Source: an uncultured Ignavibacteriales bacterium (GTDB taxonomy: Bacteria; Bacteroidota; Ignavibacteria; Ignavibacteriales; Ignavibacteriaceae). Taken from it: DNA of 64,000 bases. A program made the translations under genes and the position numbers. Positions within the stretch are counted from its first letter, which is position 1. Every line of letters starts with the position of its first letter. The stretch covers positions 1,749,926 through 1,813,925 of the forward strand of contig CAWIAG010000004.1 in the NCBI GenBank assembly GCA_963834015.1. Direction: 5' to 3'. The notes below the pieces were generated by a model. That model was not told the origin of the DNA and made no database searches. It worked only from the letters and a program-made list of their open reading frames with translations. Positions 1 through 64,000 of the stretch are shown piece by piece.

Positions 1-1157
1 GGGGCTCATGGGCTCCCGTGCTGGCGGCATACCTGCAGAATGAACTTGGATTCAGCGGGGTTCAGGTCGGTGTTATTTATAGTTTACTACCTCTGGCAAC
101 AATTATATCGCCTTTTATCGGCGGACAGATTGCCGACCGGTATTTTTCTTCGGAAAAAGTTATTTCTGCCCTGCAATTGTGCGGCGGCGTTTTACTTCTT
201 TTTATTTCCCGCATTACGGATTATTCAACTATGATGTGGCTGATGACGCTTTACTGTTTATTGTATGCTCCTACATTAGCCCTTACAAATTCAATAGCAT
301 TTATAAATCTGAAAGATTCCGAAAAAGATTTTGGAGTGATCAGGGTTTGGGGAACAATCGGATGGATAGCTGCCGGATGGGCTTTAACAGGCTGGAGGGT
401 TTGGTTCAAAACTCCTAATGCAGCCGGGTTCGGCGGCGACCTTTTATTTCTTGCGGGAATTTTTTCTGTAATAATGGGATTGACGTCATTCTCATTGCCG
501 CATACTCCTCCTAAAAAGGAAATTACAAGTCCGTGGGCTTTTGTTGAAGCTTTTAAAATGATGAGGAACAAAAACTTCCTGATCTTTATAATTATATCCT
601 TCGTTGTAGCAACGGAACTGATGTTTTATTACCAGCTTACTTCGCCGTTCTTAGAATCTGCCCGTATTGGGCTTTCCCCGCAAAGTGTGCCGGCAGTTAT
701 GACAATAGCCCAGATGGCGGAGATTTTTGTGATGGCTTTTCTTCTGCCGCGCTTTATTAAAAAATACGGAGTAAGAAACGTGCTCGTTATCGGCGTGCTT
801 GCATGGCCGGTAAGGTATATTATTTTTGCTATCGGAACTCCCGCCTGGCTTGTGATTGCTTCCCTGGCGCTTCACGGTTTCTGCTTCGTCTTTTTCTTTA
901 CGGCGGCATTTATATACGTCGATACAGTTGCACCGCCCGGTATCCGGCACTCTGCCCAGAGCTTAATAACTTTTGCGACTTATGGAATAGGAAATTATGC
1001 GGGCGCTTTTTTTGCAGGATGGATACAGGATTATTTTACTTCTGCCGGATCGGTAAATTGGACGGGCGTTTTTCTTGTGCCGTGTGCATTGACAATTTTG
1101 TGCGCATTGGCTTTTTTGTTTTTCTTTAAAGTTGATAAATCCGTAATTAAAGTTTAA
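1..1157 (+). CDS. MFS transporter (5' end probably truncated by window edge; frame open from nt 3, tool start is GTG at 18)
   Basis: 379-aa ORF with ~12 hydrophobic segments and MFS-like loops. The reading frame is open to the window start. A 34-bp gap to the next gene suggests an operon. Confidence 0.8.
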   Translation, partial: GSWAPVLAAYLQNELGFSGVQVGVIYSLLPLATIISPFIGGQIADRYFSSEKVISALQLCGGVLLLFISRITDYSTMMWLMTLYCLLYAPTLALTNSIAFINLKDSEKDFGVIRVWGTIGWIAAGWALTGWRVWFKTPNAAGFGGDLLFLAGIFSVIMGLTSFSLPHTPPKKEITSPWAFVEAFKMMRNKNFLIFIIISFVVATELMFYYQLTSPFLESARIGLSPQSVPAVMTIAQMAEIFVMAFLLPRFIKKYGVRNVLVIGVLAWPVRYIIFAIGTPAWLVIASLALHGFCFVFFFTAAFIYVDTVAPPGIRHSAQSLITFATYGIGNYAGAFFAGWIQDYFTSAGSVNWTGVFLVPCALTILCALAFLFFFKVDKSVIKV

Positions 1158-1191
1158 ATATTTTTTGTGGCTCGCTTAACAGGAAAGAATT

Positions 1192-2439
1192 ATGAATAAA
1201 AAAAGAATTGGCGTCGGGATTATCGGCGCAGGCTTCAATGCCAGGTTTCATATTAAATCATGGGTGTCTGTCAGGGATGCGGATATTTTAGGGATATATG
1301 ACAGGAACCCGGAAACTGCTTCCGCCGCTGCAACGCTTGCAAAAAACCTGCGGGTGGGCGAGGCAAAAGTTTTTAAGTCGATTACTGATATGGCCGCCGA
1401 TCCGGGTATTGATGCGCTTTGGATTTGTTCGCCTAATTTTACACGCATAGAAGTGATGGAAGAAATTACTAATGCGGTTTTAACAGGTAAAGCTGATCTT
1501 ACCGGTATCTGCTGCGAAAAGCCTTTGGGAAGAAATGCAGCGGAAGCAGGAAAGATGCTTGAGCTTGTTCAAAAAACGAAACTGCTGGACGGGTATCTTG
1601 AAAACCAGCTTTTTTCTCCCGCAATTATCCGCGGCAGGGAAATTATCTGGGCAAGAGGCGCACGGTTCGCAGGCCGTCCCTACCTGGCAAGAGCGGCTGA
1701 GGAACACAGCGGCCCGCACAAACCATGGTTCTGGGAGGGAGAATTGCAGGGCGGCGGAGTTCTGAATGATATGATGTGCCATTCTGTTGAGGTTGCCAGG
1801 TTTTTATTAACGGAACCCGGTAAACCAAGGAATTCAATTACCCCGGTTAGTGTTTCCGCCCATGCAGAATGTTTAAAATGGCAGAGGCCCGGGTATGCCG
1901 AAATCCTTGCAAAAAATAGTAACGGTACAACAGATTATATAAACCGTCCGGCAGAAGATTATGCGCATGCTCTTGTTGAGTATAAGGATGAGAACGGGAA
2001 AAAACTTATCGTCGAAGCCACAACCTCATGGGCGTTTGTGGGTGCAGGTTTACGGCTGAGTATGGAATTGCTCGGGCCCGAATACTCGATGGCTGTGAAT
2101 ACTTTGGATTCGGATCTTAAACTTTTCCTGAGCAGAAATATCAAAGCGGATGCGGGTGAAGATTTAATTGAAAAGCAGAATGCGGAAAGCGGACTTATGC
2201 CCGTTGTTAGCAATGAAGAGAATACTTACGGATACGATCTTGAAAACAGGCACATGGTAAAATCATTTATTGAGGGTGTAAGGCCAAGCGAAAACTTTAG
2301 CGACGGCTTTAATGTAACGCAGCTTCTGATGACGGCATATATGAGCGCCGAACAGGGTAAAACTATCCCGTTCCCTCATCCGGATCTCCAAACTTTTATC
2401 CCTCTTGTTGCCAAAGGTAAATGGAATCCCGGGAAATGA
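1192..2439 (+). CDS. Gfo/Idh/MocA family NAD(P)-dependent oxidoreductase (cytoplasmic)
   Basis: N-terminal Rossmann motif GVGIIGAGFNARFH. Length of 415 aa is typical of the family. No signal peptide. Confidence 0.85.
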   Translation: MNKKRIGVGIIGAGFNARFHIKSWVSVRDADILGIYDRNPETASAAATLAKNLRVGEAKVFKSITDMAADPGIDALWICSPNFTRIEVMEEITNAVLTGKADLTGICCEKPLGRNAAEAGKMLELVQKTKLLDGYLENQLFSPAIIRGREIIWARGARFAGRPYLARAAEEHSGPHKPWFWEGELQGGGVLNDMMCHSVEVARFLLTEPGKPRNSITPVSVSAHAECLKWQRPGYAEILAKNSNGTTDYINRPAEDYAHALVEYKDENGKKLIVEATTSWAFVGAGLRLSMELLGPEYSMAVNTLDSDLKLFLSRNIKADAGEDLIEKQNAESGLMPVVSNEENTYGYDLENRHMVKSFIEGVRPSENFSDGFNVTQLLMTAYMSAEQGKTIPFPHPDLQTFIPLVAKGKWNPGK

Positions 2440-2443
2440 ATAA

Positions 2444-3005
2444 TGCGAATTAACACGAATTAGGTTAATACGAATTTACACGAATTATCATTACGAATTT
2501 CCACGAATTATCATTACGAATTTCCACGAATTAGGACGAATTCACGCGAAGTATCAGTAGGTGTATATTAAATTAGAGCTTTCATAAAAAATGAAATACA
2601 TTCTTAAAAAGTCCCCTCTTGGGAGGGGTGCAGGGGTGGGTCGAAGCGATTATATTTATAAAACCTCTGCAATTATTTTTATTCGTATAATGAATATACT
2701 GTAATGTTAGTAGGTACCCATATAAGCAGAACAATTACAAGAAATAAAAACATTACAGGTACATAATTTATCGACATGTAGAGAAGGGGCATGCCCTCCC
2801 GATAAGAAATTGGGACAGGCTGTCTTTACGATGCAATGTGTAATGTTGGAAGGCTCCCATAAAGCAGAACTTTTATAAAATATTTAACACACTACAAACG
2901 AAGTTAATACAATCTAATGTGAATTTTGTTCTAAGTCCCAGCGGGACGAAATATTTATAGCATAACAAACCCCAACAAACCTTTTCCTGAATCCCGGAGG
3001 GATGA
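2444..3005. repeat. Composite block of short dispersed repeats. Module A (ACGAATT-type 23-bp sub-repeats) at 2444-2555; module C' at 2701-2733; module B (palindromic GTAGAGAAGGGGC...GGCTGTCTTTACGATG) at 2777-2833; module C at 2839-2876; module D at 2966-3005.
   Basis: Each module recurs elsewhere in the window, and the same modules recur in inverted orientation at 6264-6637. Confidence 0.65.
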
Positions 3006-3106
3006 CATAATAACGGATAAGTACCATGTCTACGCCTAATTATTCACAATGCCGCTTAATAAAATTCTTAATATCCGCGTAACTTAAATGAATTATTAAG
3101 TGTACA

Positions 3107-3304
3107 TTATTCAATCTTAATTTTCTTCTTAAAATCTTCTTCAGATATATTGGAATCTTGTTTCCTGTCTTCTATGATTTTAATACATTCATTGTCTTCA
3201 ATTATCTCAAGCATCTCTTTGTACACTTTATAATCAACAAGAACACTCTTAGGCTTGCCGCTTTTATTATAAAATATTTTCTCTCTGGTTTTTAACTCGA
3301 TCAT
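3107..3304 (-). CDS. Small Phd/YefM- or RelB-like antitoxin-like protein (orphan; no adjacent toxin ORF)
   Basis: 65 aa. The segment SGKPKSVLVDYKVYKEMLEIIED resembles the conserved 'RGKPVAVLISxEEYExLxE' core of Phd/YefM antitoxins. It sits just downstream of the tandem-repeat array. Confidence 0.4.
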   Translation of the reverse strand: MIELKTREKIFYNKSGKPKSVLVDYKVYKEMLEIIEDNECIKIIEDRKQDSNISEEDFKKKIKIE

Positions 3305-3423
3305 TTTATGTCTCCTGAACTATCGGAAAAAATAATTTATTTAACCTCAAAATCAAATTATATCAATGCTATAAGCATTATGATCATAACAATCCTGAAT
3401 AACTTAAAAATAATTCTGTGATT

Positions 3424-3556
3424 GAATTACAATGAATGACAACCGAATGACCATCGAATTACAACGAATGACCATCGAATTACAATGAATGACCATCGAA
3501 TGACAACGATTGACCATTGAATGACCATGATTAACCATCGAATGACCATGAATTAT
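3424..3556. repeat. Tandem array of ~21-bp units (consensus approx GAATGACCATCGAATTACAAC, 6-7 degenerate copies)
   Basis: Read directly: ...gaatgacaaccgaatgaccatcgaattacaacgaatgaccatcgaattacaatgaatgaccatcgaatgacaacgattgaccattgaatgaccatgattaaccatcgaatgaccatg... Confidence 0.75.
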
Positions 3557-3608
3557 GGGCTACGCTTCAGGCAATCAATTCCCCGCAATTTATTTAAAAA
3601 TAAACTAT

Positions 3609-5072
3609 TTAATACACCAGAGTCTGTATTGCGTGCGGCGGAATAGTTACTGCCGCTTCTTTTAATCCGGCGTACAGGCTATAATGTATCTCATTGCCGC
3701 TTTGATTCATTACTACCGTTGCCATCTTACCATTTGGATTTAAAAATGATGCAGTCAGCAGGGCGCTCCTGTTTGAGACGGCGCTTACTCTTCGGGCTCC
3801 CGGGCGTATGAATTTTGAGAAGTGGCCGATATAAAAATAAGATGGTGTGTAAATTAAATTACCGGTTTTTATGTCTGCATGGACAGGTGCAAAACAATAG
3901 TTGCCCACATGATTAGGACCGCCGTTTTCATCAAGAAGAATATTCCAATCCGTCCAGCCGCATGTCCCGTTATTAAGATCATTAATCATTGAGCGGCCGT
4001 AACGCTCTGCATTAGGCCAATAAAAATATTTGGAGGAATCAAATTCTTCTACACAGCCTTCGGTAAATAATATGTTCTTGCAGGGATAATTCTCCCTTAC
4101 GTGTGCAATGTTATCAAACAGTGGCTCGCTGCCCGTCCACGTTTCATACCAGTGGAAACCAAGTCCCCATGCGTATTTTGCGGCGGCGGAATCGGAATAA
4201 ATTACATCAGCCCAATGATTTGCAAAATCCCTGTTATGATCCCAGATTATAATTTTTTTATCCCCAAGGCCGTGATTTTCCATTGCCGGGCCTAAATAGT
4301 TTTTCAGGAAGTCTCTTTCTTCTTCAGCGGTGTAATTACATGATTCAAAACTCTGTACTGCCAATGGTTCATTCTGAATGGTAATTCCCCAAACGGGAAT
4401 ACCCTCCGCCGCATAGGCTTTAATAAATTTTGTAAAGTAATCAGCCCATGATTGGTAGTATTCCGGTAAAAGTTTGCCGCCTTTTAACATGCTTTTATTG
4501 TCCTTCATAAATGCAGGCGGGCTCCACGGGCTGGCGAAGATTGAAATTTCTCCCCCCGCTTTTTCTATTGCCTGTTTGATCAAAGGAATGCGGAATTGTT
4601 TATCATGCTCAATATTAAAGGTTTTCAGTTCTTTATCTTTCGCAGTAACGTAGGTATAGCTCTCGCTGCTGAAATCGCAGCTATTAATGTTTGTACGCAT
4701 CAGTGAATAGCCAATGCCGTTCTGTTTATCGTAATAAGCATTTAATAGTTCCTGCTGTTTATCCGTGGGTAATTTTGCAAAGACTTCCGCAGCAGCATCT
4801 GTAACTGCGCCTCCTATACCAAGAATTTCCTGGAACTGTTTCCCGGGATTTACAAATACGGCGGTTTCAGTTTCAAGAGGCGGGCGAGCTTGTGTAAAAT
4901 CTAAAACGGAAGTTTTGGTAAGCCGTAAGTTTGTACTGTCCGCAGTTGTATAAACAATTATGTTTTCCCATTCGGCAGAGAATTGCTGCTGTGCAAAGAG
5001 CTGCTGAATAATTGATGAACACAGGATCAGCAGGAAAAGGGCCGGGAGAAGGTGGTAGGGGTGTTTTAACAT
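3609..5072 (-). CDS. Glycoside hydrolase family 30 (glucosylceramidase/O-glycosyl hydrolase-like), secreted
   Basis: 487 aa with an N-terminal signal peptide. Contains the GH30-like acid/base segment ITIQNEP and a TIM-barrel plus beta-sandwich layout typical of GH30. Confidence 0.8.
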   Translation of the reverse strand: MLKHPYHLLPALFLLILCSSIIQQLFAQQQFSAEWENIIVYTTADSTNLRLTKTSVLDFTQARPPLETETAVFVNPGKQFQEILGIGGAVTDAAAEVFAKLPTDKQQELLNAYYDKQNGIGYSLMRTNINSCDFSSESYTYVTAKDKELKTFNIEHDKQFRIPLIKQAIEKAGGEISIFASPWSPPAFMKDNKSMLKGGKLLPEYYQSWADYFTKFIKAYAAEGIPVWGITIQNEPLAVQSFESCNYTAEEERDFLKNYLGPAMENHGLGDKKIIIWDHNRDFANHWADVIYSDSAAAKYAWGLGFHWYETWTGSEPLFDNIAHVRENYPCKNILFTEGCVEEFDSSKYFYWPNAERYGRSMINDLNNGTCGWTDWNILLDENGGPNHVGNYCFAPVHADIKTGNLIYTPSYFYIGHFSKFIRPGARRVSAVSNRSALLTASFLNPNGKMATVVMNQSGNEIHYSLYAGLKEAAVTIPPHAIQTLVY

Positions 5073-5103
5073 TGTTTAGCTTTCGTTATTGAATTAAATA
5101 ATA

Positions 5104-5196
5104 TGCGAACTAGAATTAATACGAATTTACAATAATACGAATTTCCACGAATTATCTTTACGAATTTTCACGAATTAGGACGAATTTACACGAAGT
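5104..5196. repeat. Module A repeat copy (ACGAATTT(C/A)CACGAATTA sub-repeats ending ...GGACGAATTTACACGAAGTAG)
   Basis: Near-identical to 2444-2555 in the same orientation. Confidence 0.65.
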
Positions 5197-5208
5197 AGAT
5201 TATGTTCG

Positions 5209-5244
5209 GTGTAGAAGACGGGGCATGCCCTGTCTTTACGGGAG
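5209..5244. repeat. Module B, minimal form: GTAGAAGACGGGGCATGCCCTGTCTTTACGGGAG (20-bp imperfect palindrome AGACGGGGCA/TGCCCTGTCT)
   Basis: This is the shortest member of the B family. Other copies carry 20-40 bp inserted at the GCATGC centre. Confidence 0.65.
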
Positions 5245-5318
5245 ATACGTGAAAAAATTAAAGATGATATAACAATAAAAAATTAGTATGTGATGCAGCA
5301 GGTTGTTAAAGGAAGATA

Positions 5319-5528
5319 CTATCGCCAATGTATATTAGGTTTCCTGTTTTTTTCAGCGCATTCTCTTAGGTACATATTAATTAAATTTTGATAAGAGATA
5401 TCGGTTTCTGAAGCTAATTTTTTAAAATATTCCACCGTGTCATTCTCTATACGAATTGATATTTGCTTCTTGAGTTTCTTTATATAAGGATTACTAGACG
5501 ATTTTGAAAAATCATATTCTTTCTTCAT
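5319..5528 (-). CDS. brnA: BrnA-type antitoxin (ribbon-helix-helix / DUF4415-like); tool ORF extends to 5630 but the start is likely the internal Met at 5528 (or 5543)
   Basis: The segment KKEYDFSKSSSNPYIKKLKKQISIRIENDTVEYFKKLASETDISYQNLINMYLREC matches the BrnA consensus. It lies immediately downstream of BrnT and overlaps it. Confidence 0.7.
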   Translation of the reverse strand: MKKEYDFSKSSSNPYIKKLKKQISIRIENDTVEYFKKLASETDISYQNLINMYLRECAEKNRKPNIHWR

Positions 5529-5529
5529 T

Positions 5530-5820
5530 TTATTTTGCCTCATCGTAATATTTACTTTCAGATTTTGTTGCTTTTCTTGCGGAAATAATCCGGATAATTT
5601 CATCATTCTCTTTATAATTATGCACCACAATAAGAAGATTTAAATTATTAGAAATACCTAAAATAATATATCGTTCTTCTTTGATTGAATGATCAGGATC
5701 AGATATAAGTCGTGCATTGCCATCAAAAAACACGGTCTTAGCTTCTTCAAAAGAAATTTTATGCTTTTTTATATTCGCAAGATTTTTATTTTGATTCCAT
5801 TGGAAACGAATATTATCCAT
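5530..5820 (-). CDS. brnT: BrnT-type toxin (DUF497 ribonuclease toxin)
   Basis: 96 aa: MDNIRFQWNQNKNLANIKKHKISFEEAKTVFFD...IIRIISARKATKSE, a DUF497/BrnT-like fold-family signature. Toxin-first gene order with a 1-4 nt overlap to brnA. Confidence 0.7.
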   Translation of the reverse strand: MDNIRFQWNQNKNLANIKKHKISFEEAKTVFFDGNARLISDPDHSIKEERYIILGISNNLNLLIVVHNYKENDEIIRIISARKATKSESKYYDEAK

Positions 5821-5884
5821 AATGATAATATAATGATATTATAATTATCTACAAAATTCTTATAAAAGGAAATTTATAGAATAT

Positions 5885-5947
5885 GAATTCGCGTTAATGC
5901 AAATTTACACGAATAAGGACGAACCTGCATGCCGGCAGGCAGGTTTG
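5885..5947. repeat. Module A-like fragment (GAATTCGCGTTAATGCAAATTTACACGAATAAGGACGAAC) fused to a palindrome AACCTGCATGCCGGCAGGCAGGTTT
   Basis: Read directly. Overlaps a spurious 67-aa ORF (5905..6108 -). Confidence 0.5.
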
Positions 5948-6263
5948 AGCAAAGGGAAGAGGAGTGCTTGTCCCAAAGTGCTGAAATGTTTGATGATGGA
6001 TAAAATGGCGTACAATGAGTGATTCATTTCAACAGCAATTCGATCCGCCGTTCTCCAGCCTCCGGTCTCCGTTCTGCTGTCTCCGGTCTCCTCTTTATTT
6101 ACAAACAATATTAAAAATAAATAAATAAATTACACTGCTAATTGCCCTGCGATTATTCAAATTTAAAAACTCTGGTAAAAAAATCAGGAGATTTTAAAAA
6201 TTAAAATATTTAAATTTGCACCCGTGTTATTTACATTAAAATATATGCTAACGATTTCTTGTC

Positions 6264-6637
6264 CATTCGTGAAAATTCGTCCTAATTCGTGAAAATTCGT
6301 ATTAATATAAATTCGTATTCCTTTTAAGGAAATTATATCTTTGACATTCTGTTTGACGTATTGAAATACATACGGTGAAGTGTCTTGAATAAATTTTTAT
6401 ATGGGAAATCTGTTTTATTTTTTGCGGCCTACCGATAATTTTACATCTTACATCGTAAAGACAGCCTGCCTATCCCACTTGCCCCGCAGAGTCGGTGGCC
6501 CCGTCTCTACAAAGTGATAAATTATGTACATGTAATGTTTATCATTATTTATAAAAGTTCTTATTTTATGGGAGCCTTCCAACATTATACTTAAGTCCTA
6601 TGTCACCCCGCCGGGGTTCAGGAGAAGGTTTGTTGGT
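6264..6637. repeat. Second composite repeat block, every module inverted relative to 2444-3005. A-inv at 6264-6318; B-inv at 6450-6510; C'-inv at 6525-6548; C-inv at 6551-6590; D-inv at 6604-6637.
   Basis: The reverse complement of each module matches the left-hand copy, e.g. RC(6551-6590) = tataatgttggaaggctcccataaaataagaacttttat versus 2839-2876. Module order differs between the two blocks (left reads A-C'-B-C-D; the right, on the minus strand, reads D-C-C'-B-A), so this is a mosaic of independent elements rather than one clean inverted repeat. Confidence 0.65.
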
Positions 6638-7357
6638 GAGATTTTTTTGCTATAAACATTTCACCCCTCCGGGGTTTGGATATCGTTAATTCAGGTTTGT
6701 GAAATAAGGAGGGAAATAATTATCAATGTTATTGCTAACATTACAATTTTAAGGTAGCTGAATAACGGCAGAGCCGTGAAATGCTGGTAGAATTAAAAGG
6801 AAAAGACAAACACAAGTTAGCATCGTAGATGCGGCATGGTGAATTTGATTACGAAACACCTGTCACCGGAATGCGGTTTAGGAAAGGTTTGATTAGGAAT
6901 TATTGCTACACCCATGCCGTCCAGATTGGACTTAGCGCAACGGATCCGGTTAATGAATCGCTGCATTTCGGAGTGAGTTCTCAGCCCTTTTTAGGCGAAA
7001 AAATTACCAGGATTTTATTAAATTTTAAATTTTAAAAAAACTCATGTTAGCTCCAATAGCATAAACTCTTGATTTTATTAACTTTAAATTTTTATTTTCC
7101 TTGAGCTAAGCTGGATTAAATGATTTGTTTTTAATAAGTTAAATGATTTAACACCTCTTGTTTTTTTTCGCTTTTTTAAAGGTTAAATCCTTTGTATTCA
7201 ATAACTTAATTGATTTTTTAGTGTCAATTTAGGCCCTTTTTATGATATCATTTTGGCATTTTTGGTGTTATTTCCCGTCATATTATGATATTTTTATCTG
7301 TATATATTATAAGGGTTTAGCAAACAGCATAAACCGGAAATTCAAAAAAATAATCCA

Positions 7358-8218
7358 ATGTTAATGAATCAAAATATTCAGGAAATAATCGGACAAAGAT
7401 ATTCATGCCGTTTTTACAACCATGAACCTATTCAGAAAGTGCATCAGCAGGAACTCAGAAAGTTCCTGGAGACTCTGCACACCGGCCCTTTGGGAACACA
7501 TGTTCGTCTTGAACTTGCCGCCGCTGAACCGGAAGAGAGACAATCTTTAAAAGGACTAGGCACATACGGCGTTATCAGGAATCCTGCAGGTTTTATTATA
7601 GGTACGGTAGAACAGGCGCCAGGGGACCTTGAAGATTACGGATACGTTCTTGAGCATGCAATTCTTACAGCTACCGGTATTGGTTTAGGTACCTGCTGGC
7701 TTGGCGGCCCTATTACAAAAAGCAGTTTTGCAAAAAAAATTTCTTTACGGGATAATGAAACAATGCCTGCCGTAGCTGCCGCAGGATATATCGAAGAGAG
7801 AAAAGGAAAAGACGGTGAGATTATTAACTACAGAAGACCGGCCCGCTTGCCTTCAGAACAGTTATTCTTCGCTGATGCATTCGGCAGTGCGTTAATTATG
7901 GAAACTGCAGGCGAATATTCGCAGCCTCTTGAAATGGTCCGTATAGCCCCGTCAGCTTCCAACAAACAGCCGTGGAGAATTGTCAGGATAAATAATGCGT
8001 GGCATTTTTTTCTTCGGCGGACAAGAGGGTACGGCAAAGGGACAGTGTTATTCAGAATTCTCAGGCTCGCCGATCTCCAGCGTGTTGATATGGGTATTGC
8101 CATGTGCCATTTTGAACTCACCGCCCGTGAGCTTGGATTAAACGGCGTTTGGGTTATCGATGATCCAAAAATTCAAATGCCCGGAGGAACGGAATACACG
8201 GCAACGTGGAAAGTTTAA
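7358..8218 (+). CDS. Nitroreductase-family flavoprotein (enlarged, 286 aa)
   Basis: N-terminal IIGQRYSCRFYNHEPI and C-terminal SASNKQPWRIVRI match the two halves of the nitroreductase fold. Confidence 0.75.
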   Translation: MLMNQNIQEIIGQRYSCRFYNHEPIQKVHQQELRKFLETLHTGPLGTHVRLELAAAEPEERQSLKGLGTYGVIRNPAGFIIGTVEQAPGDLEDYGYVLEHAILTATGIGLGTCWLGGPITKSSFAKKISLRDNETMPAVAAAGYIEERKGKDGEIINYRRPARLPSEQLFFADAFGSALIMETAGEYSQPLEMVRIAPSASNKQPWRIVRINNAWHFFLRRTRGYGKGTVLFRILRLADLQRVDMGIAMCHFELTARELGLNGVWVIDDPKIQMPGGTEYTATWKV

Positions 8219-8220
8219 GT

Positions 8221-8260
8221 GCGGATTCACACGATTTGTTAATACGAATTTGCATTAATC
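8221..8260. repeat. Module A-like short copy (GCGGATTCACACGATTTGTTAATACGAATTTGCATTAATC)
   Basis: Sequence similarity to the ACGAATT-type repeats, located directly after the nitroreductase stop. Confidence 0.45.
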
Positions 8261-8336
8261 TTTTCCAGGTATTATTTTACGGCTACAAAAGTAGCCATAT
8301 GGTTACAATAGTATCCATAAACAAAACTGATGAAAA

Positions 8337-8945
8337 ATGATTGTTAACAAATTATTAGAAAAATTATTTAGTGCGCCAAGTAATATTTCTGTAATCAGGG
8401 TGCTGAATGAGAGAGTTACGGGAATAACAGGCAGAGAGACTGCAAGGCTTACCAATCTTACACATCGTTCGGCTCTAAAAGCCCTTACTAATCTGGAAGA
8501 GCTTGGCGTTGTATCTCGCATAACAGGCGGTAGAGATCATATATTTACTCTTAACAGGCAGAAATATATTTCTAAAGAGATCATCTACCCGATTTTTGAA
8601 GCTGAAAAAAAATTTAATACAGCTATCAGATCTTCTTTAAAAAAACAATTATCAAAGTTAACTGATAGCATTATTGTATATGGTAGCGTTGCCCGTAAGG
8701 AAGAAACAATATCAAGTGATTATGATGTCTGCATTGTTTATAACGGGCATTTAAATGATATTGAAAATATTGTCTTAAAACTAAGGGACCGGCTTCATGA
8801 CCAATATTCAATTCAACTTGCTCCGATTTATATCAGAACCGCCGAATTTAAAAAACGTGCACGTAAAAAACTACCCCCGGTGAATGATATAGTTAATGAA
8901 GGAGTGGTAATAAGCGGTAAATCAATTCATAAGCTTCTGCAATGA
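8337..8945 (+). CDS. Nucleotidyltransferase (MNT/MntA-like antitoxin-type) with N-terminal winged-HTH extension
   Basis: The C-terminal half (IIVYGSVARKEETISSDYDVCIVY) carries a minimal-nucleotidyltransferase GS...D.D motif. The N-terminal ~90 aa (RVLNERVTGITGRETARLTNLTHRSALKALTNLEELGVV) looks like a wHTH. The stop overlaps the next gene's start (ATGA at 8942). Confidence 0.75.
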   Translation: MIVNKLLEKLFSAPSNISVIRVLNERVTGITGRETARLTNLTHRSALKALTNLEELGVVSRITGGRDHIFTLNRQKYISKEIIYPIFEAEKKFNTAIRSSLKKQLSKLTDSIIVYGSVARKEETISSDYDVCIVYNGHLNDIENIVLKLRDRLHDQYSIQLAPIYIRTAEFKKRARKKLPPVNDIVNEGVVISGKSIHKLLQ

Positions 8946-9343
8946 AACAACCCGTAAAAAAGATTGATGTAAATAAATATTTGGATTTTATAAAAGTTTC
9001 CGATGACTTTTCAAACGGAAGTGAATCTGCATATACATTCGAATACTATAATGCCGCCGGAGTTTTAGTAATTCATGCTGCAATTGCGCTTGCTGATGCT
9101 GTTACAATCAAACTATCCGGCAAAAAATGCAGCGGTGAAAGTCATTATGATATTATAGACTTATTAAGACTTGTCACTCCACCATCGCAGAATAAAAATA
9201 AATCATTAGATCAGTTCAAAAAATTGATTGATCATAAAAATAAAGTTTCATACTATGGTGATATCTATTTTAAGAAAGATGTAGATAAATTATTAAATCA
9301 TTTCAAAAGGTTTAAATCCTGGGCCGGTATGTTGCTAATGTAA
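8942..9343 (+). CDS. HEPN-domain protein (HepT-like partner of the upstream nucleotidyltransferase)
   Basis: 133-aa all-helical small protein, translationally coupled to the MNT gene. An Rx4-6H-like region, LIDHKNKVSYY, sits near the C-terminus, but Arg is replaced by His. Confidence 0.6.
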   Translation: MKQPVKKIDVNKYLDFIKVSDDFSNGSESAYTFEYYNAAGVLVIHAAIALADAVTIKLSGKKCSGESHYDIIDLLRLVTPPSQNKNKSLDQFKKLIDHKNKVSYYGDIYFKKDVDKLLNHFKRFKSWAGMLLM

Positions 9344-9444
9344 AATACTATCTTTAATTGCATTAAGTTCTAAAAGAGATATTGACTTGATTTTACTATA
9401 ATTTAAACCGGCAGGTTTGTAAGAAAGGCATGAGCTTATTTTAA

Positions 9445-9495
9445 GCGTAAAGACATCCTGTTTGTCCCGCTTGTCCCGCCAAGGCGGTGGTCCGA
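9445..9495. repeat. Module B copy (inverted): GCGTAAAGACATCCTG...GGCGGTGGTCCG, with the insert containing CTTATCGGGA
   Basis: The RC reads ...CGGACCACCGCC...CAGGATGTCTTTACGC. An A-like GAATCACGAATTTTT sits immediately 3' (9519-9535). Confidence 0.5.
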
Positions 9496-9530
9496 TTCCT
9501 TATCGGGAGGGTTAGGCGAATCACGAATTT

Positions 9531-9566
9531 TTTTCCCCTCTCTTTATTAGGAGAGAGGGTGATTTT
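9531..9566. terminator. Probable bidirectional intrinsic terminator between the convergent HEPN (+) and MBL (-) genes
   Basis: TTTT-CCCTCTC-tttattagga-GAGAGGG-TGATTTT: a 7-bp G/C-containing stem flanked by T-runs on the + strand. Confidence 0.45.
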
Positions 9567-9598
9567 GTATCGTCATGAAACAATAAATGTGTGAATGA

Positions 9599-10267
9599 TT
9601 AATTCAAAAGCTCCATGGGAAATGGTTTGCCATGTCCAGGGTACACCATATTTATTTTTAGCTCGTGAAGTTTTTCTAAACTTTTTGTCAGTTCATCATG
9701 ATCCTGAATTATATTTGCCGATTCCGGTTTTTTGTTATTAACAAGTGTATCTCCTGAAAACAAATCGCCCGCGCCGGTTAATATGCCGATTGAGCCTTTT
9801 GTGTGTCCGGGTAAATGTATAACTTTTGCATTGAACCCATATTCCTGCAGGCTCTGGCCGTCATGCAGATAGATATCCGGTGTAAACTGATCCGTATTTA
9901 TTTTTTTCTTCTTTAATTTTCTTAAAAAAATAATAATTGCAAACATGATTTTTCTTGAAAGGTGTTTTACTTTTCTTTTTCCGGGAGAGCCTGATTGTAT
10001 GATTGAATAATCATCTTTGTGCATTGCTATAACGGCATTATATTTTTCCTTAAGTTTTTTACAATTGCCGGAATGATCCCTGTCCCCGTGTGTTAAAATT
10101 ACCAGTTTTAATTTGCCGGGAAGGCAGCCGTTGGAAATTAATTCTTTTTCCAATTTTCCCCATTGCATGGGTAATCCGGTATCTATTAAAATAAAGCCCG
10201 TGCCCAGCTTAAAAAGATAAGCGTTTACAAAGGAGAGTGGAATGGTTTTTATATTTTCGTCAATCAT
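9599..10267 (-). CDS. MBL-fold metallo-hydrolase
   Basis: H-x-H-x-D-H motif in LTHGDRDHSG, later His/Asp ligands (HLPGHT), length 222 aa. Confidence 0.85.
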   Translation of the reverse strand: MIDENIKTIPLSFVNAYLFKLGTGFILIDTGLPMQWGKLEKELISNGCLPGKLKLVILTHGDRDHSGNCKKLKEKYNAVIAMHKDDYSIIQSGSPGKRKVKHLSRKIMFAIIIFLRKLKKKKINTDQFTPDIYLHDGQSLQEYGFNAKVIHLPGHTKGSIGILTGAGDLFSGDTLVNNKKPESANIIQDHDELTKSLEKLHELKINMVYPGHGKPFPMELLN

Positions 10268-10290
10268 ATTTTTATCCTCGGCTTTTATGA

Positions 10291-13050
10291 TTAATTATTT
10301 ATAACGAAGTTATATTTGCCGGATCCGATGTGCAATATAATTTTTCCGCCGGCTGACTGCACCATCTGTATTTCTTTTATCTGCTCTACAGGTTTGCCGC
10401 TTTCAAAGATATTGTCTTTTGAACCTGCCGGCATGAAAACATCCGCCGTGGTGTTGGGCGGAACCTGGATGTTAAGCTGTGTTGAATTATTATCAACTGT
10501 CCAGCCGGATGAAATCATCCCGTATATGGAGTGATATTCTGCTTTGGCATATTTTAACTGTTTTGTTATGTGCGGATCTATAATAATGTTTTTGTAACCG
10601 GGGCTGCCGCTGTCTATATCTATTCCGGCAACACAACTGTAAAGCCATTTGCCGACAGCTCCGTATGCGTAATGATTAAATGAATTCATGCCGTCACTCT
10701 GAAAAGACCCGTTTCTTTTTATTCCGTCCCAGCGTTCCCAAATTGTGGTGGCGCCTTTTGTTACGGGATAAAGCCATGAAGGATATTCTTTTCTGAAGAG
10801 AAGCATATATGCTAAATCCGTGTAACCGTTATCTGTAAGTACCCGGCTGATCCTTGAAGCGCCGAGGAACCCTGTTGTAAGATGCCCGAAATTATTAACA
10901 TCATCCGCCAGGCGTTTAGCCGCCGGTGCAATCATGTCCGCAGGAATAATATTGAAATCCAGAGCCAGTGCATAAGCGGTCTGCGTGTTGGATGCAAGTC
11001 TTCCGTTCTGAGTTATAAATTCTTTTTGAAAGGCTTCTTTAATATTTTTCATTAACGCGGTGAATTCTTGTGCATCCTGTTCATTGCCGAGTATTGAAGC
11101 AATTTTCTGCATAAGGTCTGCGGCATGATAAAAGTATGCAGTGCCTATCAGGTCCTTATCGGTTGTTGCTCCCGGATAGTCTGACCTGTCGGTTGCAAAC
11201 GCAAGCCAATCGCCGAAGCCGACATTTTTATTCCATAAGTAGGAATCGCCGGCAATTTTCTTTATGTAATTAAGCCAGCCTTTCATACAACTGTATTGGG
11301 TTTGAAGTATCCGGGTATCGCCGTAGTTTTGATAGACCGTCCATGGTACGATAATGGCAGCATCGGCCCAGCCTGCTGCACCTCCGCCGTCATTGCCCAG
11401 GATATTTGGAATTACGTGCGGTATCCTGCCGTCTTCAAGCTGATCCGCAGTAAAGTCTTTCATCCACTTGGTGTAGAAAGATGCGGCATCCATATTAAAA
11501 CATGCGGTTGGTGAGAAGACTTCTGCGTCTCCCGTCCATCCTAATCTTTCATCTCGCTGGGGGCAGTCGGTTGGCACATCTACAAAGTTGCCTCTTAATC
11601 CCCACTGGATATTTTTTTGAAGCCGGTTAATTAATGAATCGGAGCACTCAAAATTGCCGGATGGGGTCATATCCGAATGAATCACCATACCGGTTATATC
11701 ATTTAGAGAAATATCGCCGGGATAATTTGTTACAGCCACGTACCTGAAACCCTGGAATGTAAAATGCGGTTGAAATACTTCTGCACCGCTGCCTTTAAAA
11801 GTATATTCAACATTTTGTTTTGCTTTGCGGAGATTTGCCGTATAAATGTTTCCTTCTTTATTCAGTACCTCTGCATGCCGCAGGGTTATTTTATCGCCGG
11901 CATTGCCTTTTAATTTAAATTGAATCCAGCCTACCATATTTTGCCCCATGTCGAAAACCAAATCGCCGTTGGGTGTCTTAAATTCTTTAGCGGGCTTTAT
12001 TGTTTGTGTTATTCTAACGGCAGGCCCTTCGGTTGCTGTAAGAATATCTTTATTGTAATCTTTAACAGTTGTGCCGCTCCAGCCGCTGTCGTCATAGCCA
12101 GGCTTATCCCAGCCGTCTTTTTCCAGCCGTGCATCATAAGTTTCACCGTCATAAATTTCCGACATTAATATCGGGCCGGTGGATGATTTCCATTCCGGGC
12201 CGGATTTAATTATTTCCGATGTCCCGTCCGTATAAGTGATATTGATTTGAAGAAGGAGGCCGGTTTTATCTCCAAAATTATTTGCCTTATAATCCCATGT
12301 TAAAGGTCCTTTGTACCAGCCGTCGCCGAGGATTACGCCGAATGCGTTTTTACCTGACTGGATATTCCGCGTTACATCGTAAACCTGGTATTGAAGGCGT
12401 TTGTTATAGCTGGTCCAGCCGGGAGTGAAAAACCTGTTGCCGATTTTTTCACCGTTGATATGAAACTCATAAAGGCCATGGCATGTTACATAGGCTCTTG
12501 CAGATTTAACGGATTTATGGATTTCAATTTCATCCCTGAGCATAGGGCAGGGGCTGTAATTATTATCGTTTAGTTTCAACTGAGGCTCAATCCATTCAGC
12601 CTGCCAGTCAGATGATTGTAGCAGACCCATTTCCCAGAATGAAACTTCGCTCCATCCGGATTCGTCACCTTCGTTATCCAGGATTTTAACCTGCCAGAAT
12701 ACACGCTGCGCGGATTGCAAAGCGGCGCCGTTATATACAATCTGGTTGGACTGGCCGGAAATAATTTTACCGCTGTCCCATAAAAGATTTTTACCGCTTA
12801 ATAAATCTTTTTCAGACAGTGATGCGCGTACCATGTAAGCGCTCTGCATAATGTTCCTTTTAGAGGAAACAATTTCCCAGCTAAGCCGGGGCTGTTTATC
12901 GCCGATGCCGACGGGATTGAAGATGTAATCCGTCCTGAGATCGGTCACTTTTAATAAGTCAGATGCCATAACAGGATGAAAAAATAGTATAATTTGTAAT
13001 AAAACAAATAATAAAAAGCTGCGGCAGGTATTCCGCGGGAGTAGTCCTGT
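10291..13050 (-). CDS. Glycoside hydrolase family 78 alpha-L-rhamnosidase, secreted (tool ORF to 13161; likely start at the Met preceding signal peptide MTGLLPRNTCRSFLLFVLLQIILFFHPVMA)
   Basis: The GH78 hallmark block GLYEFHINGEKIGNRFFTPGWTSYNKRLQYQVYDVT, plus a C-terminal six-hairpin-like region. About 920 aa. Confidence 0.85.
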   Translation of the reverse strand, partial: TGLLPRNTCRSFLLFVLLQIILFFHPVMASDLLKVTDLRTDYIFNPVGIGDKQPRLSWEIVSSKRNIMQSAYMVRASLSEKDLLSGKNLLWDSGKIISGQSNQIVYNGAALQSAQRVFWQVKILDNEGDESGWSEVSFWEMGLLQSSDWQAEWIEPQLKLNDNNYSPCPMLRDEIEIHKSVKSARAYVTCHGLYEFHINGEKIGNRFFTPGWTSYNKRLQYQVYDVTRNIQSGKNAFGVILGDGWYKGPLTWDYKANNFGDKTGLLLQINITYTDGTSEIIKSGPEWKSSTGPILMSEIYDGETYDARLEKDGWDKPGYDDSGWSGTTVKDYNKDILTATEGPAVRITQTIKPAKEFKTPNGDLVFDMGQNMVGWIQFKLKGNAGDKITLRHAEVLNKEGNIYTANLRKAKQNVEYTFKGSGAEVFQPHFTFQGFRYVAVTNYPGDISLNDITGMVIHSDMTPSGNFECSDSLINRLQKNIQWGLRGNFVDVPTDCPQRDERLGWTGDAEVFSPTACFNMDAASFYTKWMKDFTADQLEDGRIPHVIPNILGNDGGGAAGWADAAIIVPWTVYQNYGDTRILQTQYSCMKGWLNYIKKIAGDSYLWNKNVGFGDWLAFATDRSDYPGATTDKDLIGTAYFYHAADLMQKIASILGNEQDAQEFTALMKNIKEAFQKEFITQNGRLASNTQTAYALALDFNIIPADMIAPAAKRLADDVNNFGHLTTGFLGASRISRVLTDNGYTDLAYMLLFRKEYPSWLYPVTKGATTIWERWDGIKRNGSFQSDGMNSFNHYAYGAVGKWLYSCVAGIDIDSGSPGYKNIIIDPHITKQLKYAKAEYHSIYGMISSGWTVDNNSTQLNIQVPPNTTADVFMPAGSKDNIFESGKPVEQIKEIQMVQSAGGKIILHIGSGKYNFVINN

Positions 13051-13452
13051 CATCTGTATCATGTTGTTGTTCCATTCGTATTTTAAAAATAATTGTTTGC
13101 ATAGAAATACAGTTAAGGTAATATAATTTTTTACGTTCCAGATAATGTTGTAAAACTTCATATTAAAAATAAGCAGTAATTTATTAATTATATTGGCTTC
13201 AGTCGCATGGGCGGAACTATGAAATATCTCTCTGCCAATAATAAGGAATTTTTATTAGCTTTGTATGAGGCTTTGACCAGTTAAGGCAGGTAAAAAAAAA
13301 TAGATTACTATAATACGGTTAGCTTTATTGCATTTAAGCCTGATAAGAGTGAAACATTAAATTAGCGAAGCCTGCCCGTCTGCAGGCAGATGGTTTTCGA
13401 CTTACAAGATAATAATATTAATAATAATTGAATTTAATCCTGGAGATTAAAT

Positions 13453-15363
13453 ATGAATATTGCGCTTAAGAATATTCAGAATATAATTGAGAAAATTAAA
13501 GACGTTAATATTATTTTATACGGAGATTTTTGTCTTGATGCATACTGGGTGCTTGACCCGCGCGGTTCGGAAATTTCCGTTGAAACGGGACTTAAAGCTC
13601 TGGCTGCGGGCAATCAAAAGTATTCACTGGGCGGAGCTTCCAATGTGGCTGCCAATCTTGCAGCGCTAAAACCAAAGCAGGTTAAAATATTCGGAGTGGC
13701 AGGAAGCGATATCTTCGGCCAGGAAATGATAAGGCAGCTTAAGTTTACCGGAATTGATACCGGCGGACTGGTTATTCAGGAAGGAAATTTTGAGACCTAT
13801 ACATTTTCTAAATTAATTCTTGAAGGTAATGAACAGCCCAGGATTGATTTCGGGACGTATAATAAAAGAACTAAAGCTACAGATGATACTATTTTAATAA
13901 ATATCCGCAGCAATATAAAAAGCTCTGATGTAATTGTTATTAACCAGCAGGTTCCTGGCAGCATAACAAACCATGAATTTATTGACGGCTTAAACGAAAT
14001 TGTTAATGATTTTCCCGATAAGATATTCATAGTAGACTCCAGGCATTATTCTGCGGAATTTAAAAATGTATGCATGAAAACCAATGAAATAGAAGCAGCC
14101 ATACTTAACGGCATAAATGCAGAACCTGGAGATATCTTTAATGTAAATGATGTTAAGAAATTTGCGCAAGGTTTGTATGAAAAACATAACAGGCCGTCAT
14201 TCATAAGCCGGGGTAAATACGGTATTATTGCCTGCGATGCAGAAGGAATTCATGAAGTGCCTGGTTTACAATTCATAAAAAAGCTGGATACCGTAGGCGC
14301 GGGTGATACGGCATTAAGTGCTATATCATGTGCGCTTGCTGCAAAAATAAACACGTACGGCGCTATAGAATTTGCAAATTTTGCCGCAGGAGTAACAGTG
14401 CAAAAATTATTTCAAACAGGTACGGCAAGCCCTGAAGAAATATTATCGCTTAGTTCCGATCCTAATTATATATATCAGCCGGAACTGGCTGCGGATATCA
14501 GGTCGGCAAAATATTGGAAAAATTCTGAGATTGAATTATGCGGCAGCAGCCCGGATTTTTTTGAGAAGGGTAAAATTAAACATGCTGTTTTCGACCATGA
14601 CGGTACAATAAGTGTACTGCGTGAAGGATGGGAGCATGTTATGGGGCCAATGATGATAAAAGCTATTCTGGGTGAAAAATATAATAATGCGGATGAATAT
14701 TTGTATAACAAGGTTGTAAACCGGGTGAGGGATTATATTGATAAATCAACCGGGATACAAACAGTGCAGCAAATGGAGGGATTAATTGAACTGATCCGGG
14801 AATTTAATATAGTCCCGAAAGATAAAATCCTGGATAAATTCGGCTATAAAGAAATTTTTAACTATGCATTAATGGAAATGGTGAACAGGCGTGTAGATAA
14901 ATTAAATATGAAAGAACTGGACATCATGGATTTTGCAGTTAAAGGGGCAATTGAATTTTTAAATTACCTGTCGGCAAAAGGAATAAAGCTTTACCTGGCA
15001 AGCGGTACCGATAATGATGATGTAATCAGGGAAGCTAAAGCAATGGGTTATGCCCATTTATTTAACGGCGGAATATACGGAGCTATAGGAGATATAAGTA
15101 GGTATTCGAAAAAAATGGTAATGGAAAAAATAATTAAAGATAATAACCTTCAGGGAACCGAGCTTGTAACTTTTGGAGACGGCCCTGTAGAAATGCGTGA
15201 ATGCAGAAAAGTCGGCGGTATTGCAGTTGGTATAGCAAGCGATGAAATCAGGAGGTATGGTCTAAATGCAGAGAAACGCACCAGGTTAATTAAAGCCGGG
15301 GCCCAGATATTAATCCCGGATTATTCGCAAAGGAAGTATTTACAGGAAATATTATTTGATTGA
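13453..15363 (+). CDS. Bifunctional PfkB/ribokinase-like sugar kinase (HldE/RfaE domain-I-like) fused to a HAD-superfamily phosphatase domain
   Basis: The N-terminal half (ILYGDFCLDAYW...GGASNVAANLAALKP...DTVGAGDT) resembles heptose-7-P kinase. The C-terminal half has the HAD motifs FDHDGTIS (motif I), LASGTDND and GDGPVEMRE (motif IV). RBS GGAGA lies upstream. Confidence 0.8.
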   Translation: MNIALKNIQNIIEKIKDVNIILYGDFCLDAYWVLDPRGSEISVETGLKALAAGNQKYSLGGASNVAANLAALKPKQVKIFGVAGSDIFGQEMIRQLKFTGIDTGGLVIQEGNFETYTFSKLILEGNEQPRIDFGTYNKRTKATDDTILINIRSNIKSSDVIVINQQVPGSITNHEFIDGLNEIVNDFPDKIFIVDSRHYSAEFKNVCMKTNEIEAAILNGINAEPGDIFNVNDVKKFAQGLYEKHNRPSFISRGKYGIIACDAEGIHEVPGLQFIKKLDTVGAGDTALSAISCALAAKINTYGAIEFANFAAGVTVQKLFQTGTASPEEILSLSSDPNYIYQPELAADIRSAKYWKNSEIELCGSSPDFFEKGKIKHAVFDHDGTISVLREGWEHVMGPMMIKAILGEKYNNADEYLYNKVVNRVRDYIDKSTGIQTVQQMEGLIELIREFNIVPKDKILDKFGYKEIFNYALMEMVNRRVDKLNMKELDIMDFAVKGAIEFLNYLSAKGIKLYLASGTDNDDVIREAKAMGYAHLFNGGIYGAIGDISRYSKKMVMEKIIKDNNLQGTELVTFGDGPVEMRECRKVGGIAVGIASDEIRRYGLNAEKRTRLIKAGAQILIPDYSQRKYLQEILFD

Positions 15364-15562
15364 AAATATCAGGATTTTATGTAATATAAACAATTGCGCA
15401 GGAATTATTATATAAGCCGCAATAAATTTTGTTATTCAATTTCGGCAGCTATGCGTATCTGTCTTTTATTCAAAGTATATTACTTTTAATCCTGTTTACG
15501 GAAGGTAAACTGATCCTCCGGAGGCGGACAAGTGAAAGAGTTAAGGGCAAATTTATTAGTAT

Positions 15563-15602
15563 CATTAACAACGCGATTAATCGTGGAGTTAATGATGAAG
15601 CA
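15563..15602. repeat. REP-like 40-bp palindromic element TCATTAACAACGCGATTAATCGTGGAGTTAATGATGAAGCAC
   Basis: Nested inverted repeats (TCATTAAC...GTTAATGA around CGATTAATCG). A near-identical copy lies at 41637-41678. Confidence 0.55.
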
Positions 15603-15830
15603 CCTTATAGTCTTCAACCGTTTTAAGGGTTTACGGTACACTTATAAGAAGTAAGGCAAAACAAATTATTGAATATTTGTGAATGAATTTTAACACAAAT
15701 TCTAAAAGTAGAGCTACTAAAACCATGACTGAAGAGTCAAACATTTAAAGCGCCGGGCAGATTGTAGATAAATATGAAATTTAAAATGTTTTATTTGTTA
15801 TATTCAGGAAAATATTTCTTTTATTAAATA

Positions 15831-17243
15831 ATGGATAACCAAATGGATACAAGACGAGAATTTATTAAAAAAATCGGGTTGAGCACTGCGGCTATAGCAG
15901 TAGGCACATCTTTATTAGACGGCCAGCAAGCTAAGATAAATCCTAAGACAAAGCCTGTTGTAACGGACGCTATGCATTACAACCGTATTATCGGTGCGAA
16001 TGACCGCGTTCATGTTGGTGTTGTAGGTTTTTCACATCGTTTTGAAGACACTCTTAGTCTGGCATTCAAAGCAAATGCTAAAGATATGAATATGGAATTT
16101 ACCGCTGTCTCCGATATATGGAACCAAAGAAGAGATGCCGGTATTTATTATCTGAACGGATTAACGGGAAATAAAATTACCGGGTACAGAAACAATGAAG
16201 AATTATATGAGAAATCAAAGGTTGATGCTGTTATTATCAGTACGGCTGATTTTCAGCATGCTTATCATGCCACGGAAGCCGTAAGGGCAGGGCGCGATGC
16301 TTATGTAGAAAAACCTTTAGCGGAATCGATGGCGGATAATAAAATGGTGCTTAATGCGGTAAAGGAGACAAAGAAAATAGTTCAGATAGGTTCCCAGAGG
16401 CGGAGCGCAAAAAATTATCAGACTGCGGCGGAATATATTAAGTCAGGCAAATTCGGCTTTATAAAGTTTGTTGAAATGACATGGAATGTAAACCAGCCGG
16501 ACCGCTGGCGTTTACCAGATGTAGTGGCTAAGTTAAAAGAGAGCGATACAGACTGGCAAAGATTTTTAGTTAACAGGGAAAGAATACCGTTTAATCCCCG
16601 TATTTATTGCGAGTACCGTTTATTCTGGCCTTATTCTTCGGGTATACCGGGGCAATGGATGTGCCATCAGATAGATACGGTGCATTGGTTTACAGGATTT
16701 AAACATCCTTTGAGTGTTGTTGCGGGCGGAGGAATTTATATGTGGAACGACGGCAGGAAAAACGCCGATACATTAACGGCTATATTGGAGTACGGCCCTG
16801 CCAATGATAAAGACACAACAAAGAGATTTCAGGTTAATTATACTTCAAGGTTTTCAAATTCGGCGGGTGATGTAAAGGAAATATATTACTCCAATGGTGG
16901 AGAGTTAAACCTTGATACAAACAAAGTGACTCCACATGGCGGTTTAACTAAAGAGCATGCTGAAAAATACCCGCAGTTCGGGCTTCATGAAAACCTTCTG
17001 CCTGAATTTGAACTTGCGGATAATAAGATAAAAAGCGTTACGGATGCAAATGCAGGAGCAGACCTGATGACGATTGCACACATGAGGAACTGGATGGAAT
17101 GTATTAGAAGCCGTCAACAACCGCATGCGCCAATTGAAGCAGGGTATAATCATTCAGTTGCAAGCATGATGGTAACAGAATCGTTACACAGAGGCAGAAA
17201 AGTTATTTTTGACGAAGGTAAACAGGAAATTGTAAATGCATGA
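15831..17243 (+). CDS. TAT-exported Gfo/Idh/MocA family dehydrogenase (periplasmic glycoside/sugar 3-dehydrogenase-like)
   Basis: Twin-arginine signal MDTRREFIKKIGLSTAAIAVGTSLL; a Rossmann GVVGF segment; length 470 aa. Confidence 0.85.
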   Translation: MDNQMDTRREFIKKIGLSTAAIAVGTSLLDGQQAKINPKTKPVVTDAMHYNRIIGANDRVHVGVVGFSHRFEDTLSLAFKANAKDMNMEFTAVSDIWNQRRDAGIYYLNGLTGNKITGYRNNEELYEKSKVDAVIISTADFQHAYHATEAVRAGRDAYVEKPLAESMADNKMVLNAVKETKKIVQIGSQRRSAKNYQTAAEYIKSGKFGFIKFVEMTWNVNQPDRWRLPDVVAKLKESDTDWQRFLVNRERIPFNPRIYCEYRLFWPYSSGIPGQWMCHQIDTVHWFTGFKHPLSVVAGGGIYMWNDGRKNADTLTAILEYGPANDKDTTKRFQVNYTSRFSNSAGDVKEIYYSNGGELNLDTNKVTPHGGLTKEHAEKYPQFGLHENLLPEFELADNKIKSVTDANAGADLMTIAHMRNWMECIRSRQQPHAPIEAGYNHSVASMMVTESLHRGRKVIFDEGKQEIVNA

Positions 17244-17249
17244 GTTCTT

Positions 17250-17296
17250 ACGAGACGGGATCGCATAGGGATAAACTATGCCCTGTCTTGTAAAAG
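17250..17296. repeat. Module B-like copy ACGAGACGGGATCGCATAGGGATAAACTATGCCCTGTCTTGTAAAAGG
   Basis: Same AGACGGG...CCCTGTCTT arms with a central insert, located right after the dehydrogenase stop. Confidence 0.5.
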
Positions 17297-17429
17297 GAAT
17301 GTATCTGATAGTATGCTTAAAGTTAATTATAATTCTGTTTTGCTATTGGAAGCGGTTTTAATGCAGTATTCCCGTCTTGTAATAAAGAAGTGTTTTTATT
17401 TATTTAATATTAATTACTAAATAATAATT

Positions 17430-19676
17430 ATGAAATGTCAAATTTATTTCAAATTAAAAACCCTTGCATTTACCGGGCTTCTTTTACTAAATGCATGTGC
17501 AACAAAAGACATTACACAATATGTTGATCCAAATATCGGAGGTGTGGCGCCTTTATTAACAACATTGACTCCGACTGTTCACCGGCCCCATAGTATGGTA
17601 AGGGTATTTCCGGTTACCAAGCCGGGCCTTGATGACCGGTACCTGAGTGATAAAATATACGGTTTTGCATTGAATATGCCCGCGTACCGCAGGGGATATG
17701 TAACAGAGCTTATGCCCACAAGCGGTAAGCTATTATTTAACAAAGATGATTATGCTTCAGTTTACGACCACGACATGGAAGAACTGTATCCATGGTACCA
17801 TAAAGTTTTGCTTGAAGATTATAATATTACTGCTGACTGGACAACCACCGAACGGGCAATACTTTACAGATTTAAATTTAAAGGTAAAGATTCGAATAAT
17901 ATTTTATTCCGTTCAAACAGTGAATCTTATTTTAGAATAGACGGCAATAATGTAATTCAGGGATGGGAAAAATTTGAAAATACAAAACAATTTTTCTACG
18001 CCGAATTCAGCCGGCCGTTTGATAAATCCGGCTCATTTGAACCGGGAAAAATATCAGATAATGAAACCGAAATATCAGGAAGTAAAACAGGAGTATTTGT
18101 TGTTTTTAATAAAGTAGAAAACCCGGTTGAGGTAAGGAATGGAGTTTCGTTTATTGATGAGAGCCAGGCTGCAGATAATCTTCACAGAGAAACAAACGGA
18201 AAGGGTTTTGAATCCGTTAAAGATGAAAGTTATTCCATCTGGAAAAATGAGCTAGGCAAAATACAGGTAGAAGGCGGGACAGAACGGCAAAAGCGGATTT
18301 TTTATACATCGCTTTATAGAAGTATGGAGCGTATGGTGAACATTTCGGAATACGGAAGATATTATAGCGCGTATGATAAAAAAATTCATAATGATAACGG
18401 GCGGCCTTTTTATGTAGACGACTGGCTTTGGGATACATTCAGAAGCCTGCATCCTCTGATGTTAATATTAGATCCTTCTCAGCAGGCAGATATGGTTGAA
18501 TCTTATGTCCGTATGTATGAACAAAGTAATTGGATGCCGGGTTTTCCACAGTTTTTTGGGAATTATCCGGCTATGATTGGATTTCATTCTGCGGAATTAA
18601 TCTGGGATACATTTCAAAAAGGAGTTAGGAATTTTGATTTGGATAAAGCCTATGAAGGTTTAAGAAAAAACGCAACACAAGCCACAATGCTACCGTGGAG
18701 GACAGGGCCAATGTGTTCACTTGATACATTTTATGTACAGCATGGATGGTATCCTGCCAAACCGGAAAACAGCAAAGATCCTGAACCAAGGGTTGACGGG
18801 TTTGAGAAACGGCAGGCCGTTTCAGTAACGCTTGAGCATAGTTATGATGACTGGTGCCTGGCGCAATTTGCCAAAGCGCTTAATAAGGATACCGATTATA
18901 CTTATTTCATGAACCGCTCACAAAACTATCGAAATGTTTTCAATCATGCTACCGGTTTTTTTGCTCCCAAAACGACGGATGGCAACTGGATTGAACCATT
19001 TGATCCTCAATTGTCAGGCGGTATAGGGAGCCGTGCGTACTTTACCGAAAATAATGCATGGACATGGAATTTCAGCGTTCAACATGACATCCCCGGATTG
19101 ATTGAACTTATAGGCGGTAAAGAAGCATTCGTAAAACGTGTTGATGCGATATTTAACGAACCAACAAGTATTGCAAAATGGAGACTTATGGCTCAATTCC
19201 CGGATGGGACAGGATTAAATGGAATGTTTGTCGCGGGTAATGAGCCATCATTCATCATTCCGTATCTTTATAACTATGCCGGTCAGCCATGGAAAACTCA
19301 GAGGCGACTCCGTGAGATAATGAACTTGTGGTTTGATGACCGTCCGCCCGGTATTCCCGGTGATGAAGATGGCGGAGCGTTATGCTCATGGTATGTTTTT
19401 TCAGCTATGGGCTTCTTCCCGGTAACACCGGGCAGCGGCGAGTATGCAATTGGAAGCCCGTTTTTTAATAAAATTCAAATTCAATTACCTGACGGCAACA
19501 CGTTTACTATTGCAGCAGAAAATTGTTCCCAAAAGAATAAATATATCCAATCGGAAGAGTTAAACGGAAAAGAACTAATGTACGCCTTTATAAGTCACGT
19601 TGATATTATTAGCGGCGGTACCCTTAAACTAATCATGGGTGACCGTCCAAATAAAGAATGGGGAATTAATCCCTGA
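17430..19676 (+). CDS. Glycoside hydrolase family 92 (alpha-mannosidase), lipoprotein
   Basis: GH92 signature blocks GNEPSF...PYLY and PGDEDGGALCSWYVFSAMGFFPVTPG. Lipobox-type signal LLLNAC. 748 aa. Confidence 0.85.
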   Translation: MKCQIYFKLKTLAFTGLLLLNACATKDITQYVDPNIGGVAPLLTTLTPTVHRPHSMVRVFPVTKPGLDDRYLSDKIYGFALNMPAYRRGYVTELMPTSGKLLFNKDDYASVYDHDMEELYPWYHKVLLEDYNITADWTTTERAILYRFKFKGKDSNNILFRSNSESYFRIDGNNVIQGWEKFENTKQFFYAEFSRPFDKSGSFEPGKISDNETEISGSKTGVFVVFNKVENPVEVRNGVSFIDESQAADNLHRETNGKGFESVKDESYSIWKNELGKIQVEGGTERQKRIFYTSLYRSMERMVNISEYGRYYSAYDKKIHNDNGRPFYVDDWLWDTFRSLHPLMLILDPSQQADMVESYVRMYEQSNWMPGFPQFFGNYPAMIGFHSAELIWDTFQKGVRNFDLDKAYEGLRKNATQATMLPWRTGPMCSLDTFYVQHGWYPAKPENSKDPEPRVDGFEKRQAVSVTLEHSYDDWCLAQFAKALNKDTDYTYFMNRSQNYRNVFNHATGFFAPKTTDGNWIEPFDPQLSGGIGSRAYFTENNAWTWNFSVQHDIPGLIELIGGKEAFVKRVDAIFNEPTSIAKWRLMAQFPDGTGLNGMFVAGNEPSFIIPYLYNYAGQPWKTQRRLREIMNLWFDDRPPGIPGDEDGGALCSWYVFSAMGFFPVTPGSGEYAIGSPFFNKIQIQLPDGNTFTIAAENCSQKNKYIQSEELNGKELMYAFISHVDIISGGTLKLIMGDRPNKEWGINP

Positions 19677-19715
19677 TGGCTGATTACCCCGGTTTGAAAA
19701 AATAAAGGTAAAAAA

Positions 19716-20957
19716 ATGAAAATATATGTTGAATTTAACAAAATGGTATTAAGTATGATCCTGGTATTTTCTGTTTTGGCCGGAGCACAGAATAATATAC
19801 TTAATAAATCTATCTGCGATTTCGGAGTGCTGCCTCAGAACAGCGGAGCAGAAAATAAAAAACATCTCCAGGAAGCTATTGATTGGGCATCGCCCAGAGG
19901 TGCGGCACTTTATGTAGAGCCATCGGAGGAACCGTATTGTGTAGACGGCGGTATTGTTTTAAAACAAAATGTCTCTTTAATCGGTGTGCACGGCCCGGTT
20001 GGAAGGTCAACCTGTGATATCGAAAAAAAGCACCCGGTTGGAAGTGTTTTCCAAATTGAGGATGAAAATGATCCGTTTATTATAGTAGAAGGCTCAACTC
20101 AAATACGCGGGATCCAGTTCTGGTATCCGAAACAAACATTTAATGATTCATCAAAGATTATTAAATATCAACCGACTATTCAGGTGTCTCATAAAAATTC
20201 CGTGAAGGGAGTAACGCTTTCCTGTCTTACTTTCTATGGAGAGTATATTGCCATGGATTTTAATGCAAGTAAACAATTTGCATGCGAACAGATTTTATTT
20301 GAACATTGCTACGGTTATCCTTTAAGCGGAGAGTTTATAAAAATTTGTTATTGTTATGATATTCCCCGTATTTTACACTGCCATATTAATCCGGCAAACA
20401 TGGCGTATTTAAACAGGAGTTTTCACAAAGAGGTTATTGATGCTGTAGTGGCCAAAGGGACTTATTCATACACAATTAATACAACCGATAACGCAGTTGT
20501 TATGGATATTTTTTCATTCGGAACTTATGGAGGCATATATCTGGGTGAAGAGACTTACGGACAATTAACCAACTTTAATTTTGATTGTGTAGTTATCGGG
20601 ATCCATAAACTGGGAAATAATTCAAAAAACCGTAATTGGATGATTGCACAGGGATCAATTATTTCAAATACCGGCGATAATCAAGAAAATGTTCATCCCA
20701 TTGTGATTGAAGGCGTAGGGCATACATCACTTTCTAATGTGGAAGCTTTCTCAGGTAACAATTCTGCATTAACCACATTTAGTAATTCACAGGACTATAT
20801 CCTTGTGAAAGGGAATGAAAAACTTACTATTTCTATGTCGGGTTGCAGGATGTCTAACTATTTAGCCGACAAACCTATAACAATTGAAAATCCGAAGGCT
20901 GTAATTCAGGCTTCTGATTGTTTTGATAAAAATGGAAATCCGTTTAATATGCATTAA
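19716..20957 (+). CDS. Secreted right-handed beta-helix (pectate-lyase-superfamily) protein, probable glycosidase
   Basis: N-terminal signal peptide. DFGVLPQNSGAENKKHLQEAIDWAS resembles the 'DFGAKGDG...IQAAIDAA' opener of beta-helix glycosidases. Repetitive G/N-rich turns follow. Confidence 0.55.
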   Translation: MKIYVEFNKMVLSMILVFSVLAGAQNNILNKSICDFGVLPQNSGAENKKHLQEAIDWASPRGAALYVEPSEEPYCVDGGIVLKQNVSLIGVHGPVGRSTCDIEKKHPVGSVFQIEDENDPFIIVEGSTQIRGIQFWYPKQTFNDSSKIIKYQPTIQVSHKNSVKGVTLSCLTFYGEYIAMDFNASKQFACEQILFEHCYGYPLSGEFIKICYCYDIPRILHCHINPANMAYLNRSFHKEVIDAVVAKGTYSYTINTTDNAVVMDIFSFGTYGGIYLGEETYGQLTNFNFDCVVIGIHKLGNNSKNRNWMIAQGSIISNTGDNQENVHPIVIEGVGHTSLSNVEAFSGNNSALTTFSNSQDYILVKGNEKLTISMSGCRMSNYLADKPITIENPKAVIQASDCFDKNGNPFNMH

Positions 20958-21022
20958 AATATTAAAAATTGAATTATTTAGAAAATAAAATTATTTACGG
21001 TAATATGCCATTTTAATGAATT

Positions 21023-21063
21023 GTTTAAGTTCCCATGTATTGTACTTAAACACCTGTTTTTTT
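21023..21063 (+). terminator. Rho-independent terminator after the beta-helix gene
   Basis: GTTTAAGT-tcccatgtattgt-ACTTAAAC followed by ACCTGTTTTTTT. Confidence 0.55.
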
Positions 21064-21306
21064 AGATGTGTACCAGCAAACCATTAAATGAAAATTTATT
21101 TTTCATTATGAAAAATCTAAAATATTAAATATGCTCAAGTAATTATAACTTTTGTAATTGTTTTAATTTTTTGTGATTTTTATAAAATAACGACCAGAAA
21201 TAATATTAAATACCGGGATTAACTCCGTGCGGGTAATAATTCCGGCAAAACAAACAGATAAGATTTATTTATAAACTTAATTAAAGTAAGCAGTTCGGAG
21301 GAATGA

Positions 21307-22563
21307 ATGAAGAGAAACTATTATATAGTGGTCTTAATTTTTCTTGTATTTTTTGTCATTTCTCTGATAACGAACATTTTGGGTTCGCTTAACCCGGACA
21401 TGATTACAAGCTTCCACCTGAGCCTTACACTTTCAGCATTCCTGCCTTTTGCATTTTTTATTGCATACGGAGTAATGTCCATCCCGGCAGGAATTCTTGT
21501 TGAAAAATATAAAGAAAAAAAAATAATGTTTGCTGCTTTTTTCATAGCATTCATCGGGGCTTTGATGTTTTCTTTATTGCCGTATTACCTAGTATTTTTA
21601 CCATCGCTTTTTTTAATGGGAGCCGGTATGGCAATGCTTCAGGTTGCGATCAATCCGTTATTAAGAGTTTCCGGAGGAGAAGAACATTTTGCGTTTAATT
21701 CAGTATTAGCTCAACTGATGTTTGGGGGAGCGTCATTTCTTGCACCTATGCTTTTAACATATTTAGTTTCAAATCTAAATAGTACCAAGTCAAATAATGC
21801 AGTTAAGAAAATTTTTTCGGGCATAGTGCCTGCAGGTATAACCTGGGTATCGTTGTACTGGGTATTTTCAATCGTGCTGCTTTTAATGGTTATCATCGTG
21901 TTTGTATCGAAATTCCCCGAGGTTGATAGAAATGAGGATGAAAAATCAGGCAACTGGTCCACGCATGCAAACTTATTTAAAAATAAAACGGTAGTTTTAT
22001 ATTTCATAGGTATTTTTACTTATGTTGGAACCGAACAGGGAGTTTCATACTGGATATCAAAATTTCTTTTTACCTATCATAATTACGATCCTATCAGTAC
22101 CGGAGCATCTATTGTCGGACGGTTTTGGGGCATGATGTCGATTGGTTGTTTACTCGGGTTAGGATTATTGAAATTATTTGACAGCAGAAAGATATTGAGA
22201 GTAGCCGTAATTTTTGCAGCAATATTATTAGCGGCTGCATTATACGGCCCGGGTAACATTGCGCTGATTGCTTTCCCAATGGTCGGGTTCTCTTTGTCAG
22301 TAATGTGGTCGATAGTATTTTCGTTAGCACTTAACTCGGTTGACAGCCACCACGGATCTTTTGCAGGAATTTTATGTACTGCAATTATCGGTGGCGCTGT
22401 GGTACAGATATTAATCGGATGGCTGGGCGATACATTCGGTTTAAGAGCAGGAATGTCTTTTGTTTTTGTTACGCTTGCATACATATTCAGCATAGGGATC
22501 TGGGCAAAACCTTTAATTGCAAATGAAACAATAAAAACAAAGAAACCGGTATCGGGAAAATAG
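21307..22563 (+). CDS. Sugar MFS transporter (FucP/glucose-galactose-transporter-like)
   Basis: 418 aa, 12 predicted TM segments, with a central hydrophilic loop as in FucP-type sugar:H+ symporters. Confidence 0.8.
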   Translation: MKRNYYIVVLIFLVFFVISLITNILGSLNPDMITSFHLSLTLSAFLPFAFFIAYGVMSIPAGILVEKYKEKKIMFAAFFIAFIGALMFSLLPYYLVFLPSLFLMGAGMAMLQVAINPLLRVSGGEEHFAFNSVLAQLMFGGASFLAPMLLTYLVSNLNSTKSNNAVKKIFSGIVPAGITWVSLYWVFSIVLLLMVIIVFVSKFPEVDRNEDEKSGNWSTHANLFKNKTVVLYFIGIFTYVGTEQGVSYWISKFLFTYHNYDPISTGASIVGRFWGMMSIGCLLGLGLLKLFDSRKILRVAVIFAAILLAAALYGPGNIALIAFPMVGFSLSVMWSIVFSLALNSVDSHHGSFAGILCTAIIGGAVVQILIGWLGDTFGLRAGMSFVFVTLAYIFSIGIWAKPLIANETIKTKKPVSGK

Positions 22564-22776
22564 ATTGATTTCACAAATAGTTTAAGATAATGAAAATATG
22601 CCGTTGATAAATTTAAAAGATACTTTCGCAGATACAGATTTAGGCGACTATGAAGCGGGGATATTAAAAGCAGTTGATACGTTGTGCATCAGATCAATTT
22701 TAAGAGTTAAGAAGAAAGTATAAAAGAAGCCCTATGGAAAAAATTCATTTGTTCAATGGCAATTTTAAAAGTATAA

Positions 22777-23742
22777 ATGAGGTTAACCATGCATGAAGTA
22801 ACATGTCTCGGGATAATCGTAGCTGATGTAATTGCAAGAACAGTAAACGCACTGCCGCAGGAAGGTAAACTTGATCTTATAGACCAGCTTGAACTGCATC
22901 TTGGAGGATGTGCGTCAAATGCGGCAGTTGATCTTGAAAAGATTGGAATAAAAACAGCAGTAATCGGAAGGGTTGGGGAGGATGGATTTGGTTCCTTTGC
23001 AATAAATGAAATGAAGCTTAACAATGTTAATGTTGAAGGTATAACAGTAAGTAATATAAGTAAAACTTCTGCTTCGGTTGTTTCGGTTCATTCAAACGGA
23101 GAGCGATCTTTCCTGCATCATATAGGGGCAAATGCAGATTTTGTAACTGATGATATTAACTATCCAATTATATTTAAATCAAAAATATTATTTATTGCCG
23201 GTGCATTGCTAATGCCGCGCTTTGACGGCATCCCTTCATCAGAAGTATTAAAAGCTGCACAGGAAGCAAAAATAATAACAGTAATGGACACTGCCTGGGA
23301 TTCAACAGGTAAATGGATGCAGAAAATTAAGCCATGTTTACCGTATCTGGATTATTTCATGCCGAGCCTTGAAGAAGCTGAAATGATATCGGGTAAAAGC
23401 AAGCCTGAAGATATTGCCGATGTATTCCTGGAGGCAGGAGTAAAAACAGCTGTAATAAAACTCGGTTCCAAGGGCTGTTATATTAAGAATAAATCAAATG
23501 AACAATATAATATTGGAGCATTCTTGGGAATTAAAACAGTTGATACAACGGGAGCCGGAGATTCATTTGCCGCCGGATTTATAACGGGAATACTCCGCGG
23601 ATGGGATATTCCGGCGTGCGGTGAATTCGCCAATGCTGTGGGGGCACATTGTGTTATGAAAGTAGGAGCTACATCAGGGATAAAAAAATTTGATGAGATA
23701 ATGGATTTTATAAATTCAAATAAAAAAAGAAATGTAAAATGA
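22777..23742 (+). CDS. PfkB-family carbohydrate kinase (ribokinase/fructokinase/KDG-kinase-like)
   Basis: DTTGAGDSFAAGF ATP-binding motif; N-terminal GIIVADV and GG; 321 aa. Confidence 0.85.
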   Translation: MRLTMHEVTCLGIIVADVIARTVNALPQEGKLDLIDQLELHLGGCASNAAVDLEKIGIKTAVIGRVGEDGFGSFAINEMKLNNVNVEGITVSNISKTSASVVSVHSNGERSFLHHIGANADFVTDDINYPIIFKSKILFIAGALLMPRFDGIPSSEVLKAAQEAKIITVMDTAWDSTGKWMQKIKPCLPYLDYFMPSLEEAEMISGKSKPEDIADVFLEAGVKTAVIKLGSKGCYIKNKSNEQYNIGAFLGIKTVDTTGAGDSFAAGFITGILRGWDIPACGEFANAVGAHCVMKVGATSGIKKFDEIMDFINSNKKRNVK

Positions 23743-24284
23743 CAAATAAAACCGAACTTGAATATGCAAGAAGCAGGGCTTTGAATTACTTCCTAAAGGC
23801 TAAAATAACTCTTTCTGAGAAAGAAAAAGAAAACATTGAAGTAGCCGATTTTGGACTAAACAGGTTAAATGAAATAGGCCTTCAAATTCTTGTCTATGTA
23901 AATACAGAAAGGTGCTGTGCCAAAGAGCTTGTCCTTTTCCCTTATCAAATATGCCCTGAGCACCGTCATCCGGATATCAATGGAATCCAGGGAAAAGAGG
24001 AAACATTCAGATGCCGGTTCGGGAAAGTGTACTTATATATTGACGATGAGCCTTCAGAAAACATTTCTGCTGTTATTCCAAAAGATAAACAGAATAGTTT
24101 TACCGTAAAACACGAAATAATTCTTAATCCCGGCGATCAATATACACTTAAACCCGGAATCCTTCACTGGTTTCAGGCTGGCTCAAAAGGTGCAGTAGTA
24201 TCGGAATTTTCGACCAGGAGCAGCGATGAATCTGATTACTTTACCGACCCTGAAATAAAAAGAATACCTGAAATTGAATATTAA
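23739..24284 (+). CDS. Cupin-fold sugar isomerase of the D-lyxose/D-mannose ketol-isomerase family
   Basis: 181 aa. LVLFPYQICPEHRHPDINGIQGKEETFRCRFGKVYLYID matches the metal-binding core of D-lyxose isomerases. The start overlaps the upstream kinase stop (ATGA). Confidence 0.6.
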   Translation: MTNKTELEYARSRALNYFLKAKITLSEKEKENIEVADFGLNRLNEIGLQILVYVNTERCCAKELVLFPYQICPEHRHPDINGIQGKEETFRCRFGKVYLYIDDEPSENISAVIPKDKQNSFTVKHEIILNPGDQYTLKPGILHWFQAGSKGAVVSEFSTRSSDESDYFTDPEIKRIPEIEY

Positions 24285-24347
24285 AAATACATAAAAACCC
24301 GAAAAGCGATTTTAAATAGCCTGATTTTAAAATAATACGGATATAAA

Positions 24348-25208
24348 ATGGGAATACTTGGTATTGATATTGGTGGCACGAATATTCGTACCGGATTGGT
24401 AGAAGACAATAAATTAGTTAAGGTTGAATCCATTGAGGTACCCAAAAGCGGTACTAAAGATGAAATAATTAATAACATAGTTACAATGATCCAAAAGTTC
24501 AGCACTAAAAAGATAAATGGAATAGGCATAGGTGTACCAAGCGTGGTTGACATTGAAAAAGGTATTGTATATGATGTTCAGAACATTCCTTCATGGAAAG
24601 AAGTTCATCTTAAGAAAATATTAGAAAAAGAGTTTAAGGTTCCCGTCTATATTAACAATGATGCCAACTGCTTTGCGGCGGGTGAGAAATATTTCGGCAG
24701 CGTGAAAAAGTATAAGAATATTATCGGCTTAATAATTGGTACGGGGCTTGGTGCGGGTATTATAGTTAACAATCAATTATACTCGGGAAATAATTGCGGA
24801 GCCGGCGAATTCGGGATGATACCCTTTAAAAATAATAATTATGAATATTACTGCTGCGGCCAGTATTTTAATAATGAATTTGGTAAATCGGGTGAAGAGA
24901 TTTTAGCAAGTGCTGAAAAAGGTAATCGCCTTGCTTTAAAAATATTCGACGAATATGGTTCTAATTTAGGCGAAGCCATTAAAATGATTATGTATGCCTT
25001 AGATCCCGAAGTAATTATTCTTGGGGGATCAGTTAGTAAATCATATAAATTTTTCGAAAAAGTAATGTGGAAATCGATAAAAAGATTCGCATATGCAAAA
25101 TCCGCTGCCAAAATAAAAATTGAAGTTTCTAAAGTGAAACATATTGCCATTCTGGGAGCTGCCGCAATATACCTGGATGTGCAGGAAAAGAACTCAATAA
25201 TAAATTGA
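24348..25208 (+). CDS. ROK-family sugar kinase (glucokinase/fructokinase/NagK-like)
   Basis: N-terminal GIDIGGTNIRTGLV ATPase motif; length 286 aa. It lacks the Cys-rich zinc motif, so it is a kinase rather than a repressor. Confidence 0.85.
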   Translation: MGILGIDIGGTNIRTGLVEDNKLVKVESIEVPKSGTKDEIINNIVTMIQKFSTKKINGIGIGVPSVVDIEKGIVYDVQNIPSWKEVHLKKILEKEFKVPVYINNDANCFAAGEKYFGSVKKYKNIIGLIIGTGLGAGIIVNNQLYSGNNCGAGEFGMIPFKNNNYEYYCCGQYFNNEFGKSGEEILASAEKGNRLALKIFDEYGSNLGEAIKMIMYALDPEVIILGGSVSKSYKFFEKVMWKSIKRFAYAKSAAKIKIEVSKVKHIAILGAAAIYLDVQEKNSIIN

Positions 25209-25410
25209 ATAATAAAAATTATGATTCTTATACATTGCCGCATTGATAATTAATTCAGGGCGGCAAGCTAAATATTGAATTATCAGAGAACGCAAAAGAG
25301 TAGATTTTAGGGAAGTGTAACGTGAAGTTAACAAAATTACCGTTTTTTATAAATTTTAATATGAATTAGGTAAATTTAGTTAATGTATAAATTTTAATAA
25401 CAGGTTAAGC

Positions 25411-25935
25411 ATGAAAAAACATTTGTAATTTTAGTTTTGCTAATATTTACATACACTGCGTGGGCACAGCCAATACGCCGGGCGGAATATCCGCGTCCTC
25501 AATTTGAGCGGAGTACGTGGATAAATCTTAACGGTACCTGGACTTATTCGTTTTATTTTGGTAATTCCGGCAAAAACAGGAATTTACAGGATAGTAAAGG
25601 TTTTGATGATAAAATTATTGTTCCTTTCTACCCGGAAAGTAAATTGCCCGGTGTTGAGCACAAAGACTTTATAAATAATATGTGGTACCAGCGTAAGATT
25701 TCAATTCCTGCCGGCTGGAGCAATAAAAATATCTTATTGAATTTCGGAGCAGTTTACTATCTGACCGAAGTTTATATCGACGGCAAATTTATAGGCCGGC
25801 ACTTCGGAGGGACGTCTTCATCAAAAAGTATTTGAAAAACGTTTTCACTACTGGGCAGATAAACTTGGTTACCTGACCTGGAGCGAGTTCTCAAGTTGGG
25901 GATCAGATTATAATAATGTAGAATATTATGAATAG
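25411..25935 (+). pseudogene. Decayed GH2 (beta-mannosidase/beta-galactosidase family) remnant: frameshifted start plus large internal deletion
   Basis: An ATG at 25411 is followed by an A6 run. Adding one A restores a perfect signal peptide, MKKTFVILVLLIFTYTAWAQ, continuous with the 25437..25835 ORF (GH2 sugar-binding N-domain motifs W...GxxxxLxFxGV...VYIDGKFIGRHFGG). A second frame at ~25845-25935 encodes ADKLGYLTWSEFSSWG, a fragment of the GH2 catalytic domain. No downstream remainder exists. Confidence 0.6.
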
Positions 25936-26443
25936 TCTGCAGCATGGTTAAAGGTTTGAAATACTCTACAATTATTTTGAATCTTTTCATCGAAGTTCAG
26001 TTTAAAAGCAATTTTAAAGCTTAATATTATAAAATTGCGTTCGATGTCCAGATAAAATAGATGAATCAAACGAAAATATTTTGTCAAAAAAAATGTGCTG
26101 ATTTTGTAGAAAAATAAATTTGCCAAACGAATCAAATTTTATTGCCGGAATACAGAAGTACCTCTGCAGCACTATGATCCAGGCAGGTAGATTTAAATCA
26201 ATAAAAAAAATGATGCTTATAAAGTAATTTAAGCTCATACTAAAGGAAGTGTGAAACATAGTTAAAAACTCTTAGTATTTCCTCTCTTTGTTTTTAACTA
26301 TCGAGAGGATTTTTTTTAAGACCGGGTGTTGAAGCAATCTTATTTATAGCATACATTATTAGAGAGAATTTTAAATTTTAAATACTATATCTCTATTTAT
26401 TAAACAATTATTAAATAATGAAAAAACAGATATAAAAATTATA

Positions 26444-27838
26444 TTGGGAAAAATGATGAGAAATCTAAACGCCATATTATGTGTAATTCTAATTTGCATA
26501 AGCTTACACGCCGGCGACAAGGGATGGACAAATTTATTTAATGGCAAAAATCTTGACGGTTGGAAAGTATTAAACGGTACTGCAGAATTTAAGGCTGAAA
26601 ACGGCTGTATTATTGGGATATATAAACCCAATACACAAAATACTTTTTTGGCAACGACGAAGAATTATGAAAATTTTATTCTTGAATTAGAAGTAAAAAT
26701 GGATACGTCATTAAACTCCGGAGTGCAGATCAGGAGCAGTTGCCAGGCGGATTATAGAAACGGGGTTGTTCACGGAGACCAGGTGGAAATAGACGGGTCT
26801 TCACGTGCATGGAGCGGCGGTATTTATGATGAGCAGGGCAGAGGATGGTTATATAATCTTGAGTGTAATCAAAATGCTAAAGCCGCATATAAAAACGGGA
26901 AATGGAATAAATATCATATCGAAGCTATCGGGAATAATATCCGCGTTTGGATTAACGGAATTCAGACGGCAGATCTTGTAGACGATACTGCCTTAAGCGG
27001 ATTTATTGCATTACAGATACATAGTATTGATAATAATATTAATACCGACCGCACTGTCCAATTTAAAAACTTAAGAATGAAGTCAACGAATCTTGACAAA
27101 GAGAAACGCCCCGAATCAAATAAAATTCCCCAAATAAGTTTTCTTAAGAACAAACTTACAGAAAGAGAAAAAAAAGAAGGATGGAAATTACTATGGGACG
27201 GTAAAACAACAAACGGCTGGCGCGGTGCAAAATTGGATCACTTTCCTGAAAAAGGATGGCATGTTACTGATGGAATTCTAACAGTAGAAAAAAGCGGCGG
27301 ATATGAATCAAGAAACGGCGGGGATATTGTAACCATAATGAAATACAAGAATTTTGAACTGGAAGCTGACTTTTTGTATACCAGGGGTGCCAACAGCGGG
27401 ATAAAATATTTTGTTGATACGGATTTAAATGACGGGCCGGGTTCGGCGATAGGCTGTGAATACCAGATACTTGATGATGATGTTCATCCCGATGCAAAAC
27501 TGGGTGTAAACGGCAACAGGACATTAGCTTCGCTTTACGATCTAATCCCGGCTAATGCTCTTATTTATTCCCCGCATGAAACCACACCTAAACGTGTAAA
27601 TAAGTATGGCTGGAACAGGGCTAAAATAGTGGTTGAAGGAAACCATGTTGTTCACTATTTAAATGGAATTAAATTGGTTGAATATGTTCGCGGAACACAG
27701 ATGTGGAGAGCGCTTGTTGCATACAGTAAGTACAAGAAATGGCCGAATTTTGGCGAACATGAATATGGCAATATTTTGCTTCAGGACCATGGTGATGAAG
27801 TATCGTTTAAAAACATTAAAATTCGTGAGTTGAAGTAA
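26444..27838 (+). CDS. Secreted protein with two tandem DUF1080 (3-keto-disaccharide hydrolase / LamG-like) domains
   Basis: Two copies of the DUF1080 opener ([16 protein letters not shown]... and [18 protein letters not shown]...), each with the conserved G..QIRS / H-rich core. Signal peptide present. Confidence 0.8.
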
Positions 27839-27903
27839 ATTTTAATAAGGTTTGATTATTTTAACTTCATAAAAAACAGTTACTGGTTGATTCATTATAA
27901 TAC

Positions 27904-27946
27904 GCAGGCTCTCACAGAGTAAATTCAGAGTGAGCGCCTTTATTAT
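27904..27946 (+). terminator. Possible terminator after the DUF1080 gene
   Basis: GGCTCTCAC-agagtaaattcaga-GTGAGCGCC followed by TTTATTA. The stem has one mismatch and the loop is long. Confidence 0.3.
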
Positions 27947-28448
27947 GGAGATCAAGAAGGAAGTAAAAAAGGATACAACCCGATGAAACCGGGTAGAAAT
28001 TCGCATTATATGATAATTGCATTTGTAAGGGATTTCATAAGGATTACGCATCGTAGTCCCGGTATACCCTTGGTGGGCCGCCCATTTTATTGAATAGGAT
28101 TAAAATTTTTTTACAGAGGCGCCGAGAAGGAAGTTAAATTAAATGCCTCACTTCTTAATAATTTGTCGCTTAAATATTAATTGTTTGCCCTGAATAATAG
28201 TTTTTATGATGAAAGTTATCCTGCCGGAAATCCTTTCTTTTGCCCATTCCTATAAAAATTCTTGTAATTAATTAATAATTTGAGCAAATTTAAAAATTCA
28301 AAATGAGTTCTGAAGTTATAATCGGAATCCTGCATCCGGAAATTTTCAAAGAATCCGTTAGCAAAAGGCTTTAATAAAGTTTTTGGCCTGTAGAATTTAA
28401 AATTATCAACATGTTTCAATTTTTAAATAATTAGATAGAGGAGAGATA

Positions 28449-29111
28449 ATGAGCAAAGTAATAAAATTCGGCGAGGATGTTGAAGGATATAACATCCCTG
28501 TATTAAATGAACGTGAAGTAAGGGCATCCGCTGGAATATTTTTTTTAGCTATGTTTATTTCATTAATGCTGGTAATATATAATAACAATTTTGTACCTAT
28601 AAAGTATCTTATAACTATATTTTTAACGGATTTTATAATCCGGGTTTTCATTAATCCAAAATTTTCACCATCATTAATAATCGGGCGCTTGATTGTCGGC
28701 AATCAATCCCCTGAATTTGTCGGCGCCCGGCAAAAAAAATTTTCCTGGATAATTGGAATAGTATTATCTTCCATAATGTTCATTTTCCTGGTAGTAGTAA
28801 ATGCATTCAGCCCTATTACTGGTATAATCTGCCTTACTTGCCTGATATTCTTATTCTTCGAATCCGCATTTGGTATTTGCTTAGGATGTAAGGTTTATTC
28901 AATGATCTATAAAGAAAAAGCTCAATATTGTCCGGGTGAAGTTTGTGACGTAAAATCAAGAAAAGATATTCAAAAAACTTCCGGGATTCAGTTATTGATT
29001 GTTTTCGGGTTTATTATATACATTTTACTTGCCGCATTTTTATTCAGTAGTAATTTTAATAAGAAACCATATGATTTGTTTGGAATTTATAAATCCGCAC
29101 AAACTAAATAG
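28449..29111 (+). CDS. Integral membrane protein (DUF4395-like)
   Basis: 220 aa with four hydrophobic segments and a C-terminal FGICLGCKVY motif. Assigned from memory of the family consensus. Confidence 0.55.
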   Translation: MSKVIKFGEDVEGYNIPVLNEREVRASAGIFFLAMFISLMLVIYNNNFVPIKYLITIFLTDFIIRVFINPKFSPSLIIGRLIVGNQSPEFVGARQKKFSWIIGIVLSSIMFIFLVVVNAFSPITGIICLTCLIFLFFESAFGICLGCKVYSMIYKEKAQYCPGEVCDVKSRKDIQKTSGIQLLIVFGFIIYILLAAFLFSSNFNKKPYDLFGIYKSAQTK

Positions 29112-29341
29112 TATAAATTTTATTTTAGCCTGTAGTTTTATTTATTGCATTTCATCCCTTTTAGGAATGGTATTTTTAGAAGGAAATCATTTTGGAATAA
29201 TCCAACTTGCGTAAAACCGGTTGGTCTTCAGCTTGCAGATTCCTCTTTTAATTTGCCTTACAGATTTGGTAAAAATTATATTATGTTAGAATTAGATAAT
29301 GAAAATTAGATATAAGAAATACTAATCAGGAGTTAAAGTAT

Positions 29342-29518
29342 ATGGATGTTAAAATTGAAAATGGTAAATTAACTATAGTAATTGATTTGCAGGAACCGAC
29401 ACCAAGCGCCTCCGGGAAAACATTGGTTGTTGCAACAACACACGGAAATACGCCTACAAAATGTTTAATTAATGGCAAGCCTGTAGTTATAGGATTGAAT
29501 GCTTATATTAAGAAATAA
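29342..29518 (+). CDS. Small conserved-looking hypothetical protein (58 aa; below the ORF-track cutoff)
   Basis: An AGGAG RBS lies 9 nt upstream of the ATG. The product, MDVKIENGKLTIVIDLQEPTPSASGKTLVVATTHGNTPTKCLINGKPVVIGLNAYIKK, is non-low-complexity. Confidence 0.4.
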   Translation: MDVKIENGKLTIVIDLQEPTPSASGKTLVVATTHGNTPTKCLINGKPVVIGLNAYIKK

Positions 29519-29694
29519 ATTACGTAAGGTTTTTATGGGAAGGGTCTGGTGCATAATAATGTATAAGTACAGTACAGACTTACCCTTATATATATCCTTG
29601 TTCCTATCCGCTTCGAGAGGGAAATTAATATTGTATTGCGTGGTGAAAAAGGCTCTTAAAAAGGCGGAATATTTTAGTTAAAATATTAAGCCTT

Positions 29695-30804
29695 TTATTT
29701 AAACATAGTTGAAATTACTTCAGGATTACCATGCTCAGGGACAAACGGTAAACCAAGGAATGCTGCTATTGTGGGTGCAACCTGCTTGTTGTAAAGCTGA
29801 CTTTTGCTTTGAACTTCACCAAGCGGTGGAGTGTCCGGTCCGATGACGGCCAGCCACGTTTCCCCTGATTCGGGAATACTTGCTCCGTGCTCCATCCAGT
29901 TCCGTTTAAAGTGATCGCCCCTGCCGTGATCACATAACAAAATTAGTGTGGTTTTATCTTTGTACTGCGGGTCAGATTGTAAAAACCTCCAGAGCTCTGC
30001 AATACACCTGTCGGAAGCATGTACCTGCTCCAAATAATAATCATACAATCCCCGATGAGCTAAATCGTCTGTGCCGTCAAATCCGAGAAAGGCGACACGC
30101 GGATGATATTCTTTTATGTATTCAAATCCTATGTAGTAAGTTAACAGATCCTCACGCACATCGCCGCCGAGAAAATGCGGATCCCCGGATTGTATTTGAT
30201 TAAGCAATTTCATTTCCGGCGACAATTGTTTGCCCGGTATAGCTAACTGTTCACTGCCGCTGTTTATTAAAAGCTTAGAGCGTTCCCTGTTAAGAATTGA
30301 CGGGAATACATCCCATGAAGTAAATACGACAACCTGATCCTTAAAGTCTTCCTGCTGATTTATGAATTCCAAAACATTCTTGTTCGGGTTAAGATTTTTA
30401 TGGTTGCTGTTTATATTAGTATCAGGGTAACCGGTAAACATTTCATTATATCCGGGATATGAAAACTGATACCTGTTTGCTACATTAACAAAGTTCCCGG
30501 TTGTGCGGTTCCCGTACAATTGTCCATCAACAGCAATTACATTCCAAAAAAATGGCAATAATTTTTTACGACTTTTTTCGGGAGTGGATGCGCCGAACAA
30601 GTACTTAATGTCTTCGGGTTCCTTTGTGAAATTTTTATTATTGGCTATAGCAGTATCAATTCCTCCAAATAATTCCTGCCATCGGAAACCATCCAGTGTT
30701 ATAATAATAACATTTTCCGTCCGCCTGTTTTGAGTTTGAGCGGAAGATAAAGAAATACCAATTACTGTGGCTAATAAAACGAAATATATTTTTGTTTTTT
30801 CCAT
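29695..30804 (-). CDS. Secreted alkaline-phosphatase-superfamily enzyme (type I phosphodiesterase / nucleotide pyrophosphatase-like)
   Basis: Signal peptide, then IIITLDGFRWQE (the metal-ligand Asp/Thr region of the PF01663-like family) and a downstream DHGRGDH metal site. Confidence 0.7.
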   Translation of the reverse strand: MEKTKIYFVLLATVIGISLSSAQTQNRRTENVIIITLDGFRWQELFGGIDTAIANNKNFTKEPEDIKYLFGASTPEKSRKKLLPFFWNVIAVDGQLYGNRTTGNFVNVANRYQFSYPGYNEMFTGYPDTNINSNHKNLNPNKNVLEFINQQEDFKDQVVVFTSWDVFPSILNRERSKLLINSGSEQLAIPGKQLSPEMKLLNQIQSGDPHFLGGDVREDLLTYYIGFEYIKEYHPRVAFLGFDGTDDLAHRGLYDYYLEQVHASDRCIAELWRFLQSDPQYKDKTTLILLCDHGRGDHFKRNWMEHGASIPESGETWLAVIGPDTPPLGEVQSKSQLYNKQVAPTIAAFLGLPFVPEHGNPEVISTMFK

Positions 30805-31099
30805 GGTTATTATAATATCTATCTAAAAATTAATAAGTAAAAAATGTTACACAAAATCAGATGAATTTTATGTTCGACATAAAGAAGTTCATGAAACTAT
30901 TGTTTAAATAAAATAATCTACATAATGACCTCAAGGCCGGAGCAGTAAATACCTAATCCCCAGCTTAAACCTGCTCGTCTTCCCGTGCAGGCAGGCAGAA
31001 GCCGGGGATACTAAAAAAATAATTGTCAAACAATCCCTGAAGATTACAACGATAAATATATTAATACGGCGAAACAGCGTTCCGCAGTACAAGAGCTTT

Positions 31100-32902
31100 T
31101 TATATATCGGATTTTGGGGCTTCCTCTTTCAGCTTGTCGTGGACCATCATACCGATGAGAACATTCATTATTGATCCGTCACCGTCTGCACCGCCTCCTG
31201 CAATAATATCCGGCACCCATTTATTTGCACTTCCGGCCAGGTTCTTAGAGACTTCTATTGCTGCGTAATTGCTTGACTGCATCGATTTAATTTTTAAGGT
31301 AATTACATCTGCTTCAGCCGTACCAACCGCTTTAATTTTCTCTCCCTCAGCGGCGCCTACTATCTTGAGGACGGTAGCATCCGCTTCTGCGTTAATAGTT
31401 TTTGATTTAGCTTCACCTTCGGCTTTTTTTATTGCTGCCTGCGCCGCGAAATCATTTATCTGAACCGTACGCTCAATGCTGACGACGTTTGCCTGTGTAT
31501 CCGCCATTGCTTTAGCCTGCTGAAGATCTTTTCTTGTTTCTTCGGCTAGCCGTTGTGTGTCATACGTAATTTTTTCCTGCTCGGCTATTTTCCGGTCAGT
31601 CAGGGTTTTCATCAGTTCCGCAGGAGGTGTAATATCTCCTATTAGAGTATCAACGGCGTTCACATTATAGTCGATAAGCGCTTCACTAATTGAAGCCTTT
31701 GCCTCTGACTGCCGTTCACTACGTTTTTTTAAAAAATCAATTACATCAGACCGTTGGGCAGCATTGCGGAAGTAATTTCCGATAGTGGGTTCGAGAACCT
31801 GAGTAACCAGGTTGGGCATATTTCCAAACCGGGCAATTACTTTTGGCGCATCGTTTCGTGGTATGTGGATGATTTGACTTACGTCAAGGTTGAAGGTAAA
31901 TCCGTCAAAGGACCTGACTGTGATAGTTGATAGTTTCTCATCCAGCTTATGAGCTTCGCTTTTATTTGTAGCCCAATTAAGGACAACATTTGCCGTAGGA
32001 ACAATTTCAACCTTGTGAGTGTATGGATTTATAGGATATTTCCCGGGATCCAGGGGCTCAATCCAAACGCCTTTTTGGCTTTTTGAGACAAGATTACCAT
32101 GTTTGAAAGTATCTCCTGTTACATCCTTACCTTCTTCTCCTACATAGGCGATGACAACACCGACATTAGCAATTGGTACGTCCGTCATTGGTTTCTGTTC
32201 AACTGTAGCGAACTTAGGGTTCAAGAAATAACGGCCCGCAAGAATAACCTGTTCCTGCAAACCTTTGTAGCCGCCGTTTGTTATAAATGTTTCCGGATCC
32301 TGATACATATTGTGCCCGGGAATTTCCTTGCCGGCAATTTCCCCTGTTGGTAGCGGTTTCCCGTCTTTTGTAGTTACAACACCGACCATATTGTCGGGAA
32401 TTTCAACTACATCCTCGGTATAAACTGTAAACAATGATGTATTAATCCTGTATGTACCGGGAGGTATAATAGAAATCTGGGGACCACGCTCGCCGCCGTT
32501 TTCAATAAAGGCACGTGCATCCTGGAAAGATTTACATTCCACTGTTCTAGCAAGGACTCTACCGCCGGAAAGTGGTTTACCATCACGTGCCTCAACAGTT
32601 GCGATTTGGTTTCGCTCGACAGTAATAAATTTTTGCAGCTTAATAATATATTGCCAAGGCCACAACCAAAAGTGAATTCCGGGAGCGAGAGTGTCTGCCT
32701 GAAGCCCTGCTTCACCCTTTAAGGCGATGATCGCCCCGTCAGGGAGTGTCCTGTTCCTGCCAAGCAGAACCCATTTTTTGTTAACAATGCCGATTGAATC
32801 TTCCGGAACCAATACTACTCCAAACAGTCTTAGTACCAGTTTATTTGCTATTAGAATTATTATGATTAATAATACCCACCAAAAACTCAATACTGTATCC
32901 AT
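31100..32902 (-). CDS. Flotillin-family SPFH/band-7 protein (FloT/YqiK-like)
   Basis: N-terminal TM segment, an SPFH domain, and a long Ala/Glu/Lys-rich coiled-coil tail (AEADATVLKIVGAAEGEKIKAVGTAEADVITLK). 600 aa. Confidence 0.8.
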   Translation of the reverse strand: MDTVLSFWWVLLIIIILIANKLVLRLFGVVLVPEDSIGIVNKKWVLLGRNRTLPDGAIIALKGEAGLQADTLAPGIHFWLWPWQYIIKLQKFITVERNQIATVEARDGKPLSGGRVLARTVECKSFQDARAFIENGGERGPQISIIPPGTYRINTSLFTVYTEDVVEIPDNMVGVVTTKDGKPLPTGEIAGKEIPGHNMYQDPETFITNGGYKGLQEQVILAGRYFLNPKFATVEQKPMTDVPIANVGVVIAYVGEEGKDVTGDTFKHGNLVSKSQKGVWIEPLDPGKYPINPYTHKVEIVPTANVVLNWATNKSEAHKLDEKLSTITVRSFDGFTFNLDVSQIIHIPRNDAPKVIARFGNMPNLVTQVLEPTIGNYFRNAAQRSDVIDFLKKRSERQSEAKASISEALIDYNVNAVDTLIGDITPPAELMKTLTDRKIAEQEKITYDTQRLAEETRKDLQQAKAMADTQANVVSIERTVQINDFAAQAAIKKAEGEAKSKTINAEADATVLKIVGAAEGEKIKAVGTAEADVITLKIKSMQSSNYAAIEVSKNLAGSANKWVPDIIAGGGADGDGSIMNVLIGMMVHDKLKEEAPKSDI

Positions 32903-33123
32903 ACTATATTTTCCTCCTATTTTTTTGAGCCGGTTAAAGATTTTACGTGGAGCTAAAGAGTTGACAACGTAAAATAAATAAGAAATAAAACGAAATCAAG
33001 ATAAGCATTAAATTATAGTTTTGGCTCTATTATTTTACGACCTTTTTACTTTAATTGTAACTGTTCATTAAGAATTGTTTGCTCTTTAATTTAAAATATA
33101 ATTACATAACTATTCAGAGTGTA

Positions 33124-34017
33124 ATGGAAGGTATTGTTTTCGATATTCAAAGGTTTTCACTACATGACGGCCCAGGGATAAGAACAACAGTGTTTCTAAA
33201 AGGCTGCCCGCTGCATTGTGTATGGTGTTGTAACCCGGAATCGGTTAAAAACTCGCCTCAATTGGCTTTTATCGAAAAGAACTGCAGTATGTGCAGGAAC
33301 TGCATTACGGCGTGTAAAGAAAATGTATTTTCTTTTTGCGGCGAGAACCTGAAAACCGATTTCTCAAACTGCAATTTGTGCGGAGACTGTATAGAAGCAT
33401 GTGATACAGGAGCATTAAAATTATTCGGCTATAGGGTAAGTGCAGATGCCGTTATTGCCGAGGTTATTAAAGATATTAGTTTTTATAATAATTCCGGCGG
33501 CGGCCTGACGCTTTCAGGCGGTGAACCGCTAGCACAACCGGACTTTGCGATTGAAATTCTTGAAGGTGCAAAGAAATATAATATCCATACCTGTGTTGAG
33601 ACTTCAGGTTTTGTAAATAAAAATTTAATTTTAAAAACTATACCGTTTATCGATATGTATTTATTTGATTTTAAAATTGCATCCGAATCCATGCATCAAA
33701 AATATACAAGTGCCGGCAACAGAATGATACTTGAAAATTTAGAGCTATTAATTAAAAACGGATGCTCTCTTATTCTCCGGTGCCCCATTGTCCCGGGGAT
33801 AAATAATGATGAAATGCATTTCAAAAGCATTGCGGAATTATCAAGGAAATATCCCGGGCTTAAAGGTGTTGAGCTTATGCCTTACCATAACTGGGGCATA
33901 GATAAATATAAACAAACAGGAGTGGAACCTGATTTTAAATTCGGATCAGGAACGAAAGAAGATAAACAAGTTTGGATAAAAAAAATTAGTTCATTCGGCG
34001 GGAAAAATATTTATTAA
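33124..34017 (+). CDS. Glycyl-radical-enzyme activating enzyme (radical SAM, with two auxiliary ferredoxin-like 4Fe-4S motifs); tool ORF starts at 33079
   Basis: Canonical GRE-activase N-terminus FDIQRFSLHDGPGIRTTVFLKGCPLHCVWCCNPES (CX3CX2C). Also CSMCRNCITAC and CNLCGDCIEAC (Cx2Cx2Cx3C) and the LSGGEP SAM motif. Confidence 0.85.
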   Translation: MEGIVFDIQRFSLHDGPGIRTTVFLKGCPLHCVWCCNPESVKNSPQLAFIEKNCSMCRNCITACKENVFSFCGENLKTDFSNCNLCGDCIEACDTGALKLFGYRVSADAVIAEVIKDISFYNNSGGGLTLSGGEPLAQPDFAIEILEGAKKYNIHTCVETSGFVNKNLILKTIPFIDMYLFDFKIASESMHQKYTSAGNRMILENLELLIKNGCSLILRCPIVPGINNDEMHFKSIAELSRKYPGLKGVELMPYHNWGIDKYKQTGVEPDFKFGSGTKEDKQVWIKKISSFGGKNIY

Positions 34018-34142
34018 TTGGCGTATAGGTGAAAATTGGTTCAATCATGGTGTTTTATTAAAATTAATATTGTATGATGCTTCGCTTATAATTATTTAAT
34101 TTTAGCCTGCATAAACAAATTAACAATAAGTAATTTATTTGT

Positions 34143-36389
34143 ATGATTACTGCAAACGATTTAGCTGTTTTACTCACGGAGATGACGCGTGTTTATAGGG
34201 AAAACACAAATAATAAATATATGCGCGAAGCTGCATTTCTGAAAGTTCAACAAAAGGCATTGTTCACTCCTATAGAAAAAGACGATTTATTTGTTGGGAG
34301 AACGAAGCAATTACCGATTGGATTTTTACCACAGTCCGATGAAGGGTCCCTTGGTTATTATATCCATCCCGTTGCAATTAAACAGCTTTTGGACGATCCC
34401 GTTCTGACTGCCGGGAACCAAGTAAAGCTTAAGGAAATTGAACAATTCTGGAATGAAAACTCCACAGTAACAAAAGCCAAATCGGCTTTCACCACGGATA
34501 TGATGAAAGCGCTGCCGAGCGACATGTATACCACAGAATCAGGTATAGCTTTTACATTATGGAGAATGAGCGGAGTTCAATTAGATTATGCAAAATTAGT
34601 CAGGCTTGGGATACCGGGTTTAAGGGATGAAATAAGAAAACGAAACTTAAACGCAGTCCCCGGTACGGAGCGATGGAATTTATACCAGTCAATGCTGAAG
34701 GCTCTTGATAACCTGGTTGAATTATGCCAAAGTTATTCGAACGAAGTACGCAGGTTATATAAAGACGAGACCGATACCGGCAGGAAAAAAGATTTAGCTG
34801 AGATGGAGCGCATCCTTCATAAATTACCTGAATCAAAGCCCGGGAGTTTCCGTGAGGGGATTCAATTAATTTATATTTATAATGCCGCGGACGGAGCCAG
34901 AAATTACGGCAGACTGGACAATGCACTGGCTGATTTATACTGCACGGATATTGAAAAAGAAATTATCGACAAGGAAGAAGCAATCCGGCTGCTTTCCGGT
35001 ATGTGGCGGCTTATTATAGACCGCGGCTACAGGTATGACAGCAGGATAATAATAGGAGGCAAAGGAAGGTTTAATGAAGAAAAAGCAAATGCCCTTGCCG
35101 TGACGATTATAGAAACTACACGCAGAGTAAAAGATATAGTGCCGCAATTGGCTTTGCGCTTCAATAAAAATCAAGACCCGGTTTTGTATAATATGGCACT
35201 GGATATTATAGGCGAAGGCAACCCTTACCCGATGCTGTATAACGACGATGTTAACATCCCGTCAGTTATGGAATCGTTTGACATCCCGGAAAATGAAGCC
35301 GAACATATTATCCAGTTCGGGTGCGGCGAATATGCGCTCGACCATAGAAGCGTAGGTACACCAAGCGGGGTGATAAATTTACTTCAGGCGCTGAACGTTA
35401 CAATTAATAATGGGATTGATCCCGTTACACAAAAACTAATGGGCATGCCGACAGAGCGGTATACAAAGTACGGCGAGTTTGAAACGTTTGATGACCTTCT
35501 AAAAGCTTATAAAGAACAGGTTGAATATCATGTGGATTTTCTTGCCAAACATGAAGAACTTGAATATTTGTATGCGGGAAAAGATGCAGCATACTTATAC
35601 TCAAGTATGCTGATGGATGACTGTATTGAAAGAGGAAAAGGAATTTATGAAGGAGGGATCAGGTACCTGGGAGGGACGCTTGAATCCTACGGCAACAGCA
35701 ATACGGCAGATGCTCTTACCGCAATAAAAAAATTAGTTTACGATGAAAAAATCCTTTCAATTTATGAATTAAAGAGCTGCCTTCAGGCAAATTTTTCCGG
35801 CTATGAGCGCATTCAGAAAAAAATGTTAAACTGCCCTAAGTACGGAAATGATAACGAAACGGCAGATAACATGTTGCTTGAAGTGCATAACCATTTATGC
35901 AATTATACATTAAAGCAAAAACACAGCACATCTCTTCATTCATATCTCGTGGTTGTTATAAATAACGATGCAAATACTATCATAGGCGAACATACATCAG
36001 CGTCGGCGGATGGGAGAAAAGCATTTGCTTATATGAACCCGGGCAATGCCCCTGTGGACGGGATGGACAAAAACGGAGTTACTGCATTCCTGAATTCTAT
36101 TGTTAAACCGGATACGCGGATACATGCAGGAGCAGTGCAAAATATGAAATTTTCAAAAGAAATGTTTTCAGAGTACCGGGATAAATTAGAAATTCTGCTG
36201 GCAACGTACTGGCAAAACGGCGCTGCCCAGGCAATGCTTACGGTTGTAGGGCGTAACGACCTTGAGGCTGCTATGGAACACCCGGAACTTTATCAAAACC
36301 TTTTGGTACGTGTGGGAGGCTTTAGCGAGAGATTTGTCAATTTACCACGGCACACTCAGCTTGAAATATTGAACAGAACTTTGTACTGA
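34143..36389 (+). CDS. Glycyl radical enzyme (PFL-family; eliminase-type GCxE active-site loop), substrate unknown
   Basis: 748 aa. C-terminal glycyl-radical motif VRVGGFSERFVNL about 30 aa from the end. Mid-protein Cys loop QFGCGEYALDH (Cys plus Glu at +2, as in the glycerol/propanediol dehydratase, CutC and HypD class). Adjacent dedicated activase. Confidence 0.75.
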   Translation: MITANDLAVLLTEMTRVYRENTNNKYMREAAFLKVQQKALFTPIEKDDLFVGRTKQLPIGFLPQSDEGSLGYYIHPVAIKQLLDDPVLTAGNQVKLKEIEQFWNENSTVTKAKSAFTTDMMKALPSDMYTTESGIAFTLWRMSGVQLDYAKLVRLGIPGLRDEIRKRNLNAVPGTERWNLYQSMLKALDNLVELCQSYSNEVRRLYKDETDTGRKKDLAEMERILHKLPESKPGSFREGIQLIYIYNAADGARNYGRLDNALADLYCTDIEKEIIDKEEAIRLLSGMWRLIIDRGYRYDSRIIIGGKGRFNEEKANALAVTIIETTRRVKDIVPQLALRFNKNQDPVLYNMALDIIGEGNPYPMLYNDDVNIPSVMESFDIPENEAEHIIQFGCGEYALDHRSVGTPSGVINLLQALNVTINNGIDPVTQKLMGMPTERYTKYGEFETFDDLLKAYKEQVEYHVDFLAKHEELEYLYAGKDAAYLYSSMLMDDCIERGKGIYEGGIRYLGGTLESYGNSNTADALTAIKKLVYDEKILSIYELKSCLQANFSGYERIQKKMLNCPKYGNDNETADNMLLEVHNHLCNYTLKQKHSTSLHSYLVVVINNDANTIIGEHTSASADGRKAFAYMNPGNAPVDGMDKNGVTAFLNSIVKPDTRIHAGAVQNMKFSKEMFSEYRDKLEILLATYWQNGAAQAMLTVVGRNDLEAAMEHPELYQNLLVRVGGFSERFVNLPRHTQLEILNRTLY

Positions 36390-36411
36390 CAGCCCGCATT
36401 TCGTGTAATTA

Positions 36412-38256
36412 TCAGATGGTTTTTATGTAATCCAATACGTTTAGCAAGGCAAGATAGTTATCTACCAAAAAACCTTCATAACCCCAACATTCGTTTTTCC
36501 ATGTTTTCCAGTCTTTTGTCATTTCACTTCCGCTGCAGTATCCCTGAAATGCATTTGTTTTATAGCTTTCAAGCAGCGGGAATAATATTTCTTCGGCTTC
36601 ACGGTGCATATTTAATTTGAAAAGTGCATGAATAGTATAATACACGTAACATCCACTGGCGCCCCCGTTTTCATATACCTGAAAATTCTGATAGCCGTAA
36701 CGCGGATTCTGGTCGGTGTAATCCTTATCTGCGATTGGAACCAGGTTGCCGGGCAATCCCAGTCGGAAATCCGTAAAGCCGACTTGCTTCATTTTACCGA
36801 GTAGTGTCAGCATAATTTTTTTAGCTTCTTCCATACTAATAAGATCATAACAAACGGCAACACTGTTAACAAAGGTAAAATAATAATCATGCAATTGCCC
36901 GTCTTCACTGCGCCAGCCTGCCAGAATTCCCGTTTCGGGATTATAAAATTTTGAAAAGTATTGGCTCTTAAGTTTATTTGCAAAAGCTGCAAAGTAAAGG
37001 CTGTCTCCAGAATATCCAAGCGTTTCTGCAACATCTGCCAGTAAAGTTAAAGCTTTGTAAGCCAGGGCGTTCGAATAAGCGTCATCATGCCCGAAACCGA
37101 TTGTATCCCACCAGTTTGCCGGCCGTTTAAAATCTTCTTTGCTCCAGCTATTGGAATTCCCCGAATATCCGTATTCAATAATCCCGTCATGATTTCTATC
37201 TGTGGCAATCATGCCTGCAGCCCAATCCTTAACCGCGTTATAGTTTTGTTTTGCCCAATCGTTATCTTTTGTATCCATGATATAATAACACGCTGAAATA
37301 ATAAGTGAAGGAGCGCTGTCCGATGAATCGAATTTACTTTTCCATACATCGCCTTTATAACCAACCTGTCCGTAGGCTTTCATTCCACCGATATATTCAT
37401 CCAGTGAATTCCTGACAAGATCCATAGCGCCGACGCCTTTTACAAGTTCGGGAGTATGCCGCGCCATTTCTGCATAAATAAAAACCGTAAATGCACATGC
37501 GTCGCTTGCGGAATTATTGGCAAGGCTCCGTATGCGCGGGTTTAATTGGAAAATATTAATATAATTGCGCTTGAAACCGTCAAACCTTGAATCGTTTTTT
37601 ATTTTATCAATAACAGGATAAACAGCAACAGGATCAAAGCGATAAGTAATATCCGGATGATCAATAGAGGCCGGAGAAAAAACTAATTTTACATAAGGGT
37701 CTTTAACGTCGCGGTCTGCATCATAATAAACGTTTGCGCCGGGGTCGCTACAGTAAATACGAAAACTTCCCAGTCCCGGGAAATGCAATAAGCATGGAAA
37801 ATTTACAATGTTTTTCCCGGGCATTATTCCCAACATGGTACAGTGATTTGTTTTATGTGAAAATGTGATTGAAAAGGGAAGGAAATTTTCTTTTTTATTG
37901 TACCTTGTACGGATACTAAAAGTATGAGGGTGCATAATAAATTGCCAATCAGGTATATCTCCCCGGCTACCTTTTGAAAGGTATGATATGCTATCTGACT
38001 TTACAATACTTTCATAATTTATTTCAGGTTTTTGACCTTTTAATAATAAAAGGTTTTCCGGGAATTGCCTGCTGCCTAAACTATCAGCGGAGAAAAAAGA
38101 TAACTCAGGGCGGGCTCTTAATAATTGTAATTTAAAGAAAGGTGACTTATAAGTGAAATCCTTTCCTGTATCCGGCAAAAATGCTAAAGGTGTTGGTATT
38201 CCGGCAGCAATAGCAGCCAGTGCAGTCTTTTGAATAAATTGACGGCGCGAAATCAT
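36412..38256 (-). CDS. TAT-exported hypothetical protein (614 aa), possibly (alpha/alpha)6-barrel glycosidase-like C-terminal domain
   Basis: Twin-arginine signal MISRRQFIQKTALAAIAAG. Aromatic- and acid-rich C-terminal half (WWDTIGFGHDDAYSNALAYKAL). No confident family assignment. Confidence 0.65.
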   Translation of the reverse strand: MISRRQFIQKTALAAIAAGIPTPLAFLPDTGKDFTYKSPFFKLQLLRARPELSFFSADSLGSRQFPENLLLLKGQKPEINYESIVKSDSISYLSKGSRGDIPDWQFIMHPHTFSIRTRYNKKENFLPFSITFSHKTNHCTMLGIMPGKNIVNFPCLLHFPGLGSFRIYCSDPGANVYYDADRDVKDPYVKLVFSPASIDHPDITYRFDPVAVYPVIDKIKNDSRFDGFKRNYINIFQLNPRIRSLANNSASDACAFTVFIYAEMARHTPELVKGVGAMDLVRNSLDEYIGGMKAYGQVGYKGDVWKSKFDSSDSAPSLIISACYYIMDTKDNDWAKQNYNAVKDWAAGMIATDRNHDGIIEYGYSGNSNSWSKEDFKRPANWWDTIGFGHDDAYSNALAYKALTLLADVAETLGYSGDSLYFAAFANKLKSQYFSKFYNPETGILAGWRSEDGQLHDYYFTFVNSVAVCYDLISMEEAKKIMLTLLGKMKQVGFTDFRLGLPGNLVPIADKDYTDQNPRYGYQNFQVYENGGASGCYVYYTIHALFKLNMHREAEEILFPLLESYKTNAFQGYCSGSEMTKDWKTWKNECWGYEGFLVDNYLALLNVLDYIKTI

Positions 38257-38793
38257 ATTTCACCTATTTTAAGAATTTAAAAAAATAGAATTAAACGTCC
38301 TTTCCGGCCAGGGAACCTGGTTGTCCGGACATTATTTTAAAACCATAAGTAATTATAACAAAAAGAAAATGATGATTCAGTTTTAATTCAGACTGAAATC
38401 TAGTCAGTCAAAGTTAATCAGATTCCATAATATATTTCAAAGTTATGAATAGGGAAGCGCCATTTTAAACAGAGTCTTTAAAACGAAGTGTTATTTATAA
38501 AACGGATGAACCTCACTTGATTAGGCTAACATTCATTTTCAGAGATTTTTATGCAGATTAGTTTTCTTATAAAAGTATATTTAAGTTTAGAATTATTATA
38601 CCAGCGCTATTCTCCTTCATTCAACTCAATACTTAACCCTGCCCGGTAATCAGAATACGGATAAGCCGGCAATATTTGCAGATTATTATTTCCTGGAGGC
38701 TATTAAAAGATACCTGGCTTTATAGAGAAAAAAAACGGGAACGGGAGACCGGATATTTAAATCGAATGAGACATTCAGGATTTATTTACGTTA

Positions 38794-38976
38794 TTACAAC
38801 CTTTTTGTCAACAGAAAGAGCTTTTGCCTGATAGCCAATTCTTTCACTATTTCACGCATCACTTCTCTATCGTATTCCCTAAAGAAATCAAGCTCACCAA
38901 ATAATTTTATTAATGTTTCATCTTCAAGATGCTTTAATGAAACATGTACTTTCAATATTTCTTTTTTCATAATCAA
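38794..38976 (-). CDS. Small ORF (60 aa) resembling the N-terminal part of a cNMP-binding (Crp-like) domain; possibly a gene fragment
   Basis: LFGELDFFREYDREVMREIV resembles the cNMP-binding opener. It lies 20 bp downstream of the hybrid kinase gene. Confidence 0.25.
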   Translation of the reverse strand: MIMKKEILKVHVSLKHLEDETLIKLFGELDFFREYDREVMREIVKELAIRQKLFLLTKRL

Positions 38977-38995
38977 TTAAATTTTTTATTAAAGA

Positions 38996-41359
38996 TTAAT
39001 TCGTTTTAACCAATCCTTTTATCATATCAATTAATTCTTTTTTATAGAACGGTTTGGCTAGATAGCTTGTAAATCCCTGCTCCAGGAACATTCTTTTATG
39101 CTTCTCGGAAGCATAGCCGGTAATTGCGATTGAGGGAGTTTCCCGATAATTATCCAACTGCCTGATTTGTTTTAAGACTTCTATCCCGGACATGCCCTGG
39201 CCAAGGTTGATGTCTATAAGGAGCAGATCAAAGTTTGAATTTTTTGCACGATTAACCGCCTCTTCGCCGTTATTAACTGAAGATATCTCCCAGTATTTTT
39301 TTAAAAACATCTCTACTACCTCTACATTCAACAAGTTATCCTCAACAAGTAGTATTTTTAATTGTCTATTAAGGAGCGATTCCAGCGATGATAAATTGAT
39401 ACCCGTGCCAGTTACCGTAGTGGGCTTATTATTAAAAGGGATGTTACATTTATTAACAGGGATGAGTACTGAAAAATTCGATCCCTTGTGCCATTCACTT
39501 TCAACCAGGATTTTAATTCCCAATAATTGGGCCATCCTGTTGGCTAATGATAAGCCTAATCCCAATCCTTCAAATTCCCGGTGGAAGCCTTCGCTTACCT
39601 GCCTGAACTTCCGGAAGATAATCTCGTAATTTTCCTTTTTTATACCTATGCCCGTATCTTTCACATTAATTAATGTAAATTCATTTCCCTCATATCTAAT
39701 CTCATTATTTAATTCAACACGAACAATACCCGTTTTAGTATACTTAATTGCATTTTCAACCAGGTTGGAAATGATACCGTATAAAAGATATTCATCGCTT
39801 ATTATTTTAATCCCGTTTTGCGGGATGTCAAGTTCAAATTGCAGATTTTTTTCGGCTGCCCTCTGTTCATAAGATGATTTGAGAGTTGTGCAGAAAAAAT
39901 TCAAATCAATTTCTTTATAATTCGGTCTATAGTTTTTACTTTCAAGCTCCGTGGAGGCAAGTATTAAATTCAAAGTTTGCAAAAGGCGCTTCCCGGAGAG
40001 TGTAATTTTTTCAATTATTAAAGACAACTCAAGATTCTTTTCATTTTCCGATAGCAGTTGAGCAAAACCGAGAACTGCATTTAACGGTGTTCTTAGTTCG
40101 TGCGATATGTTGGCGATAAGCAGGGATTTTGTTTTATTCGCTTCTTCCGCCTCACCTTTAGATTCTATCAGTTCCGCCTCAATTTTTTTGCGGTTTGTTA
40201 TATCATCTTCCACAGAAAGGAAATGGGTAATTACACCTTCATCATTTCTAACCGGTGATACAGACACAGACACAGGGCAGTATTCTCCCGATTTCTTCTT
40301 GATCTCCAGTTCCCCTTTCCAGTTATTGCCTGCAAGGATAGTGTTACAAAGGTCTTTGTAAAGTTCTTCCGTTTGCCGGTCTGATTTAAATATCCGGGGA
40401 GACTGCCCTATCAATTCTTCTTTCTCAAAACCGGTCAACCCGGTCATTTGCTTGTTACTGTAAATGATCTGCCCGTTAATACCGGTTAAAAAAATACCCG
40501 ACGAAATTTGTTCAAGGGCAGTTGAAAGTAAACGGAGCTGTTCATTTGCGGATTTTGATTCGGAAATTTCATACTGGGTGTATTTTTCTTCCAATTCTTT
40601 TAACTTATTTTCTGCCGATTTTCTTAATTGAATTTCATCCTGTAAATTGTTGATCGTATGCTCGAAAAGAATATTTTTTTCCTTAACAAGCATACTGAGC
40701 TCATCGTTCACTCTTTCCATGTCATGTATTTTTTTCCTATGAAGAGAGACATTGCTGCATGTACCGTATAACCGGGTTATAAAGGGCATGTTTGACTCCC
40801 GCACCGGGAAAAACGAAAAATTATACCATGCAATATTTCTTGTGCCGTGCAGGAGCCTTATCTCCACAAATTTTCTTTCCCCGTTTATAGCCTCTGCCAG
40901 GGCCTCCTGAAAATAAGAATAATCGTCATAATGAAGAACGTTTCTGCTTAAATCAACATCCAGTAATGTTTCAAACGGGTACCCCATTTGATCTGAAAAA
41001 TTTTTATTTATCCATTCCAATTTCAAATTGTTTTTGCCGGAAACTATGATTGAAAAGATAAAATCGGTAAAAAGCCCTGTGATAAAATTTAAACGTTCCT
41101 GAACAGATGCATATTGTTCTATCCTGGTGTTTATTCCATTAATTTCATCTTTCAATTTTTTTATAATGGATTTTGCTTCAGTAATTTTTTCAGCTTGAGA
41201 ATTTATGATCAGTTCCTTTTCATTCTCTGAATTTTTGTTATTGCCTACTTCGGGATTTTTACCCGGGGCCAGGTTAATTCCGTTATTATTCACATTTTTT
41301 GAACTTTCATCTTTTGAACTCATATTCTCCCGCCTATTCTTTTGTAAATTTATTTTCAT
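38996..41359 (-). CDS. Cytoplasmic hybrid sensor histidine kinase / response regulator with PAS domains
   Basis: Low-complexity N-terminus, coiled coil, PAS-like segments, HisKA (NISHELRTPLNAV), HATPase_c (GTGIGI), and a C-terminal receiver (LKILLVEDN...DLLLIDINL). Confidence 0.85.
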   Translation of the reverse strand: MKINLQKNRRENMSSKDESSKNVNNNGINLAPGKNPEVGNNKNSENEKELIINSQAEKITEAKSIIKKLKDEINGINTRIEQYASVQERLNFITGLFTDFIFSIIVSGKNNLKLEWINKNFSDQMGYPFETLLDVDLSRNVLHYDDYSYFQEALAEAINGERKFVEIRLLHGTRNIAWYNFSFFPVRESNMPFITRLYGTCSNVSLHRKKIHDMERVNDELSMLVKEKNILFEHTINNLQDEIQLRKSAENKLKELEEKYTQYEISESKSANEQLRLLSTALEQISSGIFLTGINGQIIYSNKQMTGLTGFEKEELIGQSPRIFKSDRQTEELYKDLCNTILAGNNWKGELEIKKKSGEYCPVSVSVSPVRNDEGVITHFLSVEDDITNRKKIEAELIESKGEAEEANKTKSLLIANISHELRTPLNAVLGFAQLLSENEKNLELSLIIEKITLSGKRLLQTLNLILASTELESKNYRPNYKEIDLNFFCTTLKSSYEQRAAEKNLQFELDIPQNGIKIISDEYLLYGIISNLVENAIKYTKTGIVRVELNNEIRYEGNEFTLINVKDTGIGIKKENYEIIFRKFRQVSEGFHREFEGLGLGLSLANRMAQLLGIKILVESEWHKGSNFSVLIPVNKCNIPFNNKPTTVTGTGINLSSLESLLNRQLKILLVEDNLLNVEVVEMFLKKYWEISSVNNGEEAVNRAKNSNFDLLLIDINLGQGMSGIEVLKQIRQLDNYRETPSIAITGYASEKHKRMFLEQGFTSYLAKPFYKKELIDMIKGLVKTN

Positions 41360-41376
41360 TACTTCCTGTTACCGGA

Positions 41377-41410
41377 GGTATACCCCCGCCGCCGCCGGCG
41401 GGGGTATACC
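41377..41410. promoter_or_regulatory. Exceptionally GC-rich perfect hairpin GGTATACCCCCGCCG-ccgc-CGGCGGGGGTATACC in the 5' leader of the hybrid HK gene
   Basis: A 15-bp perfect stem read directly from the sequence, 18 bp upstream of the minus-strand start codon at 41359. Confidence 0.5.
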
Positions 41411-41578
41411 CTCTTTTGAATAATGCTGTTATGCAGAACTATTAACTTGCGGCCTTTTAATAAAAATTCATTTTTATTGAATTTTACCTGTTAAAAGTTC
41501 TGATTCAAAAATGGTAAATAGACTGAAGAGCGGGTATAACAGATTGTGTGATACTCTTGTAACAGAATTAAACGCGGC

Positions 41579-41597
41579 TGTCACAGATTATGTGACA
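41579..41597. promoter_or_regulatory. Palindromic operator-like site TGTCACA-GATTA-TGTGACA, with a half-site-like copy ACAGATTGTGTGA at 41539-41551
   Basis: Perfect 7-bp inverted arms about 220 bp upstream of the hybrid HK start, with a related direct copy 40 bp away. Confidence 0.35.
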
Positions 41598-41636
41598 AAG
41601 TTATAGGATTAGAGGGACGAAAGGGTTATAAAGAAA

Positions 41637-41678
41637 TCATTAACACCGCGATAAATTGCGGTGTTAATGATTAAGCAC
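41637..41678 (-). terminator. REP-like palindromic element acting as terminator of the PKD-protein operon: TCATTAACACCGCG-ataaatt-GCGGTGTTAATGA followed by TTTCTTT on the minus strand
   Basis: 14-bp stem. Near-identical to the element at 15563-15602, including the flank GTTAATGAT(T/G)AAGCAC. Confidence 0.55.
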
Positions 41679-41693
41679 AGGGGATAAGGGAAA

Positions 41694-44600
41694 TTATTCC
41701 CTGACTTTTACTGTTAAGTTAAATGATTTCTTAACCCTGCCGCAGACTGTACCGGTTTGGTCGTCAACAAGCAGTTCAACTTTATATATTCCTTCTTGTT
41801 TATATTTATGAAATACAATCGGCAAAGCAGATGATTCACCATCCCCAAATTTCCAGACTATCTTTAATAAATTCCCATCGGCATCGACCACGTTGGATGC
41901 ATCGAATTTAACTTCGTCATTTGCACTGTTTATATAAACAACAGAATCCTGCAATTCAGGAATCTGAGGCGGTTCAACTGCATAAACCAGTGTTGAATCA
42001 CTATAAAAAATATTATTCATTCCATCGCTCAAAACAAAATAGTAAATATATTTACCGCTTTTCTGAACAGAATGATTTAATATCCTGCTATCGGAGTTAA
42101 ATAAACCGTTTTTGCCGTTCCATTTAAATTTAAACTCGGCGTCTTTAAATTCCGTTCGAATTACCGGGTTTACGGTAAACATCTCCCCGGCACAAACATT
42201 GATAGATTTGGGAATAGAGCAATCCGGATAATTAATTACTTTCAGGTACTTTGTAGATTCACTAATGCTGTTTTGAGTATTTAATTTGTCTTTGACCACC
42301 AGCCTTATCTTATTTAAACCTGTGCGGCTGAAAATCGTTTTAAATTCAGCTTCATGTGAAACATCAACATCATTTACATACCATTCAAAATCAAGTTCAC
42401 CGCCGGAGTTGGAAGATTTGCTTCCATCCAGTTCAATCTGTTCATTTACAAATAAGTATTCAGGCAGTGAAAAATCAGCAACAGGCTCATCAAAAATATT
42501 TAAATAAATTGTATCCCTGTCGGTGTTATTCTCAACATTTGTATTATCGGTAACTGTTAAAATAACCCTGTACTTCCCTTTGAAAGAATAGGAATGCAAT
42601 ACGGAAATTCCTTTACCGGTAGAGCCGTCGCCGAAATCCCAAATATATTTGGATATACTACCGTCGGGGTCAAATGATTTTTTACCGTCAAATGAAACCG
42701 GTTGATAAACTGCAGCCGTTTGTACAGAACCTATTTTTGCAACCGGGGGAGCATTAACAGAAACCGGCTTTAAAAATAAAGCGGAACTGCATTCATTTTT
42801 AGAATCCGTTTGAATTCTAAGAGTTACGGTAAAATTGCCGGACTTTGAATAGGTGTGGTTTACAACTTTTCCTTTTGTGTAAGAACTATCACCAAAATCC
42901 CAGTTATAATCTGTAATGTTTCCCACACTAGTTGAACTGGAAGATGCATCAAATACCTGCAAAGAATTCTGAGGAATGGAATCGCATGAAGCAAACGAAG
43001 CATAAGGAGCGTCCACAACCGTAACGGTTATCTTATCTAAAGATGTATTATCGCAGCTTCCTTTTTCATTTCCCGTAATCGTGAGCGTAACTTTATATTT
43101 GCCCGTCTTATAGTATGTGTGAACAGGCCTTGCCCCGGCGCCGGTTTCGCCATCGCCGAAATCCCAATCATAGCTTGCAATGGTTCCTCCGGCAGCGGTG
43201 GATTTAGAACCGTCAAATTTAATTTGTGAATTGGCACAAATAATAGTATCGCTGCCCGCGTTTGCAATAGGCGCTTCGTTAACATTCAAAAGTTTTGTAG
43301 TAATAGCCGAACTGCAGGCTAAACCGGAATTATCGGTTACTGTTAAAATAACTTTATGCGCCCCGCCTTTTTTGAATACTTTAAATACACTGCTTCCTGA
43401 TAAATGGGAAGAATCATCAAACGACCATAAATAATCCAGTTGAGTATTGTCGAAAGACCTGGATTTTAAACCGTTCAATATTACTATATCGCCGGCACAA
43501 ACTGTAGTATCAGCTCCTGCATCAGCAACAGGAGGGCGGTGAATTTTTACTGTAATGTTTTTCTTTACGGAAGAATTAGACAAGTTAAGCCCGTCGTTTA
43601 CCGTTAATGTAACCGGAAAAACACCGTAGTCCTTAAAATTATGAGTAATAATTCCGCTTCCCAGAACTTCCTTTTGATCCGGGAAAGTCCAGGAGTAGCT
43701 CAACTGGTCGCCGTCCGGATCGTATGAACCCGAGGCATCAAAAGTAATTATTTTATTGCACGATTCAATATATTCCTGTGTCTTTATAACAGGCGGCGTG
43801 TTGATCTTTATGTATATTGTGTCCGGGACATTAGAATTGGCAACACCGGCATTGTCGGTAACAGTTAAAACTGCGCAGTACAAACCCGATTTATTGAATG
43901 ACCTTTCTACTACTTTTCCTGTTTTCATCAAGCCGTCGCTGAATACCCATGAATAGAATTTTATAGTACCATCGACATCGTATGATTTGGAGGCATCAAA
44001 CCTTAACTTTTGATTCGGGACGGCGATGGCAGTATATTCAATTTTAGGAACCGGCGGCGAGTTGACTATTACTTTTGCATAATCCACACTTGATAAAGGC
44101 TTAACAAAATCATCTGTAACTTCAAGCCCTACTGTATAAGTTCCGGGTTCTTTGAATGCATATTCAAACCGTCTGCCTTCCGAAATGAATTTATTATCTA
44201 CAAACCACCTGCTTTTGAGGGCTCTTCCATCGGGATCAACGGAGCGCGAGCTGCTGAAGCTAACCGTTTGTCCCGGGGCAACCACCTGGTCCGGGCCTAT
44301 ATCCGCAACCGGCCTTCTATCTATTATTACTTTTGAAGTATCAAAAGCAGAATTATTCTTTGCTTCGGTATTATCATATACCTGCAGTGTAACAGTGTAA
44401 GCACCGGCTGTTCTGTAAGTATGCGAAACTGTTTTCCCTTCATCAGTATAGCCGTCTCCAAAATCCCAGATATATCTTGTAATAGTGCCGTCTACATCGT
44501 AAGATTTTGAACCGTCAAAAACTGCATAACCGTTGTTCAGGTACTGATCATTTACAATTTTTGCAACAGGCTGCGCATTAACCGTGATTTCAACAGAGTC

Positions 44601-46472
44601 AATATTAGTATCGGTAACGGTTTCCGAATTATCCCTGACTTTTAATGAGACTATATATTTACCGTATTTAGGATAACTGTGGTAAACTTTTATGCCGCTG
44701 GCTATGGTTCCATCCCCAAAATTCCATTCGAAGTTATTAATTTTATAGCCCTCTGTTGTAGATTTTGAACCGTCAAACAATAGATTTTCATCAGTTGCCA
44801 CAACCCTGTTGGAACCAAGATTGGGAACAGGCTGGTTATGAATTACAACGTTTACGAATGCCGACGAAGTATTATTTGATGCATCGGTATTATCTTTAAC
44901 TGTTAATTTTACCTTGTAACTTCCGGTTTCAGAGAAGCTTTGTGTAACAATTTTTCCTTCTTTTTTACCGAGGGTTCCGAAATCCCAAATATACTGCACA
45001 ATATTTCCATCAGGGTCAAAGCTGGGCGAAGCATCAAAAGTTAACGGTTGACCAGGGGGAGCAGTAAGCCTTTCTTTTGTCTTTGCGACAGGCTGCATAT
45101 TAATGAATATTGAAATGCCGGTTGTATCAAGATTACAAACCTGTTTGGAAGTTTCTTCAACCGTTAGAACAACTGAATACCTGCCCGGATTTTTATAAGT
45201 ATGTAATACTTTAATTCCGCTGCCTGTCTCACCGTCTCCAAAAGACCAGGTATACTTTGTAAGATTGGGATTGTTTACAACTGATTTACTTCCGTCGAAT
45301 TGGACCTTCTCATTAAGCGCCCTGACCAAATCGGTGCCGGCATCAGCTTTTGGTTTAGGCAATATATTAACTTCGTAAGGTTCCAGTTTTGCGCGGGTGA
45401 TAGCATTTGACTGTTCTTCCACCAAAACTTCTTCGTTATATTTTCCCGGGCCGGGAAATTCCTGCCAACATATATCACCATTGCATTTTGCAGCCGGCCC
45501 GTCAGGCCAGTTAAAAATTAAACCATAATTTTCAGGTGAATTTGTGCCCGAAAAATCGAGTTCGGCGCTAAAGCAGCCGGTTTGTTTTATTTGCTTTACT
45601 ATGTTGGGTATAGTTGCCGGTACTTTATTATAGTAAGGCAGTTGAATGGGAAGTTTTTTCCCCTGCTTGTCTGTGAAATAAAAAGTTATATCATTTATAC
45701 TGTGCATTTCAGGGCCGAAATCGAGAGCACATAAATTACCCCTTTCATATTTACTCAAAGGAACTTTTATGCTTGACCAATTTTGGGGATCATTTTCAGT
45801 CAATGGAATTCCATCCCGGAGCAGAGTACTCAGGGCGATATTAGTGCCGTCAAAATCAAAGGTATGAATATTTATTTCGTCATCATTCTTGCCGGGCATG
45901 GTTATAAAAGAAACCTTCATTGGATTTTTCGCCAGTTGAATTGTCGGCTCATAAGAATAAAACTTTACATTATTTATTGTCCTGTTCTGGGATGGTTCGG
46001 AACTGATAAACAATTCAAATACGTTGCCGTCATGGCCTTCGATGCCCTGGGAAACCAGAGTATATACAGACCCGGAATCATTGGGGACACCTGCAAGCAA
46101 TGCCCAGCGTTCAAGATATTTTTTATCATTGCCTACTTCAATTTGTTTAATCAAACTGCTTTGTATTCTTGCCTTAAAATCACCGGGGCTTAACAAGCTG
46201 TCTTCCGGAATTTCACCTTTGTAAAGAGAGAACCGGAACTTAGAATCCCAATTTCCAATTCGTTCATCTAAAGAAGAGCCGCATGCAGCATCAAAAATCC
46301 TGACATAGGCCATACCTTTATAGCCGGCCGGCAGTTTAAAATGAATGGCCTGAATATAGTTGTCATCGCCTTCACCCGGGCTAGCCTGGGGGCCGAAATT
46401 TATAAATCTTAACCTTGTTTGAGCGTTTACAATAAGAGGCAGTAATAACAATAGTAAAAGTAATTTTTTCAT
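41694..46472 (-). CDS. Giant secreted multi-PKD-domain surface protein (1592 aa)
   Basis: Signal peptide MKKLLLLLLLLPLIVNAQ, an N-terminal ~350-aa unknown domain, then about 12 PKD repeats (recurrent W.FGDG...H.Y...G.Y.V.L.V.D). No T9SS CTD. Confidence 0.85.
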   Translation of the reverse strand: MKKLLLLLLLLPLIVNAQTRLRFINFGPQASPGEGDDNYIQAIHFKLPAGYKGMAYVRIFDAACGSSLDERIGNWDSKFRFSLYKGEIPEDSLLSPGDFKARIQSSLIKQIEVGNDKKYLERWALLAGVPNDSGSVYTLVSQGIEGHDGNVFELFISSEPSQNRTINNVKFYSYEPTIQLAKNPMKVSFITMPGKNDDEINIHTFDFDGTNIALSTLLRDGIPLTENDPQNWSSIKVPLSKYERGNLCALDFGPEMHSINDITFYFTDKQGKKLPIQLPYYNKVPATIPNIVKQIKQTGCFSAELDFSGTNSPENYGLIFNWPDGPAAKCNGDICWQEFPGPGKYNEEVLVEEQSNAITRAKLEPYEVNILPKPKADAGTDLVRALNEKVQFDGSKSVVNNPNLTKYTWSFGDGETGSGIKVLHTYKNPGRYSVVLTVEETSKQVCNLDTTGISIFINMQPVAKTKERLTAPPGQPLTFDASPSFDPDGNIVQYIWDFGTLGKKEGKIVTQSFSETGSYKVKLTVKDNTDASNNTSSAFVNVVIHNQPVPNLGSNRVVATDENLLFDGSKSTTEGYKINNFEWNFGDGTIASGIKVYHSYPKYGKYIVSLKVRDNSETVTDTNIDSVEITVNAQPVAKIVNDQYLNNGYAVFDGSKSYDVDGTITRYIWDFGDGYTDEGKTVSHTYRTAGAYTVTLQVYDNTEAKNNSAFDTSKVIIDRRPVADIGPDQVVAPGQTVSFSSSRSVDPDGRALKSRWFVDNKFISEGRRFEYAFKEPGTYTVGLEVTDDFVKPLSSVDYAKVIVNSPPVPKIEYTAIAVPNQKLRFDASKSYDVDGTIKFYSWVFSDGLMKTGKVVERSFNKSGLYCAVLTVTDNAGVANSNVPDTIYIKINTPPVIKTQEYIESCNKIITFDASGSYDPDGDQLSYSWTFPDQKEVLGSGIITHNFKDYGVFPVTLTVNDGLNLSNSSVKKNITVKIHRPPVADAGADTTVCAGDIVILNGLKSRSFDNTQLDYLWSFDDSSHLSGSSVFKVFKKGGAHKVILTVTDNSGLACSSAITTKLLNVNEAPIANAGSDTIICANSQIKFDGSKSTAAGGTIASYDWDFGDGETGAGARPVHTYYKTGKYKVTLTITGNEKGSCDNTSLDKITVTVVDAPYASFASCDSIPQNSLQVFDASSSSTSVGNITDYNWDFGDSSYTKGKVVNHTYSKSGNFTVTLRIQTDSKNECSSALFLKPVSVNAPPVAKIGSVQTAAVYQPVSFDGKKSFDPDGSISKYIWDFGDGSTGKGISVLHSYSFKGKYRVILTVTDNTNVENNTDRDTIYLNIFDEPVADFSLPEYLFVNEQIELDGSKSSNSGGELDFEWYVNDVDVSHEAEFKTIFSRTGLNKIRLVVKDKLNTQNSISESTKYLKVINYPDCSIPKSINVCAGEMFTVNPVIRTEFKDAEFKFKWNGKNGLFNSDSRILNHSVQKSGKYIYYFVLSDGMNNIFYSDSTLVYAVEPPQIPELQDSVVYINSANDEVKFDASNVVDADGNLLKIVWKFGDGESSALPIVFHKYKQEGIYKVELLVDDQTGTVCGRVKKSFNLTVKVRE

Positions 46473-46482
46473 CTTTGTGTCC

Positions 46483-48801
46483 CTAATTTTTATTTAGCAA
46501 CAAGTAAGTTTTTTTGTTATTTAATTTATCTTCAAGTGTAACCGATTTAATCCGGGGCTTAATGTTATCTGCGCACATAAATGTCAGCTCATAAAGCCCG
46601 GCAGCGGAATTATAAGGCAGAATTTCGGTAAGCCTACTGCCATTTAAACTTAGTTCAACTTCAGCCGATTTACTTAGGCCTGTTTCATCATCAGCCTTAA
46701 CGCTAATTTGATAAAGATTATCGCCTATAATTTTTATATCCGATGATATTAACTTAGGAGGCTGGTCATCGCAAATGATTTTCTTTTCCAATGATTTAAT
46801 ATTTCCGTCTTTATTAACCGCCTCAATTGTAAAGGTGTTGTTAAAGCCGGTTAAATCCTGGGGGGAGTTGAATTCATTTTTTTCATTTAACGGAATTTTA
46901 ACTCCATTAATAAATAATTCTTCAGCACCTAAAACTTTGCCGCTAATGTTTATCTTTTTGTGATTAACAAAAGAAGGTACCGAAGGGTCAAGGATAATTT
47001 CAATGTTTTCGCTTTTCTTCAATACATTAAATGTTGAACTTTTTTCGAACCCGGCGGGTGTGATAACATTAATTAAAAATATTTCACCCAAATTATAAAA
47101 TGGAATTGAAAAATCACATTTGCCCAGAGAATCCGAGTAAGCAGTATATAACGATTGAGAATTTAATGATTCAACCCGAACGCGGGACAGGGGCCGTGTT
47201 GATAAATTAAGATTTAAAATATTTTTGGATGTATAATATGTTGAACTGCGGGTCAAGTCGCCGAAAACCGAATCCGATATTTTAATTTCGGGATCGGACT
47301 CAACAATAACTTTTCTATATATAGTGGTTGCATTACCGATTGGATTTTTTGACTCAATTTCAATTGTATTTTTACCTTCATTTAAAACTAAATCATATTC
47401 AAAACTGCCGTCAGTGCCTGTTACAACTTTATTATGGTTGACTAAAACCTTGCACCCGGAATTGGTTTTGCCTGTTATCTTCAGGCCTGTACTCCGCGAA
47501 ATAAAATTATCTGCGGGAAAATAAATATTTAAAAACGGTTTTGCCGTATCATGTAATATTATAACCGACCTGATCTCCGAAAATGGCCCGGGCAAACCCA
47601 GGCTGTCCACCGAACAAACATGCCAGTAATAAACGCCGGGCTTCAGCCCTGAAATTTCCAGCGAGCTGCCGGTATTTTTGTTGTATGATTTATCCACTAT
47701 TTTAAATGTTCCCGTGGTTGAAATTTCCATCGAATAATCAGGTACACCCGGGGCATTCTGCCAGTTAAATTTTACATTATTCCCTGTAACAGAAGAAAAA
47801 TCTTCCGGGTAGATTAATTCCGGCGGGGGGATTAATTTCCTTGGCTTTGACGGGTAACCGCCGTTAGGAATAACAGAACCCTGGTTTTTCTTTACGATAA
47901 CCGACGAATCCTTTACGCCGAGTGTAATTTCGCCGTTGTAATTTGCCAGCTTTGCATTTGCATTATTTTTTTCGATCCAAAAATATTTAGAGTTGATTTT
48001 TGTCCTTACGCCGGGAATATCAAGGTCGAATTTTTTCTTAGGGCTGTTCAAAAGCATTGCATAAGCATTACCTTTTTCAAGTTTAATTTTTGTATCGGTA
48101 TTATTCCCTATAACATCAACGCGGGATATTTGTATCTCTGCCTCCGAATTTTCATAAAGCTTGATCTGGCTTAGGTCATTAAAAGTAATATTAGCTAATG
48201 ATAAAGATAAAGTTCTTGCCCAGTCATTCTCTTTCAGGTTGTCGTATAGTTGGGCATTCTCCCAGTTTAAAACCGAAGGGAACATTTTTTGGACCGTGCC
48301 TTTTTTATACGAAATTACGGCATCCAAAGTTTTTTCTCTTATTTCCATTGTCTGGTTGTATGCTTTTTTTGCAAGTTTCACGGCTTCTATCAGATAATCA
48401 TGGGATGCATCAAAATCCAGGGAATTTTTAGCTTTTAATGCGTCATAATAATTACCTGATGATTTTTCCAAAAGATCGGGAGAGAGAATTTTAGCGCCTG
48501 CTTTAACTGCATCCTGTATGCTCCTGGAAGCATCATCAAACAATTCCAATAAATCTTTTACTTTCTTTTGTGGAATTGTTACCTCAACAGGTGATTGAAC
48601 GCTGCTTAGATCTTTGATGTTATTATATTTCAGTATATAAGTCCAAAGATCAGGATCGCTGAAATAATCCCGGGCTAACTTTCGCACGTCGGTCTGGTTG
48701 GTAATTGTAACCCGGATATTATCTTTTGTCTGAGCATTCAGGCTGAAGTATTGAAGCAGCATAAATGACAAAGCGGCGAATAAAATAATTTTACGAAACA
48801 T
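46483..48801 (-). CDS. Secreted multidomain protein: LysM-like N-terminus, FecR-like segment, FN3 and Ig-like domains
   Basis: Signal peptide. IRVTITNQTDVRKLARDYFSDPDLWTYILKYNNIKDLSSVQSPVEVTIP is LysM-like. KYFWIEKNNANAKLANYNGEITLGV is FecR-like. The FN3 motif YYWHVCSVDSLGLPGPFS is shared with the T9SS proteases. 10-bp spacing to the PKD gene. Confidence 0.65.
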   Translation of the reverse strand: MFRKIILFAALSFMLLQYFSLNAQTKDNIRVTITNQTDVRKLARDYFSDPDLWTYILKYNNIKDLSSVQSPVEVTIPQKKVKDLLELFDDASRSIQDAVKAGAKILSPDLLEKSSGNYYDALKAKNSLDFDASHDYLIEAVKLAKKAYNQTMEIREKTLDAVISYKKGTVQKMFPSVLNWENAQLYDNLKENDWARTLSLSLANITFNDLSQIKLYENSEAEIQISRVDVIGNNTDTKIKLEKGNAYAMLLNSPKKKFDLDIPGVRTKINSKYFWIEKNNANAKLANYNGEITLGVKDSSVIVKKNQGSVIPNGGYPSKPRKLIPPPELIYPEDFSSVTGNNVKFNWQNAPGVPDYSMEISTTGTFKIVDKSYNKNTGSSLEISGLKPGVYYWHVCSVDSLGLPGPFSEIRSVIILHDTAKPFLNIYFPADNFISRSTGLKITGKTNSGCKVLVNHNKVVTGTDGSFEYDLVLNEGKNTIEIESKNPIGNATTIYRKVIVESDPEIKISDSVFGDLTRSSTYYTSKNILNLNLSTRPLSRVRVESLNSQSLYTAYSDSLGKCDFSIPFYNLGEIFLINVITPAGFEKSSTFNVLKKSENIEIILDPSVPSFVNHKKINISGKVLGAEELFINGVKIPLNEKNEFNSPQDLTGFNNTFTIEAVNKDGNIKSLEKKIICDDQPPKLISSDIKIIGDNLYQISVKADDETGLSKSAEVELSLNGSRLTEILPYNSAAGLYELTFMCADNIKPRIKSVTLEDKLNNKKTYLLLNKN

Positions 48802-48803
48802 TT

Positions 48804-50741
48804 TTAAACCTCATTGAATACCGGTAGTGAAATAATAAATTCCGCACCATTACCTTTTTCACTCTTAAGCATTATCTCTCCATGCATTAACTCAACAAGT
48901 TTTTTTACAATTGATAATCCCAACCCTGTTGAAAAATCCCCGCCTACAGGCTGTGCTGAGAGCCGGGCAAACTTTTGGAATACTTTTGTTTTATCTTCTT
49001 CTGTAAAGCCGGGCCCCTCGTCTTTTATTCGTGTTTCAACCATCCTGCAATCTTCTGATAAGCCGATAGATATAAAAATATTTTTATTAACCGACGAAAA
49101 TTTTATTGCATTGGATAAAACGTTTTGAATTACCTGAAAAGTTAAATTGTTATCAGCAAAAACATCTTTCACATCATTATTATAGTTATCAATTATTGCC
49201 AGATTTTTTTGTGAAATATTTTCCAGGTTTTGTTTTTTAAGTTCCGTAATAAGAGGGATTAAAGAAACTTTTTCCGGTTTAATATTTATTTTACCCTGTT
49301 CAATCGTGTTAATATCCAGCAAATCTTTAATAATCAAAGACATCCGGTTCGAGGTTTTAATTATAGCGCTTAAAAATTCATTCTGCTGTTCCCCTGAAAT
49401 ATCTTCATCATGTTTTAACGTATCGGCAAAGGAACTTATGGCAAACAAAGGATTTTTTAAATCATGTGCGGCGATAGCTAAGAATTCATCCTTTTCTTCG
49501 TTTAACTCCAAAACCCTTTTATATGCTTTTTTTAATTCTAAATTTGATTCTTTCAACTCATTCGTCCTGTCTTCAACTTTTTTCTCTAAGTTTTTATTAT
49601 ACTCTTCCAATTGTTCTTTTTGATCTGCAATCTCCGCGAAATTCCTTTTCAACTGTTTACTCATCTTTGAAAGCGATTCATTTAATAATCCTATTGAATC
49701 CTTAGCTTTATAATCCACGCTTACATCAAAATTTCCGCTGCTAATGAGTGTGGACGCTTTCGCCATATTTATAATAGGGCGGCTGAGATGCTTTGAGAAA
49801 AGTATGGCAACAATAACAGACAGTATTACACTGATCCCTGCAAAAAATAAGAAAAAGAGAAGAGCCTGGTTAACAACCGCATAGGCAGAACTTTTGCTGA
49901 TAATTGAAACAACAACCCAGTTAACAGCTTCCGCCGGTGAGAAAGAGGAAACAAAATTACCAAGCTGCGGATCCGAATAATTATTTACCAAAGCAACTTT
50001 GTTTTTATTATTTACTAATGATTGTGCATCTGCTATTATTTGATCAGGCAGTTGCAATAAAAAATTATTAGTTAAAAATTTCTTGCCTGTAGCATCAGTT
50101 ACAAACAAGGTTCCGATCCTGTTTAATAAATGGTTTTCAAGATCGGAAACTATATCACGGAGGTCTAGCTGGCAGACCAAATATGACGATGAGGATTTAT
50201 TCAATTTAACGCCGGTAACTTCCCAGCAAATCCATGTTTCCAGAGCTTTATTATATACGGGAGTTGAGATAAAAGGAAGCTTGCGGTTTTTAATATCAAA
50301 AATACCGGGGTCAATTTTTTCCTGTGAACTGTCTACGGGAATAATTTCCCTGCCGCCTTTTTTAAGAAAATCCTTTCCTGTAAAAAATGCCTGGTTATAA
50401 CTACCGTTGTTATCCATAAAAAGCGAAATTGAAATAATATTATCTATTTTTCTTATATTTGAGATCATAAATTCTATTTTTTCGTTGGCAGAGATATCAG
50501 GATTCTCAATGGTACTTTTAATTAAGTCCTGAATTTCAAGAGATTTATTTATTTTAGAATTTATGCTTGAAGAAATTGCGTTGGATGAGAAAATTAATTT
50601 TTCATTTATATTACCTCTCAATTCATTTAAAATGAGGGAAGTAATACTGTAACTAATTAATAAGCCCGGCAGTATAGCCATCAATAGCATTAATATTCCC
50701 AGCTTTATCTGCCAGGGTATCCCATTTAATCGAATTGTCAC
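48804..50741 (-). CDS. Membrane sensor histidine kinase (extracytoplasmic sensing domain, HAMP/coiled coil, HisKA, HATPase_c)
   Basis: Two TM segments flank a ~270-aa periplasmic domain. IAAHDLKNPLFAI is the H-box. C-terminal G-boxes GLGLSIVK. 2-bp gap to the downstream gene. Confidence 0.85.
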   Translation of the reverse strand: MTIRLNGIPWQIKLGILMLLMAILPGLLISYSITSLILNELRGNINEKLIFSSNAISSSINSKINKSLEIQDLIKSTIENPDISANEKIEFMISNIRKIDNIISISLFMDNNGSYNQAFFTGKDFLKKGGREIIPVDSSQEKIDPGIFDIKNRKLPFISTPVYNKALETWICWEVTGVKLNKSSSSYLVCQLDLRDIVSDLENHLLNRIGTLFVTDATGKKFLTNNFLLQLPDQIIADAQSLVNNKNKVALVNNYSDPQLGNFVSSFSPAEAVNWVVVSIISKSSAYAVVNQALLFFLFFAGISVILSVIVAILFSKHLSRPIINMAKASTLISSGNFDVSVDYKAKDSIGLLNESLSKMSKQLKRNFAEIADQKEQLEEYNKNLEKKVEDRTNELKESNLELKKAYKRVLELNEEKDEFLAIAAHDLKNPLFAISSFADTLKHDEDISGEQQNEFLSAIIKTSNRMSLIIKDLLDINTIEQGKINIKPEKVSLIPLITELKKQNLENISQKNLAIIDNYNNDVKDVFADNNLTFQVIQNVLSNAIKFSSVNKNIFISIGLSEDCRMVETRIKDEGPGFTEEDKTKVFQKFARLSAQPVGGDFSTGLGLSIVKKLVELMHGEIMLKSEKGNGAEFIISLPVFNEV

Positions 50742-50790
50742 TTTAAGTTTCTATAAAGTTGTAGATTCGATTTAAATATAACTTTTTTTT

Positions 50791-51438
50791 ATGATAAAAA
50801 TAATTGTTGTAGACGACCATCCGATGCTTCGCGCCGGGCTGGTTCAAACTATCAGCCGGGAGCCCGATCTTAAGGTCCTTGATGAATGCGGTAACGGGGA
50901 GGAACTGATCTCAAAAATAACCGGAAACGAGTATGACGTTGTAGTGCTGGACATTGACTTACCAGGGCGAAACGGGATTGAAATATTAAAAGAAGTAAAA
51001 AAGATAAATCCAAAGCTTTCCGTCCTAATTTTGAGCTCATTTCCTGAAGAAAGATATGGTGTGCGCGCCATCAAGGCAGGTGCAAATGCTTATCTTACAA
51101 AGGGGGACGATACAAAAATAATAGTTGAAACAATAAGAGGAATTAAAGGCAATAAAAGAAAAATATCACCTAAACTGGCTGAAATTCTTGCAAATGAATT
51201 AAATGACATATCGGATAAACTACCTCACGAACGATTATCGGACAGGGAACTTGAAGTGATGAGGCATATTGCGCTGGGGAAGTCTACAAGTGAAATCGCC
51301 GTTTTGCTCTCACTCAGTGTGAATACGGTAAACACATACCGTGCAAGGATATTAGAAAAGATGTGCTTTAGTTCAAATACGCAGATAGCTATTTATGCTT
51401 TGGAGAATGGGCTTCTTGACAAAGCTTCACGAAGCTGA
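50791..51438 (+). CDS. NarL/FixJ-family response regulator (REC + LuxR-type HTH)
   Basis: IIVVDDHPMLRAGL...VVVLDIDLPGRNG receiver, then RELEVMRHIALGKSTSEIAVLLSLSVNTVNTYRARILEKM LuxR HTH. Divergent from the HK operon. Confidence 0.85.
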   Translation: MIKIIVVDDHPMLRAGLVQTISREPDLKVLDECGNGEELISKITGNEYDVVVLDIDLPGRNGIEILKEVKKINPKLSVLILSSFPEERYGVRAIKAGANAYLTKGDDTKIIVETIRGIKGNKRKISPKLAEILANELNDISDKLPHERLSDRELEVMRHIALGKSTSEIAVLLSLSVNTVNTYRARILEKMCFSSNTQIAIYALENGLLDKASRS

Positions 51439-51487
51439 GATTATAAATAAAACATTAGTTAAGCTACCTCTAAACAATAGAATATAT

Positions 51488-52420
51488 ATGAATAATAAAA
51501 AAATTACTTTCGCATTAGTTCTTGCATTGTTATTTGCCGGAACGGCTTTTTCTCAACAAAAGATATATGATGAACATGTTTTTGTTTATAAAGTTGTGCA
51601 GGGGGATGAAATAAAGGCAAATATATTTGTCCCCAAAACGGGGCGCAGGCATCCCGTATATATATACTTCCACGGAGGCGGATTTATATTCGGCAACCGG
51701 GATAACGGGCTGCCGGATGCATTGCGGGATAAACTGATTGAGCATGATTATGCTGTCGTATCCGCAGATTACAGGCTGGCGCCTGAAACAAAACTTGCCG
51801 GGATTACGGAAGACGTAAGGGATGTTGTAAACTGGATTAGAGAGAACGGCGCAAAGCAATTTCAAATTGATGAAAATAAAATTGCAGTATCGGGAGGTTC
51901 GGCAGGGGGGTACCTTGCAATTACTGCGGGGTATAATGTAAATCCACCGGTGCAGGCAATAGTTGAAATATCGGCACCAACCGGGTTTACAAGTATGAGT
52001 ACACAAATGGGCGATACATCAATCCTGAAGCAGCCTGGCCCTTATGATATTGTTAAGGACCCGATAGTTTCATACGGTGATTATTCCACCAGGGTGGATT
52101 TGTGGCGGTTCCTTTCGAAAAACAGATTAGGGCTTTATGAAATTTTTGGTTTTGATGTAACGCAAGACAGCGTCCGCCTTCAAAATTACACTCTCTCCAA
52201 TCATATTAAAAAAGGATATCCACCAACGCTCATTGTGCATGCTAAAAATGATCATCTTGTAGATTTTTTGCAGGCGGAAAAATTTTATAATTTACTTCAG
52301 GAGAAGGGAGTTGAATCGGAATTGTTCACAGTAGAGAACGGGCATTCCGAGGAAGTAATAAATAATTATCCTGAAGTTGTGGATAAAATTATTAAATTTT
52401 TGGATGCACGTTTGAGATAG
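51488..52420 (+). CDS. Secreted alpha/beta-hydrolase esterase/lipase (HGGGF oxyanion motif, GGSAGG nucleophile elbow); tool ORF starts at 51395 overlapping the regulator
   Basis: Signal peptide MNNKKITFALVLALLFAGTAFSQQ, then HGGGF and SGGSAGGY. Confidence 0.8.
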   Translation: MNNKKITFALVLALLFAGTAFSQQKIYDEHVFVYKVVQGDEIKANIFVPKTGRRHPVYIYFHGGGFIFGNRDNGLPDALRDKLIEHDYAVVSADYRLAPETKLAGITEDVRDVVNWIRENGAKQFQIDENKIAVSGGSAGGYLAITAGYNVNPPVQAIVEISAPTGFTSMSTQMGDTSILKQPGPYDIVKDPIVSYGDYSTRVDLWRFLSKNRLGLYEIFGFDVTQDSVRLQNYTLSNHIKKGYPPTLIVHAKNDHLVDFLQAEKFYNLLQEKGVESELFTVENGHSEEVINNYPEVVDKIIKFLDARLR

Positions 52421-52769
52421 AATTATTATTAATTTAACAATTATTAGCTTGCTTTTTGCAGTCAATATTGTTTAATTTTGTCCTGATATTGGGAAATGGA
52501 GTTTAAGTTTCAGGATTAAGTGTTCTTCAGGGTTAATTTATTAAGGGTGCAGGGAACATGAATGAAAATTCCAACATAAAGGGAAAATTATTTTTACCGA
52601 TAATTACTTATCTCAAAGATTTTGTTTCCGTTAGTGAAGTCATAACCTATATGAATTTTAATACAATATGCTATAATTAAATAGTAGTATGTCTGAACCT
52701 ATGTTAAAAAATAAAATTGCTATGGTGGATTGTAAATAAAGAGTAAATTAATTCAAAAAGGAGAGTACA

Positions 52770-55700
52770 ATGATTCGATCTATAGTACTGAGTTTTTTGT
52801 TTTGCAGTTTACTTCTTGCTTCATCCGGGGTTAAAGAGAGGCGTTATGCACCCGGCGAAATTATTATTAAATATGAAAAGGTAGGGCAAAGAGCAAGGGG
52901 GTCAGAGATAATAACCCAGCATAAAAGCTTTGTTGATAATTTAGAACTAAACATGAAGGGTTTAAAAATAAAAAGTTACTCTCCTGTTTTCAAAAGTTTA
53001 ATTAGGGAAATGACTGACAAAAATCTTACCGAGCAGGAGGTAGTTGAGAATAAAGCTGTTACCAAAAAAAATAAAACATCATCATCTTTTATTAAAAAAA
53101 TAACTTTCTCAAATATCCTTTTACTCAAAATTGATTCAGTAGCAGATATCTTAGAGTTAGCTTCAACTCTAAATAATAACCGAGATTTATTGGCCTCAGA
53201 GGGAATGAGAATTGTTTACGCCGAACCGAATTATTTAAAAAAGACAAGTGTAAACCCGAATGATCCTTTGTATCCTCTGCAATGGTCCTATCGAATAACT
53301 GATGTAGCTAATGCCTGGGATACTACGGAGGGAAGTCCTAATATTAAGATTGCAATTGTTGATACAGGAGTTGATCCAACACATCCGGATTTAATTGCAA
53401 ATCTTATTCAGGGCTATAATTTTGTTAATATCGATACAGACTACTACAAACAAGATTCTAATATAACCTTACTTCCGGGAGAAATTTATACGCAACCCGG
53501 ACCTAATTGTACCGACTATAATGGTCATGGGACTCACTGTGCAGGTATTGCTGCGGCAGCCGGAAATAATGGAATCGGAATTATCGGTGTAGCTCCAAAT
53601 TGTAAGATTATGCCTGTTAGAGCTGGTTTTAGTCTTATGGTTGATGGACAGGAGGAAGGTGTTCTTGAAACTACTTCTATCGTGGAAGGAATTAATTATG
53701 CAGTGGATAATGGTGCAAATGTAATTAGTATGAGTTTTGGTGGCGATAGTTCGAACCTTGAAGAAGAAGCTATTCAGAATGCTTATTACAACAATGTAGT
53801 CTTAGTTGCTGCTGCAGGGAACAACAGTTCATCTGAAAAGTTTTATCCGGCTGGATACAGTGAAGTATTAGCAATAACATCAGTAGATTCAACCAGGTCC
53901 GCTTCTTCATTTACTGAATATGGATATTGGACGTCTGTTGCAGCACCTGGAGAAAATATAATTTCAACTGTACCGTTAACTGGAGGTATCCTTACCGATC
54001 CATCCGGTTATAAGGTATTATCCGGAACTTCAATGGCGTCTCCTTTCGTTGCCGGTGAAGTTGCATTAATTTTATCGCACAATCCTTCTTTATCCAATAA
54101 TCTAATATATCAAATAGTCAGAACTGCAGTTAGTTCGTACTATGCGAGTAATAATTATATAGGTACCGGAATCGTTGATGTAGATAAAGCTTTTATAGGA
54201 ACCGGAGCTTGTATAGCAAAAATTACTGTTCCGTATAATATAAACAATCTGTATATATCCAAGGGAAATATAAGTATTTCCGGAAGAGCATCAGGGTTAT
54301 TATTCCGTAATTATTATTTGCAATACTCAGATTATCAAAATTCAACTGCGATCTGGCAGTCCGCAGGACAAATTTATACTACTCAGGTTGATAGCGGTTA
54401 CCTTGGAACTGTTAGTATAGCACAACCGGGGGTTTATTATATAAGGCTGGTAGTTACAAGCACTAACAATATACAGTATACAGATATAATCGGACCTGTT
54501 ACAGTTGATAACAGATTGAAATCCAATTGGCCGGTTTCAACAGGATCTCCCATCGGTTCTACGCCGGTACTTTCGGATATCTATGGGGACGGGAATGTTG
54601 AGGTAATATTTACAAGTTCAAACGGTGAAATCTATGTTGTAGATCAGAATGGCAATAATAAACCTGGCTGGCCTGTAACATTACCTAATTCCAGTTCTAA
54701 ATCCCAAGTTGGTTATACAAGCCCGGCAGTTGGGGATCTGGACAATGACGGTAAAAAAGAAATAGCAGTGAGAGACGGTCAGTTTATTTATGTATATAAA
54801 AATGATGGTACCATGAGGAATGGATGGCCGGTATCTTTAGGTACAAATATATTTTCGGGAAATGCAATAGTAGGCTCACCCACTATTGCTGATATTAATA
54901 ATGATGGTTATAAAGAAATACTTGTAACATCTCTTAATGGTAAAATATTTGCATTCGATCGTAATGGTTACATTATTTCCGGCTGGCCGGTATCAGTACC
55001 GATTAATTCTGTATGGGCTACTTTGTATTCAACTCCAGTAGTATCAGATATAAAAGGTGATGGTAACGTTGAAATAATAATCCAATGCATTGATGAGTCT
55101 TCCGCTAATTCTATTGGCTACCTATATGTATTTGATAATTTTGGAAATGTTCTTCCCGGCTGGCCGCAAACAATAGGAGGGGGATCATGGACTTCCCCTA
55201 TAACTGCAGATATAAACAATGATGGGCAAAATGAAATAATTGCATCTTCATTTTTGCCGTCCGGTTCTTCATCAGGTTCAATAGGTCTTTACGTTTTTAA
55301 TCCGGCCGGCAGCTTACTAAAAGGATTCCCTGTGCAGTTGAATGATGTGTCCTTTGGATATTATAATATTAAAGCAGGGCTGTCAGCCGGAGATATAAAT
55401 AATGACGGTTATAAAGAAATTATCGTTGCAAGCAGCCAATTGAATTCACTATGGGCGGTTGACAGAAATGGTAAAGTACTCTGGAATTCACAACCAAGCG
55501 AGCCATGGGAGTATAATTTTGCGTCGGTTCCAATTATTGCGGATATCAATAATGACGGCAAACCTGAAATATTAGTTTCTAAATACAATAATACAAATCA
55601 AACCGGCAAAATTATTGTTGTTAATAACACCGGGCAAATAATGGAAAGTCTTTCTTGTGTTCTTCCGGAACAGATATGGGCTACTCCTTCTATTGGTGAT

Positions 55701-57404
55701 ATTGAAGGGAATGGCAATCTCGAATTAATTTGCGGGTCTATTCAGGGCAACGTTTTTTGTTGGGACCTGGGTGTACCATTTGATACTACCTTGATGATCT
55801 GGCCTACATATCAGCAAAACTATCAGAGAACCGGGAGTATTGATCTGCTCAAAACCATACCTGCAGTTACTCATTTAACAGAGCCGCCAAATAATGCAGT
55901 TATTCAACCCGGGGAAATTACTTTTTCCTGGAATCCTGTCCCGGGAGCTCTTAAATATAATTTCGAACTATCTGATTCAATTTCTTTTAATGATATTATT
56001 TTTCAGGATACCTCAATGTCAGCAGTATCCCTTATAGTTGATTCAGTCCAGAGCAGCAGTAAGGGATTAAAGGCAGGTCTGAAAAACACCAGGACTGTAA
56101 GTGCAATTAAAAAGTTAATCACGAATGATAAAAAAATTATAGATCCCAAAAAACATCTAACAGGATTGAATGATGGTGTAAGGTATTATTGGAGAGTAGC
56201 TTCATTAGATTTGATAGGATCAAGTCCTTTTTCGGCAATAAATTCATTTTCTACAATTTTAAATGCACCCGGAACACTTTATGCCCTGGCGCTTCCTTCA
56301 GAAAGAGTAGTATTAAACTGGTCCGGTACATCAAACAATAACACGGGATTTATAATACAAAGGAAACTTTCTACAGATACTATCTACACTGTAATTGATA
56401 CTGTTAAAACAGATACAATCAGTTTTACAGATACAACATTGACATCAATAAATACGTATAATTACAGAATAGAGGCATATAATCAAATAGAAACTTCTGC
56501 ATTCAGCAATGTAGTAACAATAGCAACCCTTCCGCCTTACCCAGCCGCACCTACATTAATAGCTCCAATAAACAATGCATCTATCCTTACAGGTAGTTTA
56601 TATTTAAGCTGGATTAGTTCTGCGAATGCAAGCAGCTACCGGTTACAGGTCTCAACAGATTCGACATTTAAAACATTCTTTTTAAATGATTCGGTTCTTA
56701 CTACCACAACATTTCAGGTAACTAATCTGAGTGACGGCTTAAGATATTACTGGAGAGTAAATTCAAAAAATGTTACCGGAATAAGCATATATTCCGGGGT
56801 GAATTCATTTTCAACAATTTTAAATGCACCTCAAAATTTAAGTGCAATTGCAATGTGGGGTTACAAAGTATCACTTACCTGGATAGGCAAAAGCAATGAT
56901 GAATCTGGTTATATAATTGAACGCAAGCTTAGCAAGGATACTTCGTACACAATTATAGACTCATTAAAACTAAAGGTTACAAGTTTTACTGATTCATCGT
57001 TAACAGCAGTAAACACATATAATTATAGGATAACTGCATATAATGCTTTGGGTACTTCAGGATTCAGTAATGTTATAACTGTAAATACAATAACCTCGGT
57101 AGAAAATAAATCCCGTCAGATACCTGTGAACTATGAATTATCCCAAAACTTCCCCAACCCGTTTAATCCAATAACAGTAATAGAATATGGACTACCGGTA
57201 CAAAGCCGGGTAAAGATTGTAGTCTATAATATATTGGGAGAAGTTGTAAAAGAACTTGTAAATTCTGTTCAGAGTGCGGGATACCATTATATGGACTTTG
57301 GAGGGAACATGAGTTCAGGCGTATACTTCTATAAGATAGATGCAAAAGCCGTTAACAACTCAAGGCAGTTCATGCAAATTAAGAAAATGATGCTTTTAAA
57401 ATAA
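52770..57404 (+). CDS. T9SS-secreted S8 subtilisin-family peptidase with FG-GAP/VCBS-like beta-propeller repeats, FN3 repeats and a type-A Por C-terminal sorting domain
   Basis: Asp/His/Ser triad blocks IAIVDTGVD, HGTHCAGI and GTSMASP. About 10 repeats of the D(I/L)(N/D)(N/G)DG(Y/K)KEI type. FN3 modules with YYWRV. The C-terminus NFPNPFNPITVIEYGLP...YFYKIDAKA...KKMMLLK is a canonical T9SS CTD. Good RBS AAAGGAGAG. Confidence 0.9.
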   Translation: MIRSIVLSFLFCSLLLASSGVKERRYAPGEIIIKYEKVGQRARGSEIITQHKSFVDNLELNMKGLKIKSYSPVFKSLIREMTDKNLTEQEVVENKAVTKKNKTSSSFIKKITFSNILLLKIDSVADILELASTLNNNRDLLASEGMRIVYAEPNYLKKTSVNPNDPLYPLQWSYRITDVANAWDTTEGSPNIKIAIVDTGVDPTHPDLIANLIQGYNFVNIDTDYYKQDSNITLLPGEIYTQPGPNCTDYNGHGTHCAGIAAAAGNNGIGIIGVAPNCKIMPVRAGFSLMVDGQEEGVLETTSIVEGINYAVDNGANVISMSFGGDSSNLEEEAIQNAYYNNVVLVAAAGNNSSSEKFYPAGYSEVLAITSVDSTRSASSFTEYGYWTSVAAPGENIISTVPLTGGILTDPSGYKVLSGTSMASPFVAGEVALILSHNPSLSNNLIYQIVRTAVSSYYASNNYIGTGIVDVDKAFIGTGACIAKITVPYNINNLYISKGNISISGRASGLLFRNYYLQYSDYQNSTAIWQSAGQIYTTQVDSGYLGTVSIAQPGVYYIRLVVTSTNNIQYTDIIGPVTVDNRLKSNWPVSTGSPIGSTPVLSDIYGDGNVEVIFTSSNGEIYVVDQNGNNKPGWPVTLPNSSSKSQVGYTSPAVGDLDNDGKKEIAVRDGQFIYVYKNDGTMRNGWPVSLGTNIFSGNAIVGSPTIADINNDGYKEILVTSLNGKIFAFDRNGYIISGWPVSVPINSVWATLYSTPVVSDIKGDGNVEIIIQCIDESSANSIGYLYVFDNFGNVLPGWPQTIGGGSWTSPITADINNDGQNEIIASSFLPSGSSSGSIGLYVFNPAGSLLKGFPVQLNDVSFGYYNIKAGLSAGDINNDGYKEIIVASSQLNSLWAVDRNGKVLWNSQPSEPWEYNFASVPIIADINNDGKPEILVSKYNNTNQTGKIIVVNNTGQIMESLSCVLPEQIWATPSIGDIEGNGNLELICGSIQGNVFCWDLGVPFDTTLMIWPTYQQNYQRTGSIDLLKTIPAVTHLTEPPNNAVIQPGEITFSWNPVPGALKYNFELSDSISFNDIIFQDTSMSAVSLIVDSVQSSSKGLKAGLKNTRTVSAIKKLITNDKKIIDPKKHLTGLNDGVRYYWRVASLDLIGSSPFSAINSFSTILNAPGTLYALALPSERVVLNWSGTSNNNTGFIIQRKLSTDTIYTVIDTVKTDTISFTDTTLTSINTYNYRIEAYNQIETSAFSNVVTIATLPPYPAAPTLIAPINNASILTGSLYLSWISSANASSYRLQVSTDSTFKTFFLNDSVLTTTTFQVTNLSDGLRYYWRVNSKNVTGISIYSGVNSFSTILNAPQNLSAIAMWGYKVSLTWIGKSNDESGYIIERKLSKDTSYTIIDSLKLKVTSFTDSSLTAVNTYNYRITAYNALGTSGFSNVITVNTITSVENKSRQIPVNYELSQNFPNPFNPITVIEYGLPVQSRVKIVVYNILGEVVKELVNSVQSAGYHYMDFGGNMSSGVYFYKIDAKAVNNSRQFMQIKKMMLLK

Positions 57405-57459
57405 CGACAAATGTCGCCTCAGAAACAGTTAAATTTAGAAAGAACAACTGAGGTGACAA

Positions 57460-58302
57460 ATGGAAATAAGGAGGACGATATTAAATAGAAGGCAAACAAA
57501 AAGTTCGGAAGGAGAGTTCATCTATGAGTTAGAGAACTCGTATGAGCTCTCTCCGAAATTAAGTGAATCGATATTAGTAACAGCAAAAGAATGTTTGCTA
57601 AGAGACCACCAATTGAAAGAAGGCCAGATAGAAGTAACGGTAATAGAAATAGAACAGAAAGCAGGACAAGTAATAGAGAAGCTGGAAAAGAAGAAAGTAA
57701 GATTGACCATAGACAATGGAATTGAAGATATAGAAGTAATAAAAGGATATGGTCTGATATCACTACGGCAAATAAAAATAGAAAGGATAACCGAAGAAGC
57801 GATAGAACAAGGAGGAGTATTAAGCCAGGAAGATTTGGGAAAATATTTAGGATGTACGGTAAGGACAATCCAACGGGATATAAAGCAGATAAAGAAGAAA
57901 GGGATAGAAGTAGTAACAAGAGGATATCTACATAATATAGGCAGAGGTCAAACACATAAGGTAAAGATAATAGGGCTGTATTTAGACGGACAAACGTACA
58001 GCGAAATAAAGTTAAGTACAAAACACAGTGTGGGAGCTATAAAAAGATATTTAGGAAGCTTCGTAAAAGTATTGATGTCACAAAGCAGAGGGATATACGG
58101 GACAAAAGATATAAGCATAGTAACAGGGATAAGCGAGGTATTAGTAAAGCAATATGCAGAGTTGATAAGGGAAAGTAAGAAGGATAAGACAAGGAGAGAG
58201 AATTTAAAGCAATTGGTAGAGAGAAGCAGCTATAGGGAAGGGATAAAAAAAACAGTAAAGAGCTATTCAGAGCCTCTGGCAGCTATGATGGGAGGCTTAT
58301 AA
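57460..58302 (+). CDS. Lys/Glu/Arg-rich protein with several HTH-like modules (possibly DUF1670-like); hypothetical DNA-binding protein
   Basis: 280 aa with repeated modules of the form LSQEDLGKYLGCTVRTIQRDIKQIKKKGIEV, TYSEIKLSTKHSVGAIKRYLGSFVK and DISIVTGISEVLVKQYAELIRE (resolvase/Tc1-type HTH pattern). GGAGG RBS. Confidence 0.7.
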   Translation: MEIRRTILNRRQTKSSEGEFIYELENSYELSPKLSESILVTAKECLLRDHQLKEGQIEVTVIEIEQKAGQVIEKLEKKKVRLTIDNGIEDIEVIKGYGLISLRQIKIERITEEAIEQGGVLSQEDLGKYLGCTVRTIQRDIKQIKKKGIEVVTRGYLHNIGRGQTHKVKIIGLYLDGQTYSEIKLSTKHSVGAIKRYLGSFVKVLMSQSRGIYGTKDISIVTGISEVLVKQYAELIRESKKDKTRRENLKQLVERSSYREGIKKTVKSYSEPLAAMMGGL

Positions 58303-59105
58303 TGAGTTTGAACCAGACAAGGGACAGATATGAAAGCATAAACAAAAGGAACTTTCATAATGCGATAATAAATTTATTAGAGAATGAATACAAACTGCTG
58401 GGTTCAAGAAAAGTGTTGGAGATGTTGGCCGATGATATAGGGGATCTTCATAGAGAATATTACCCTGGAAAAAATCAAGTAGGATTTGGAGAGATAGTAT
58501 TCACAACAACAAAAGACGATGGACAAAGGCAGAGCTATGGCAAGAAGACGGAAGATTATGCAACAATAACATTAGCTTTGCCATTGATAACGAAGGAAGA
58601 TGTAGAAAGAAGGATATATTTTAAGAAAGGCGACAGAAATAGTAATTATCGACATAGAGAAGCCAGAGACATAGAAACCATGGTAAGATTATTAAAGAGT
58701 GCAAAAACTCAAGGAGGACTATTAAGTGGGGCCGAGTTGAGTATGCTGATGAATCGGAGCTTAAGTACTATACGGAAATACCTGGATGCATATAGAGAGA
58801 AGACGGGAGAGATATTACCATTAAAAGGATATGTATTAGATCAAGGGAGTTTGCCTACGCACAAAGGAATAATAGTCAGTTTGTACGAGCAAGGAATTTC
58901 ACCGGCAGACATAGTACTAAAGACCGGTCACAGTCAGGATGCAGTAGACAGATATATTAAGCATTATGAACAAGTAAAGAAACTGATAAGAAAAGGATTG
59001 ACGGAAGAATCAATACAAGAAATAACAGGCAGGTCGATGAAAGTTATTAAAGAATATATTAAGTTGTACAAAGATCTTAATCCTGTAAGTGAACTGAATA
59101 AGTAA
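58302..59105 (+). CDS. Paralog of the upstream gene: multi-HTH protein (possibly DUF1670-like)
   Basis: 267 aa. N-terminus alignable with the upstream protein (ENEYKLLGSRKVLEML...GEIVFTTTKDDG versus ENSYELSPKLSESILV...GQIEVTVIEIEQKAG). HTH-like modules LSGAELSMLMNRSLSTIRKYLDAYREKTG, ISPADIVLKTGHSQDAVDRYIKHY and SIQEITGRSMKVIKEYIKLY. Start overlaps the upstream stop (TAATG). Confidence 0.7.
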   Translation: MSLNQTRDRYESINKRNFHNAIINLLENEYKLLGSRKVLEMLADDIGDLHREYYPGKNQVGFGEIVFTTTKDDGQRQSYGKKTEDYATITLALPLITKEDVERRIYFKKGDRNSNYRHREARDIETMVRLLKSAKTQGGLLSGAELSMLMNRSLSTIRKYLDAYREKTGEILPLKGYVLDQGSLPTHKGIIVSLYEQGISPADIVLKTGHSQDAVDRYIKHYEQVKKLIRKGLTEESIQEITGRSMKVIKEYIKLYKDLNPVSELNK

Positions 59106-59175
59106 AAAAATACCAGGCGACAAATGTCGTAATAGTAAATAACCAATTATGTGAGGCCATTTTATATGTTTAAAG

Positions 59176-59212
59176 TTGGAGAGTTGGGGCATGCCCCGGC
59201 TTTACAACACTA
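59176..59212. repeat. Module B-like copy GAGAGTTGGGGCATGCCCCGGCTTTACAACAC
   Basis: GGGGCATGCCCC palindromic core with ...CTTTAC... arm, as in the other B copies. Confidence 0.4.
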
Positions 59213-59624
59213 CAAAATCCTTAAAGGTGATCCTCACATTTAATAATTTTTATTAGCCATTCAATATTATAAGCCATTTAAATCCCAAAAGAGTTTACCC
59301 ATTAAAAAAAACTGGGGATATGACGGCGCGCAATGATTAATTTAGGGCGTTTTTTATTGACCTACTAAATAATAGTTTACTAGTTAATTTCATTCCCGGT
59401 AAATGAATAAAACATTTCTGCACAGGCATTATTACCGGATTATTTGAACCGTATCAGGGATTTTGCTGGAGAAAAATTTCATCTGAACCTATGACTTATT
59501 ACTCCGTTCATTTATCTGAACTAATATCTCCTCCGGTATACTCTCATTTTAGAGAGAATGATTCAAAAGTAGTTCGAATAATATAAGAGTTAATACGTAT
59601 TAGAATATTGTTTTAAGCGAGGTA

Positions 59625-62600
59625 ATGATGCTGCGAAAATTACTGATTAGTATAATATTTTCCGGAATAGTGCTTGTTGGGCAAACGATAAAAGATATAA
59701 AATATGTACCGGGAGAAATTATTATCAAATATGAAAAGACAGGGCAAAGCGCAAGGGGCTCAGATATAATAACCGAACATCAAAATTTCGTAGATAATTT
59801 AAAACTCAGTATGAAGGAGTTGAAAATTAATAGTTACTCACCTGTATTTAAAAGTATAGTCGAAGAAATGACCGAAAAAAATCTTACCGAAAAAGAAGTT
59901 ATTCAGCATAAAACGTTAAACAGAAAAAACATTATCACATTATCACGAATTAAAAAAACAACCTTTTCCAATATCCTGCTTCTTAAAATTGATCCGGCAG
60001 TGGATATTAAGGAAGCGGCGTTAAGTTTAATTAATAATCCCGATATGCTGGCATCACAGGGAATCAGGATAGTTTATGCCGAACCAAATTATTTAAAAAG
60101 AACAAGCATAACCCCGAATGACCCGTTATATACGCAACAATGGTCCCACCGTATAACTAATATAGAGAAGGCATGGGATACAACAGAAGGGAGCCCAAAT
60201 ATTAAGATAGCTATAATTGATACAGGGGTAGACCCGGCACATCCTGATTTAATGGCCAACTTAATTACGGGACATAATTTTGTTGACATAGATACAAACT
60301 ATTATAAATTATTTGCCACTCTGCTGCAGGGAGAAATTTATACACAGCCGGGAACTAATTGTACTGATTACAACGGCCATGGAACACATTGCGCAGGTAT
60401 TGCTGCTGCAGTGGGCAACAATGGAATCGGCGTCATCGGAGCGGCACCAAATTGTAAAATCATGCCGGTAAGAGCAGGCTTCAGCATTCTGGTTGACGAC
60501 CAGGAATACGGCGTTCTGGAAACCGCTACTGTTGTTCAGGCAATAAATTATGCAGTATATAACGGTGCAAATGTAATAAGCATGAGTTTCGGAGGGGATA
60601 GTTCAAGCCTTGAAGAGGAAACAATTCAGAATGCTTATTATAATAATGTAGTGCTTGTAGCCGCTGCCGGTAATAATGATTTTGCAGCAAAACAATATCC
60701 GGGAGGATATAATGAAGTACTTGCAATTACATCTATAGATTCGATTCAAAACTGGTCGACATTTTCTAATTACGGATTATGGACTGCAATTGCCGCGCCA
60801 GGTGAAAATATTGAATCGACAGTACCGTTAAAAGGCGGAGCTATATGCGATAGTACGGGTTACAGGGTATTATCCGGAACGTCAATGGCAACTCCGTATA
60901 TTGCGGGTGTTGCCGCATTAGTGTTATCACATGACTCTTCGATGTCCAATAATTTGGTTTATCAAACACTCCGGAGTTCTGTAAACCCGGCATACTCAAG
61001 TCCTTATTATATAGGTACAGGAATAATTGACGGATCAAAATTATTTTCCGGATCGATAGCCTGCATATCGAAAATTACTGCGCCGGATAATATTAGTAAT
61101 TTATATATAGTTAATGGAAACATAAACATTTCAGGAAGGGCTTCGGGAAAATTATTCAGTAATTATACCTTTGAATATTCTGATTATCAAAGAGTTACTC
61201 CTGATTGGCAGCCCACCGGGCAAACTTTTTCTACACCAGTAGACAGCGGTTTATTAGGGACCGTTAAAATAACTCAAAACGGGATTTATTATATAAGGCT
61301 AAAGGTTACCAGCACTAATAATCTAGTATACAGCGATATTATCGGACCTGTTACAATAGATACCCGGCTAAAAGCAAACTGGTCTGTTTCAACCGGGGCT
61401 CCAGTAAGTTCTTCACCGGTTTTATGCGATATTGACGGGGATGGAAATGTTGAGACAATATTTACCAGTTCCAACGGCGGTATATATGTATTATACCAGT
61501 ACGGCAATAATAAACCCGGCTGGCCTGTGTTTACTTCGAATATTTATTACGGCAGGTCTGTTTTGGGTAGTTGCAGCCCTACCGTAGGCGACCTGGATAA
61601 TAACGGAAAAAAAGAGATAGTAGTGAGGGACGGCAGGTACATTTACGTATATAATTCAGATGGTTCACTCAGGAGCCCGTGGCCTATAGATTTATCGGGA
61701 GATTCATTGGGTTATATTAGTGGAAATGCTTTGTACGGCTCACCTGCAATTACAGATCTTAATAATGACGGTTATAAAGAAATAATTGTAACATATCTTG
61801 ACGGCAATATATTTGCTTTCGATAGATTTGGGAAGGCTGTACACGGTTACCCGGTAAGAGTGCCGACAAAATATATGTGGGCTACTGTATATTCAACGCC
61901 TGTAGTTTCGGATTTAAATGGGGACGGCAAAATTGATGTAATAATTCAAAGCTGTGAAGCTTCGACATCCATTTCTAAAGGATATATATATGTTTTTGAC
62001 CGGTGGGGAAATGTGCTGCCCGGCTGGCCGGAACAATTTGGGCTGGGTTCGGTTAATTCCCCCATCACTGTAGATTTAAATAATGATGGAAAAAACGAAA
62101 TAATTGCTTCCTCATTTTTAAGAGCTGATTCAGCAAATAGTTTAGGTTATTTCGGTATTTATGCTTTTAATAGTGAAGGCAATGTGTTAACAGGTTTTCC
62201 CGTACTACTCACAGATTCTGTATCGGGGTATTATAATCTGAGCGGGGGGATTTCAGCAGGGGATATAAATAACGACGGTTATAAAGAAATTTTAGTTGCC
62301 GGCAGCGGGGGTAAGTATTCTTTATGGGCCATAAACAGGTACGGAAAAATACTATGGAGTTCACTTCCAAGTGAACCGGGTGAATATAATTCCGGCTCGG
62401 TTCCCGTTATTGCAGATATCAATAATAACGGAACTCCCGAGATATTAGTTTCAAAATACAATCAAAATAATCAGACCGGTAAAATATTGGTAGTTAATAA
62501 CACCGGACAGATAATGGAAAGCCTTTCCTGTGTGATCCCGGAATTTCTGTTTGCTTCACCATCCATCGGTGATATTGAAGGGAATCATAAACTGGAATTA

Positions 62601-63053
62601 ATAACCGGGTCAGCAAGCGGAAACCTCTATTGCTGGGAATTGGGTTCCCCTTATGATTCTTCAATGTTAATCTGGCCCACATATCAGCAGAATTACCAGC
62701 GGACTGGCGGTTTTGGGGTGCAGACCAATGTACCAACGGCTATAGCCGCCGGCAATAATAGTAAATTACCTGCTGAATATTCAATCCGGCAGAATTACCC
62801 TAACCCGTTTAACCCTGCGACGGTAGTAGAATATGGATTGCCGGTACAAAGCCGTGTAAAGATAGTTGTTTATAATATATTGGGTGAATTTGTAAAAGAA
62901 ATTGTTAATTCGGTGCAAGGTGCTGGTTATTATAATGTAAACTTCGAAGGAGGTAATCTTAGTTCGGGAGTTTATTTATATAAAATAGATGCAAAAGCCG
63001 TTAATGGTTCAAGAGAATTCACGCAAATAAAGAAAATGATGCTTCTAAAATAA
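59625..63053 (+). CDS. Second T9SS-secreted S8 peptidase / FG-GAP propeller protein (paralog of 52770..57404 lacking the ~400-aa FN3 block)
   Basis: Same catalytic blocks (IAIIDTGVD, HGTHCAGI, GTSMATP) and repeats, and a CTD NYPNPFNPATVVEYGLP...YLYKIDAKA...KKMMLLK. About 75-80% identity to paralog 1 over aligned parts, as judged by eye. Confidence 0.9.
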   Translation: MMLRKLLISIIFSGIVLVGQTIKDIKYVPGEIIIKYEKTGQSARGSDIITEHQNFVDNLKLSMKELKINSYSPVFKSIVEEMTEKNLTEKEVIQHKTLNRKNIITLSRIKKTTFSNILLLKIDPAVDIKEAALSLINNPDMLASQGIRIVYAEPNYLKRTSITPNDPLYTQQWSHRITNIEKAWDTTEGSPNIKIAIIDTGVDPAHPDLMANLITGHNFVDIDTNYYKLFATLLQGEIYTQPGTNCTDYNGHGTHCAGIAAAVGNNGIGVIGAAPNCKIMPVRAGFSILVDDQEYGVLETATVVQAINYAVYNGANVISMSFGGDSSSLEEETIQNAYYNNVVLVAAAGNNDFAAKQYPGGYNEVLAITSIDSIQNWSTFSNYGLWTAIAAPGENIESTVPLKGGAICDSTGYRVLSGTSMATPYIAGVAALVLSHDSSMSNNLVYQTLRSSVNPAYSSPYYIGTGIIDGSKLFSGSIACISKITAPDNISNLYIVNGNINISGRASGKLFSNYTFEYSDYQRVTPDWQPTGQTFSTPVDSGLLGTVKITQNGIYYIRLKVTSTNNLVYSDIIGPVTIDTRLKANWSVSTGAPVSSSPVLCDIDGDGNVETIFTSSNGGIYVLYQYGNNKPGWPVFTSNIYYGRSVLGSCSPTVGDLDNNGKKEIVVRDGRYIYVYNSDGSLRSPWPIDLSGDSLGYISGNALYGSPAITDLNNDGYKEIIVTYLDGNIFAFDRFGKAVHGYPVRVPTKYMWATVYSTPVVSDLNGDGKIDVIIQSCEASTSISKGYIYVFDRWGNVLPGWPEQFGLGSVNSPITVDLNNDGKNEIIASSFLRADSANSLGYFGIYAFNSEGNVLTGFPVLLTDSVSGYYNLSGGISAGDINNDGYKEILVAGSGGKYSLWAINRYGKILWSSLPSEPGEYNSGSVPVIADINNNGTPEILVSKYNQNNQTGKILVVNNTGQIMESLSCVIPEFLFASPSIGDIEGNHKLELITGSASGNLYCWELGSPYDSSMLIWPTYQQNYQRTGGFGVQTNVPTAIAAGNNSKLPAEYSIRQNYPNPFNPATVVEYGLPVQSRVKIVVYNILGEFVKEIVNSVQGAGYYNVNFEGGNLSSGVYLYKIDAKAVNGSREFTQIKKMMLLK

Positions 63054-63133
63054 TGCTCGTCCACTTGAGCCTTACTCCAGAGGTGAGCCTCACGTATAGT
63101 AACTAAAATTAAACGGTAATTTAATTATTTTAT

Positions 63134-63165
63134 CCGGAACGGATCACACGTTCCGGATTTTTATT
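63134..63165 (+). terminator. Rho-independent terminator after the second protease gene
   Basis: CCGGAACG-gatcaca-CGTTCCGG followed by ATTTTTATTAT. Confidence 0.7.
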
Positions 63166-63311
63166 ATATCTAGATATCTTGCTCTTGTACAAATTAATAT
63201 CAAAAATAGATGACTTTGTGCTAAGTATTTTCTTGCTTCATGTATCCGTTTTTGCTTTATTTTGTATGCTAAAAATTAAAAAACTACGAATTGGTATAAA
63301 TGGGAGTATTT

Positions 63312-64000
63312 ATGGATGTAAATATTTTTTCTAAGGATGTTTTGGATGAAGCAAGTTCACTAAAAATCCTCAAAAAAAATTTAAAAGGGCGGAAACTAAT
63401 TGAGGGAATAACAATAGACGGACCGGATTCGCTTGACCTGGACGATGCTATTCAACTGGATTATACGGGTGACGGTTATGTCCTTCATGTATCAATTGCG
63501 GATGTTTCAGCTTTTATTAGGCCCGGTTCCGGGTTATTCAATGAAGCAATTAAGCGCACTATGACGCGTTACCTGAGCGATGGAAATATCCCGATGCTGC
63601 CCGAAATTATTTCGGAAGGAAAACTTAGCCTGTTGGAAAATGAAGTAAGACCGGCGCTCACATTTTCAATTACACTGACGCCCGACCTTGAGCTAGACCA
63701 GCTTACTATAAAGGAAACAATATTTAAAAACCGGAGAAGACTTAACTATACTCAAGTCGATTATATAATCGATTCATGCCCCGATGATCCCGATTACCGG
63801 ATGCTAAACGACTGTTATATTCTTGCAAGAAGATTGATGGACAAAAGAAGACAATCCGGAGCATTAGTCATTTTTGATTTACAGCGGCTGCTATTCACCA
63901 ATGAAGACGGTCAGTTAATGCAGATGAAATCTGAAGATGCACATAAATCCAATATAATTATCCAGGAGTTTATGATATTGACGAACGCCGCTGTTGCAGA
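63312..64000 (+). CDS. RNB-domain exoribonuclease (RNase II/R family), 3' end beyond the window
   Basis: SLDLDDAI (the RNB Mg-binding DxDDA-like motif) and later RNB-family blocks. GGGAG RBS 5 nt upstream. The ORF is open to the end of the window. Confidence 0.75.
   Translation, partial: MDVNIFSKDVLDEASSLKILKKNLKGRKLIEGITIDGPDSLDLDDAIQLDYTGDGYVLHVSIADVSAFIRPGSGLFNEAIKRTMTRYLSDGNIPMLPEIISEGKLSLLENEVRPALTFSITLTPDLELDQLTIKETIFKNRRRLNYTQVDYIIDSCPDDPDYRMLNDCYILARRLMDKRRQSGALVIFDLQRLLFTNEDGQLMQMKSEDAHKSNIIIQEFMILTNAAVA

Follow-up and report, generated by a model that had tools for sequence, protein, structure and literature searches.

Nested clusters of short, probably REP/BIME-like repeats around toxin-antitoxin cassettes in an Ignavibacteriales genome

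The window analysed here, a 64-kb stretch of a MAG contig from an uncultured Ignavibacteriales bacterium, carries two mosaics of short repeats on either side of a GH30 glycoside hydrolase gene (3609-5072, - strand), which was assigned with Pfam. A relB-like orphan antitoxin gene of 65 aa lies between the mosaics as well (3107-3304, -; Pfam PF18506, 27.2 bits against a cut-off of 27), together with a 719-bp insertion (5195-5913, -) that contains brnA (5319-5528), brnT (5530-5820), the brnT promoter/operator, a short copy of repeat module B (B_mid, 5208-5240) and a copy of an A unit. This insertion is located right at the end of a (+) array of module A and is flanked by the exact 12-nt direct repeat AATTTACACGAA, itself an A unit (5183-5194 and 5902-5913). 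As further context, an MNT-HEPN toxin-antitoxin cassette is found at 8250-9408 (+), its left border abutting TTAATACGAAT. All window ORFs of at least 90 aa were scanned with Pfam, and no transposase, integrase, invertase/recombinase or Y1 gene was detected in the 64 kb.

The initial annotation had described four modules, A to D, present on both sides of the segment and each inverted between them. This is confirmed far beyond chance: the A pattern ACGAATTNNNACGAAT is matched 13 times in the window, where 0.22 matches are expected, always within 2445-6300, and module B (GGCTGTCTTTACGATG) occurs exactly at 2818-2833 (+) and 6451-6466 (-). Divergence is comparable among the modules (78-97% identity). 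Module A is represented by arrays on the left (A_left, 2444-2553, +) and on the right (A_right, 6264-6320, -), the latter also present in the related species L216. A_left starts 5 nt past the stop codon of a GFO/IDH/MocA gene and comprises nine CGAAT-core units of the CACGAATT type, with a higher-order period of 23 nt. A third array, A_mid (5111-5197, +), stands directly 5' of the GH30 start codon, 40-125 nt upstream of it in the window and in L216 alike. A_mid matches A_left 2492-2553 in direct orientation over 62 nt at 94% identity, which suggests that the two arrays are paralogues of local origin. A_right 6266-6301 is 97% complementary to A_mid 5159-5194 over 36 nt, and it also gives an inverted match with A_left (2509-2550 against 6266-6307; 42 nt at 86%). 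The modules do occupy both flanks of the segment, as claimed, but they do not simply bracket it, as A_mid, B_mid and an A remnant at 5889-5918 lie inside. Related to A is the variant tandem array CGAATGAC/CGAATTAC (3423-3555, +; period 21), whose length is strongly variable across lineages. Strain L123 lacks one 23-nt unit of A_left (2479-2501) and L217 has even fewer of these units; the A arrays vary between strains in 23-nt steps, which is the behaviour of a variable-number tandem repeat. Within the host lineage, A arrays were found at no locus but this one.

Even though the modules are real, the four-module anatomy needed revision, since C, a spacer termed x, and B constitute a single collinear block of about 145 nt and the former D consists of two hairpins, D and E. 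The block lies at 2699-2843 (+), where a copy of C (2699-2745) is followed by x (2746-2777) and B (2778-2836), and has homologues in the loci L151 and L153. Its stretch 2700-2843 (C'-x-B) is collinear with the reverse complement of 6590-6441, that is, with the inverted B-x-C block (6441-6590, -), which is absent from L216. A second, solo copy of C (2837-2885, +) holds the sequence quoted originally for this module, exact at 2839-2870 and with an inverted copy at 6548-6587 (92.5% identity over 40 nt). B at 2778-2836 is a GTAG-headed hairpin with a small hairpin nested inside, and GTAGAGA/GTAGAAGA is found at the head of all three B copies of the window. B_mid folds into 12 pairs with a 4-nt loop (z-score -2.5); folding of the complete long copies is weak (z about -1), and they are not one strong palindrome.

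E and D stand together on the left (2930-3012, +), where E is made up of GTCCCAGCGGGAC plus GAAATATTTATAGCA, and D of CCTGAA-TCCCGGAGGGA-TGACATA. The copies of E are at 2930-2968 and 6642-6680 and those of D at 2970-3012 and 6599-6636, with 89% identity over 38 nt between 2972-3009 and 6599-6636; E is identical at 28 of 29 positions to the Flavobacterium saccharophilum locus L107. On the right, both belong to a 156-nt stretch (6590-6745, -) that the homologous Y-C-x-B element of L151 lacks; the stretch stands between the two copies of an imperfect 11-nt direct repeat (CCAACATTATA, 6579-6589; CTAACATTACA, 6735-6745). This repeat and the 12-nt one around brnTA both double as parts of adjacent repeat modules. 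Y is a conserved non-coding segment (6735-6878, strand not assigned) with 82% identity to L151 and 86% to L216, and without a match in Rfam. Other small elements include the perfect-stem GC hairpin AACCTGCATGCCGGCAGGCAGGTT (5921-5945, strand not assigned; z-score -2.9), which is identical at 23 of 24 positions to the Planctomycetota locus L106, a terminator-like GC hairpin followed by a T-run (2613-2628, -), and a heptamer tandem repeat CCGGTCT/CCGTTCT (6048-6091, +) that is shared with L216.

On the + strand, either side reads A, C-x-B, E/D, with every block flipped in place, and therefore the sides are not mirror images; the earlier observation that module order differs between them holds in this form. 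A search for the repeat modules through the 64-kb window gave no copy beyond this locus, where all of them fall within 4.3 kb. The modules are nonetheless not unique to it, as B, D, x/C and Y recur at unrelated loci, in a handful of extra copies that all come from related metagenome contigs. L151 has Y-C-x-B plus a solo B but lacks the E-D unit; L153 has x with a short B; and L216 has, elsewhere, one further B (92% identity) and one further D. Module B has three copies at the locus, two in L151 and one in L216, and the remaining ~57 kb of the window are free of it.

In L216, whose GH30 protein is 87% identical (aa) and whose GH30 gene is syntenic with a nitroreductase gene, the order is GH30, A(+) array, about 295 nt, A(-) array, D alone, Y and the nitroreductase gene. 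This species lacks the stretch corresponding to window 5195-5913 (brnTA), the B-x-C block and the E hairpin, and its MNT-HEPN cassette has a different position. The old, conserved backbone comprises GH30 together with the A(+)/A(-) pair, to which brnTA was added separately by insertion, and the enclosed 3.2 kb is not one unit. Since L216 keeps the backbone without brnTA, B-x-C and E, and copies of the modules exist at unrelated loci, sequence comparison shows the modules to be small elements gained or lost independently, in agreement with the suggestion that several of them have accumulated here. In principle, these differences in presence or absence may reflect deletions in the relatives instead of insertions at this locus. 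Both mosaics are covered in seven assemblies from different samples, which belong to three assembly lineages (one identical, the others 99.9% and ~97% identical). All seven are fully collinear, and none of them displays the inversion or deletion of the enclosed segment that the repeats had been suggested to promote.

Probably, at least five kinds of short non-coding repeat, independent of one another and REP/BIME-like in character, make up the nested clusters that form the two mosaics. These would be the A octamer arrays, the GTAG-headed, REP-like B, the AT-rich element C-x, and the tiny GC-stem hairpins D and E with their A/T-rich tails, to which Y and the hairpin 5921-5945 can be added. The sides share modules without mirroring each other because these elements adjoin or nest in one another. 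The hairpin elements may be selfish, non-autonomous DNA that spreads by being moved in trans, with a Y1/HUH transposase of the RAYT kind as the likely mover of B, and would prefer to land in or beside existing palindromes. Array length would change through replication slippage, and the toxin-antitoxin cassette may have entered through a circular or linear donor recombining at an A unit in a Campbell-type event, which would leave the flanking direct repeat behind.

BIMEs of E. coli are intergenic mosaics of palindromic units and other short conserved motifs in variable order. The locus resembles these and the Neisseria mosaics in being an intergenic mosaic of palindromic units and short motifs whose order varies; it differs from them in its sequence families, in having no regular alternation of orientation and in the toxin-antitoxin cassettes embedded in it. 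The mosaic intergenic regions of Neisseria are cited in PMC3733652, and GTAG-tagged stem-loops, REP clusters, REPs inside other palindromes and mosaic intergenic regions are all described for REP families (PMC3733652, PMC3116915). Module B shares with REPs and REPINs the short extragenic stem-loop starting with GTAG, as seen in all three window copies, and B_mid, with its 12-bp stem, falls within the limits of a REP stem-loop (stem 5-13 bp, loop 2-20 nt). In contrast to the GTAG definition in PMC3733652, GTA can here pair with TAC at the opposite end. Further likenesses to REP/GTAG repeats are the occurrence as singletons and clusters, the differences between related genomes and the insertion in palindromes (PMC3733652, PMC3116915), while the CACGAATT foldbacks formed by module A recall REPINs in their two conserved inverted arms, variable spacer and extragenic location. 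On the other hand, no RAYT (Y1/HUH transposase) gene was found in the 64-kb window or the ±10-kb flanks, inverted doublets of module B were not observed, the A arms consist of tandem octamers and are not palindromic in themselves, and the A octamer is common to many phyla, whereas REP sequences are lineage-specific.

The modules had been called MITE-like, and with MITEs such as Correia/NEMIS, ERIC and RUP they do share a non-coding nature, a size of 50-300 bp, presence/absence polymorphism and, in two insertions, direct repeats. They are not MITEs in the strict sense, however, as sequence inspection revealed no terminal inverted repeats on C-x-B, on the 156-nt E-D stretch or on the 719-bp brnTA insert, and no parent IS was found. 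Common IS families typically generate target duplications shorter than 11-12 nt, which is the length of the direct repeats at this locus. Parallels for its intergenic tandem arrays, nested tiny elements and inverted arms of tandem repeats are offered by cyanobacterial STRR heptamer arrays, small dispersed repeats (SDRs) and eukaryotic Foldback elements, although hosts and sequences are different and none of these is known to have a repeat unit common to several phyla. SDRs are mentioned in PMC3116915.

Module A is a member of the CACGAATT foldback palindromes, a family represented in at least 15 phyla among the first 120 genome matches. We define this family by at least two tandem units per arm, a (+) arm followed by a (-) arm, and an intergenic location. 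The pair 5120-5196 (+) and 6264-6317 (-) has the family polarity, but it is atypical in its unit number (7 and 5 per arm versus the usual 2-4) and in the length of its spacer, 1,067 nt here and 295 nt in L216, where all but one of the 67 other adjacent pairs have 0-160 nt. A_left stands without a partner arm. Units are 94% complementary between foldback arms and spacers just 53%, so it is the octamer, not perfect pairing, that is conserved. In other phyla, the loops of larger foldbacks hold other palindromic elements, and some foldbacks are embedded in longer palindromes.

Alternatively, the A arrays might be functional protein-binding arrays, with the other modules as bystanders. RHH antitoxins, partition-type proteins and response regulators typically target short direct repeats one helical turn apart, and the octamer period of 9-11 nt, the constancy of units over spacers, the adjacency of the window arrays to RHH-type antitoxin genes (relB-like, brnA), the fixed place of A_mid upstream of GH30 and the recurrence of the octamer in many phyla are all consistent with such a role. 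We nevertheless hold it unlikely: no recurrent neighbouring protein family appears among the 120 loci listed, brnT homologues elsewhere have a conserved ATCATTATAATATCATTATA directly upstream of the start codon without CGAAT arrays, unit number is free to vary between strains, and orthologous copies in Flavobacterium decay by CG-to-TG/CA changes.

A single local inverted segmental duplication, followed by small inversions and indels, would account for the confinement of the window copies to 4.3 kb, the comparable divergence of the modules and the clear paralogy of A_left and A_mid without any module being mobile. This origin is quite unlikely given that unrelated loci (L151, L153, L216) carry B, D, x/C and Y as well, that at least three separate inversions would be needed to flip the blocks in place, and that the indels track module boundaries, two of them with flanking direct repeats.

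A decayed integron-type cassette array (CALIN-like), with relB, brnTA and MNT-HEPN as cassettes and the mosaics as attC remnants, is very improbable, although it draws on real similarities. Small, promoter-carrying toxin-antitoxin cassettes move between intergenic sites in both cases (those of the window are moved or absent in L216), and the short direct repeat around brnTA is as expected after site-specific integration of a circle. A TTTAAC resembling R'' follows the brnA stop in the window, and brnT homologues of other Ignavibacteriota (78-82% aa) are flanked by attC-like ...GTTAGGGGC / GCCCCTAAC... sites, and an integron integrase (TIGR02249, 425 bits) lies 1.2 kb from one of these homologues; the brnTA relatives L140-L144 are true integron cassettes with attC sites. 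By contrast, no RYYYAAC...GTTRRRY palindrome was found in 2400-3700 or 5000-7400 and no intI in the window, the junction repeat is an A unit instead of a GTTRRRY core site, copies of B, C-x, D and E are also present where no cassette is nearby (L151, L216), and GH30 is syntenic backbone.

That the mosaics are terminal inverted repeats of a composite mobile element or of a switch flipping or deleting the GH30 and toxin-antitoxin genes is barely credible, since the inverted and direct matches between A arrays and the three short contigs of the species (L127, L128, L131) that end inside the left mosaic are outweighed by the unmirrored module order, the collinear assemblies, the lack of transposase, invertase and integrase genes in the window, and the retention in L216 of GH30 and both A arrays in place without brnTA and B-x-C. 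The module order and the absence of a transposase among the window ORFs of at least 90 aa speak against a composite transposon or IS, so the view that this is not a simple IS stands, and the collinearity of the seven assemblies and the lack of a recombinase gene in the window do not fit an invertible DNA switch.

The 3.2-kb segment is thus neither a transposon nor an invertible switch, and the locus is one of tiny repeats piled around toxin-antitoxin cassettes, with no mobile 3.2-kb unit. Module A has no match in Rfam, and its sequence was not found in a literature search; the CACGAATT repeat family to which it belongs, present in many bacterial phyla, is apparently undescribed, and it is chiefly this cross-phylum family that gives the locus its interest.

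Both mosaics lie between the genes of a GFO/IDH/MocA oxidoreductase (1192-2439, +), whose product is 75% identical to Ignavibacteriaceae and Melioribacteraceae MAG proteins, and of a nitroreductase (7358-8218, +). This pair is preceded by an MFS nucleoside symporter gene (18-1157, +), followed by an MNT/HEPN pair (8337-9343, +), and encloses, all on the reverse strand, a relB-like antitoxin gene (3107-3304), GH30 (3609-5072), brnA (5319-5528) and brnT (5530-5820). The remaining window genes are mainly carbohydrate-utilisation, sensor and secreted-protease genes, and no transposase, integrase or Y1 gene was found in the 64 kb. The NCBI MAG contig JBAUQR010000077.1 (GCA_049580805.1) is 100% identical to the window. 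A GH78 rhamnosidase (10291-13161) is called as two genes (419 and 482 aa; L001:2011-4782) in the 99.9% identical ENA contig and as one (892 aa; L002:2104-4782) in the NCBI contig, which reflects either a frameshift or an assembly difference. Two very large subtilase/FG-GAP proteins (52770-57404, 59625-63053) flank an adjoining pair of DUF1670/HTH genes (57460-59105). Upstream of window position 1, between an MFS gene and DUF5131, the same ENA contig carries DUF1828, AbiEii and a partner gene (L001:15891-18312), an insert present in the window's strain and absent from the 97% identical strain L123. Mrr, GMT-wHTH, HNH and type I restriction HsdR genes follow farther upstream, and the whole looks like a defence island.

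Four short modules, A to D, had been described as recurring in inverted orientation on both sides of the enclosed segment, and this description holds. Module A consists of arrays of the octamer CACGAATT, lying at 2444-2553 (+) and 6264-6320 (-); its ACGAATT-type pattern has 13 matches against 0.22 expected in the window, all within 2445-6300. The right-hand inverted copies of the GTAG-headed hairpin B, the AT-rich C, and D are 78-100% identical over 18-52 nt, and none of the four modules recurs elsewhere in the 64-kb window. C', a spacer x and B form a single block (2700-2843), collinear with the reverse complement of 6590-6441, and what had been called D comprises two small hairpins, E and D. 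On both sides the forward strand reads A, CxB, E/D, with every block flipped in place, so that the two sides are not mirror images, in agreement with the initial annotation. Further copies lie inside the segment: an A array at 5111-5197 (A_mid), of which 62 nt are 94% identical to the left array and 36 nt are 97% complementary to the right one, a short B hairpin (5208-5240), an A remnant (5889-5918) and a variant array (3423-3555). Rfam gave nothing relevant for window positions 1-10000 at E<=1. Spurious ORFs run through the E and D hairpins at 2873-3027 (-) (…CYKYFVPLGL…, …YYVIPPGFRKRF…AINISSRWD…). When a 37-aa pseudo-ORF spanning D/E was compared by phmmer with 1.84 billion proteins, the sole relevant match was the public predicted protein P0362, which is built of three similar units; gene callers elsewhere thus translate such hairpin clusters.

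A second strain lineage (L123-L126 and L145, from several JGI, ENA and NCBI assemblies) is 97.15% identical to the window and collinear with it over positions 1-12000; with the window's own contig and the ENA contig, it provides the seven assemblies that span both mosaics. The proposed inversion or deletion of the enclosed segment is seen in none of the seven. Strain differences are instead concentrated in the arrays: in the second lineage exactly one 23-nt unit is missing from the left A array and most of the variant array differs, and the left and middle A arrays of a third lineage (L217) contain fewer units still. Three short contigs end within the left mosaic, as expected of repeats or hairpins. 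Regarding the toxin, brnT carries a premature stop (...FEEA*AVFF...) in L123, L125 and L217 (L123:14317-14613, corresponding to window 5530-5820) next to an intact brnA, and the toxin is decaying in that lineage.

A related species from the same metagenome (L216; GH30 87% identical in amino acids, DNA about 85% identical) supplies natural empty sites. Its backbone is that of the window, namely the relB start, variant array, GH30, A(+) array, heptamer repeats, A(-) array, D hairpin, the non-coding segment Y and nitroreductase. It lacks window positions 5195-5913 (the middle B, brnA, brnT, their promoter region and a copy of the A unit), the B-x-C block (6441-6590) and the E hairpin. The 719-bp brnTA difference is bounded by an exact direct repeat, AATTTACACGAA (5183-5194, 5902-5913), present once in L216. 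A metagenome scan with the 20-nt core of x found two more related loci. One of them (L151) joins Y directly to C-x-B at 82-85% identity, without the 156-nt D and E stretch that is flanked in the window by TGTAATGTTAG and TATAATGTTGG, and has an additional solo B at 5 kb distance; the other (L153) has x and a short B. L216 has one more B (92% identical) and one more D elsewhere. Y itself (6735-6878) is a 144-nt non-coding segment, 82-86% conserved in L151 and L216, with no Rfam match. Given this pattern of presence and absence, and the copies of B, D, x and Y at unrelated loci, which show that the modules are not unique to this place, the modules are separate entities, gained and lost one by one.

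Module A belongs to a much wider family. Scanning one genome per species with the pattern ACGAATTTNCACGAATTA gave at least 120 loci. Clear foldbacks, defined as two to five tandem CACGAATT units, a spacer and the inverted array, account for 60 loci among the matches listed, which hold 37 more with arrays of three or more units. In the same listed matches, adjacent arrays in (+)(-) order form 68 pairs. The spacer is 0-160 nt long in 66 of them, 414 nt in one (L026) and 1,067 nt in the pair of the window itself; of the 10 (-)(+) pairs, nine lie at least 599 nt apart. Hosts include many Flavobacterium isolates, other Bacteroidota, Chloroflexota, Planctomycetota, Acidobacteriota, Cloacimonadota, Clostridia, Nitrospirota, KSB1, Verrucomicrobiota and others; among the matches listed, the octamer occurs in the identical convergent form in at least 15 phyla, at loci of 29% to 65% G+C. 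Foldbacks are intergenic (an ORF of 100 aa or more is overlapped in 2/66), with co-directional flanking genes in 47/59. Between arms, units are 94% complementary and spacers only 53%. Within one genome the whole element is conserved, including outer palindrome and loop; between phyla, the octamer arrays alone are common to foldbacks. The window's pair, A(+) 5120-5196 and A(-) 6264-6317, has the polarity of the family with unusually long arms, and brnTA lies within its 1,067-nt "loop", the matching L216 spacer being 295 nt. Across some 150 kb of sequence from other Ignavibacteriota, CGAAT arrays occur at this locus only, and genome-wide dispersal of A is not evident for this lineage.

Large foldback loops often contain other palindromic elements, and that of Flavobacterium saccharophilum (L107) has hairpins that match the E module of the window at 28/29 positions. 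Ubiquity of E-type hairpins finds no support here: a generic regex over 0.9 Mb of diverse loci matched this Flavobacterium locus only; viral contigs gave 0 matches to the E motif. The perfect hairpin AACCTGCATGCCGGCAGGCAGGTT (5921-5945), 23/24 identical to a Planctomycetota MAG locus (L106:1808-1831), is a second short hairpin common to different phyla. Some loops hold palindromes of different tandem words (L007, L012, L013, L089, L113, L058), of the CACAGATT type in Flavobacterium and the CACAGAG type in a Planctomycetota MAG, and word-repeat foldbacks may therefore be a broader class; the L058 loop also has a 35-bp perfect hairpin.

All-vs-all BLAST clustering revealed no recurrent neighbour family at the 120 listed loci, a Pfam scan of 150 flanking ORFs no Y1 transposase, and Rfam no relevant match for 18 foldback loci at gathering threshold. 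In viral contigs the A pattern has 24 matches and two shuffled-word controls have 14 and 24, so that raw counts there are uninformative; foldback structure is present in five of the 24 and in none of the control matches. Intrinsic terminators are ruled out, since on both strands a T-run precedes the hairpin and an A-run follows it. The A arrays may be protein-binding sites: conservation is focused on the octamer and an array lies upstream of GH30. This possibility is weakened, however, by a copy number that changes freely and by decay at orthologous Flavobacterium sites.

The toxin-antitoxin genes bring in another explanation, a decayed integron array. It is suggested by the relatives of brnTA, which are true integron cassettes: homologues in other Ignavibacteriota (78-82% aa; L141:3760-6652, L140, L142-L144) have attC-like flanks, GTTAGGGGC and GCCCCTAAC, and one in L141 (GCA_019638015.1) has an integron integrase (TIGR02249, 425 bits) at a distance of 1.2 kb; the same assembly contains two or more copies that agree exactly in their upstream attC. 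The window, however, has neither attC-like palindromes nor intI. Whether CACGAATT arrays flank the homologues was also considered and ruled out, attC-like sites being there instead. We infer that brnTA was integrated by recombination at an A unit, with which the flanking direct repeat fits. The MNT-HEPN cassette (8250-9408) lies in L216 beyond a lactamase_B gene, on the opposite side, so TA cassettes move inside this neighbourhood; it is 90.8% identical to its L216 counterpart, against 83-87% for flanking genes, and a D-type hairpin comes after it in L216. Among the TA proteins, PADLOC gave a candidate-system match for MNT only. The word ATTTGCATTAA has exactly two copies in the 64 kb, 5894-5904 (-) and 8248-8258 (+), each at a cassette border and some 80 nt before the first gene (brnT, MNT), and a one-mismatch copy immediately after the HEPN stop (9356-9366, +). 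It may mark a cassette end or a promoter in both cassettes.

The best reading of the mosaics is a REP/BIME-like nested cluster, in which small hairpin elements, presumably moved in trans, and an octamer VNTR have gathered in long stretches between genes, in a neighbourhood that is variable and rich in TA genes. REP families are described as clustering, inserting into other palindromes and differing between strains (PMC3733652, PMC3116915). Module B shares with GTAG-tagged REPs the structural hallmarks of a GTAG head and a 12-bp stem (PMC3733652), and is a candidate member of that class; the 64 kb covered by the search contain no RAYT gene. The CGAAT motif is absent from the GTAG/CGTC REP paper; we found no report of the array sequences in the literature, general repeat searches giving REP/REPIN papers only. 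The initial interpretation stands in part, as to the accumulation of several small elements, although "MITE-like" is only a loose label for elements without TIRs. A single scrambled local duplication is contradicted by the copies at other loci and by indels that follow the modules. A transposon or invertible switch conflicts with the missing enzyme in the window, with the unmirrored arrangement of the modules, with assemblies that are all collinear and with the L216 backbone.

On this reading the locus is an Ignavibacteriota counterpart of REP/BIME mosaics, its empty sites showing mosaics that grow by nested insertion, module after module, with TA cassettes settling at their edges. This is of use for annotation, as such stretches give spurious ORFs and break assemblies, yet it is unsurprising. 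At the level of the locus the finding is fairly ordinary, and the cross-phylum CACGAATT foldback family is the potentially new part. A bolder reading, which we consider improbable as a whole, takes these foldbacks as an undescribed cross-phylum palindromic class, with the octamer serving as site for a protein that is widely conserved or widely transferred and the loops and edges as attC-like landing pads without an integron, where recombination at a unit would bring in other small palindromes and cassettes such as brnTA. Should module A rest on a common protein or mechanism, this would represent new and very widespread bacterial genome biology, testable in culturable Flavobacterium.

What the first reader, a model, noticed from the sequence alone, without database searches (positions are those of the whole stretch)
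5209..5244. Dispersed palindromic repeat family B with variable central inserts (6 copies in 64 kb)
The minimal copy is a 20-bp imperfect palindrome centred on GCATGC (AGACGGGGCATGCCCTGTCT), flanked by GTAGA…TTTACG. Other copies (2777-2833, 6450-6510, 9445-9495, 17250-17296, 59176-59212) keep the arms but carry 20-40 bp inserted exactly at the palindrome centre. Several inserts share GGGATA/CTTATCGGGA-like cores. All copies are intergenic and usually sit just after a stop codon. This fits a REP/MITE-like element family, or a structured RNA module that grows by central insertion.
Basis: seen in the sequence. Interest (0 to 1): 0.55.

Follow-up and report, generated by a model that had tools for sequence, protein, structure and literature searches.

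The report
Decayed REP palindromes of a RAYT transposase
The repeats are real, but they are worn copies of a catalogued bacterial repeat: a 28-bp "double-foot" GTAG palindrome (REP) that in other genomes sits inside or beside a domesticated transposase gene, so the finding is ordinary.

Summary
The repeat family exists. Its arm and core motifs occur 3-4 times in the window against 0.02-0.06 expected, and all six copies lie in the 16% of the window that is intergenic.

The ancestral unit is a 28-bp perfect palindrome, GTAG-AGAC(G/A)GGGCATGCCC(C/T)GTCT-CTAC. It turns up exactly in at least 120 loci from Bacteroidota, Ignavibacteriota and other phyla, with unrelated flanks. In about 18% of those loci it lies inside, or next to, a ~180-aa HUH/Y1 gene.

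That gene matches the REP-associated tyrosine transposases (RAYT):
- NCBIfam REP-associated tyrosine transposase, E 1e-14 to 1e-17.
- Its only PDB hit is 4ER8, TnpArep.
- Its motifs are NH[IV]H, WQ and YIxNNP.

This is TnpA_REP subclass 2.4 with "double-foot" REPs, described by Quentin et al. 2018. Their supplement already lists near-identical sequences.

The window holds no RAYT. Only three copies keep both feet and only one is compact and near-canonical. The "central insert" claim holds for one copy at best. Copies 2 and 3 belong to a duplicated ~150-nt segment. Copies 1-4 sit unchanged at the same sites in a 96.5%-identical strain.

Verdict: immobile REP relics, a new member of a known kind, of low interest.

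The parts
5211..5240 (+). Copy 1: compact, near-canonical double-foot REP, GTAGAAGACGGGGCATGCCCTGTCTTTACG. It has a one-base bulge in the left foot and one G.T pair.
   Evidence: DNA fold -7.1 kcal/mol, z -3.1. Identical in the 96.5%-identity strain. Lies 79 nt downstream of the brnA-like stop and abuts the ACGAATT tandem repeat.
2778..2830 (+). Copy 2: both feet are kept (GTAGAGAA...TGTCTTTACG). An extra hairpin, TCCCGATAAGAAATTGGGA, sits inside the right arm.
   Evidence: The fold is not better than shuffles (z -0.9). One substitution in the sister strain.
6454..6510 (-). Copy 3: both feet are kept (GTAGAGACGGGGC...GGCTGTCTTTACG). The centre ATGCCC is replaced by ~33 nt.
   Evidence: Fold z -0.5. 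The orthologue in L127/L128 differs by one base.
9446..9511 (-). Copy 4: right foot only (TGTCTTTACG). It also carries the 45-nt module shared with copy 3 and the CCCTCCCGATAAGG hairpin shared with copy 2. There is no left arm.
   Evidence: Identical in L128/L129. Lies between convergent genes. A separate terminator-like hairpin is at 9536-9559.
17248..17293 (+). Copy 5: arms GAGACGGG/CCCTGTCT are kept, GTAG is lost, and the centre is extended to GCATAG-GGATAAA-CTATGC.
   Evidence: Best hairpin in the window: -10.8 kcal/mol, z -4.6. Starts 5 nt after the stop codon at 17241-17243.
59175..59208 (.). Copy 6: compact copy with a perfect GGGGCATGCCCC core and diverged feet (GGAGAGTT.../...GGCTTTAC). 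It has no insert.
   Evidence: Fold z -2.2. One base differs in the NCBI MAG version (L126).
2690..2843 (+). Left copy of a ~150-nt duplicated segment that carries REP copy 2.
   Evidence: Inverted repeats I1, I5 and I11. Alignment A1 gives 78% identity.
6441..6600 (-). Right, inverted copy of the same ~150-nt segment. It carries REP copy 3.

Best explanation
The six sites are members, mostly decayed, of a repetitive extragenic palindrome (REP) family of the GTAG-tagged 'double-foot' type. The intact unit is the 28-bp palindrome GTAGAGAC-N12-GTCTCTAC. In this lineage it is GTAGAGACGGGGCATGCCC(C/T)GTCT(T/C)TAC.

Inferred from work on E. coli, Stenotrophomonas and Marinomonas RAYTs: such units fold into a hairpin on single-stranded DNA. 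A REP-associated tyrosine transposase (an HUH/Y1 enzyme) recognises the GTAG foot and the stem, then cuts and rejoins the strand. That activity spreads and maintains the repeats.

Shown here for other genomes: the same 28-mer lies in frame inside, or next to, a RAYT gene of subclass 2.4 (motifs NH[IV]H, WQ, YIxNNP).

Shown here for the window: there is no RAYT gene, and the copies are intergenic and degenerate. Three keep both feet and one is compact and near-canonical. Two of them are a segmental duplication. Copies 1-4 sit at the same sites in a strain that is 96.5% identical.

They are therefore most likely old, currently immobile relics. The extra internal DNA in the long copies comes from local indels, replacement and neighbouring small hairpins, not from a regular mode of growth. 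Any present role, such as a hairpin in a 3' UTR, would be incidental and is untested.
For: - Over-representation and strictly intergenic placement in the window.
- 147 occurrences in 123 loci share only GTAG + 20 nt + CTAC. Their flanks are unrelated.
- Unsupervised ORF clustering of those loci gives one top family, present in 20 loci plus 2 more by tblastn. [quoted passage not shown]
- That protein hits NCBIfam NF047646 'REP-associated tyrosine transposase' at E 4e-14 to 3e-17 and Pfam Y1_Tnp weakly. The only PDB hit of its profile is 4ER8, TnpArep, at E 6.5e-8.
- Quentin 2018 (PMC6006769) defines subclass 2.4 by exactly these motifs, by double-foot REPs and by in-frame REP insertion in tnpAREP. 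Its supplement lists GTAGAGACAGGGCATTGCCCTGTCTCTAC, GTAGAGACAAGGCATGCCTTGTCTCTAC and GTAGAGACGCACGGCCGTGCGTCTCTAC.
- REPtron-like layouts occur in L035 and L083.
- The inner stem covaries under constant feet. 92% of cells are paired, 54 cells carry changes on both sides against 14 in shuffles, and 0 of 500 shuffles reach this.
- The window's G/T-asymmetric variant, GTAGAGAC...GTCTTTAC, is the one embedded in the Melioribacter RAYT genes (L035, L104).
- Copies 1-4 are conserved at orthologous sites in the sister strain.
Against: - No RAYT gene was found in the 64-kb window or in ~15 kb of flanks. The rest of the source genome could not be searched, so the link to a cognate enzyme in this organism is inferred.
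- Only one window copy is close to canonical, and it has a bulge. Copies 4-6 would not be recognised without the others.
- The RAYT hits fall below NCBIfam's 80-bit equivalog cut-off.
- No subclass 2.4 enzyme has, to my knowledge, been tested biochemically on a double-foot REP.
- A palindrome's covariation is equally compatible with a symmetric double-stranded binding site, or with a copying mechanism that makes perfect palindromes.
Confidence: 0.85

Rival explanations
1. The hairpins are transcription terminators or mRNA 3'-end stabilisers, selected at gene ends for that function and independent of any transposase.
For: Four of six copies lie within ~100 nt downstream of a stop codon. Copies 1, 5 and 6 fold better than shuffles. 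REPs in other bacteria have been assigned such roles (abstracts of PMC3733652 and PMC2817692).
Against: No copy is followed by a T-run, and none was called by the terminator scan. Separate canonical terminator-like hairpins sit nearby, for example at 9536-9559. Copy 3 lies in a divergent promoter region. The same 28-mer occurs in frame inside genes in other genomes. A secondary stabilising role is not excluded.
Confidence: 0.07
2. The long copies (2, 3, 4) are a separate ~85-150-nt non-autonomous element or structured RNA. It merely shares terminal feet with the palindrome and diversifies by internal insertion.
For: Copies 2-4 share internal modules. Copies 2 and 3 sit in a ~150-nt repeated unit with flanking TGTAATGTT...CCCATA...AGAAC modules. 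Copy 4 folds with z -2.3.
Against: A 31-nt degenerate pattern (25 fixed bases) from the shared module found only the orthologous loci of one sister strain in all JGI metagenomes. The modules are absent from ~0.96 Mb of palindrome-bearing loci. Rfam gives no hit. Folds of copies 2 and 3 are no better than shuffles. There is no presence/absence polymorphism between strains.
Confidence: 0.05
3. The palindrome is a symmetric double-stranded site for a DNA-binding protein or a site-specific recombinase. It has an 11-6-11 layout like dif or lox core sites.
For: The 28-bp length with a 6-bp GCATGC centre fits that architecture by inspection. Perfect dyad symmetry is kept across variants.
Against: The only gene family enriched at these sites is an HUH/Y1 single-strand enzyme. 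No recombinase or regulator cluster emerged. The inner 12 nt vary freely as long as they pair, which fits structure recognition better than sequence-specific duplex binding. Multiple dispersed recombination sites would destabilise the chromosome (inference).
Confidence: 0.03

Closest known systems
Double-foot REPs of TnpA_REP (RAYT) subclass 2.4, Bertels group 4 (Quentin et al. 2018, PMC6006769)
   Same: The layout is the same 28-bp 5' GTAG ... CTAC 3' palindrome with a 12-bp stem and a 4-nt loop. The feet GTAGAGAC/GTCTCTAC are the same, and near-identical sequences are listed for Emticicia, Solitalea and Chloroflexus. The cognate protein has the same motifs (NH[IV]H, WQ, YIxNNP). The REP is likewise inserted in frame between HuH and Y.
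   Different: The window copies are degenerate. One foot reads GTAA instead of GT[AG]G, and there are bulges, replaced centres and missing arms. No cognate gene lies in the window. The host looks like an Ignavibacteriota/Bacteroidota-type MAG, a lineage not in that study's text.
GTAG-tagged REP superfamily (Di Nocera et al. 2013, PMC3733652) and the E. coli REP/BIME-TnpA_REP system (PDB 4ER8)
   Same: Both are short GC-rich extragenic palindromes with a terminal GTAG. Loop and centre variants have different lengths within a family. Units occur as singletons, dimers and clusters, some lie inside genes, and they are linked to RAYT genes.
   Different: In the classical families GTAG is unpaired at one end only, so the unit has polarity. 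Here GTAG is paired with CTAC. That survey reported GTAG repeats in Proteobacteria, Cyanobacteria, Chloroflexi and PVC, but only CGTC repeats in Bacteroidetes and Chlorobi.
REPINs (inverted REP doublets)
   Same: Copies 2 and 3 have two feet in inverted orientation separated by 29-40 nt. [quoted passage not shown]
   Different: The interior of the long window copies is not symmetric and does not consist of two REP hairpins. They are not dispersed.
MITEs
   Same: They are small, non-coding, intergenic and have inverted ends.
   Different: The unit is only 28 bp against 70-300 bp. No target-site duplication is seen and there is no matching DDE transposase. The flanks are unrelated right up to the foot.

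Membership tests
GTAG-tagged REP (repetitive extragenic palindrome) | Short (20-40 bp) GC-rich palindrome able to form a stem-loop | tested here: met
   The consensus is 28 bp with a 12-bp stem and a CATG loop. Window copies 1, 5 and 6 fold with z -2.2 to -4.6.
GTAG-tagged REP (repetitive extragenic palindrome) | Conserved GTAG (GT[AG]G) at the foot of the hairpin | tested here: met
   GTAG precedes the stem in most of the 147 occurrences and in window copies 1, 2 and 3. It is absent or degenerate in copies 4, 5 and 6.
GTAG-tagged REP (repetitive extragenic palindrome) | Predominantly extragenic location | tested here: met
   In the window 6 of 6 copies are intergenic against 16% intergenic sequence. 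In other genomes 22% lie inside ORFs of 200 aa or more, against 70% of the sequence.
GTAG-tagged REP (repetitive extragenic palindrome) | High copy number in the genome (tens to hundreds) | not testable with these tools
   Only ~80 kb of the source genome was available, holding 6 copies plus 1 degenerate copy in L126.
Double-foot REP / TnpA_REP subclass 2.4 system | 5' GT[AG]G and its complement C[TC]AC at the 3' end | tested here: inconclusive
   This is met by the canonical copies elsewhere. In the window the 3' foot is TTAC (GTCTTTAC) in copies 1-4, so one foot is GTAG and the other GTAA. The same variant is embedded in the Melioribacter RAYT genes.
Double-foot REP / TnpA_REP subclass 2.4 system | Cognate HUH/Y1 protein with NH[IFV]H, WQ and YIxNNP motifs next to or around the REP | tested here: met
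   This holds in other genomes: 22 of 123 loci, alignment A3, NF047646 at E 1e-14 to 1e-17 and 4ER8 at E 6.5e-8. It was not found in the window or its flanks, and the rest of the source genome was not searched.
Double-foot REP / TnpA_REP subclass 2.4 system | [quoted passage not shown] | tested here: met
   VETGHALSL, VKTGHAPSL or RDRACPVST occur in the variable linker of at least 17 RAYT ORFs. This applies to other genomes only.
Double-foot REP / TnpA_REP subclass 2.4 system | Enzyme binds and cleaves the single-stranded REP hairpin | not testable with these tools
   This needs a cleavage and strand-transfer assay like the one in PMC8266576.
MITE | 70-300 bp unit with terminal inverted repeats, flanked by a target-site duplication | tested here: not met
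   The unit is 28 bp, the flanks are unrelated and no direct repeats are visible at the ends.
Intrinsic terminator | GC-rich hairpin followed directly by a T-run | tested here: not met
   None of the copies at 2300-9700 was called by the scan. By inspection no copy has a T-run on either strand.
Known structured RNA family (Rfam) | Match to a covariance model | tested here: not met
   There were 0 matches at gathering score over the whole window and 0 at E<=1 over 2300-9700.

The most novel reading that the evidence does not exclude
Double-foot REPs may grow and multiply by acting on themselves. Other genomes show a copy nested at the centre of another (L024). They also show tandem repeats of a single arm with 15-20-nt periods (L018/L066, L045, L054, L093, L112) and a triple 54-nt repeat inside a RAYT gene (L074).

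If subclass 2.4 RAYTs cut at the foot or the loop of the hairpin and rejoin onto another copy, three things would be explained together: the arm-wise amplification, the in-frame build-up of REPs in the enzyme's own linker, and the 'inserted' look of window copies such as copy 5.

The exact conservation of the 28-mer across phyla would then point to recent horizontal spread of the enzyme-REP pair.
Probability: 0.15. Interest if true: 0.5.

Novelty: new member of a known kind. Interest (0 to 1): 0.2.

Why it matters
It matters little beyond correct annotation. Recognising these sites as REP relics keeps them from being reported as a new RNA or a new mobile element. It also explains the spurious 'VETGHALSL/RDGACPVST' peptides in hypothetical ORFs of Bacteroidota- and Ignavibacteriota-type genomes.

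There is a modest added value. The data extend the GTAG double-foot REP / RAYT 2.4 pairing to Ignavibacteriota-like and other MAGs, including CPR, Acidobacteriota, Cloacimonadota and Methylococcales. They give clean covariation evidence that only the 8-bp feet and the pairing of the inner stem are constrained.

Tried and rejected
- Rfam, at gathering score over the window and at E<=1 over 2300-9700, gave nothing. The tRNA/tmRNA scan gave nothing.
- The terminator scan called no copy.
- tblastn of six RAYT proteins against the window found only chance hits, with E about 5-8. Pfam on 30 window ORFs found no transposase.
- Extending the window by 6.4 kb upstream (L001) found no copy. Extending ~9 kb downstream (L126) found one more degenerate copy and a DDE transposase fragment, but no RAYT.
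- A search for the internal modules of copies 2-4 in ~0.96 Mb of loci and in all JGI metagenome contigs found only orthologous loci of a sister strain. The idea of a dispersed 'long form' element was dropped.
- A 6-mer enrichment test in the flanks checked whether ACGAAT-type repeats are generally tied to the palindrome. Only fragments of the palindrome itself were enriched. Short tandem repeats of any sequence are about 3-fold enriched within 40 nt (24% against 7%), which may simply reflect intergenic location.
- A literature search by sequence string and by assembly accession found nothing. The source organism could not be named; only T9SS-tail similarity to Ignavibacteriales MAGs was seen.
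- The dif/lox-like recombination-site idea was considered from the 11-6-11 layout and rejected for lack of any associated recombinase.

Full report
**The observation**

The sequence at 5211-5240 reads GTAGAAGACGGGGCATGCCCTGTCTTTACG, as reported. Its parts are strongly over-represented in the 64-kb window. GGGGCATGCCCY gives 4 matches against 0.02 expected. TGTCTTTACG gives 4 against 0.06. GTAGAGAMGGGGC with up to one mismatch gives 3 against 0.03. None of 100 shuffles reached these counts.

The family is therefore real. The description of the individual copies is only partly right.
- Three copies keep both feet: 5211-5240, 2778-2830 and 6454-6510 on the minus strand.
- In copy 2 the extra DNA lies inside the right arm, after GCATGCCC.
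- In copy 3 the centre is replaced.
- Copy 4 (9446-9511) has only the right foot.
- Copy 6 (59175-59208) is compact, with a perfect GGGGCATGCCCC core, diverged feet and no insert.
- Only copy 5 (17248-17293) looks like an extension of the centre.
- Copies 2 and 3 are not independent. They lie in a ~150-nt segment present twice in inverted orientation at 78% identity.

**What the unit is**

An exact search for AGACRGGGCATGCCCYGTCT found 3 viral contigs. The hosts are mostly Bacteroidota and Ignavibacteriota. They also include MAGs labelled Gammaproteobacteria or Methylococcales, Acidobacteriota, Cloacimonadota, Desulfobulbaceae and Candidatus Moraniibacteriota.

Lining up the 147 occurrences shows a 28-bp perfect palindrome, GTAG-AGAC(G/A)GGGCATGCCC(C/T)GTCT-CTAC. 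Nothing is conserved beyond GTAG and CTAC. The same loci contain 28-mers with the same 8-bp feet, GTAGAGAC and GTCTCTAC, but different inner 12-mers. Examples are GTTCCATGGAAC, GCACGGCCGTGC, ATTGCATGCAAT and GCGATTAATCGC. These inner parts average 5.1 of 6 Watson-Crick pairs, against 1.5 expected for random sequence.

On 35 distinct 28-mers, 92% of cells are paired. The four inner pairs show changes on both sides in 9-16 sequences each. No shuffle out of 500 reaches the observed covariation. The constraint is thus the feet plus the pairing of the stem.

**The associated gene**

I clustered all ORFs of the fetched loci without any prior. The largest cross-genome cluster covers 20 loci, and tblastn adds two more. 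It is a protein of ~170-270 aa.

Its alignment shows invariant MPNH[IV]HG, WQ and Y-I-x-x-N-P motifs. A variable linker after the HUH motif contains VETGHALSL, VKTGHAPSL or RDRACPVST. These peptides are the palindrome translated in one of its two open frames.

The family hits NCBIfam NF047646 'REP-associated tyrosine transposase' at E 4e-14 to 3e-17, which is below the 80-bit equivalog cut-off. It hits Pfam Y1_Tnp weakly. The only solved structure matched by its profile is 4ER8, the E. coli TnpArep, at E 6.5e-8 across both the HUH and the WQ...Y regions.

A random 8-kb locus should contain a RAYT gene well under 1% of the time (my estimate from 1-2 copies per genome). Here about 18% do. REPtron-like layouts are also present:
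- In L035, a Melioribacter MAG, one variant REP lies 25 nt upstream of the start codon and the GGGGCATGCCCC REP lies inside the gene.
- In L083 the gene is flanked on both sides by REP arrays.

**Comparison with the literature**

Di Nocera et al. 2013 (PMC3733652) defined the GTAG-tagged REP superfamily, with loop variants of different length within families, dimers, clusters and intragenic copies. They reported GTAG repeats in Proteobacteria, Cyanobacteria, Chloroflexi and PVC. In Bacteroidetes and Chlorobi they reported only CGTC repeats.

Quentin et al. 2018 (PMC6006769) then described TnpA_Y1 subclass 2.4, which corresponds to Bertels group 4. Its features are:
- HuH motif NH[IFV]H, W motif WQ and Y motif YIxNNP.
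- 'Long' and 'double foot' REPs, with 5' GT[AG]G and 3' C[TC]AC.
- Distribution in 'Cyanobacteria, Bacteroidetes and various phyla'.

Their supplementary table lists GTAGAGACAGGGCATTGCCCTGTCTCTAC (Emticicia), GTAGAGACAAGGCATGCCTTGTCTCTAC (Solitalea) and GTAGAGACGCACGGCCGTGCGTCTCTAC (Chloroflexus aggregans). Every feature I derived independently matches that description. The kind is therefore known.

**State of the copies in this window**

There is no RAYT homologue in the window, in 6.4 kb upstream or in ~9 kb downstream. No transposase domain appears in 30 window ORFs.

The window's variant has one foot GTAG and the other GTAA (GTAGAGAC...GTCTTTAC). That is the variant embedded in the Melioribacter RAYT genes, which fits an Ignavibacteriota-like host. 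The host could not be named.

The internal modules of the long copies are found nowhere else in ~0.96 Mb of palindrome-bearing loci. In all JGI metagenome contigs they match only three loci, which proved to be the orthologous region of a strain 96.5% identical to the window. In that strain copies 1-4 sit at the same positions with 0-1 substitutions. There is therefore no sign of recent movement.

I read the window copies as old relics. The 'inserts' are local indels, replacements and adjacent small hairpins, not a regular growth mode. Variable centres are in any case a documented property of GTAG REP families.

**Mechanism, and what is shown against what is inferred**

Shown here:
- The repeat family exists and is intergenic.
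- The stem is constrained to pair.
- The same sequence is physically linked to a RAYT 2.4 gene in many genomes.
- The copies are static between two strains.

Inferred from work on other RAYTs (PDB 4ER8; PMC8266576): the enzyme binds the folded single-stranded hairpin through the GTAG foot and the stem, and it cleaves and rejoins DNA. This accounts for how such units spread.

Not tested:
- Whether this genome still encodes the enzyme.
- Whether any subclass 2.4 enzyme processes a double-foot REP.
- Whether the hairpins affect neighbouring transcripts.

**Rival explanations**

A terminator role is unlikely as the primary explanation. No copy has a T-run or was called by the scan, and canonical terminator-like hairpins sit nearby. 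A distinct long element or structured RNA is unlikely, given the absence of dispersed copies, the lack of any Rfam match and the unremarkable folds of copies 2 and 3. A duplex recombinase or regulator site fits the 11-6-11 geometry, but it has no associated gene and does not explain the free variation of the inner stem.

**Verdict**

This is a genuine repeat family, correctly sensed as REP-like. It is a decayed local population of a known REP class, with an over-interpreted 'central insertion' pattern. It is a new member of a known kind and of low interest.

The one thread that could be worth more is the nested and arm-wise duplicated copies in other genomes (L024, L045, L054, L018/L066, L074, L112). 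They hint that these REPs may be substrates for self-directed rearrangement by their enzyme.

Noticed in passing
window 2439-2553, 5111-5198, 6265-6327 (inverted), 5893-5914, 8238-8259: There are tracts of ACGAATTT(A/C)CACGAATTA-type tandem repeats with 10/23-bp periods in several intergenic regions. One tract abuts REP copy 1. No general link between this motif and the palindrome showed up in other genomes.
   Followed up: partly
window 3413-3555: A 21-bp tandem repeat, GAATGACCATCGAATTACAAC, occurs about 6 times with an 11-bp sub-period. It lies ~55 nt downstream of the stop of the GH30 gene (3609-5072, minus strand).
   Followed up: no
window ~2925-2960, 2985-3010, 6597-6625, 6650-6690: Small modules of the form TATAAAYATTTC + CCCNCNGGG hairpin, for example tgctataaacatttcacccctccggggtttgg, are repeated in both long intergenic regions. 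From memory, similar strings occur in many Bacteroidota-type genomes. I did not test this.
   Followed up: no
window 2440-3608 and 5073-7357: Two unusually long intergenic regions (1.2 and 2.3 kb, the second interrupted by the brnTA pair) are packed with several unrelated repeat modules. They include a ~150-nt inverted duplication (2690-2843 against 6441-6600) and a CCGGTCT heptamer run at 6048-6091.
   Followed up: partly
window 5319-5820 (-), 3107-3304 (-), 8337-9343 (+): Small toxin-antitoxin-like genes cluster among the repeats. They are a BrnT/BrnA pair, a RelB-like ORF, and an NTP_transf_2 protein followed by an unassigned 133-aa ORF.
   Followed up: no
window 52770-57404 and 59625-63053; 57460-59105: Two paralogous giant S8-peptidase/FG-GAP/T9SS-tail genes are 70-77% identical at the DNA level. 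Two adjacent DUF1670 genes separate them, and REP copy 6 follows the second of these.
   Followed up: no
L128 1781-4223, corresponding to window ~13184-13415: A sister strain (JGI contig Ga0181520_10000643, 96.5% identical) carries a 2.4-kb insertion with two genes of 373 aa and 187 aa. The window has only ~230 nt of intergenic DNA at that place.
   Followed up: partly
L126 (NCBI JBAUQR010000011.1) against L002 (JBAUQR010000077.1): In the NCBI MAG the two ends of the window lie on different contigs, whereas the ENA assembly has a 205-kb contig. L126 also carries one more degenerate double-foot palindrome, TGTAAAACCGGGTATACTCCGTCTTTACA, at ~9520-9548, and a DDE_Tnp_1 fragment at its end.
   Followed up: partly
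L024 34-97, L045 478-523, L054 6635-6700, L018/L066 RAYT linker, L074 50-185, L112 5797-5888: In other genomes the palindrome shows nested copies and tandem duplications of a single arm with 15-20-nt periods. L074 has three 54-nt repeats inside a RAYT gene. Short tandem repeats of any kind lie within 40 nt of 24% of palindromes, against 7% of random positions.
   Followed up: partly

Follow-up and report, generated by a model that had tools for sequence, protein, structure and literature searches.

The 64,000-nucleotide stretch of DNA analysed here (the window), from an uncultured Ignavibacteriales bacterium, contains a two-gene module encoding a glycyl-radical enzyme (GRE) and its activase. 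The enzyme belongs to the PFL-like glycyl-radical enzyme superfamily on the basis of its domains, glycyl fingerprint, loop cysteine, fold and adjacent activase gene, and sequence comparisons place it in a deep-branching, previously uncharacterised clade of this superfamily, with its own activase in a bicistronic module. The gene structure, motifs, fold, separation of the clade and conserved gene neighbourhood of the module were all observed. Our best reading, to which we assign a probability of about 60%, is that the activase serves a CXE-type radical enzyme that would cleave a C-O (or C-X) bond of a carbohydrate-derived substrate.

The activase, a radical SAM protein of 297 aa, is encoded on the plus strand at 33124..34017, as judged from TIGR02494, Pfam and the N-termini of its homologues. 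In the mechanical ORF list the frame opens at TTG 33079; the alignment with homologues (MKGIIFDIQRF...) indicates that the start is likely ATG 33124 (MEGIVFDIQRFSLHDGPGIRT). The sequence-only reading had described a textbook activase, and this was borne out: the protein scores 326 bits against TIGR02494 ('glycyl-radical enzyme activating protein'), as compared to a cut-off of 174, contains the Pfam domains Radical_SAM, Fer4_12 and Fer4, and in translation carries the CX3CX2C motif of the radical-SAM [4Fe-4S] cluster (CPLHCVWC, 33205..33228), an N-terminal Gly-rich motif and a ferredoxin-like insert, the auxiliary cluster domain, with two CX2CX2CX3C clusters (CSMCRNCITAC and CNLCGDCIEAC, 33283..33402, Pfam Fer4/Fer4_7), all on the plus strand. 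It lies below the cut-off of every NCBIfam equivalog, the top one being the HypD activase (301 bits). An AT-rich spacer of 125 bp (34018..34142, plus strand) leads to the GRE gene. No terminator-like site was found in this spacer, its promoter-like matches were not commoner than in shuffled sequences, and the promoter and terminator scans as a whole performed no better than shuffles; the two genes are probably co-transcribed across it.

The GRE gene (34143..36389, plus strand) encodes a protein of 748 aa, assigned to an uncharacterised CXE-type clade from Pfam, AlphaFold (AF2), Foldseek and a neighbour-joining (NJ) tree; a 100% identical protein is present in an Ignavibacteriaceae MAG. It matches the PFL-like domain (PF02901, 349 bits) and the Gly_radical domain (PF01228, 69 bits). 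Motif conservation was scored in sets of 34 and 86 family members, the latter spanning 44-100% identity; in the set of 34 both motifs are invariant. The Cys loop G393-C394-G395-E396-Y397 (35319..35333, plus strand), which by family alignment would contain the thiyl-radical Cys394 and the base Glu396, is almost invariant, C394, G395 and E396 being found in 86 of 86 sequences and Y397 in 85. It aligns with the GC[VI]E loop of glycerol dehydratase (GD), HypD, CutC, YbiW and PflD, and C394 with the catalytic Cys of six reference GREs. The glycyl-radical fingerprint R723-V-G-G726-F (36309..36323, plus strand), in which Gly726 is the predicted radical site, aligns with the RVAGY of the references. 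Its conservation among orthologues had been proposed as a check, and it is kept in all 85 sequences that reach the column. This fingerprint had also been called atypical; that holds for the Gly at position X, its sole unusual residue, whereas the remainder conforms to the published RVXG[FWY] (PMC11528403).

The AF2 model (pLDDT 92, pTM 0.92) confirms the predicted GRE barrel. Foldseek aligned it with more than 40 GRE chains at TM 0.82-0.86 and probability 1.00, with 18-25% identity; the dehydratases of glycerol, hydroxyproline and propanediol were among these relatives, as were YbiW and CutC, at TM about 0.85 and 20-25% identity. The earlier proposal that the GRE is divergent and has an activase of its own agrees with the fold and with an identity of at most 25% to the PDB matches, and both motifs lie in the 748-aa protein where they had been located. 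A Glu two residues after the catalytic Cys (CXE), as in the invariant C394-G-E396, defines the GRE 1,2-eliminase/isomerase class; the motif is found in every eliminase and isomerase, and its Glu hydrogen-bonds the substrate hydroxyl (PMC13450708). The sequence-only reading had taken the loop as that of an eliminase: the motif does place the enzyme with eliminase-type chemistry, but it is equally the hallmark of the isomerases HplG, YbiW and PflD (PMC13450708).

The position of the family with respect to characterised GREs was consistent across methods. The enzyme scores under the cut-off of every NCBIfam GRE model, including TIGR01774, the PFL2/glycerol dehydratase subfamily model (296 bits, cut-off 678). 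The equivalogs HypD, HpsG, HpfG, CutC, IAD, HPAD and PFL were each considered as its identity and rejected, all being far under their cut-offs. PDB sequence and fold searches returned distant relatives only (at most 25% identity). The NJ tree sets the family apart, as a separate clade, from GD, HypD, CutC, YbiW and PflD, and characterised CXE GREs are 32-43% identical among themselves, as compared to 23-30% to this family. Confident clustering with a characterised GRE subfamily, which would have refuted the sequence-only reading, was not seen in the NJ tree, NCBIfam or the PDB; no literature on the clade was found, GRE papers from 2024 to 2026 included. About 400 GTDB species, sugar-degrading anaerobes, contain a relative. 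The hosts are mostly polysaccharide-degrading members of Bacteroidota, Ignavibacteriota, Kryptoniota, KSB1, Calditrichota and Rhodothermales, with some Bacillota, and the cultured ones include Melioribacter roseus, Rosettibacter primus, Ruminiclostridium cellobioparum subsp. termitidis and Pelagihabitans pacificus.

Pocket residues were assigned by sequence alignment to solved structures. Residue 145, at the position of GD His164, is variable in the 86-member alignment (G25/T17/V15/S11/I9) beside an invariant G144; the same column holds His in GD, HypD, YbiW and PflD, Asp in CutC and Arg in PflB. The comparison with GD and CutC proposed in the sequence-only reading thus shows that neither the GD His nor the CutC Asp is conserved. 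Deletions of 7 and 13 aa affect two pocket loops, which we take to be those bearing GD His281/Ser282 and Tyr339. The family has invariant residues of its own, namely R141, R301, H401, T406-P407-S408, I606-N607-N608, N611 and H661. By this alignment the pocket appears distinct from those of known enzymes and the active site remodelled. The usual position of the general acid is not conserved, and if hydroxyl is the group that leaves, its protonation would depend on a different residue, for which H401, H661, Y397 and D/H299 are candidates; a better leaving group than hydroxyl is also possible.

The gene neighbourhood was compared across the 86 loci, which are phylogenetically non-independent and belong to genomes rich in glycoside hydrolases anyway. 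The activase adjoins the GRE in 62-71 of them; in 62 the two lie on one strand and the operon consists of these two genes alone. A divergent AraC regulator often stands beside the unit (AraC in 40/86 loci). Recurrent oxidoreductases are a PhyH-type Fe/2OG oxygenase (22 loci), Gfo/Idh/MocA (20) and an aldo-keto reductase (AKR, 17); an IU-nucleoside-hydrolase-like protein (20), a sugar ABC binding protein (14), a SMP30/lactonase-like propeller (14), GH92 (13) and GH130 (8) also recur. Ignavibacteria loci add xylulokinase and flavodoxin, and sulfatase or alkaline-phosphatase-superfamily genes lie close to some loci. One conserved neighbour (c12, 397 aa) gave no Pfam, NCBIfam or significant PDB match. 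The PhyH neighbours were also considered as homologues of E. coli YbiU, with negative results in both BLASTP and hhalign; a literature search found no functional paper on YbiU.

In the window itself the module is flanked by an SPFH/Band-7 protein and a six-hairpin glycosidase-like protein, with no recurrent partner gene next to it. The downstream ORF (36412-38256, minus strand) encodes a 614-aa TAT protein opening with the twin-arginine motif MISRRQFIQK, so that the convergence with a TAT-exported protein noted earlier is correct; this protein has just a weak rhamnosidase six-hairpin Pfam match and no significant PDB match. As for the sugar-utilisation setting, the window does contain a GH78 rhamnosidase (10291-13161), a GH92 mannosidase (17430-19676), PfkB/ROK kinases and a lyxose/mannose isomerase, but these genes are 8-23 kb from the module and outside its transcription unit. 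Scanning the window for Rfam families and tRNAs gave no hits.

The radical chemistry, leaving group and substrate class that we infer follow a mechanism drawn by homology with every characterised CXE-type GRE. The activase, with one SAM-binding [4Fe-4S] cluster and two auxiliary ones, would be reduced by flavodoxin or ferredoxin, cleave SAM and abstract a hydrogen from Gly726; the glycyl radical would then generate a thiyl radical on Cys394, which would take a hydrogen from the hydroxyl-bearing carbon of the substrate. Deprotonation of that hydroxyl by Glu396 would give a ketyl radical able to expel the group on the neighbouring carbon, with C-O cleavage (dehydration or ether/ring opening) being likelier than C-N, C-S or C-P cleavage, and the product radical would regain its hydrogen from Cys394. 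The likeliest substrate is a polyhydroxy compound of carbohydrate origin and about the size of a hexose, for example a sugar, an anhydro-sugar, a cyclitol or a sugar acid, whereas a C2-C3 diol is unlikely. This link to carbohydrates draws on the polysaccharide-degrading hosts and on the recurrent neighbours; as the operon of most loci has just the two genes, gene context gives indirect evidence. The product would be a deoxy-keto compound taken up by housekeeping or neighbouring oxidoreductases and kinases.

A PhyH-type Fe(II)/2-oxoglutarate oxygenase occurs in the same AraC-controlled locus as the GRE in 22 of 86 cases, in several phyla. This recurrent pairing with an O2-dependent enzyme suggests a carbohydrate transformation with both aerobic and anaerobic solutions. 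On a more specific proposal, which we consider rather unlikely, the GRE would be the anaerobic half of an oxygen-independent/oxygen-dependent pair acting on the same free, unphosphorylated carbohydrate, with radical C-O scission on the intact sugar ring. An anhydro-sugar, a cyclitol or a glycoside would be examples of a shared substrate. If true, this would be a reaction class and substrate type of GRE not yet described, and wide among environmental polysaccharide degraders.

Several more defined substrates were weighed. The 1,2-diol from fucose or rhamnose put forward in the sequence-only reading, which would make the enzyme a 1,2-propanediol (or glycerol) dehydratase, now appears very unlikely. 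The CXE motif is present, glycerol dehydratase and two 1,2-propanediol dehydratases are among the top PDB and Foldseek matches, the GH78 rhamnosidase is 20 kb away in the window, and the AKR encoded next to AraC (17 loci) might serve to reduce an aldehyde product; however, identity to GD/PD (23-26%) is not above that to HypD, CutC or YbiW, the score is under the TIGR01774 cut-off, and the His164 position is variable and pocket loops are deleted. Moreover, the window and 85 related loci (1.55 Mb in all) were searched by tblastn for the BMC shell (EutM/N/L/S/K), acylating aldehyde dehydrogenase of the EutE type, PTA (EutD) and the fucose/rhamnose enzymes FucI, FucA, RhaA and RhaD, and not one of these matched. 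Ring opening of an unphosphorylated 1,5-anhydrohexitol (1,5-anhydromannitol or 1,5-anhydroglucitol), as a non-PTS version of the YbiW/PflD 'anhydroglycolysis', is unlikely. It would make PhyH the aerobic route and Gfo/Idh/MocA or AKR the anhydrofructose reductases, and would assign the phosphorylation of 1-deoxyfructose to a XylB-like kinase. YbiW and PflD, which open the ether of a sugar ring, have the CXE motif too, and Gfo/Idh/MocA, AKR, FGGY kinase, DeoC aldolase (4 loci) and SSF transporter (Bacteroidales loci) fit on paper. The Sinorhizobium 1,5-anhydrofructose reductase belongs to the Gfo/Idh/MocA family, 1,5-anhydromannitol can be oxygenated aerobically at C1, and ybiU in the E. coli ybiW locus presumably encodes an oxygenase-like protein. 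Yet YbiW (24%) and PflD (23%) are no closer than other GREs and keep a His that this enzyme lacks, no homologues of FsaA, GldA, YbiV or YbiU were found near the loci, the PhyH neighbours have no detectable similarity to YbiU, and this reading gives no account of the neighbours of GH92, GH130 and nucleoside-hydrolase-like type.

The pocket bears on a further alternative, quite unlikely in our view, in which a good leaving group (sulfite, phosphate, phosphite or amine) would be cleaved from an anionic sugar derivative or a small hydroxy-sulfonate/hydroxy-phosphonate, like in IslA, HpsG and CutC. A good leaving group needs no general acid, and no acid is conserved at the His/Asp position; R301 is invariant, and sulfatase/alkaline-phosphatase-superfamily genes lie near some loci and in the window (29695-30804). 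Residue 606, presumably the candidate place of the second sulfonate-binding Arg, is however an invariant Ile (aligned with GD Tyr640, in an alignment without IslA). The invariant Arg141, four residues upstream of the His/Asp position, recalls the R-x3-Q arrangement in sulfonate lyases (numbering from PMC13450708), but the position four after it is variable and not Gln, and HypD likewise has an Arg at the R141 position. Sulfite reductase, TRAP and taurine genes are not among the recurrent neighbours. Least probable is a radical dehydratase of a cyclitol (myo-/scyllo-inositol, or inosose from mannosyl-inositol lipids): the best NCBIfam matches of the Gfo/Idh/MocA and Zn-ADH neighbours are IolG and IolM, a xylose-isomerase-like TIM barrel recalls IolE/IolO and GH92 alpha-mannosidases recur, but the Iol-type matches are far under their cut-offs (118 vs. 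355 bits and 90 vs. 450 bits), and no IolC, IolD or IolB homologue was present among the annotated neighbour clusters.

The anaerobic reactions catalysed by GREs are chemically demanding, and so far every clade to be assigned has brought a new pathway to light (choline to TMA, hydroxyproline, isethionate to sulfide, anhydroglucitol); a 2026 review stresses that whole clades are still without assignment. The present clade is a good target, with about 400 species representatives, a position outside all characterised eliminases and isomerases, and an apparently remodelled active site. Its members come mainly from environmental polysaccharide degraders and not from gut Firmicutes, and the existence of cultured hosts makes the question directly testable.

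Compared with known systems, B12-independent glycerol dehydratase (C. butyricum, 1R8W/1R9D) and the 1,2-propanediol dehydratases (5I2A/5I2G, 9RCO) are structurally close (TM 0.84-0.86) and share the Gly fingerprint, the Cys-x-Glu loop and a partner activase with two auxiliary clusters. At 24-26% identity, they have GCVEP and RVAGY in place of GCGEY and RVGGF, and a context of microcompartment and aldehyde-processing genes missing at our loci; His164, the general acid that protonates the leaving hydroxyl in GD, has no equivalent in the family, and the ESNGHS loop is deleted together with a second segment, the one assumed to carry Tyr339. Trans-4-hydroxy-L-proline dehydratase HypD (6VXC/6VXE), the second-best sequence and fold match, shares CXE and an Arg at the R141 position, but is 25-27% identical (271 bits, model cut-off 1100); its His, aligned with GD His164, has no conserved equivalent, its Asp loop is deleted, and its proline-metabolism neighbours are not at our loci. 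CutC and the C-S lyases IslA, IseG and HpsG also have CXE and no His general acid, and the CutC profile scores nearly as GD's (346 vs. 351 bits). The Asp at the His position and the Thr/Tyr/Phe pocket residues of CutC are however not conserved, the sulfonate-binding R...Q...R triad does not appear to be reproduced (an indirect mapping, IslA being outside the alignment), and no BMC occurs at our loci. YbiW and PflD (8ID7, 8ID0, 8YJO), 1,5-anhydrohexitol-6-phosphate C-O lyases, differ in identity (23-24%), clade, the retained His and a context of PTS, FSA aldolase, sugar phosphatase and GldA; they are the only characterised GREs acting on sugars, and they share with the enzyme described here the CXE motif, a nearby regulator (yijO near E. 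coli pflD, which we take to be of the AraC family) and an oxygenase-like gene near ybiW.

The two open reading frames (ORFs) of the module were found where the sequence-only reading had placed them, both on the forward strand. The first encodes the glycyl-radical enzyme (GRE) activase, a protein of 297 aa, and ends at 34017. Its mechanical start is a TTG at 33079; since homologous activases open with MKGIIFDIQRF, the ATG at 33124 (MEGIVFDIQRFSLHDGPGIRT) is almost certainly the start. The translation contains, as had been described, CPLHCVWC (33205-33228, +) and two CX2CX2CX3C motifs (33283-33402, +), and matches the Pfam families Radical_SAM, Fer4_12 and Fer4. It passes the NCBIfam model TIGR02494 'glycyl-radical enzyme activating protein' (326 bits, cut-off 174) and falls under the cut-off of each substrate-specific NCBIfam activase equivalog.

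The second ORF (34143-36389, +) encodes the 748-aa GRE, with Pfam matches to PFL-like (349 bits) and Gly_radical (69 bits), a Cys loop GCGEY at residues 393-397 and a glycine fingerprint RVGGF at residues 723-727. This fingerprint had been considered atypical. It fits the published pattern RVXG[FWY] (PMC11528403) and is therefore not aberrant; moreover, R723-V-G-G726 is invariant or nearly so in the 86 family sequences (the window GRE and its close relatives), and the motif is thus conserved in orthologues. An AlphaFold2 model built from 34 homologues (mean pLDDT 92, pTM 0.92) was compared with the PDB by Foldseek and retrieved glycyl-radical enzymes only, with TM of 0.82-0.86 and 18-25% identity, among them glycerol dehydratase (GD), HypD, two 1,2-propanediol dehydratases, N-methyl-hydroxyproline dehydratases, YbiW, PflD, CutC, IslA, IseG, HpsG and benzylsuccinate synthase. 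The predicted structure is thus that of a GRE.

Among characterised enzymes, none is a clear nearest relative. In a phmmer search the GRE scored 230 bits with GD, 227 with HypD and 213 with CutC, and the family profile gave 351 bits for GD, 346 for CutC, 332 for HypD and 330 for YbiW. The protein passes none of the NCBIfam GRE models; with the broad PFL2/glycerol-dehydratase subfamily TIGR01774 it scores 296 bits where 678 are required. A neighbour-joining tree was calculated from 23 family members, GD, HypD and CutC (as extracted from the family-profile alignments) and E. coli YbiW, PflD and PflB. In this tree the family was monophyletic and stood outside the group of all five characterised CXE enzymes, where CXE denotes the catalytic Cys with Glu two residues on; these five share 32-43% identity among themselves and 23-30% with the family. 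The proposal of a divergent GRE that clusters with no characterised subfamily is therefore borne out. Given that the GRE fold is present, the Gly motif conserved and such clustering not seen, the sequence-only reading withstands the outcomes it had named against itself; it is correct in outline, and its observation is confirmed.

An Ignavibacteriaceae MAG encodes a GRE of 100% identity, on a 2.17-Mb contig. More than 120 homologues with 50-83% identity occur in MAGs of Bacteroidales, Prolixibacteraceae, Limisphaerales, KSB1 and Melioribacteraceae, their sole database name being 'pyruvate formate lyase family'. A species survey with two family-specific peptide patterns and one genome per GTDB species returned 400 relatives. 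Cultured carriers among them include Ruminiclostridium cellobioparum subsp. termitidis, Rosettibacter primus and Pelagihabitans pacificus, and Melioribacter roseus is represented by an assigned MAG. A June 2026 review that catalogues all characterised GREs reports whole clades still unassigned, and the existence of such clades is known to specialists; our literature search found no paper on this one. We rate this GRE clade as distinct, widespread and uncharacterised, and its pocket as remodelled. It is worth pursuing in that it is large, far from all known classes and found in environmental glycan degraders, recurrently pairs with an O2-dependent oxygenase and has cultured hosts for experiments.

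On one side of the pair the window has a divergent SPFH/Band-7 gene (31100-32902), on the other a convergent gene (36412-38256, -) whose stop lies 22 bp from that of the GRE. The latter encodes a 614-aa six-hairpin glycosidase-like protein, and its N-terminus, MISRRQFIQK, has a twin-arginine motif, in agreement with the predicted convergence on a TAT-exported protein. The match of this protein to the rhamnosidase six-hairpin domain is weak (29 bits) and no sequence relative was found in the PDB; it is likely a new (alpha/alpha)6 glycosidase family member. The proposed sugar-utilisation neighbourhood holds in part: GH78, GH92, PfkB, ROK and lyxose/mannose-isomerase genes are present in the window, but 8-23 kb off and in separate transcription units. 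An apparent mannoside/mannose operon (17430-25208, +) encodes GH92, an MFS transporter, a PfkB and a ROK kinase, a D-lyxose/mannose-isomerase-like cupin and, at 19716-20957, a 413-aa protein without Pfam match. A 636-aa fusion of a PfkB sugar kinase and a HAD phosphatase domain (13453-15363, +) has as its neighbours GH92 and a Gfo/Idh/MocA gene, probably of TAT type (15831-17243). A 464-aa protein (26444-27838, +) contains a 3-keto-disaccharide hydrolase domain (DUF1080) in two stretches (277 bits), and one related locus, L011, has a copy with 48% identity close to its GRE; the DUF1080 protein and the Gfo/Idh/MocA genes hint at 3-keto-glycoside chemistry.

Elsewhere in the window, a type II toxin-antitoxin pair (5319-5820, -), in which a 96-aa BrnT toxin (PF04365, 94 bits) overlaps a 103-aa CopG/BrnA antitoxin, occupies a 2.3-kb gap, otherwise poor in ORFs, that separates GH30 from a nitroreductase gene. 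PKD repeats (13 stretches; 802 bits) make up nearly the whole of a 1592-aa protein (41694-46472, -), after which come a FecR/glucodextranase-B-domain protein and a histidine kinase. Two secreted S8 subtilases of very large size (52770-57404 and 59625-63053, +) are fused to FG-GAP beta-propeller repeats, and each possesses a T9SS C-terminal sorting domain; fibronectin type III domains occur in the first as well. Between them lies a pair of DUF1670 HTH proteins (57460-59105).

For a wider view of gene context, 85 related loci were fetched, their ORFs called and clustered, and cluster representatives annotated. In the resulting 86 loci, window included, the activase adjoins the GRE in 62-71, and the operon mostly comprises these two genes alone; the activase is upstream in the subclade of the query and downstream in the Ignavibacteria/Melioribacter subclade. 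In some Bacteroidales loci (L034, L072, L077, L079), GH130 and a nucleoside-hydrolase-like gene come after the GRE, and no activase was called within the flank; these may have their activase at another site or share one. The most frequent neighbour is a divergent AraC-family regulator (40/86), followed by a PhyH-type Fe(II)/2OG oxygenase (22/86, several phyla), a Gfo/Idh/MocA oxidoreductase and an inosine-uridine nucleoside-hydrolase-like protein (20 each), a Kv-beta-type aldo-keto reductase (17), a sugar ABC binding protein and an SMP30/gluconolactonase-like propeller (14 each), GH92 (13), GH130 (8) and LacI (7). Loci from Ignavibacteriaceae, Melioribacteraceae and related groups also contain xylulokinase (TIGR01312, 584 bits, cut-off 380) and flavodoxin. 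A conserved 397-aa protein (cluster c12) is encoded close to the GRE in nine loci (including L048:3262-4455 and L054:20008-21201) and gave no match in Pfam, NCBIfam or the PDB. The context of these loci, which are not phylogenetically independent, is carbohydrate-related and leans to mannosides, without defining a pathway.

The oxygenase (loci L007, L009, L031, L039 and L041-L071; e.g. L044:817-1575 and L061:8177-8935) has an invariant HxD...H triad, and its nearest structures are PhyH, SnoK, EvdO2 and EctD. In 22 of the 86 loci it shares an AraC-controlled locus with the oxygen-sensitive GRE, and its reaction may be an aerobic equivalent of that of the GRE. In E. coli, ybiW has an oxygenase-like neighbour too (ybiU), to which the PhyH-type proteins show no detectable homology.

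E. coli proteins were used as tblastn queries against the window and the 85 loci (1.55 Mb). EutM, EutN, EutL, EutS, EutK, EutE and EutD gave no match there, nor did FucI, FucA, RhaA, RhaD, FsaA, GldA, YbiV and YbiU; matches of FucK and RhaB were limited to xylulokinase-like genes. A microcompartment/1,2-propanediol context is therefore absent from these sequences, as is an anhydroglycolysis context of the E. coli type.

Homology with all CXE GREs (PMC13450708) suggests the following course. The activase would install a radical on Gly726, from where it would move to Cys394, which would take a hydrogen from the carbinol carbon of the substrate. Glu396 would deprotonate the substrate hydroxyl, the ketyl radical would expel the beta substituent and the thiol of Cys394 would quench the product radical. 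Possible outcomes are dehydration, ring/ether opening as in YbiW and PflD, or other leaving-group loss. Residue numbers for GD (Cys433, Glu435, His164), CutC (Cys489, Glu491) and the Arg/Gln of IslA and HpsG follow PMC13450708. In the 86 family sequences C394, G395, E396 and Y397 are invariant or nearly so, as are R141, G144, R257, D259, R301, H401, S403, T406-P407-S408, I606-N607-N608, N611, H661, Q666 and N667. R257-x-D259 (GR[LMFV]D) is found in all five CXE reference rows and is therefore general to the group rather than family-specific.

For the pocket comparison, we take GD His281/Ser282, Tyr339 and Tyr640 and the CutC Thr/Tyr/Phe residues to have pocket roles, and the numbering of the HypD, CutC and PflB residues is likewise presumed. 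The key position is His in GD (His164), HypD, YbiW and PflD, Asp in CutC and Arg in PflB, whereas in the family it is variable (G/T/V/S/I), directly after an invariant Gly, and stays so under a one-residue alignment shift. The loop ESNGHS of GD and YbiW (in HypD, a loop with Asp) is 7 residues shorter in the family and reads D-G-x-R-N-Y. The segment presumed to hold GD Tyr339 is 13 residues shorter, and where GD, HypD, CutC and YbiW have a conserved Asn after this segment, the family has the invariant Arg301. In the Cys loop, Gly and Tyr take the place of the Val/Ile and Pro/Thr/Leu of the CXE enzymes, the Gly loop has Gly instead of Ala, and the strand with GD Tyr640 reads I-N-N-x-A-N. From these differences we infer a pocket that is probably larger and more polar and lacks the canonical acid, which argues against a C2-C3 diol; the 1,2-diol substrate suggested earlier, for which tblastn found no context genes in the window and the 85 loci, is not supported. 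Such a pocket would accord with a polyhydroxylated substrate, or with one whose leaving group needs no protonation at that site.

Follow-up and report, generated by a model that had tools for sequence, protein, structure and literature searches.

What function a long and perfectly paired stem-loop might serve upstream of a hybrid histidine kinase gene was the question raised by positions 41377-41410 of the window, i.e., the whole 64-kb stretch of DNA that was analysed. A leader structure, a protein-binding palindrome, a terminator and a dispersed repeat would each leave different traces in the sequence, in its neighbourhood and in related genomes, and the locus was examined for each of them. 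The coordinates of the features and the records of the related lineages are collected in Table 1.

Table 1. Features of the kinase locus in the window (lineage A) and corresponding loci of related lineages
Feature	Position or record	Strand	Remarks
Pyruvate formate-lyase family protein	34143-36389		identical to MGA7723263.1
58-aa ORF, MKKEILKVHVSLKHLEDETLIKLFGELDFFREYDREVMREIVKELAIRQKLFLLTKRL	38794-38970	minus	directly downstream of the kinase
Hybrid histidine kinase (PAS, HisKA, HATPase_c, receiver)	38996-41323	minus	775 aa
Shine-Dalgarno sequence GGGAG	41327-41331	minus	3 nt 5′ of the start codon (41323-41321); read from the sequence
GC-rich stem-loop	41377-41410	minus	15 perfect pairs, 4-nt loop
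Conserved leader motif GCATAACAGCAT	41423-41434	minus	12 nt upstream of the hairpin
Predicted sigma-70-type promoter	41481-41508	minus	-35 TTGAAT (41508-41503), 16-nt spacer, -10 TAAAAT (41486-41481)
Second, degenerate palindrome TATCACACAATCTGTTATA (gene orientation)	41535-41553		centre at about -70 from the predicted start
Block AATTCTGTTACAA between the two palindromes	41557-41569	minus	nearly invariant in six lineages
Perfect 19-bp palindrome TGTCACA-N5-TGTGACA	41579-41597		putative dimeric regulator site; centre at about -114 from the predicted start
AT-rich 15-bp hairpin with T-rich tail	41635-41672	minus	22 nt beyond the stop codon of the PKD-repeat gene; conserved in B and C
PKD-repeat protein	41694-46472	minus	1592 aa; upstream of the kinase
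Signalling cluster	46483-51438	minus (HAMP histidine kinase and FecR-like protein)	HAMP histidine kinase and FecR-like/glucodextranase-B-domain protein
LuxR/GerE-type response regulator	50791-51438	divergent	
Hairpin of lineage A	window		GGTATACCCCCGCCG-GCGG-CGGCGGGGGTATACC; -35 kcal/mol
Lineage B	L025		kinase 90% identical to the window; hairpin GGCACACCCCCGCC-TGCGGC-GGCGGGGGTATACC, -30 kcal/mol
Lineage C	L003		kinase 88% identical to the window; hairpin GGCACACTCCCGCCGGCGGCGGTGTACC, -17 kcal/mol
Lineage D	L004-6		kinase 67% identical to the window; hairpin GGGGTAAACCCCTGCTG-AAAT-CAGCAGGGGTTTACGCC, -33 kcal/mol
Lineage E	L007-9 / L028		kinase 63% identical to the window
Lineage F	L031		kinase about 51% identical, over an aligned 72% of the query

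Sequence and fold of the hairpin

The hairpin was found exactly as the initial annotation had described it, with a stem of 15 perfect pairs, 11 of which were G-C. The plus strand contained GGTATACCCCCGCCG (41377-41391) followed by the loop CCGC (41392-41395) and CGGCGGGGGTATACC (41396-41410), which corresponds to GGUAUACCCCCGCCG-GCGG-CGGCGGGGGUAUACC in the orientation of the kinase gene, and the G+C content around it was about 37%. When the window was simulated 40 times with a first-order Markov model, the longest perfect stem contained 9-12 pairs and never 13 or more. A survey of the 64-kb window for stems of 9 or more pairs, allowing one mismatch and requiring 7 or more G-C pairs, returned this hairpin alone. 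Together with short flanks it was found to reach -35 kcal/mol, the strongest energy in the window, the hairpins at gene ends being at -24 kcal/mol or weaker. The 141-nt region containing it folded at -47.1 kcal/mol as against -30.0 +/- 3.5 kcal/mol for shuffled sequences (z = -4.9), and the local fold was dominated by the hairpin, the sense and antisense folds of which were equally stable. The 34-nt hairpin is real and far above chance expectation.

Related lineages

Lineages carrying the locus were collected by a protein search with look-ups and by a metagenome scan with a promoter-block pattern, the window being taken as lineage A. The window belongs to an Ignavibacteriaceae metagenome-assembled genome (ERR11523660 / ERZ25039535), and lineages B, C and E occur in the peat metagenome 3300017988. 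Five further lineages (B-F), Ignavibacteriaceae-like in character, were found, and the gene order common to the lineages was the PKD gene, the intergenic region, the kinase and a small ORF of about 60 aa. The 22-base promoter-block pattern returned from the metagenome scan the known lineages only, along with three chance matches. The record P0009 was left out of the leader comparison as it contained no upstream DNA.

The Logan contig L010 was found to be a mosaic, its first ~330 nt (the leader and the first codons) being identical to lineage B (L025) and the other ~2.5 kb identical to the window, and it was therefore left out as an independent lineage. The mosaic reflects either recombination of co-occurring strains at the 5′ end of the kinase or a chimeric assembly. 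A second assembly of the same organism as the window (L002; ENA contig_5848) contained the PKD gene (41694-46472) in three ORFs and was one G short in the G-run of the hairpin (41400-41404); these differences look like homopolymer or indel assembly errors.

Start codon and ribosome-binding site of the kinase

The true start of the kinase was most likely the ATG at 41323 and not the one at 41359. The 775-aa product starting at 41323 was on record in public gene calls, and the 787-aa version starting at 41359 was absent from them. The equivalents of the Shine-Dalgarno sequence were GGAGG in lineage B and GGAGA in lineage C, and the upstream ATG of lineage B was found to reach a stop after six codons. 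With the start at 41323 the hairpin lies 54-87 nt upstream of the start codon and the ribosome-binding site is not covered by it. The interval of 18-50 nt given by the initial annotation holds for the first in-frame ATG at 41359 but not for this likely start. The same annotation had proposed an effect on access of the ribosome to its binding site, which did not survive, as the hairpin stops short of the likely start codon and leaves out the Shine-Dalgarno sequence; the latter (41331-41327) and the AUG were located 46-54 nt outside the stem.

Two pairings that might sequester the Shine-Dalgarno sequence were rejected as coincidence. One of them, through the 5′ arm (GGCGGGAG resembling the 3′ arm), was partly conserved in lineages B and C and not in D, and the other, through ACCUCC beside the stem, was not conserved in D. 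Small upstream ORFs (a leader ORF of 4-9 aa and the one beginning at ATG 41359) were also rejected, since they contained no Shine-Dalgarno sequence and conserved neither frame nor length.

Conservation of the hairpin

In lineages A-D a strong hairpin was found directly after the shared motif ACATAACAGCAT. The motif GCATAACAGCAT was the sole leader sequence outside the hairpin common to these four lineages, the remaining leader being largely unalignable between A-C and D. The arms of the hairpin were 11-17 bp long, and the loops were unrelated, i.e., GCGG in A, UGCGGC in B, CCGG in C and AAAU in D. At three positions of the stem both partners were found to differ between A and D with pairing retained (U-A to A-U once, and C-G to U-A twice). 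In the covariation set, which comprised four independent sequences and drew all three double changes from lineage D, 90.7% of the cells were paired as against 43-63% with slid partners, and the observed values were reached by 8 of 500 shuffles. RNAalifold over the leader gave the hairpin as the only consensus structure, and the minimum free energy folds of the full untranslated region differed between lineages; a larger conserved leader fold was thus rejected.

Three substitutions separated the hairpins of A and B; they were confined to one arm, and each of them restored pairing in A. The B hairpin contained two C.A mismatches on the sense strand, which are G.U wobbles on the antisense strand. 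Templated quasipalindrome correction could yield such seemingly compensatory changes without selection. No hairpin was found in the leaders of lineages E and F, and it must therefore be dispensable. Lineage E was found to keep a remnant of the motif upstream of the hairpin, and D and E are sisters (70% identical), which makes loss in E the simplest history.

Promoter block and upstream palindromes

A block of about 130 nt upstream of the hairpin was conserved in all six lineages, and the sequence around the block was unalignable. The palindrome TGTCACA-GATTA-TGTGACA, which had been noticed before, was found there letter for letter. Of the six lineages, only D departed from the arm sequences, by one substitution, and the spacer was variable, being TAATC, TATAC or CAAAA across the lineages. 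Conserved arms around a free spacer are the signature of a dimeric DNA-binding protein, and this conservation supports the palindrome as a putative regulator-binding site. A direct half-copy had also been reported at 41539-41551; a second copy does exist, but it is a degenerate full copy (41535-41553) that matches at 16 of 19 positions and lies 44 bp downstream of the first site, with the core CA..TCTG..ATA conserved in six lineages. Besides these two upstream of the kinase, no further palindrome sites were found in the window. In lineage D, a TGTCACA half-site was found to overlap the start codon of the kinase (GGCTTGTCACATGAAT; L004 2993-3003), possibly by coincidence.

The perfect palindrome resembles CRP and FNR sites in being two-fold symmetric, in containing TGTGA/TCACA pentamers and in lying upstream of the promoter at activator-like distances, and the initial annotation had drawn that comparison while remarking on the inverted arm order. 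The arms were indeed found to be everted (TCACA-N5-TGTGA) with a spacer of 5 nt instead of the 6 nt of CRP or the 4 nt of FNR, so that the arrangement departs from the CRP layout TGTGA-N6-TCACA and the comparison had to be given up. No Crp/Fnr-family gene was identified nearby, the closest regulator gene being that of the LuxR/GerE-type response regulator, which is a candidate binder of TGTCACA-N5-TGTGACA. The positions of the palindromes (about -114 and -70) are typical of an activator.

The predicted promoter TTGAAT-16-TAAAAT scored 9/12 against the sigma-70 consensus. Matches of this kind were no commoner than in shuffled sequences (35 found, 38 expected), and it is consequently conservation that carries the promoter call. 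The equivalent hexamers were TTGAAA/TAAAAT in B, TTGGGA/TAGAAT in C, TTGATA/TAATAT in D and TTCATT/TAAAAT in E, with a spacer of 16-17 nt throughout lineages A-E, whereas in F the hexamers were unclear and no -10 was evident. In lineage E, which contains no hairpin, the conserved block was the sole candidate promoter of the kinase. Transcription is predicted from these hexamers to start near 41474, which would give a leader of 151 nt with the hairpin at +65 to +98, the predicted start being about 64 nt upstream of it. A Bacteroidetes-type -7 motif (TAnnTTTG) was rejected, since it was not enriched upstream of genes in the window; TCATTTTTG as a -7 box would still put the start upstream of the hairpin. 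The literature on promoters and transcription start sites of Ignavibacteria was searched and nothing relevant was found.

Neighbouring genes

The signalling cluster upstream of the PKD gene was conserved in lineage E. The 58-aa ORF downstream of the kinase was found at the same position in lineages B-E with 75-97% identity and without a Pfam match, and it probably represents a genuine partner gene, as yet uncharacterised.

Search for further copies and for known RNA families

The initial annotation had pointed to a second GGTATACC at about 28061 and had proposed a search for further copies of the stem. The second occurrence was present, along with another at 16641, both being isolated 8-mers and neither lying in a hairpin. 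The GGTATACC search and the hairpin survey found no second copy of the hairpin in the 64-kb window, so that the part of the proposed search that covered the window gave one copy. The species genomes gave unrelated matches only. The pattern GGTATACCCCC-N(4-24)-GGGGGTATACC was scanned against 185,579 of them (one genome per species, the source genome not being among them), and 13 matches were found, all of them unrelated hairpins of unrelated taxa (Yersinia, Lentzea, Oscillospiraceae and others). This is roughly the yield of randomly sampled terminator-like stems.

The hairpin resembles REP and BIME elements in being an intergenic, GC-rich, imperfect-to-perfect palindrome of 30-40 nt. Those elements occur as many dispersed copies of the same sequence, whereas the hairpin was single in 64 kb and positionally orthologous across the lineages. 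A REP or mobile palindrome was rejected on the single copy in the 64-kb window and on the lack of a related family in the species-genome scan. A known RNA family was likewise rejected. Rfam 15 gave no match in the whole window at gathering thresholds, and a permissive search of 41250-41750 gave only sub-threshold matches of at most 26.5 bits as against thresholds of 42-100, none of them meaningful. A search for plasmid and phage similarity gave no relevant match.

Terminators and gene-end hairpins

On the sense strand the hairpin was followed by UCCGGUAAC in A, UCCGAUAAC in B, UCUAAUAAC in C and UAAAAACCG in D, none of which contains a U-tract; the remark of the initial annotation that there is no T-tract in the gene's orientation is thus confirmed for the minus strand. 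The tail of A on the plus strand was CTCTTTTGAA, and an antisense TTTT was found in A and D only. The hairpin lies 284 nt past the stop codon of the PKD gene, downstream of the promoter block and beyond that gene's own T-rich-tailed hairpin (41635-41672). The latter is likely the terminator of the PKD gene, so that the GC-rich hairpin is not needed for this purpose.

A copy of the T-rich-tailed hairpin (ATCATTAACACCGCGAT..ATTGCGGTGTTAATGAT) with about 86% identity was found at 15561-15596, about 200 nt downstream of a gene ending at 15363, where none is expected by chance; the two may belong to a small family of palindromic terminator-like elements. Two further intergenic palindromes, at 5215-5236 and 59175-59208, contained the common core GGGGCATGCCCC. 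GC-rich hairpins with CCGCCGGCGG-like cores and without T-tracts were found after the PKD stop in lineages E (L007 2325-2356) and D (L004 2397-2434). The one in E (CTCCTGCCGGCGGCGGGGGGTTAACCTCT) is similar to the A-C leader hairpin down to an ACCTCT flank, either through shared origin or through low-complexity coincidence.

Several of the strongest gene-end hairpins of the window were found without a T-tract (17248-17293, 57412-57458, 59175-59208 and others, the genes of the three ending at 17243, 57404 and 59105), and a canonical hairpin followed by TTTTT was found at 63132-63158. Termination or 3′-end formation in this genome may often do without a U-tract, and the missing U-tract of the leader hairpin is therefore compatible with termination.

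Alternative explanations

The hairpin might accordingly act on the sense strand as an attenuator or terminator that needs no U-tract, where transcripts from the promoter or read-through from the PKD gene would stop unless a factor permits passage, and the kinase would be kept low. This is unlikely, although the hairpin exceeds all gene-end hairpins in strength (-35 against -24 kcal/mol or weaker), T-tracts are likewise missing from hairpins at other gene ends (17243, 57404 and 59105) and from those directly after the PKD stop in D and E, and the 190 nt between hairpin and AUG in lineage D would leave room for a second promoter. The corresponding distance in A-C is only 54 nt, which is scant space for another promoter. 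The lack of a U-tract was common to four of four lineages, this genome does possess a canonical hairpin with a T-tract, RNAalifold found no conserved antiterminator pairing next to the hairpin, and the kinase of E and F is predicted to be expressed from the same block without any hairpin.

The dispensability of the hairpin in E and F would also fit a neutral or nearly neutral palindrome, the relic of an inserted element or of a local duplication; templated repair within the strand (quasipalindrome correction), and not function, would then keep it perfect. The three A/B substitutions in one arm are as expected from a single template-switch event, the hairpin of lineage C was found to be shortened symmetrically by 6 nt, and the intergenic region of lineage E contained a similar GC-rich hairpin, CCGGCGGCGGGGGGTTAACC, at another place. 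Such a relic is distinctly unlikely, as the hairpin has kept the same position down to 67% kinase identity while the flanking leader diverged beyond alignment, and neither another copy in 64 kb nor a related family in the genome collection was found.

The 34-bp palindrome might instead function as DNA, as a cruciform or as an operator or roadblock downstream of the promoter that is bound by a dimeric protein. Its perfect two-fold symmetry in a regulatory region agrees with this, and strand-neutral conservation fits a role in DNA as well as one in RNA. The arm sequences, however, covary rather than stay fixed and vary in length (11-17 bp), in contrast to the upstream palindrome with its conserved arms and free spacer, and GC-only cores are atypical of helix-turn-helix operators. 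The protein-binding palindrome offered as an alternative by the initial annotation is weakened by this covariation, and a DNA-level site is quite improbable.

An intrinsic terminator on the plus strand, by which antisense or stray transcripts leaving the kinase gene would be ended, is highly improbable: the site was the best terminator-like one on that strand in the scan (tail CTCTTTTGAA), lineage D also contained TTTTG after the stem, and the B hairpin was stronger on the plus strand (-34.7 kcal/mol with its G.U wobbles, against -29.9 on the sense strand), but B and C contained CCCCCTCTGAA and CTCCCTCTGAA there without a T-tract, no plus-strand gene or conserved antisense unit was found upstream, and conservation of the N-terminal region of the kinase, which lies opposite, is poor even in the comparison of A with B.

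A proposed structural element in the leader of the kinase mRNA

An even chance of being right is given to the reading that the kinase mRNA has a 5′ untranslated leader of ~150 nt in which the hairpin acts in cis as a structural RNA element, probably affecting the stability or processing of the message. Conservation concerned the helix alone and extended neither to the loop nor to much of the stem sequence, no U-tract followed the helix and the ribosome-binding site was left untouched, which together point to the helix as the functional feature. The initial annotation had held a leader structure to be likelier than a terminator, and this view is upheld by the conserved promoter block upstream, by the same leader position in four lineages and by the compensatory changes. 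We infer the start site, the functional strand and the mechanism of stability or processing.

Transcription would begin near 41474 from the sigma-70-like promoter, with a dimeric regulator bound to TGTCACA-N5-TGTGACA and probably also to its degenerate copy. At +65 to +98 the nascent leader would then form the stem-loop (about -35 kcal/mol), and the Shine-Dalgarno sequence GGGAG and the AUG, 54 nt beyond it, would stay unpaired. Most likely the helix would determine how long the message lasts, either as a physical obstacle or by directing its processing; it could, e.g., block 5′-end-dependent or 5′-to-3′ decay or serve as a site of double-strand-specific cleavage.

A more elaborate version, in which the hairpin would lie at the centre of a regulated leader specific to the clade, i.e., a U-tract-independent attenuator or a processing switch, with read-through or cleavage under the control of a component of the neighbouring signalling cluster, is very doubtful. 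The controller in that case could be the LuxR-type response regulator, the HAMP kinase, the FecR-like protein, the PKD-repeat protein or the 58-aa protein, and, if this were true, Ignavibacteriota would possess a hybrid histidine kinase under post-initiation control.

To our knowledge, gene regulation in Ignavibacteriota is essentially unstudied, and we know of no RNA-level regulation described in this group. The structural leader element, if confirmed, would be among the first cis-acting leader RNA structures with an operator and promoter architecture for Ignavibacteriota. The locus also provides a testable promoter model, in which TGTCACA-N5-TGTGACA is centred at about -114 and its degenerate copy at about -70, upstream of the -35/-10 hexamers. 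A stable hairpin in the 5′ untranslated region of one sensor-kinase gene, dispensable in sister lineages, opens no long-standing question.

Comparison with known systems

Structures that sequester the ribosome-binding site, such as thermometers and the platforms of translational riboswitches, pair with the Shine-Dalgarno sequence and/or the start codon, and the hairpin does not. It shares with intrinsic terminators and attenuators a GC-rich stem, a short loop, a typical size and a location between two co-directional genes. It differs from both in that no lineage contained a U-tract on the gene strand and only two of the four contained one on the other strand, in that the upstream gene possesses a terminator hairpin of its own, and in that no alternative antiterminator pairing was found.

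Stem-loops that stabilise mRNAs from the 5′ untranslated region include the leader hairpin of Escherichia coli ompA and those of Bacillus subtilis aprE and of the ermC type, and in the classical cases the helix lies no more than a few nucleotides from the 5′ end. The hairpin resembles these in being a stable helix in an untranslated leader that leaves the ribosome-binding site free and in which the helix is conserved and not the loop. It differs from them in its unusual length and GC-richness and in the predicted start about 64 nt upstream, and a processing step must therefore be assumed for it to act as the classical 5′-end stabilisers do. The hairpin is thus a clade-restricted example of a familiar kind, a stable 5′-leader stem-loop with an operator and a promoter upstream, and as such is not surprising.
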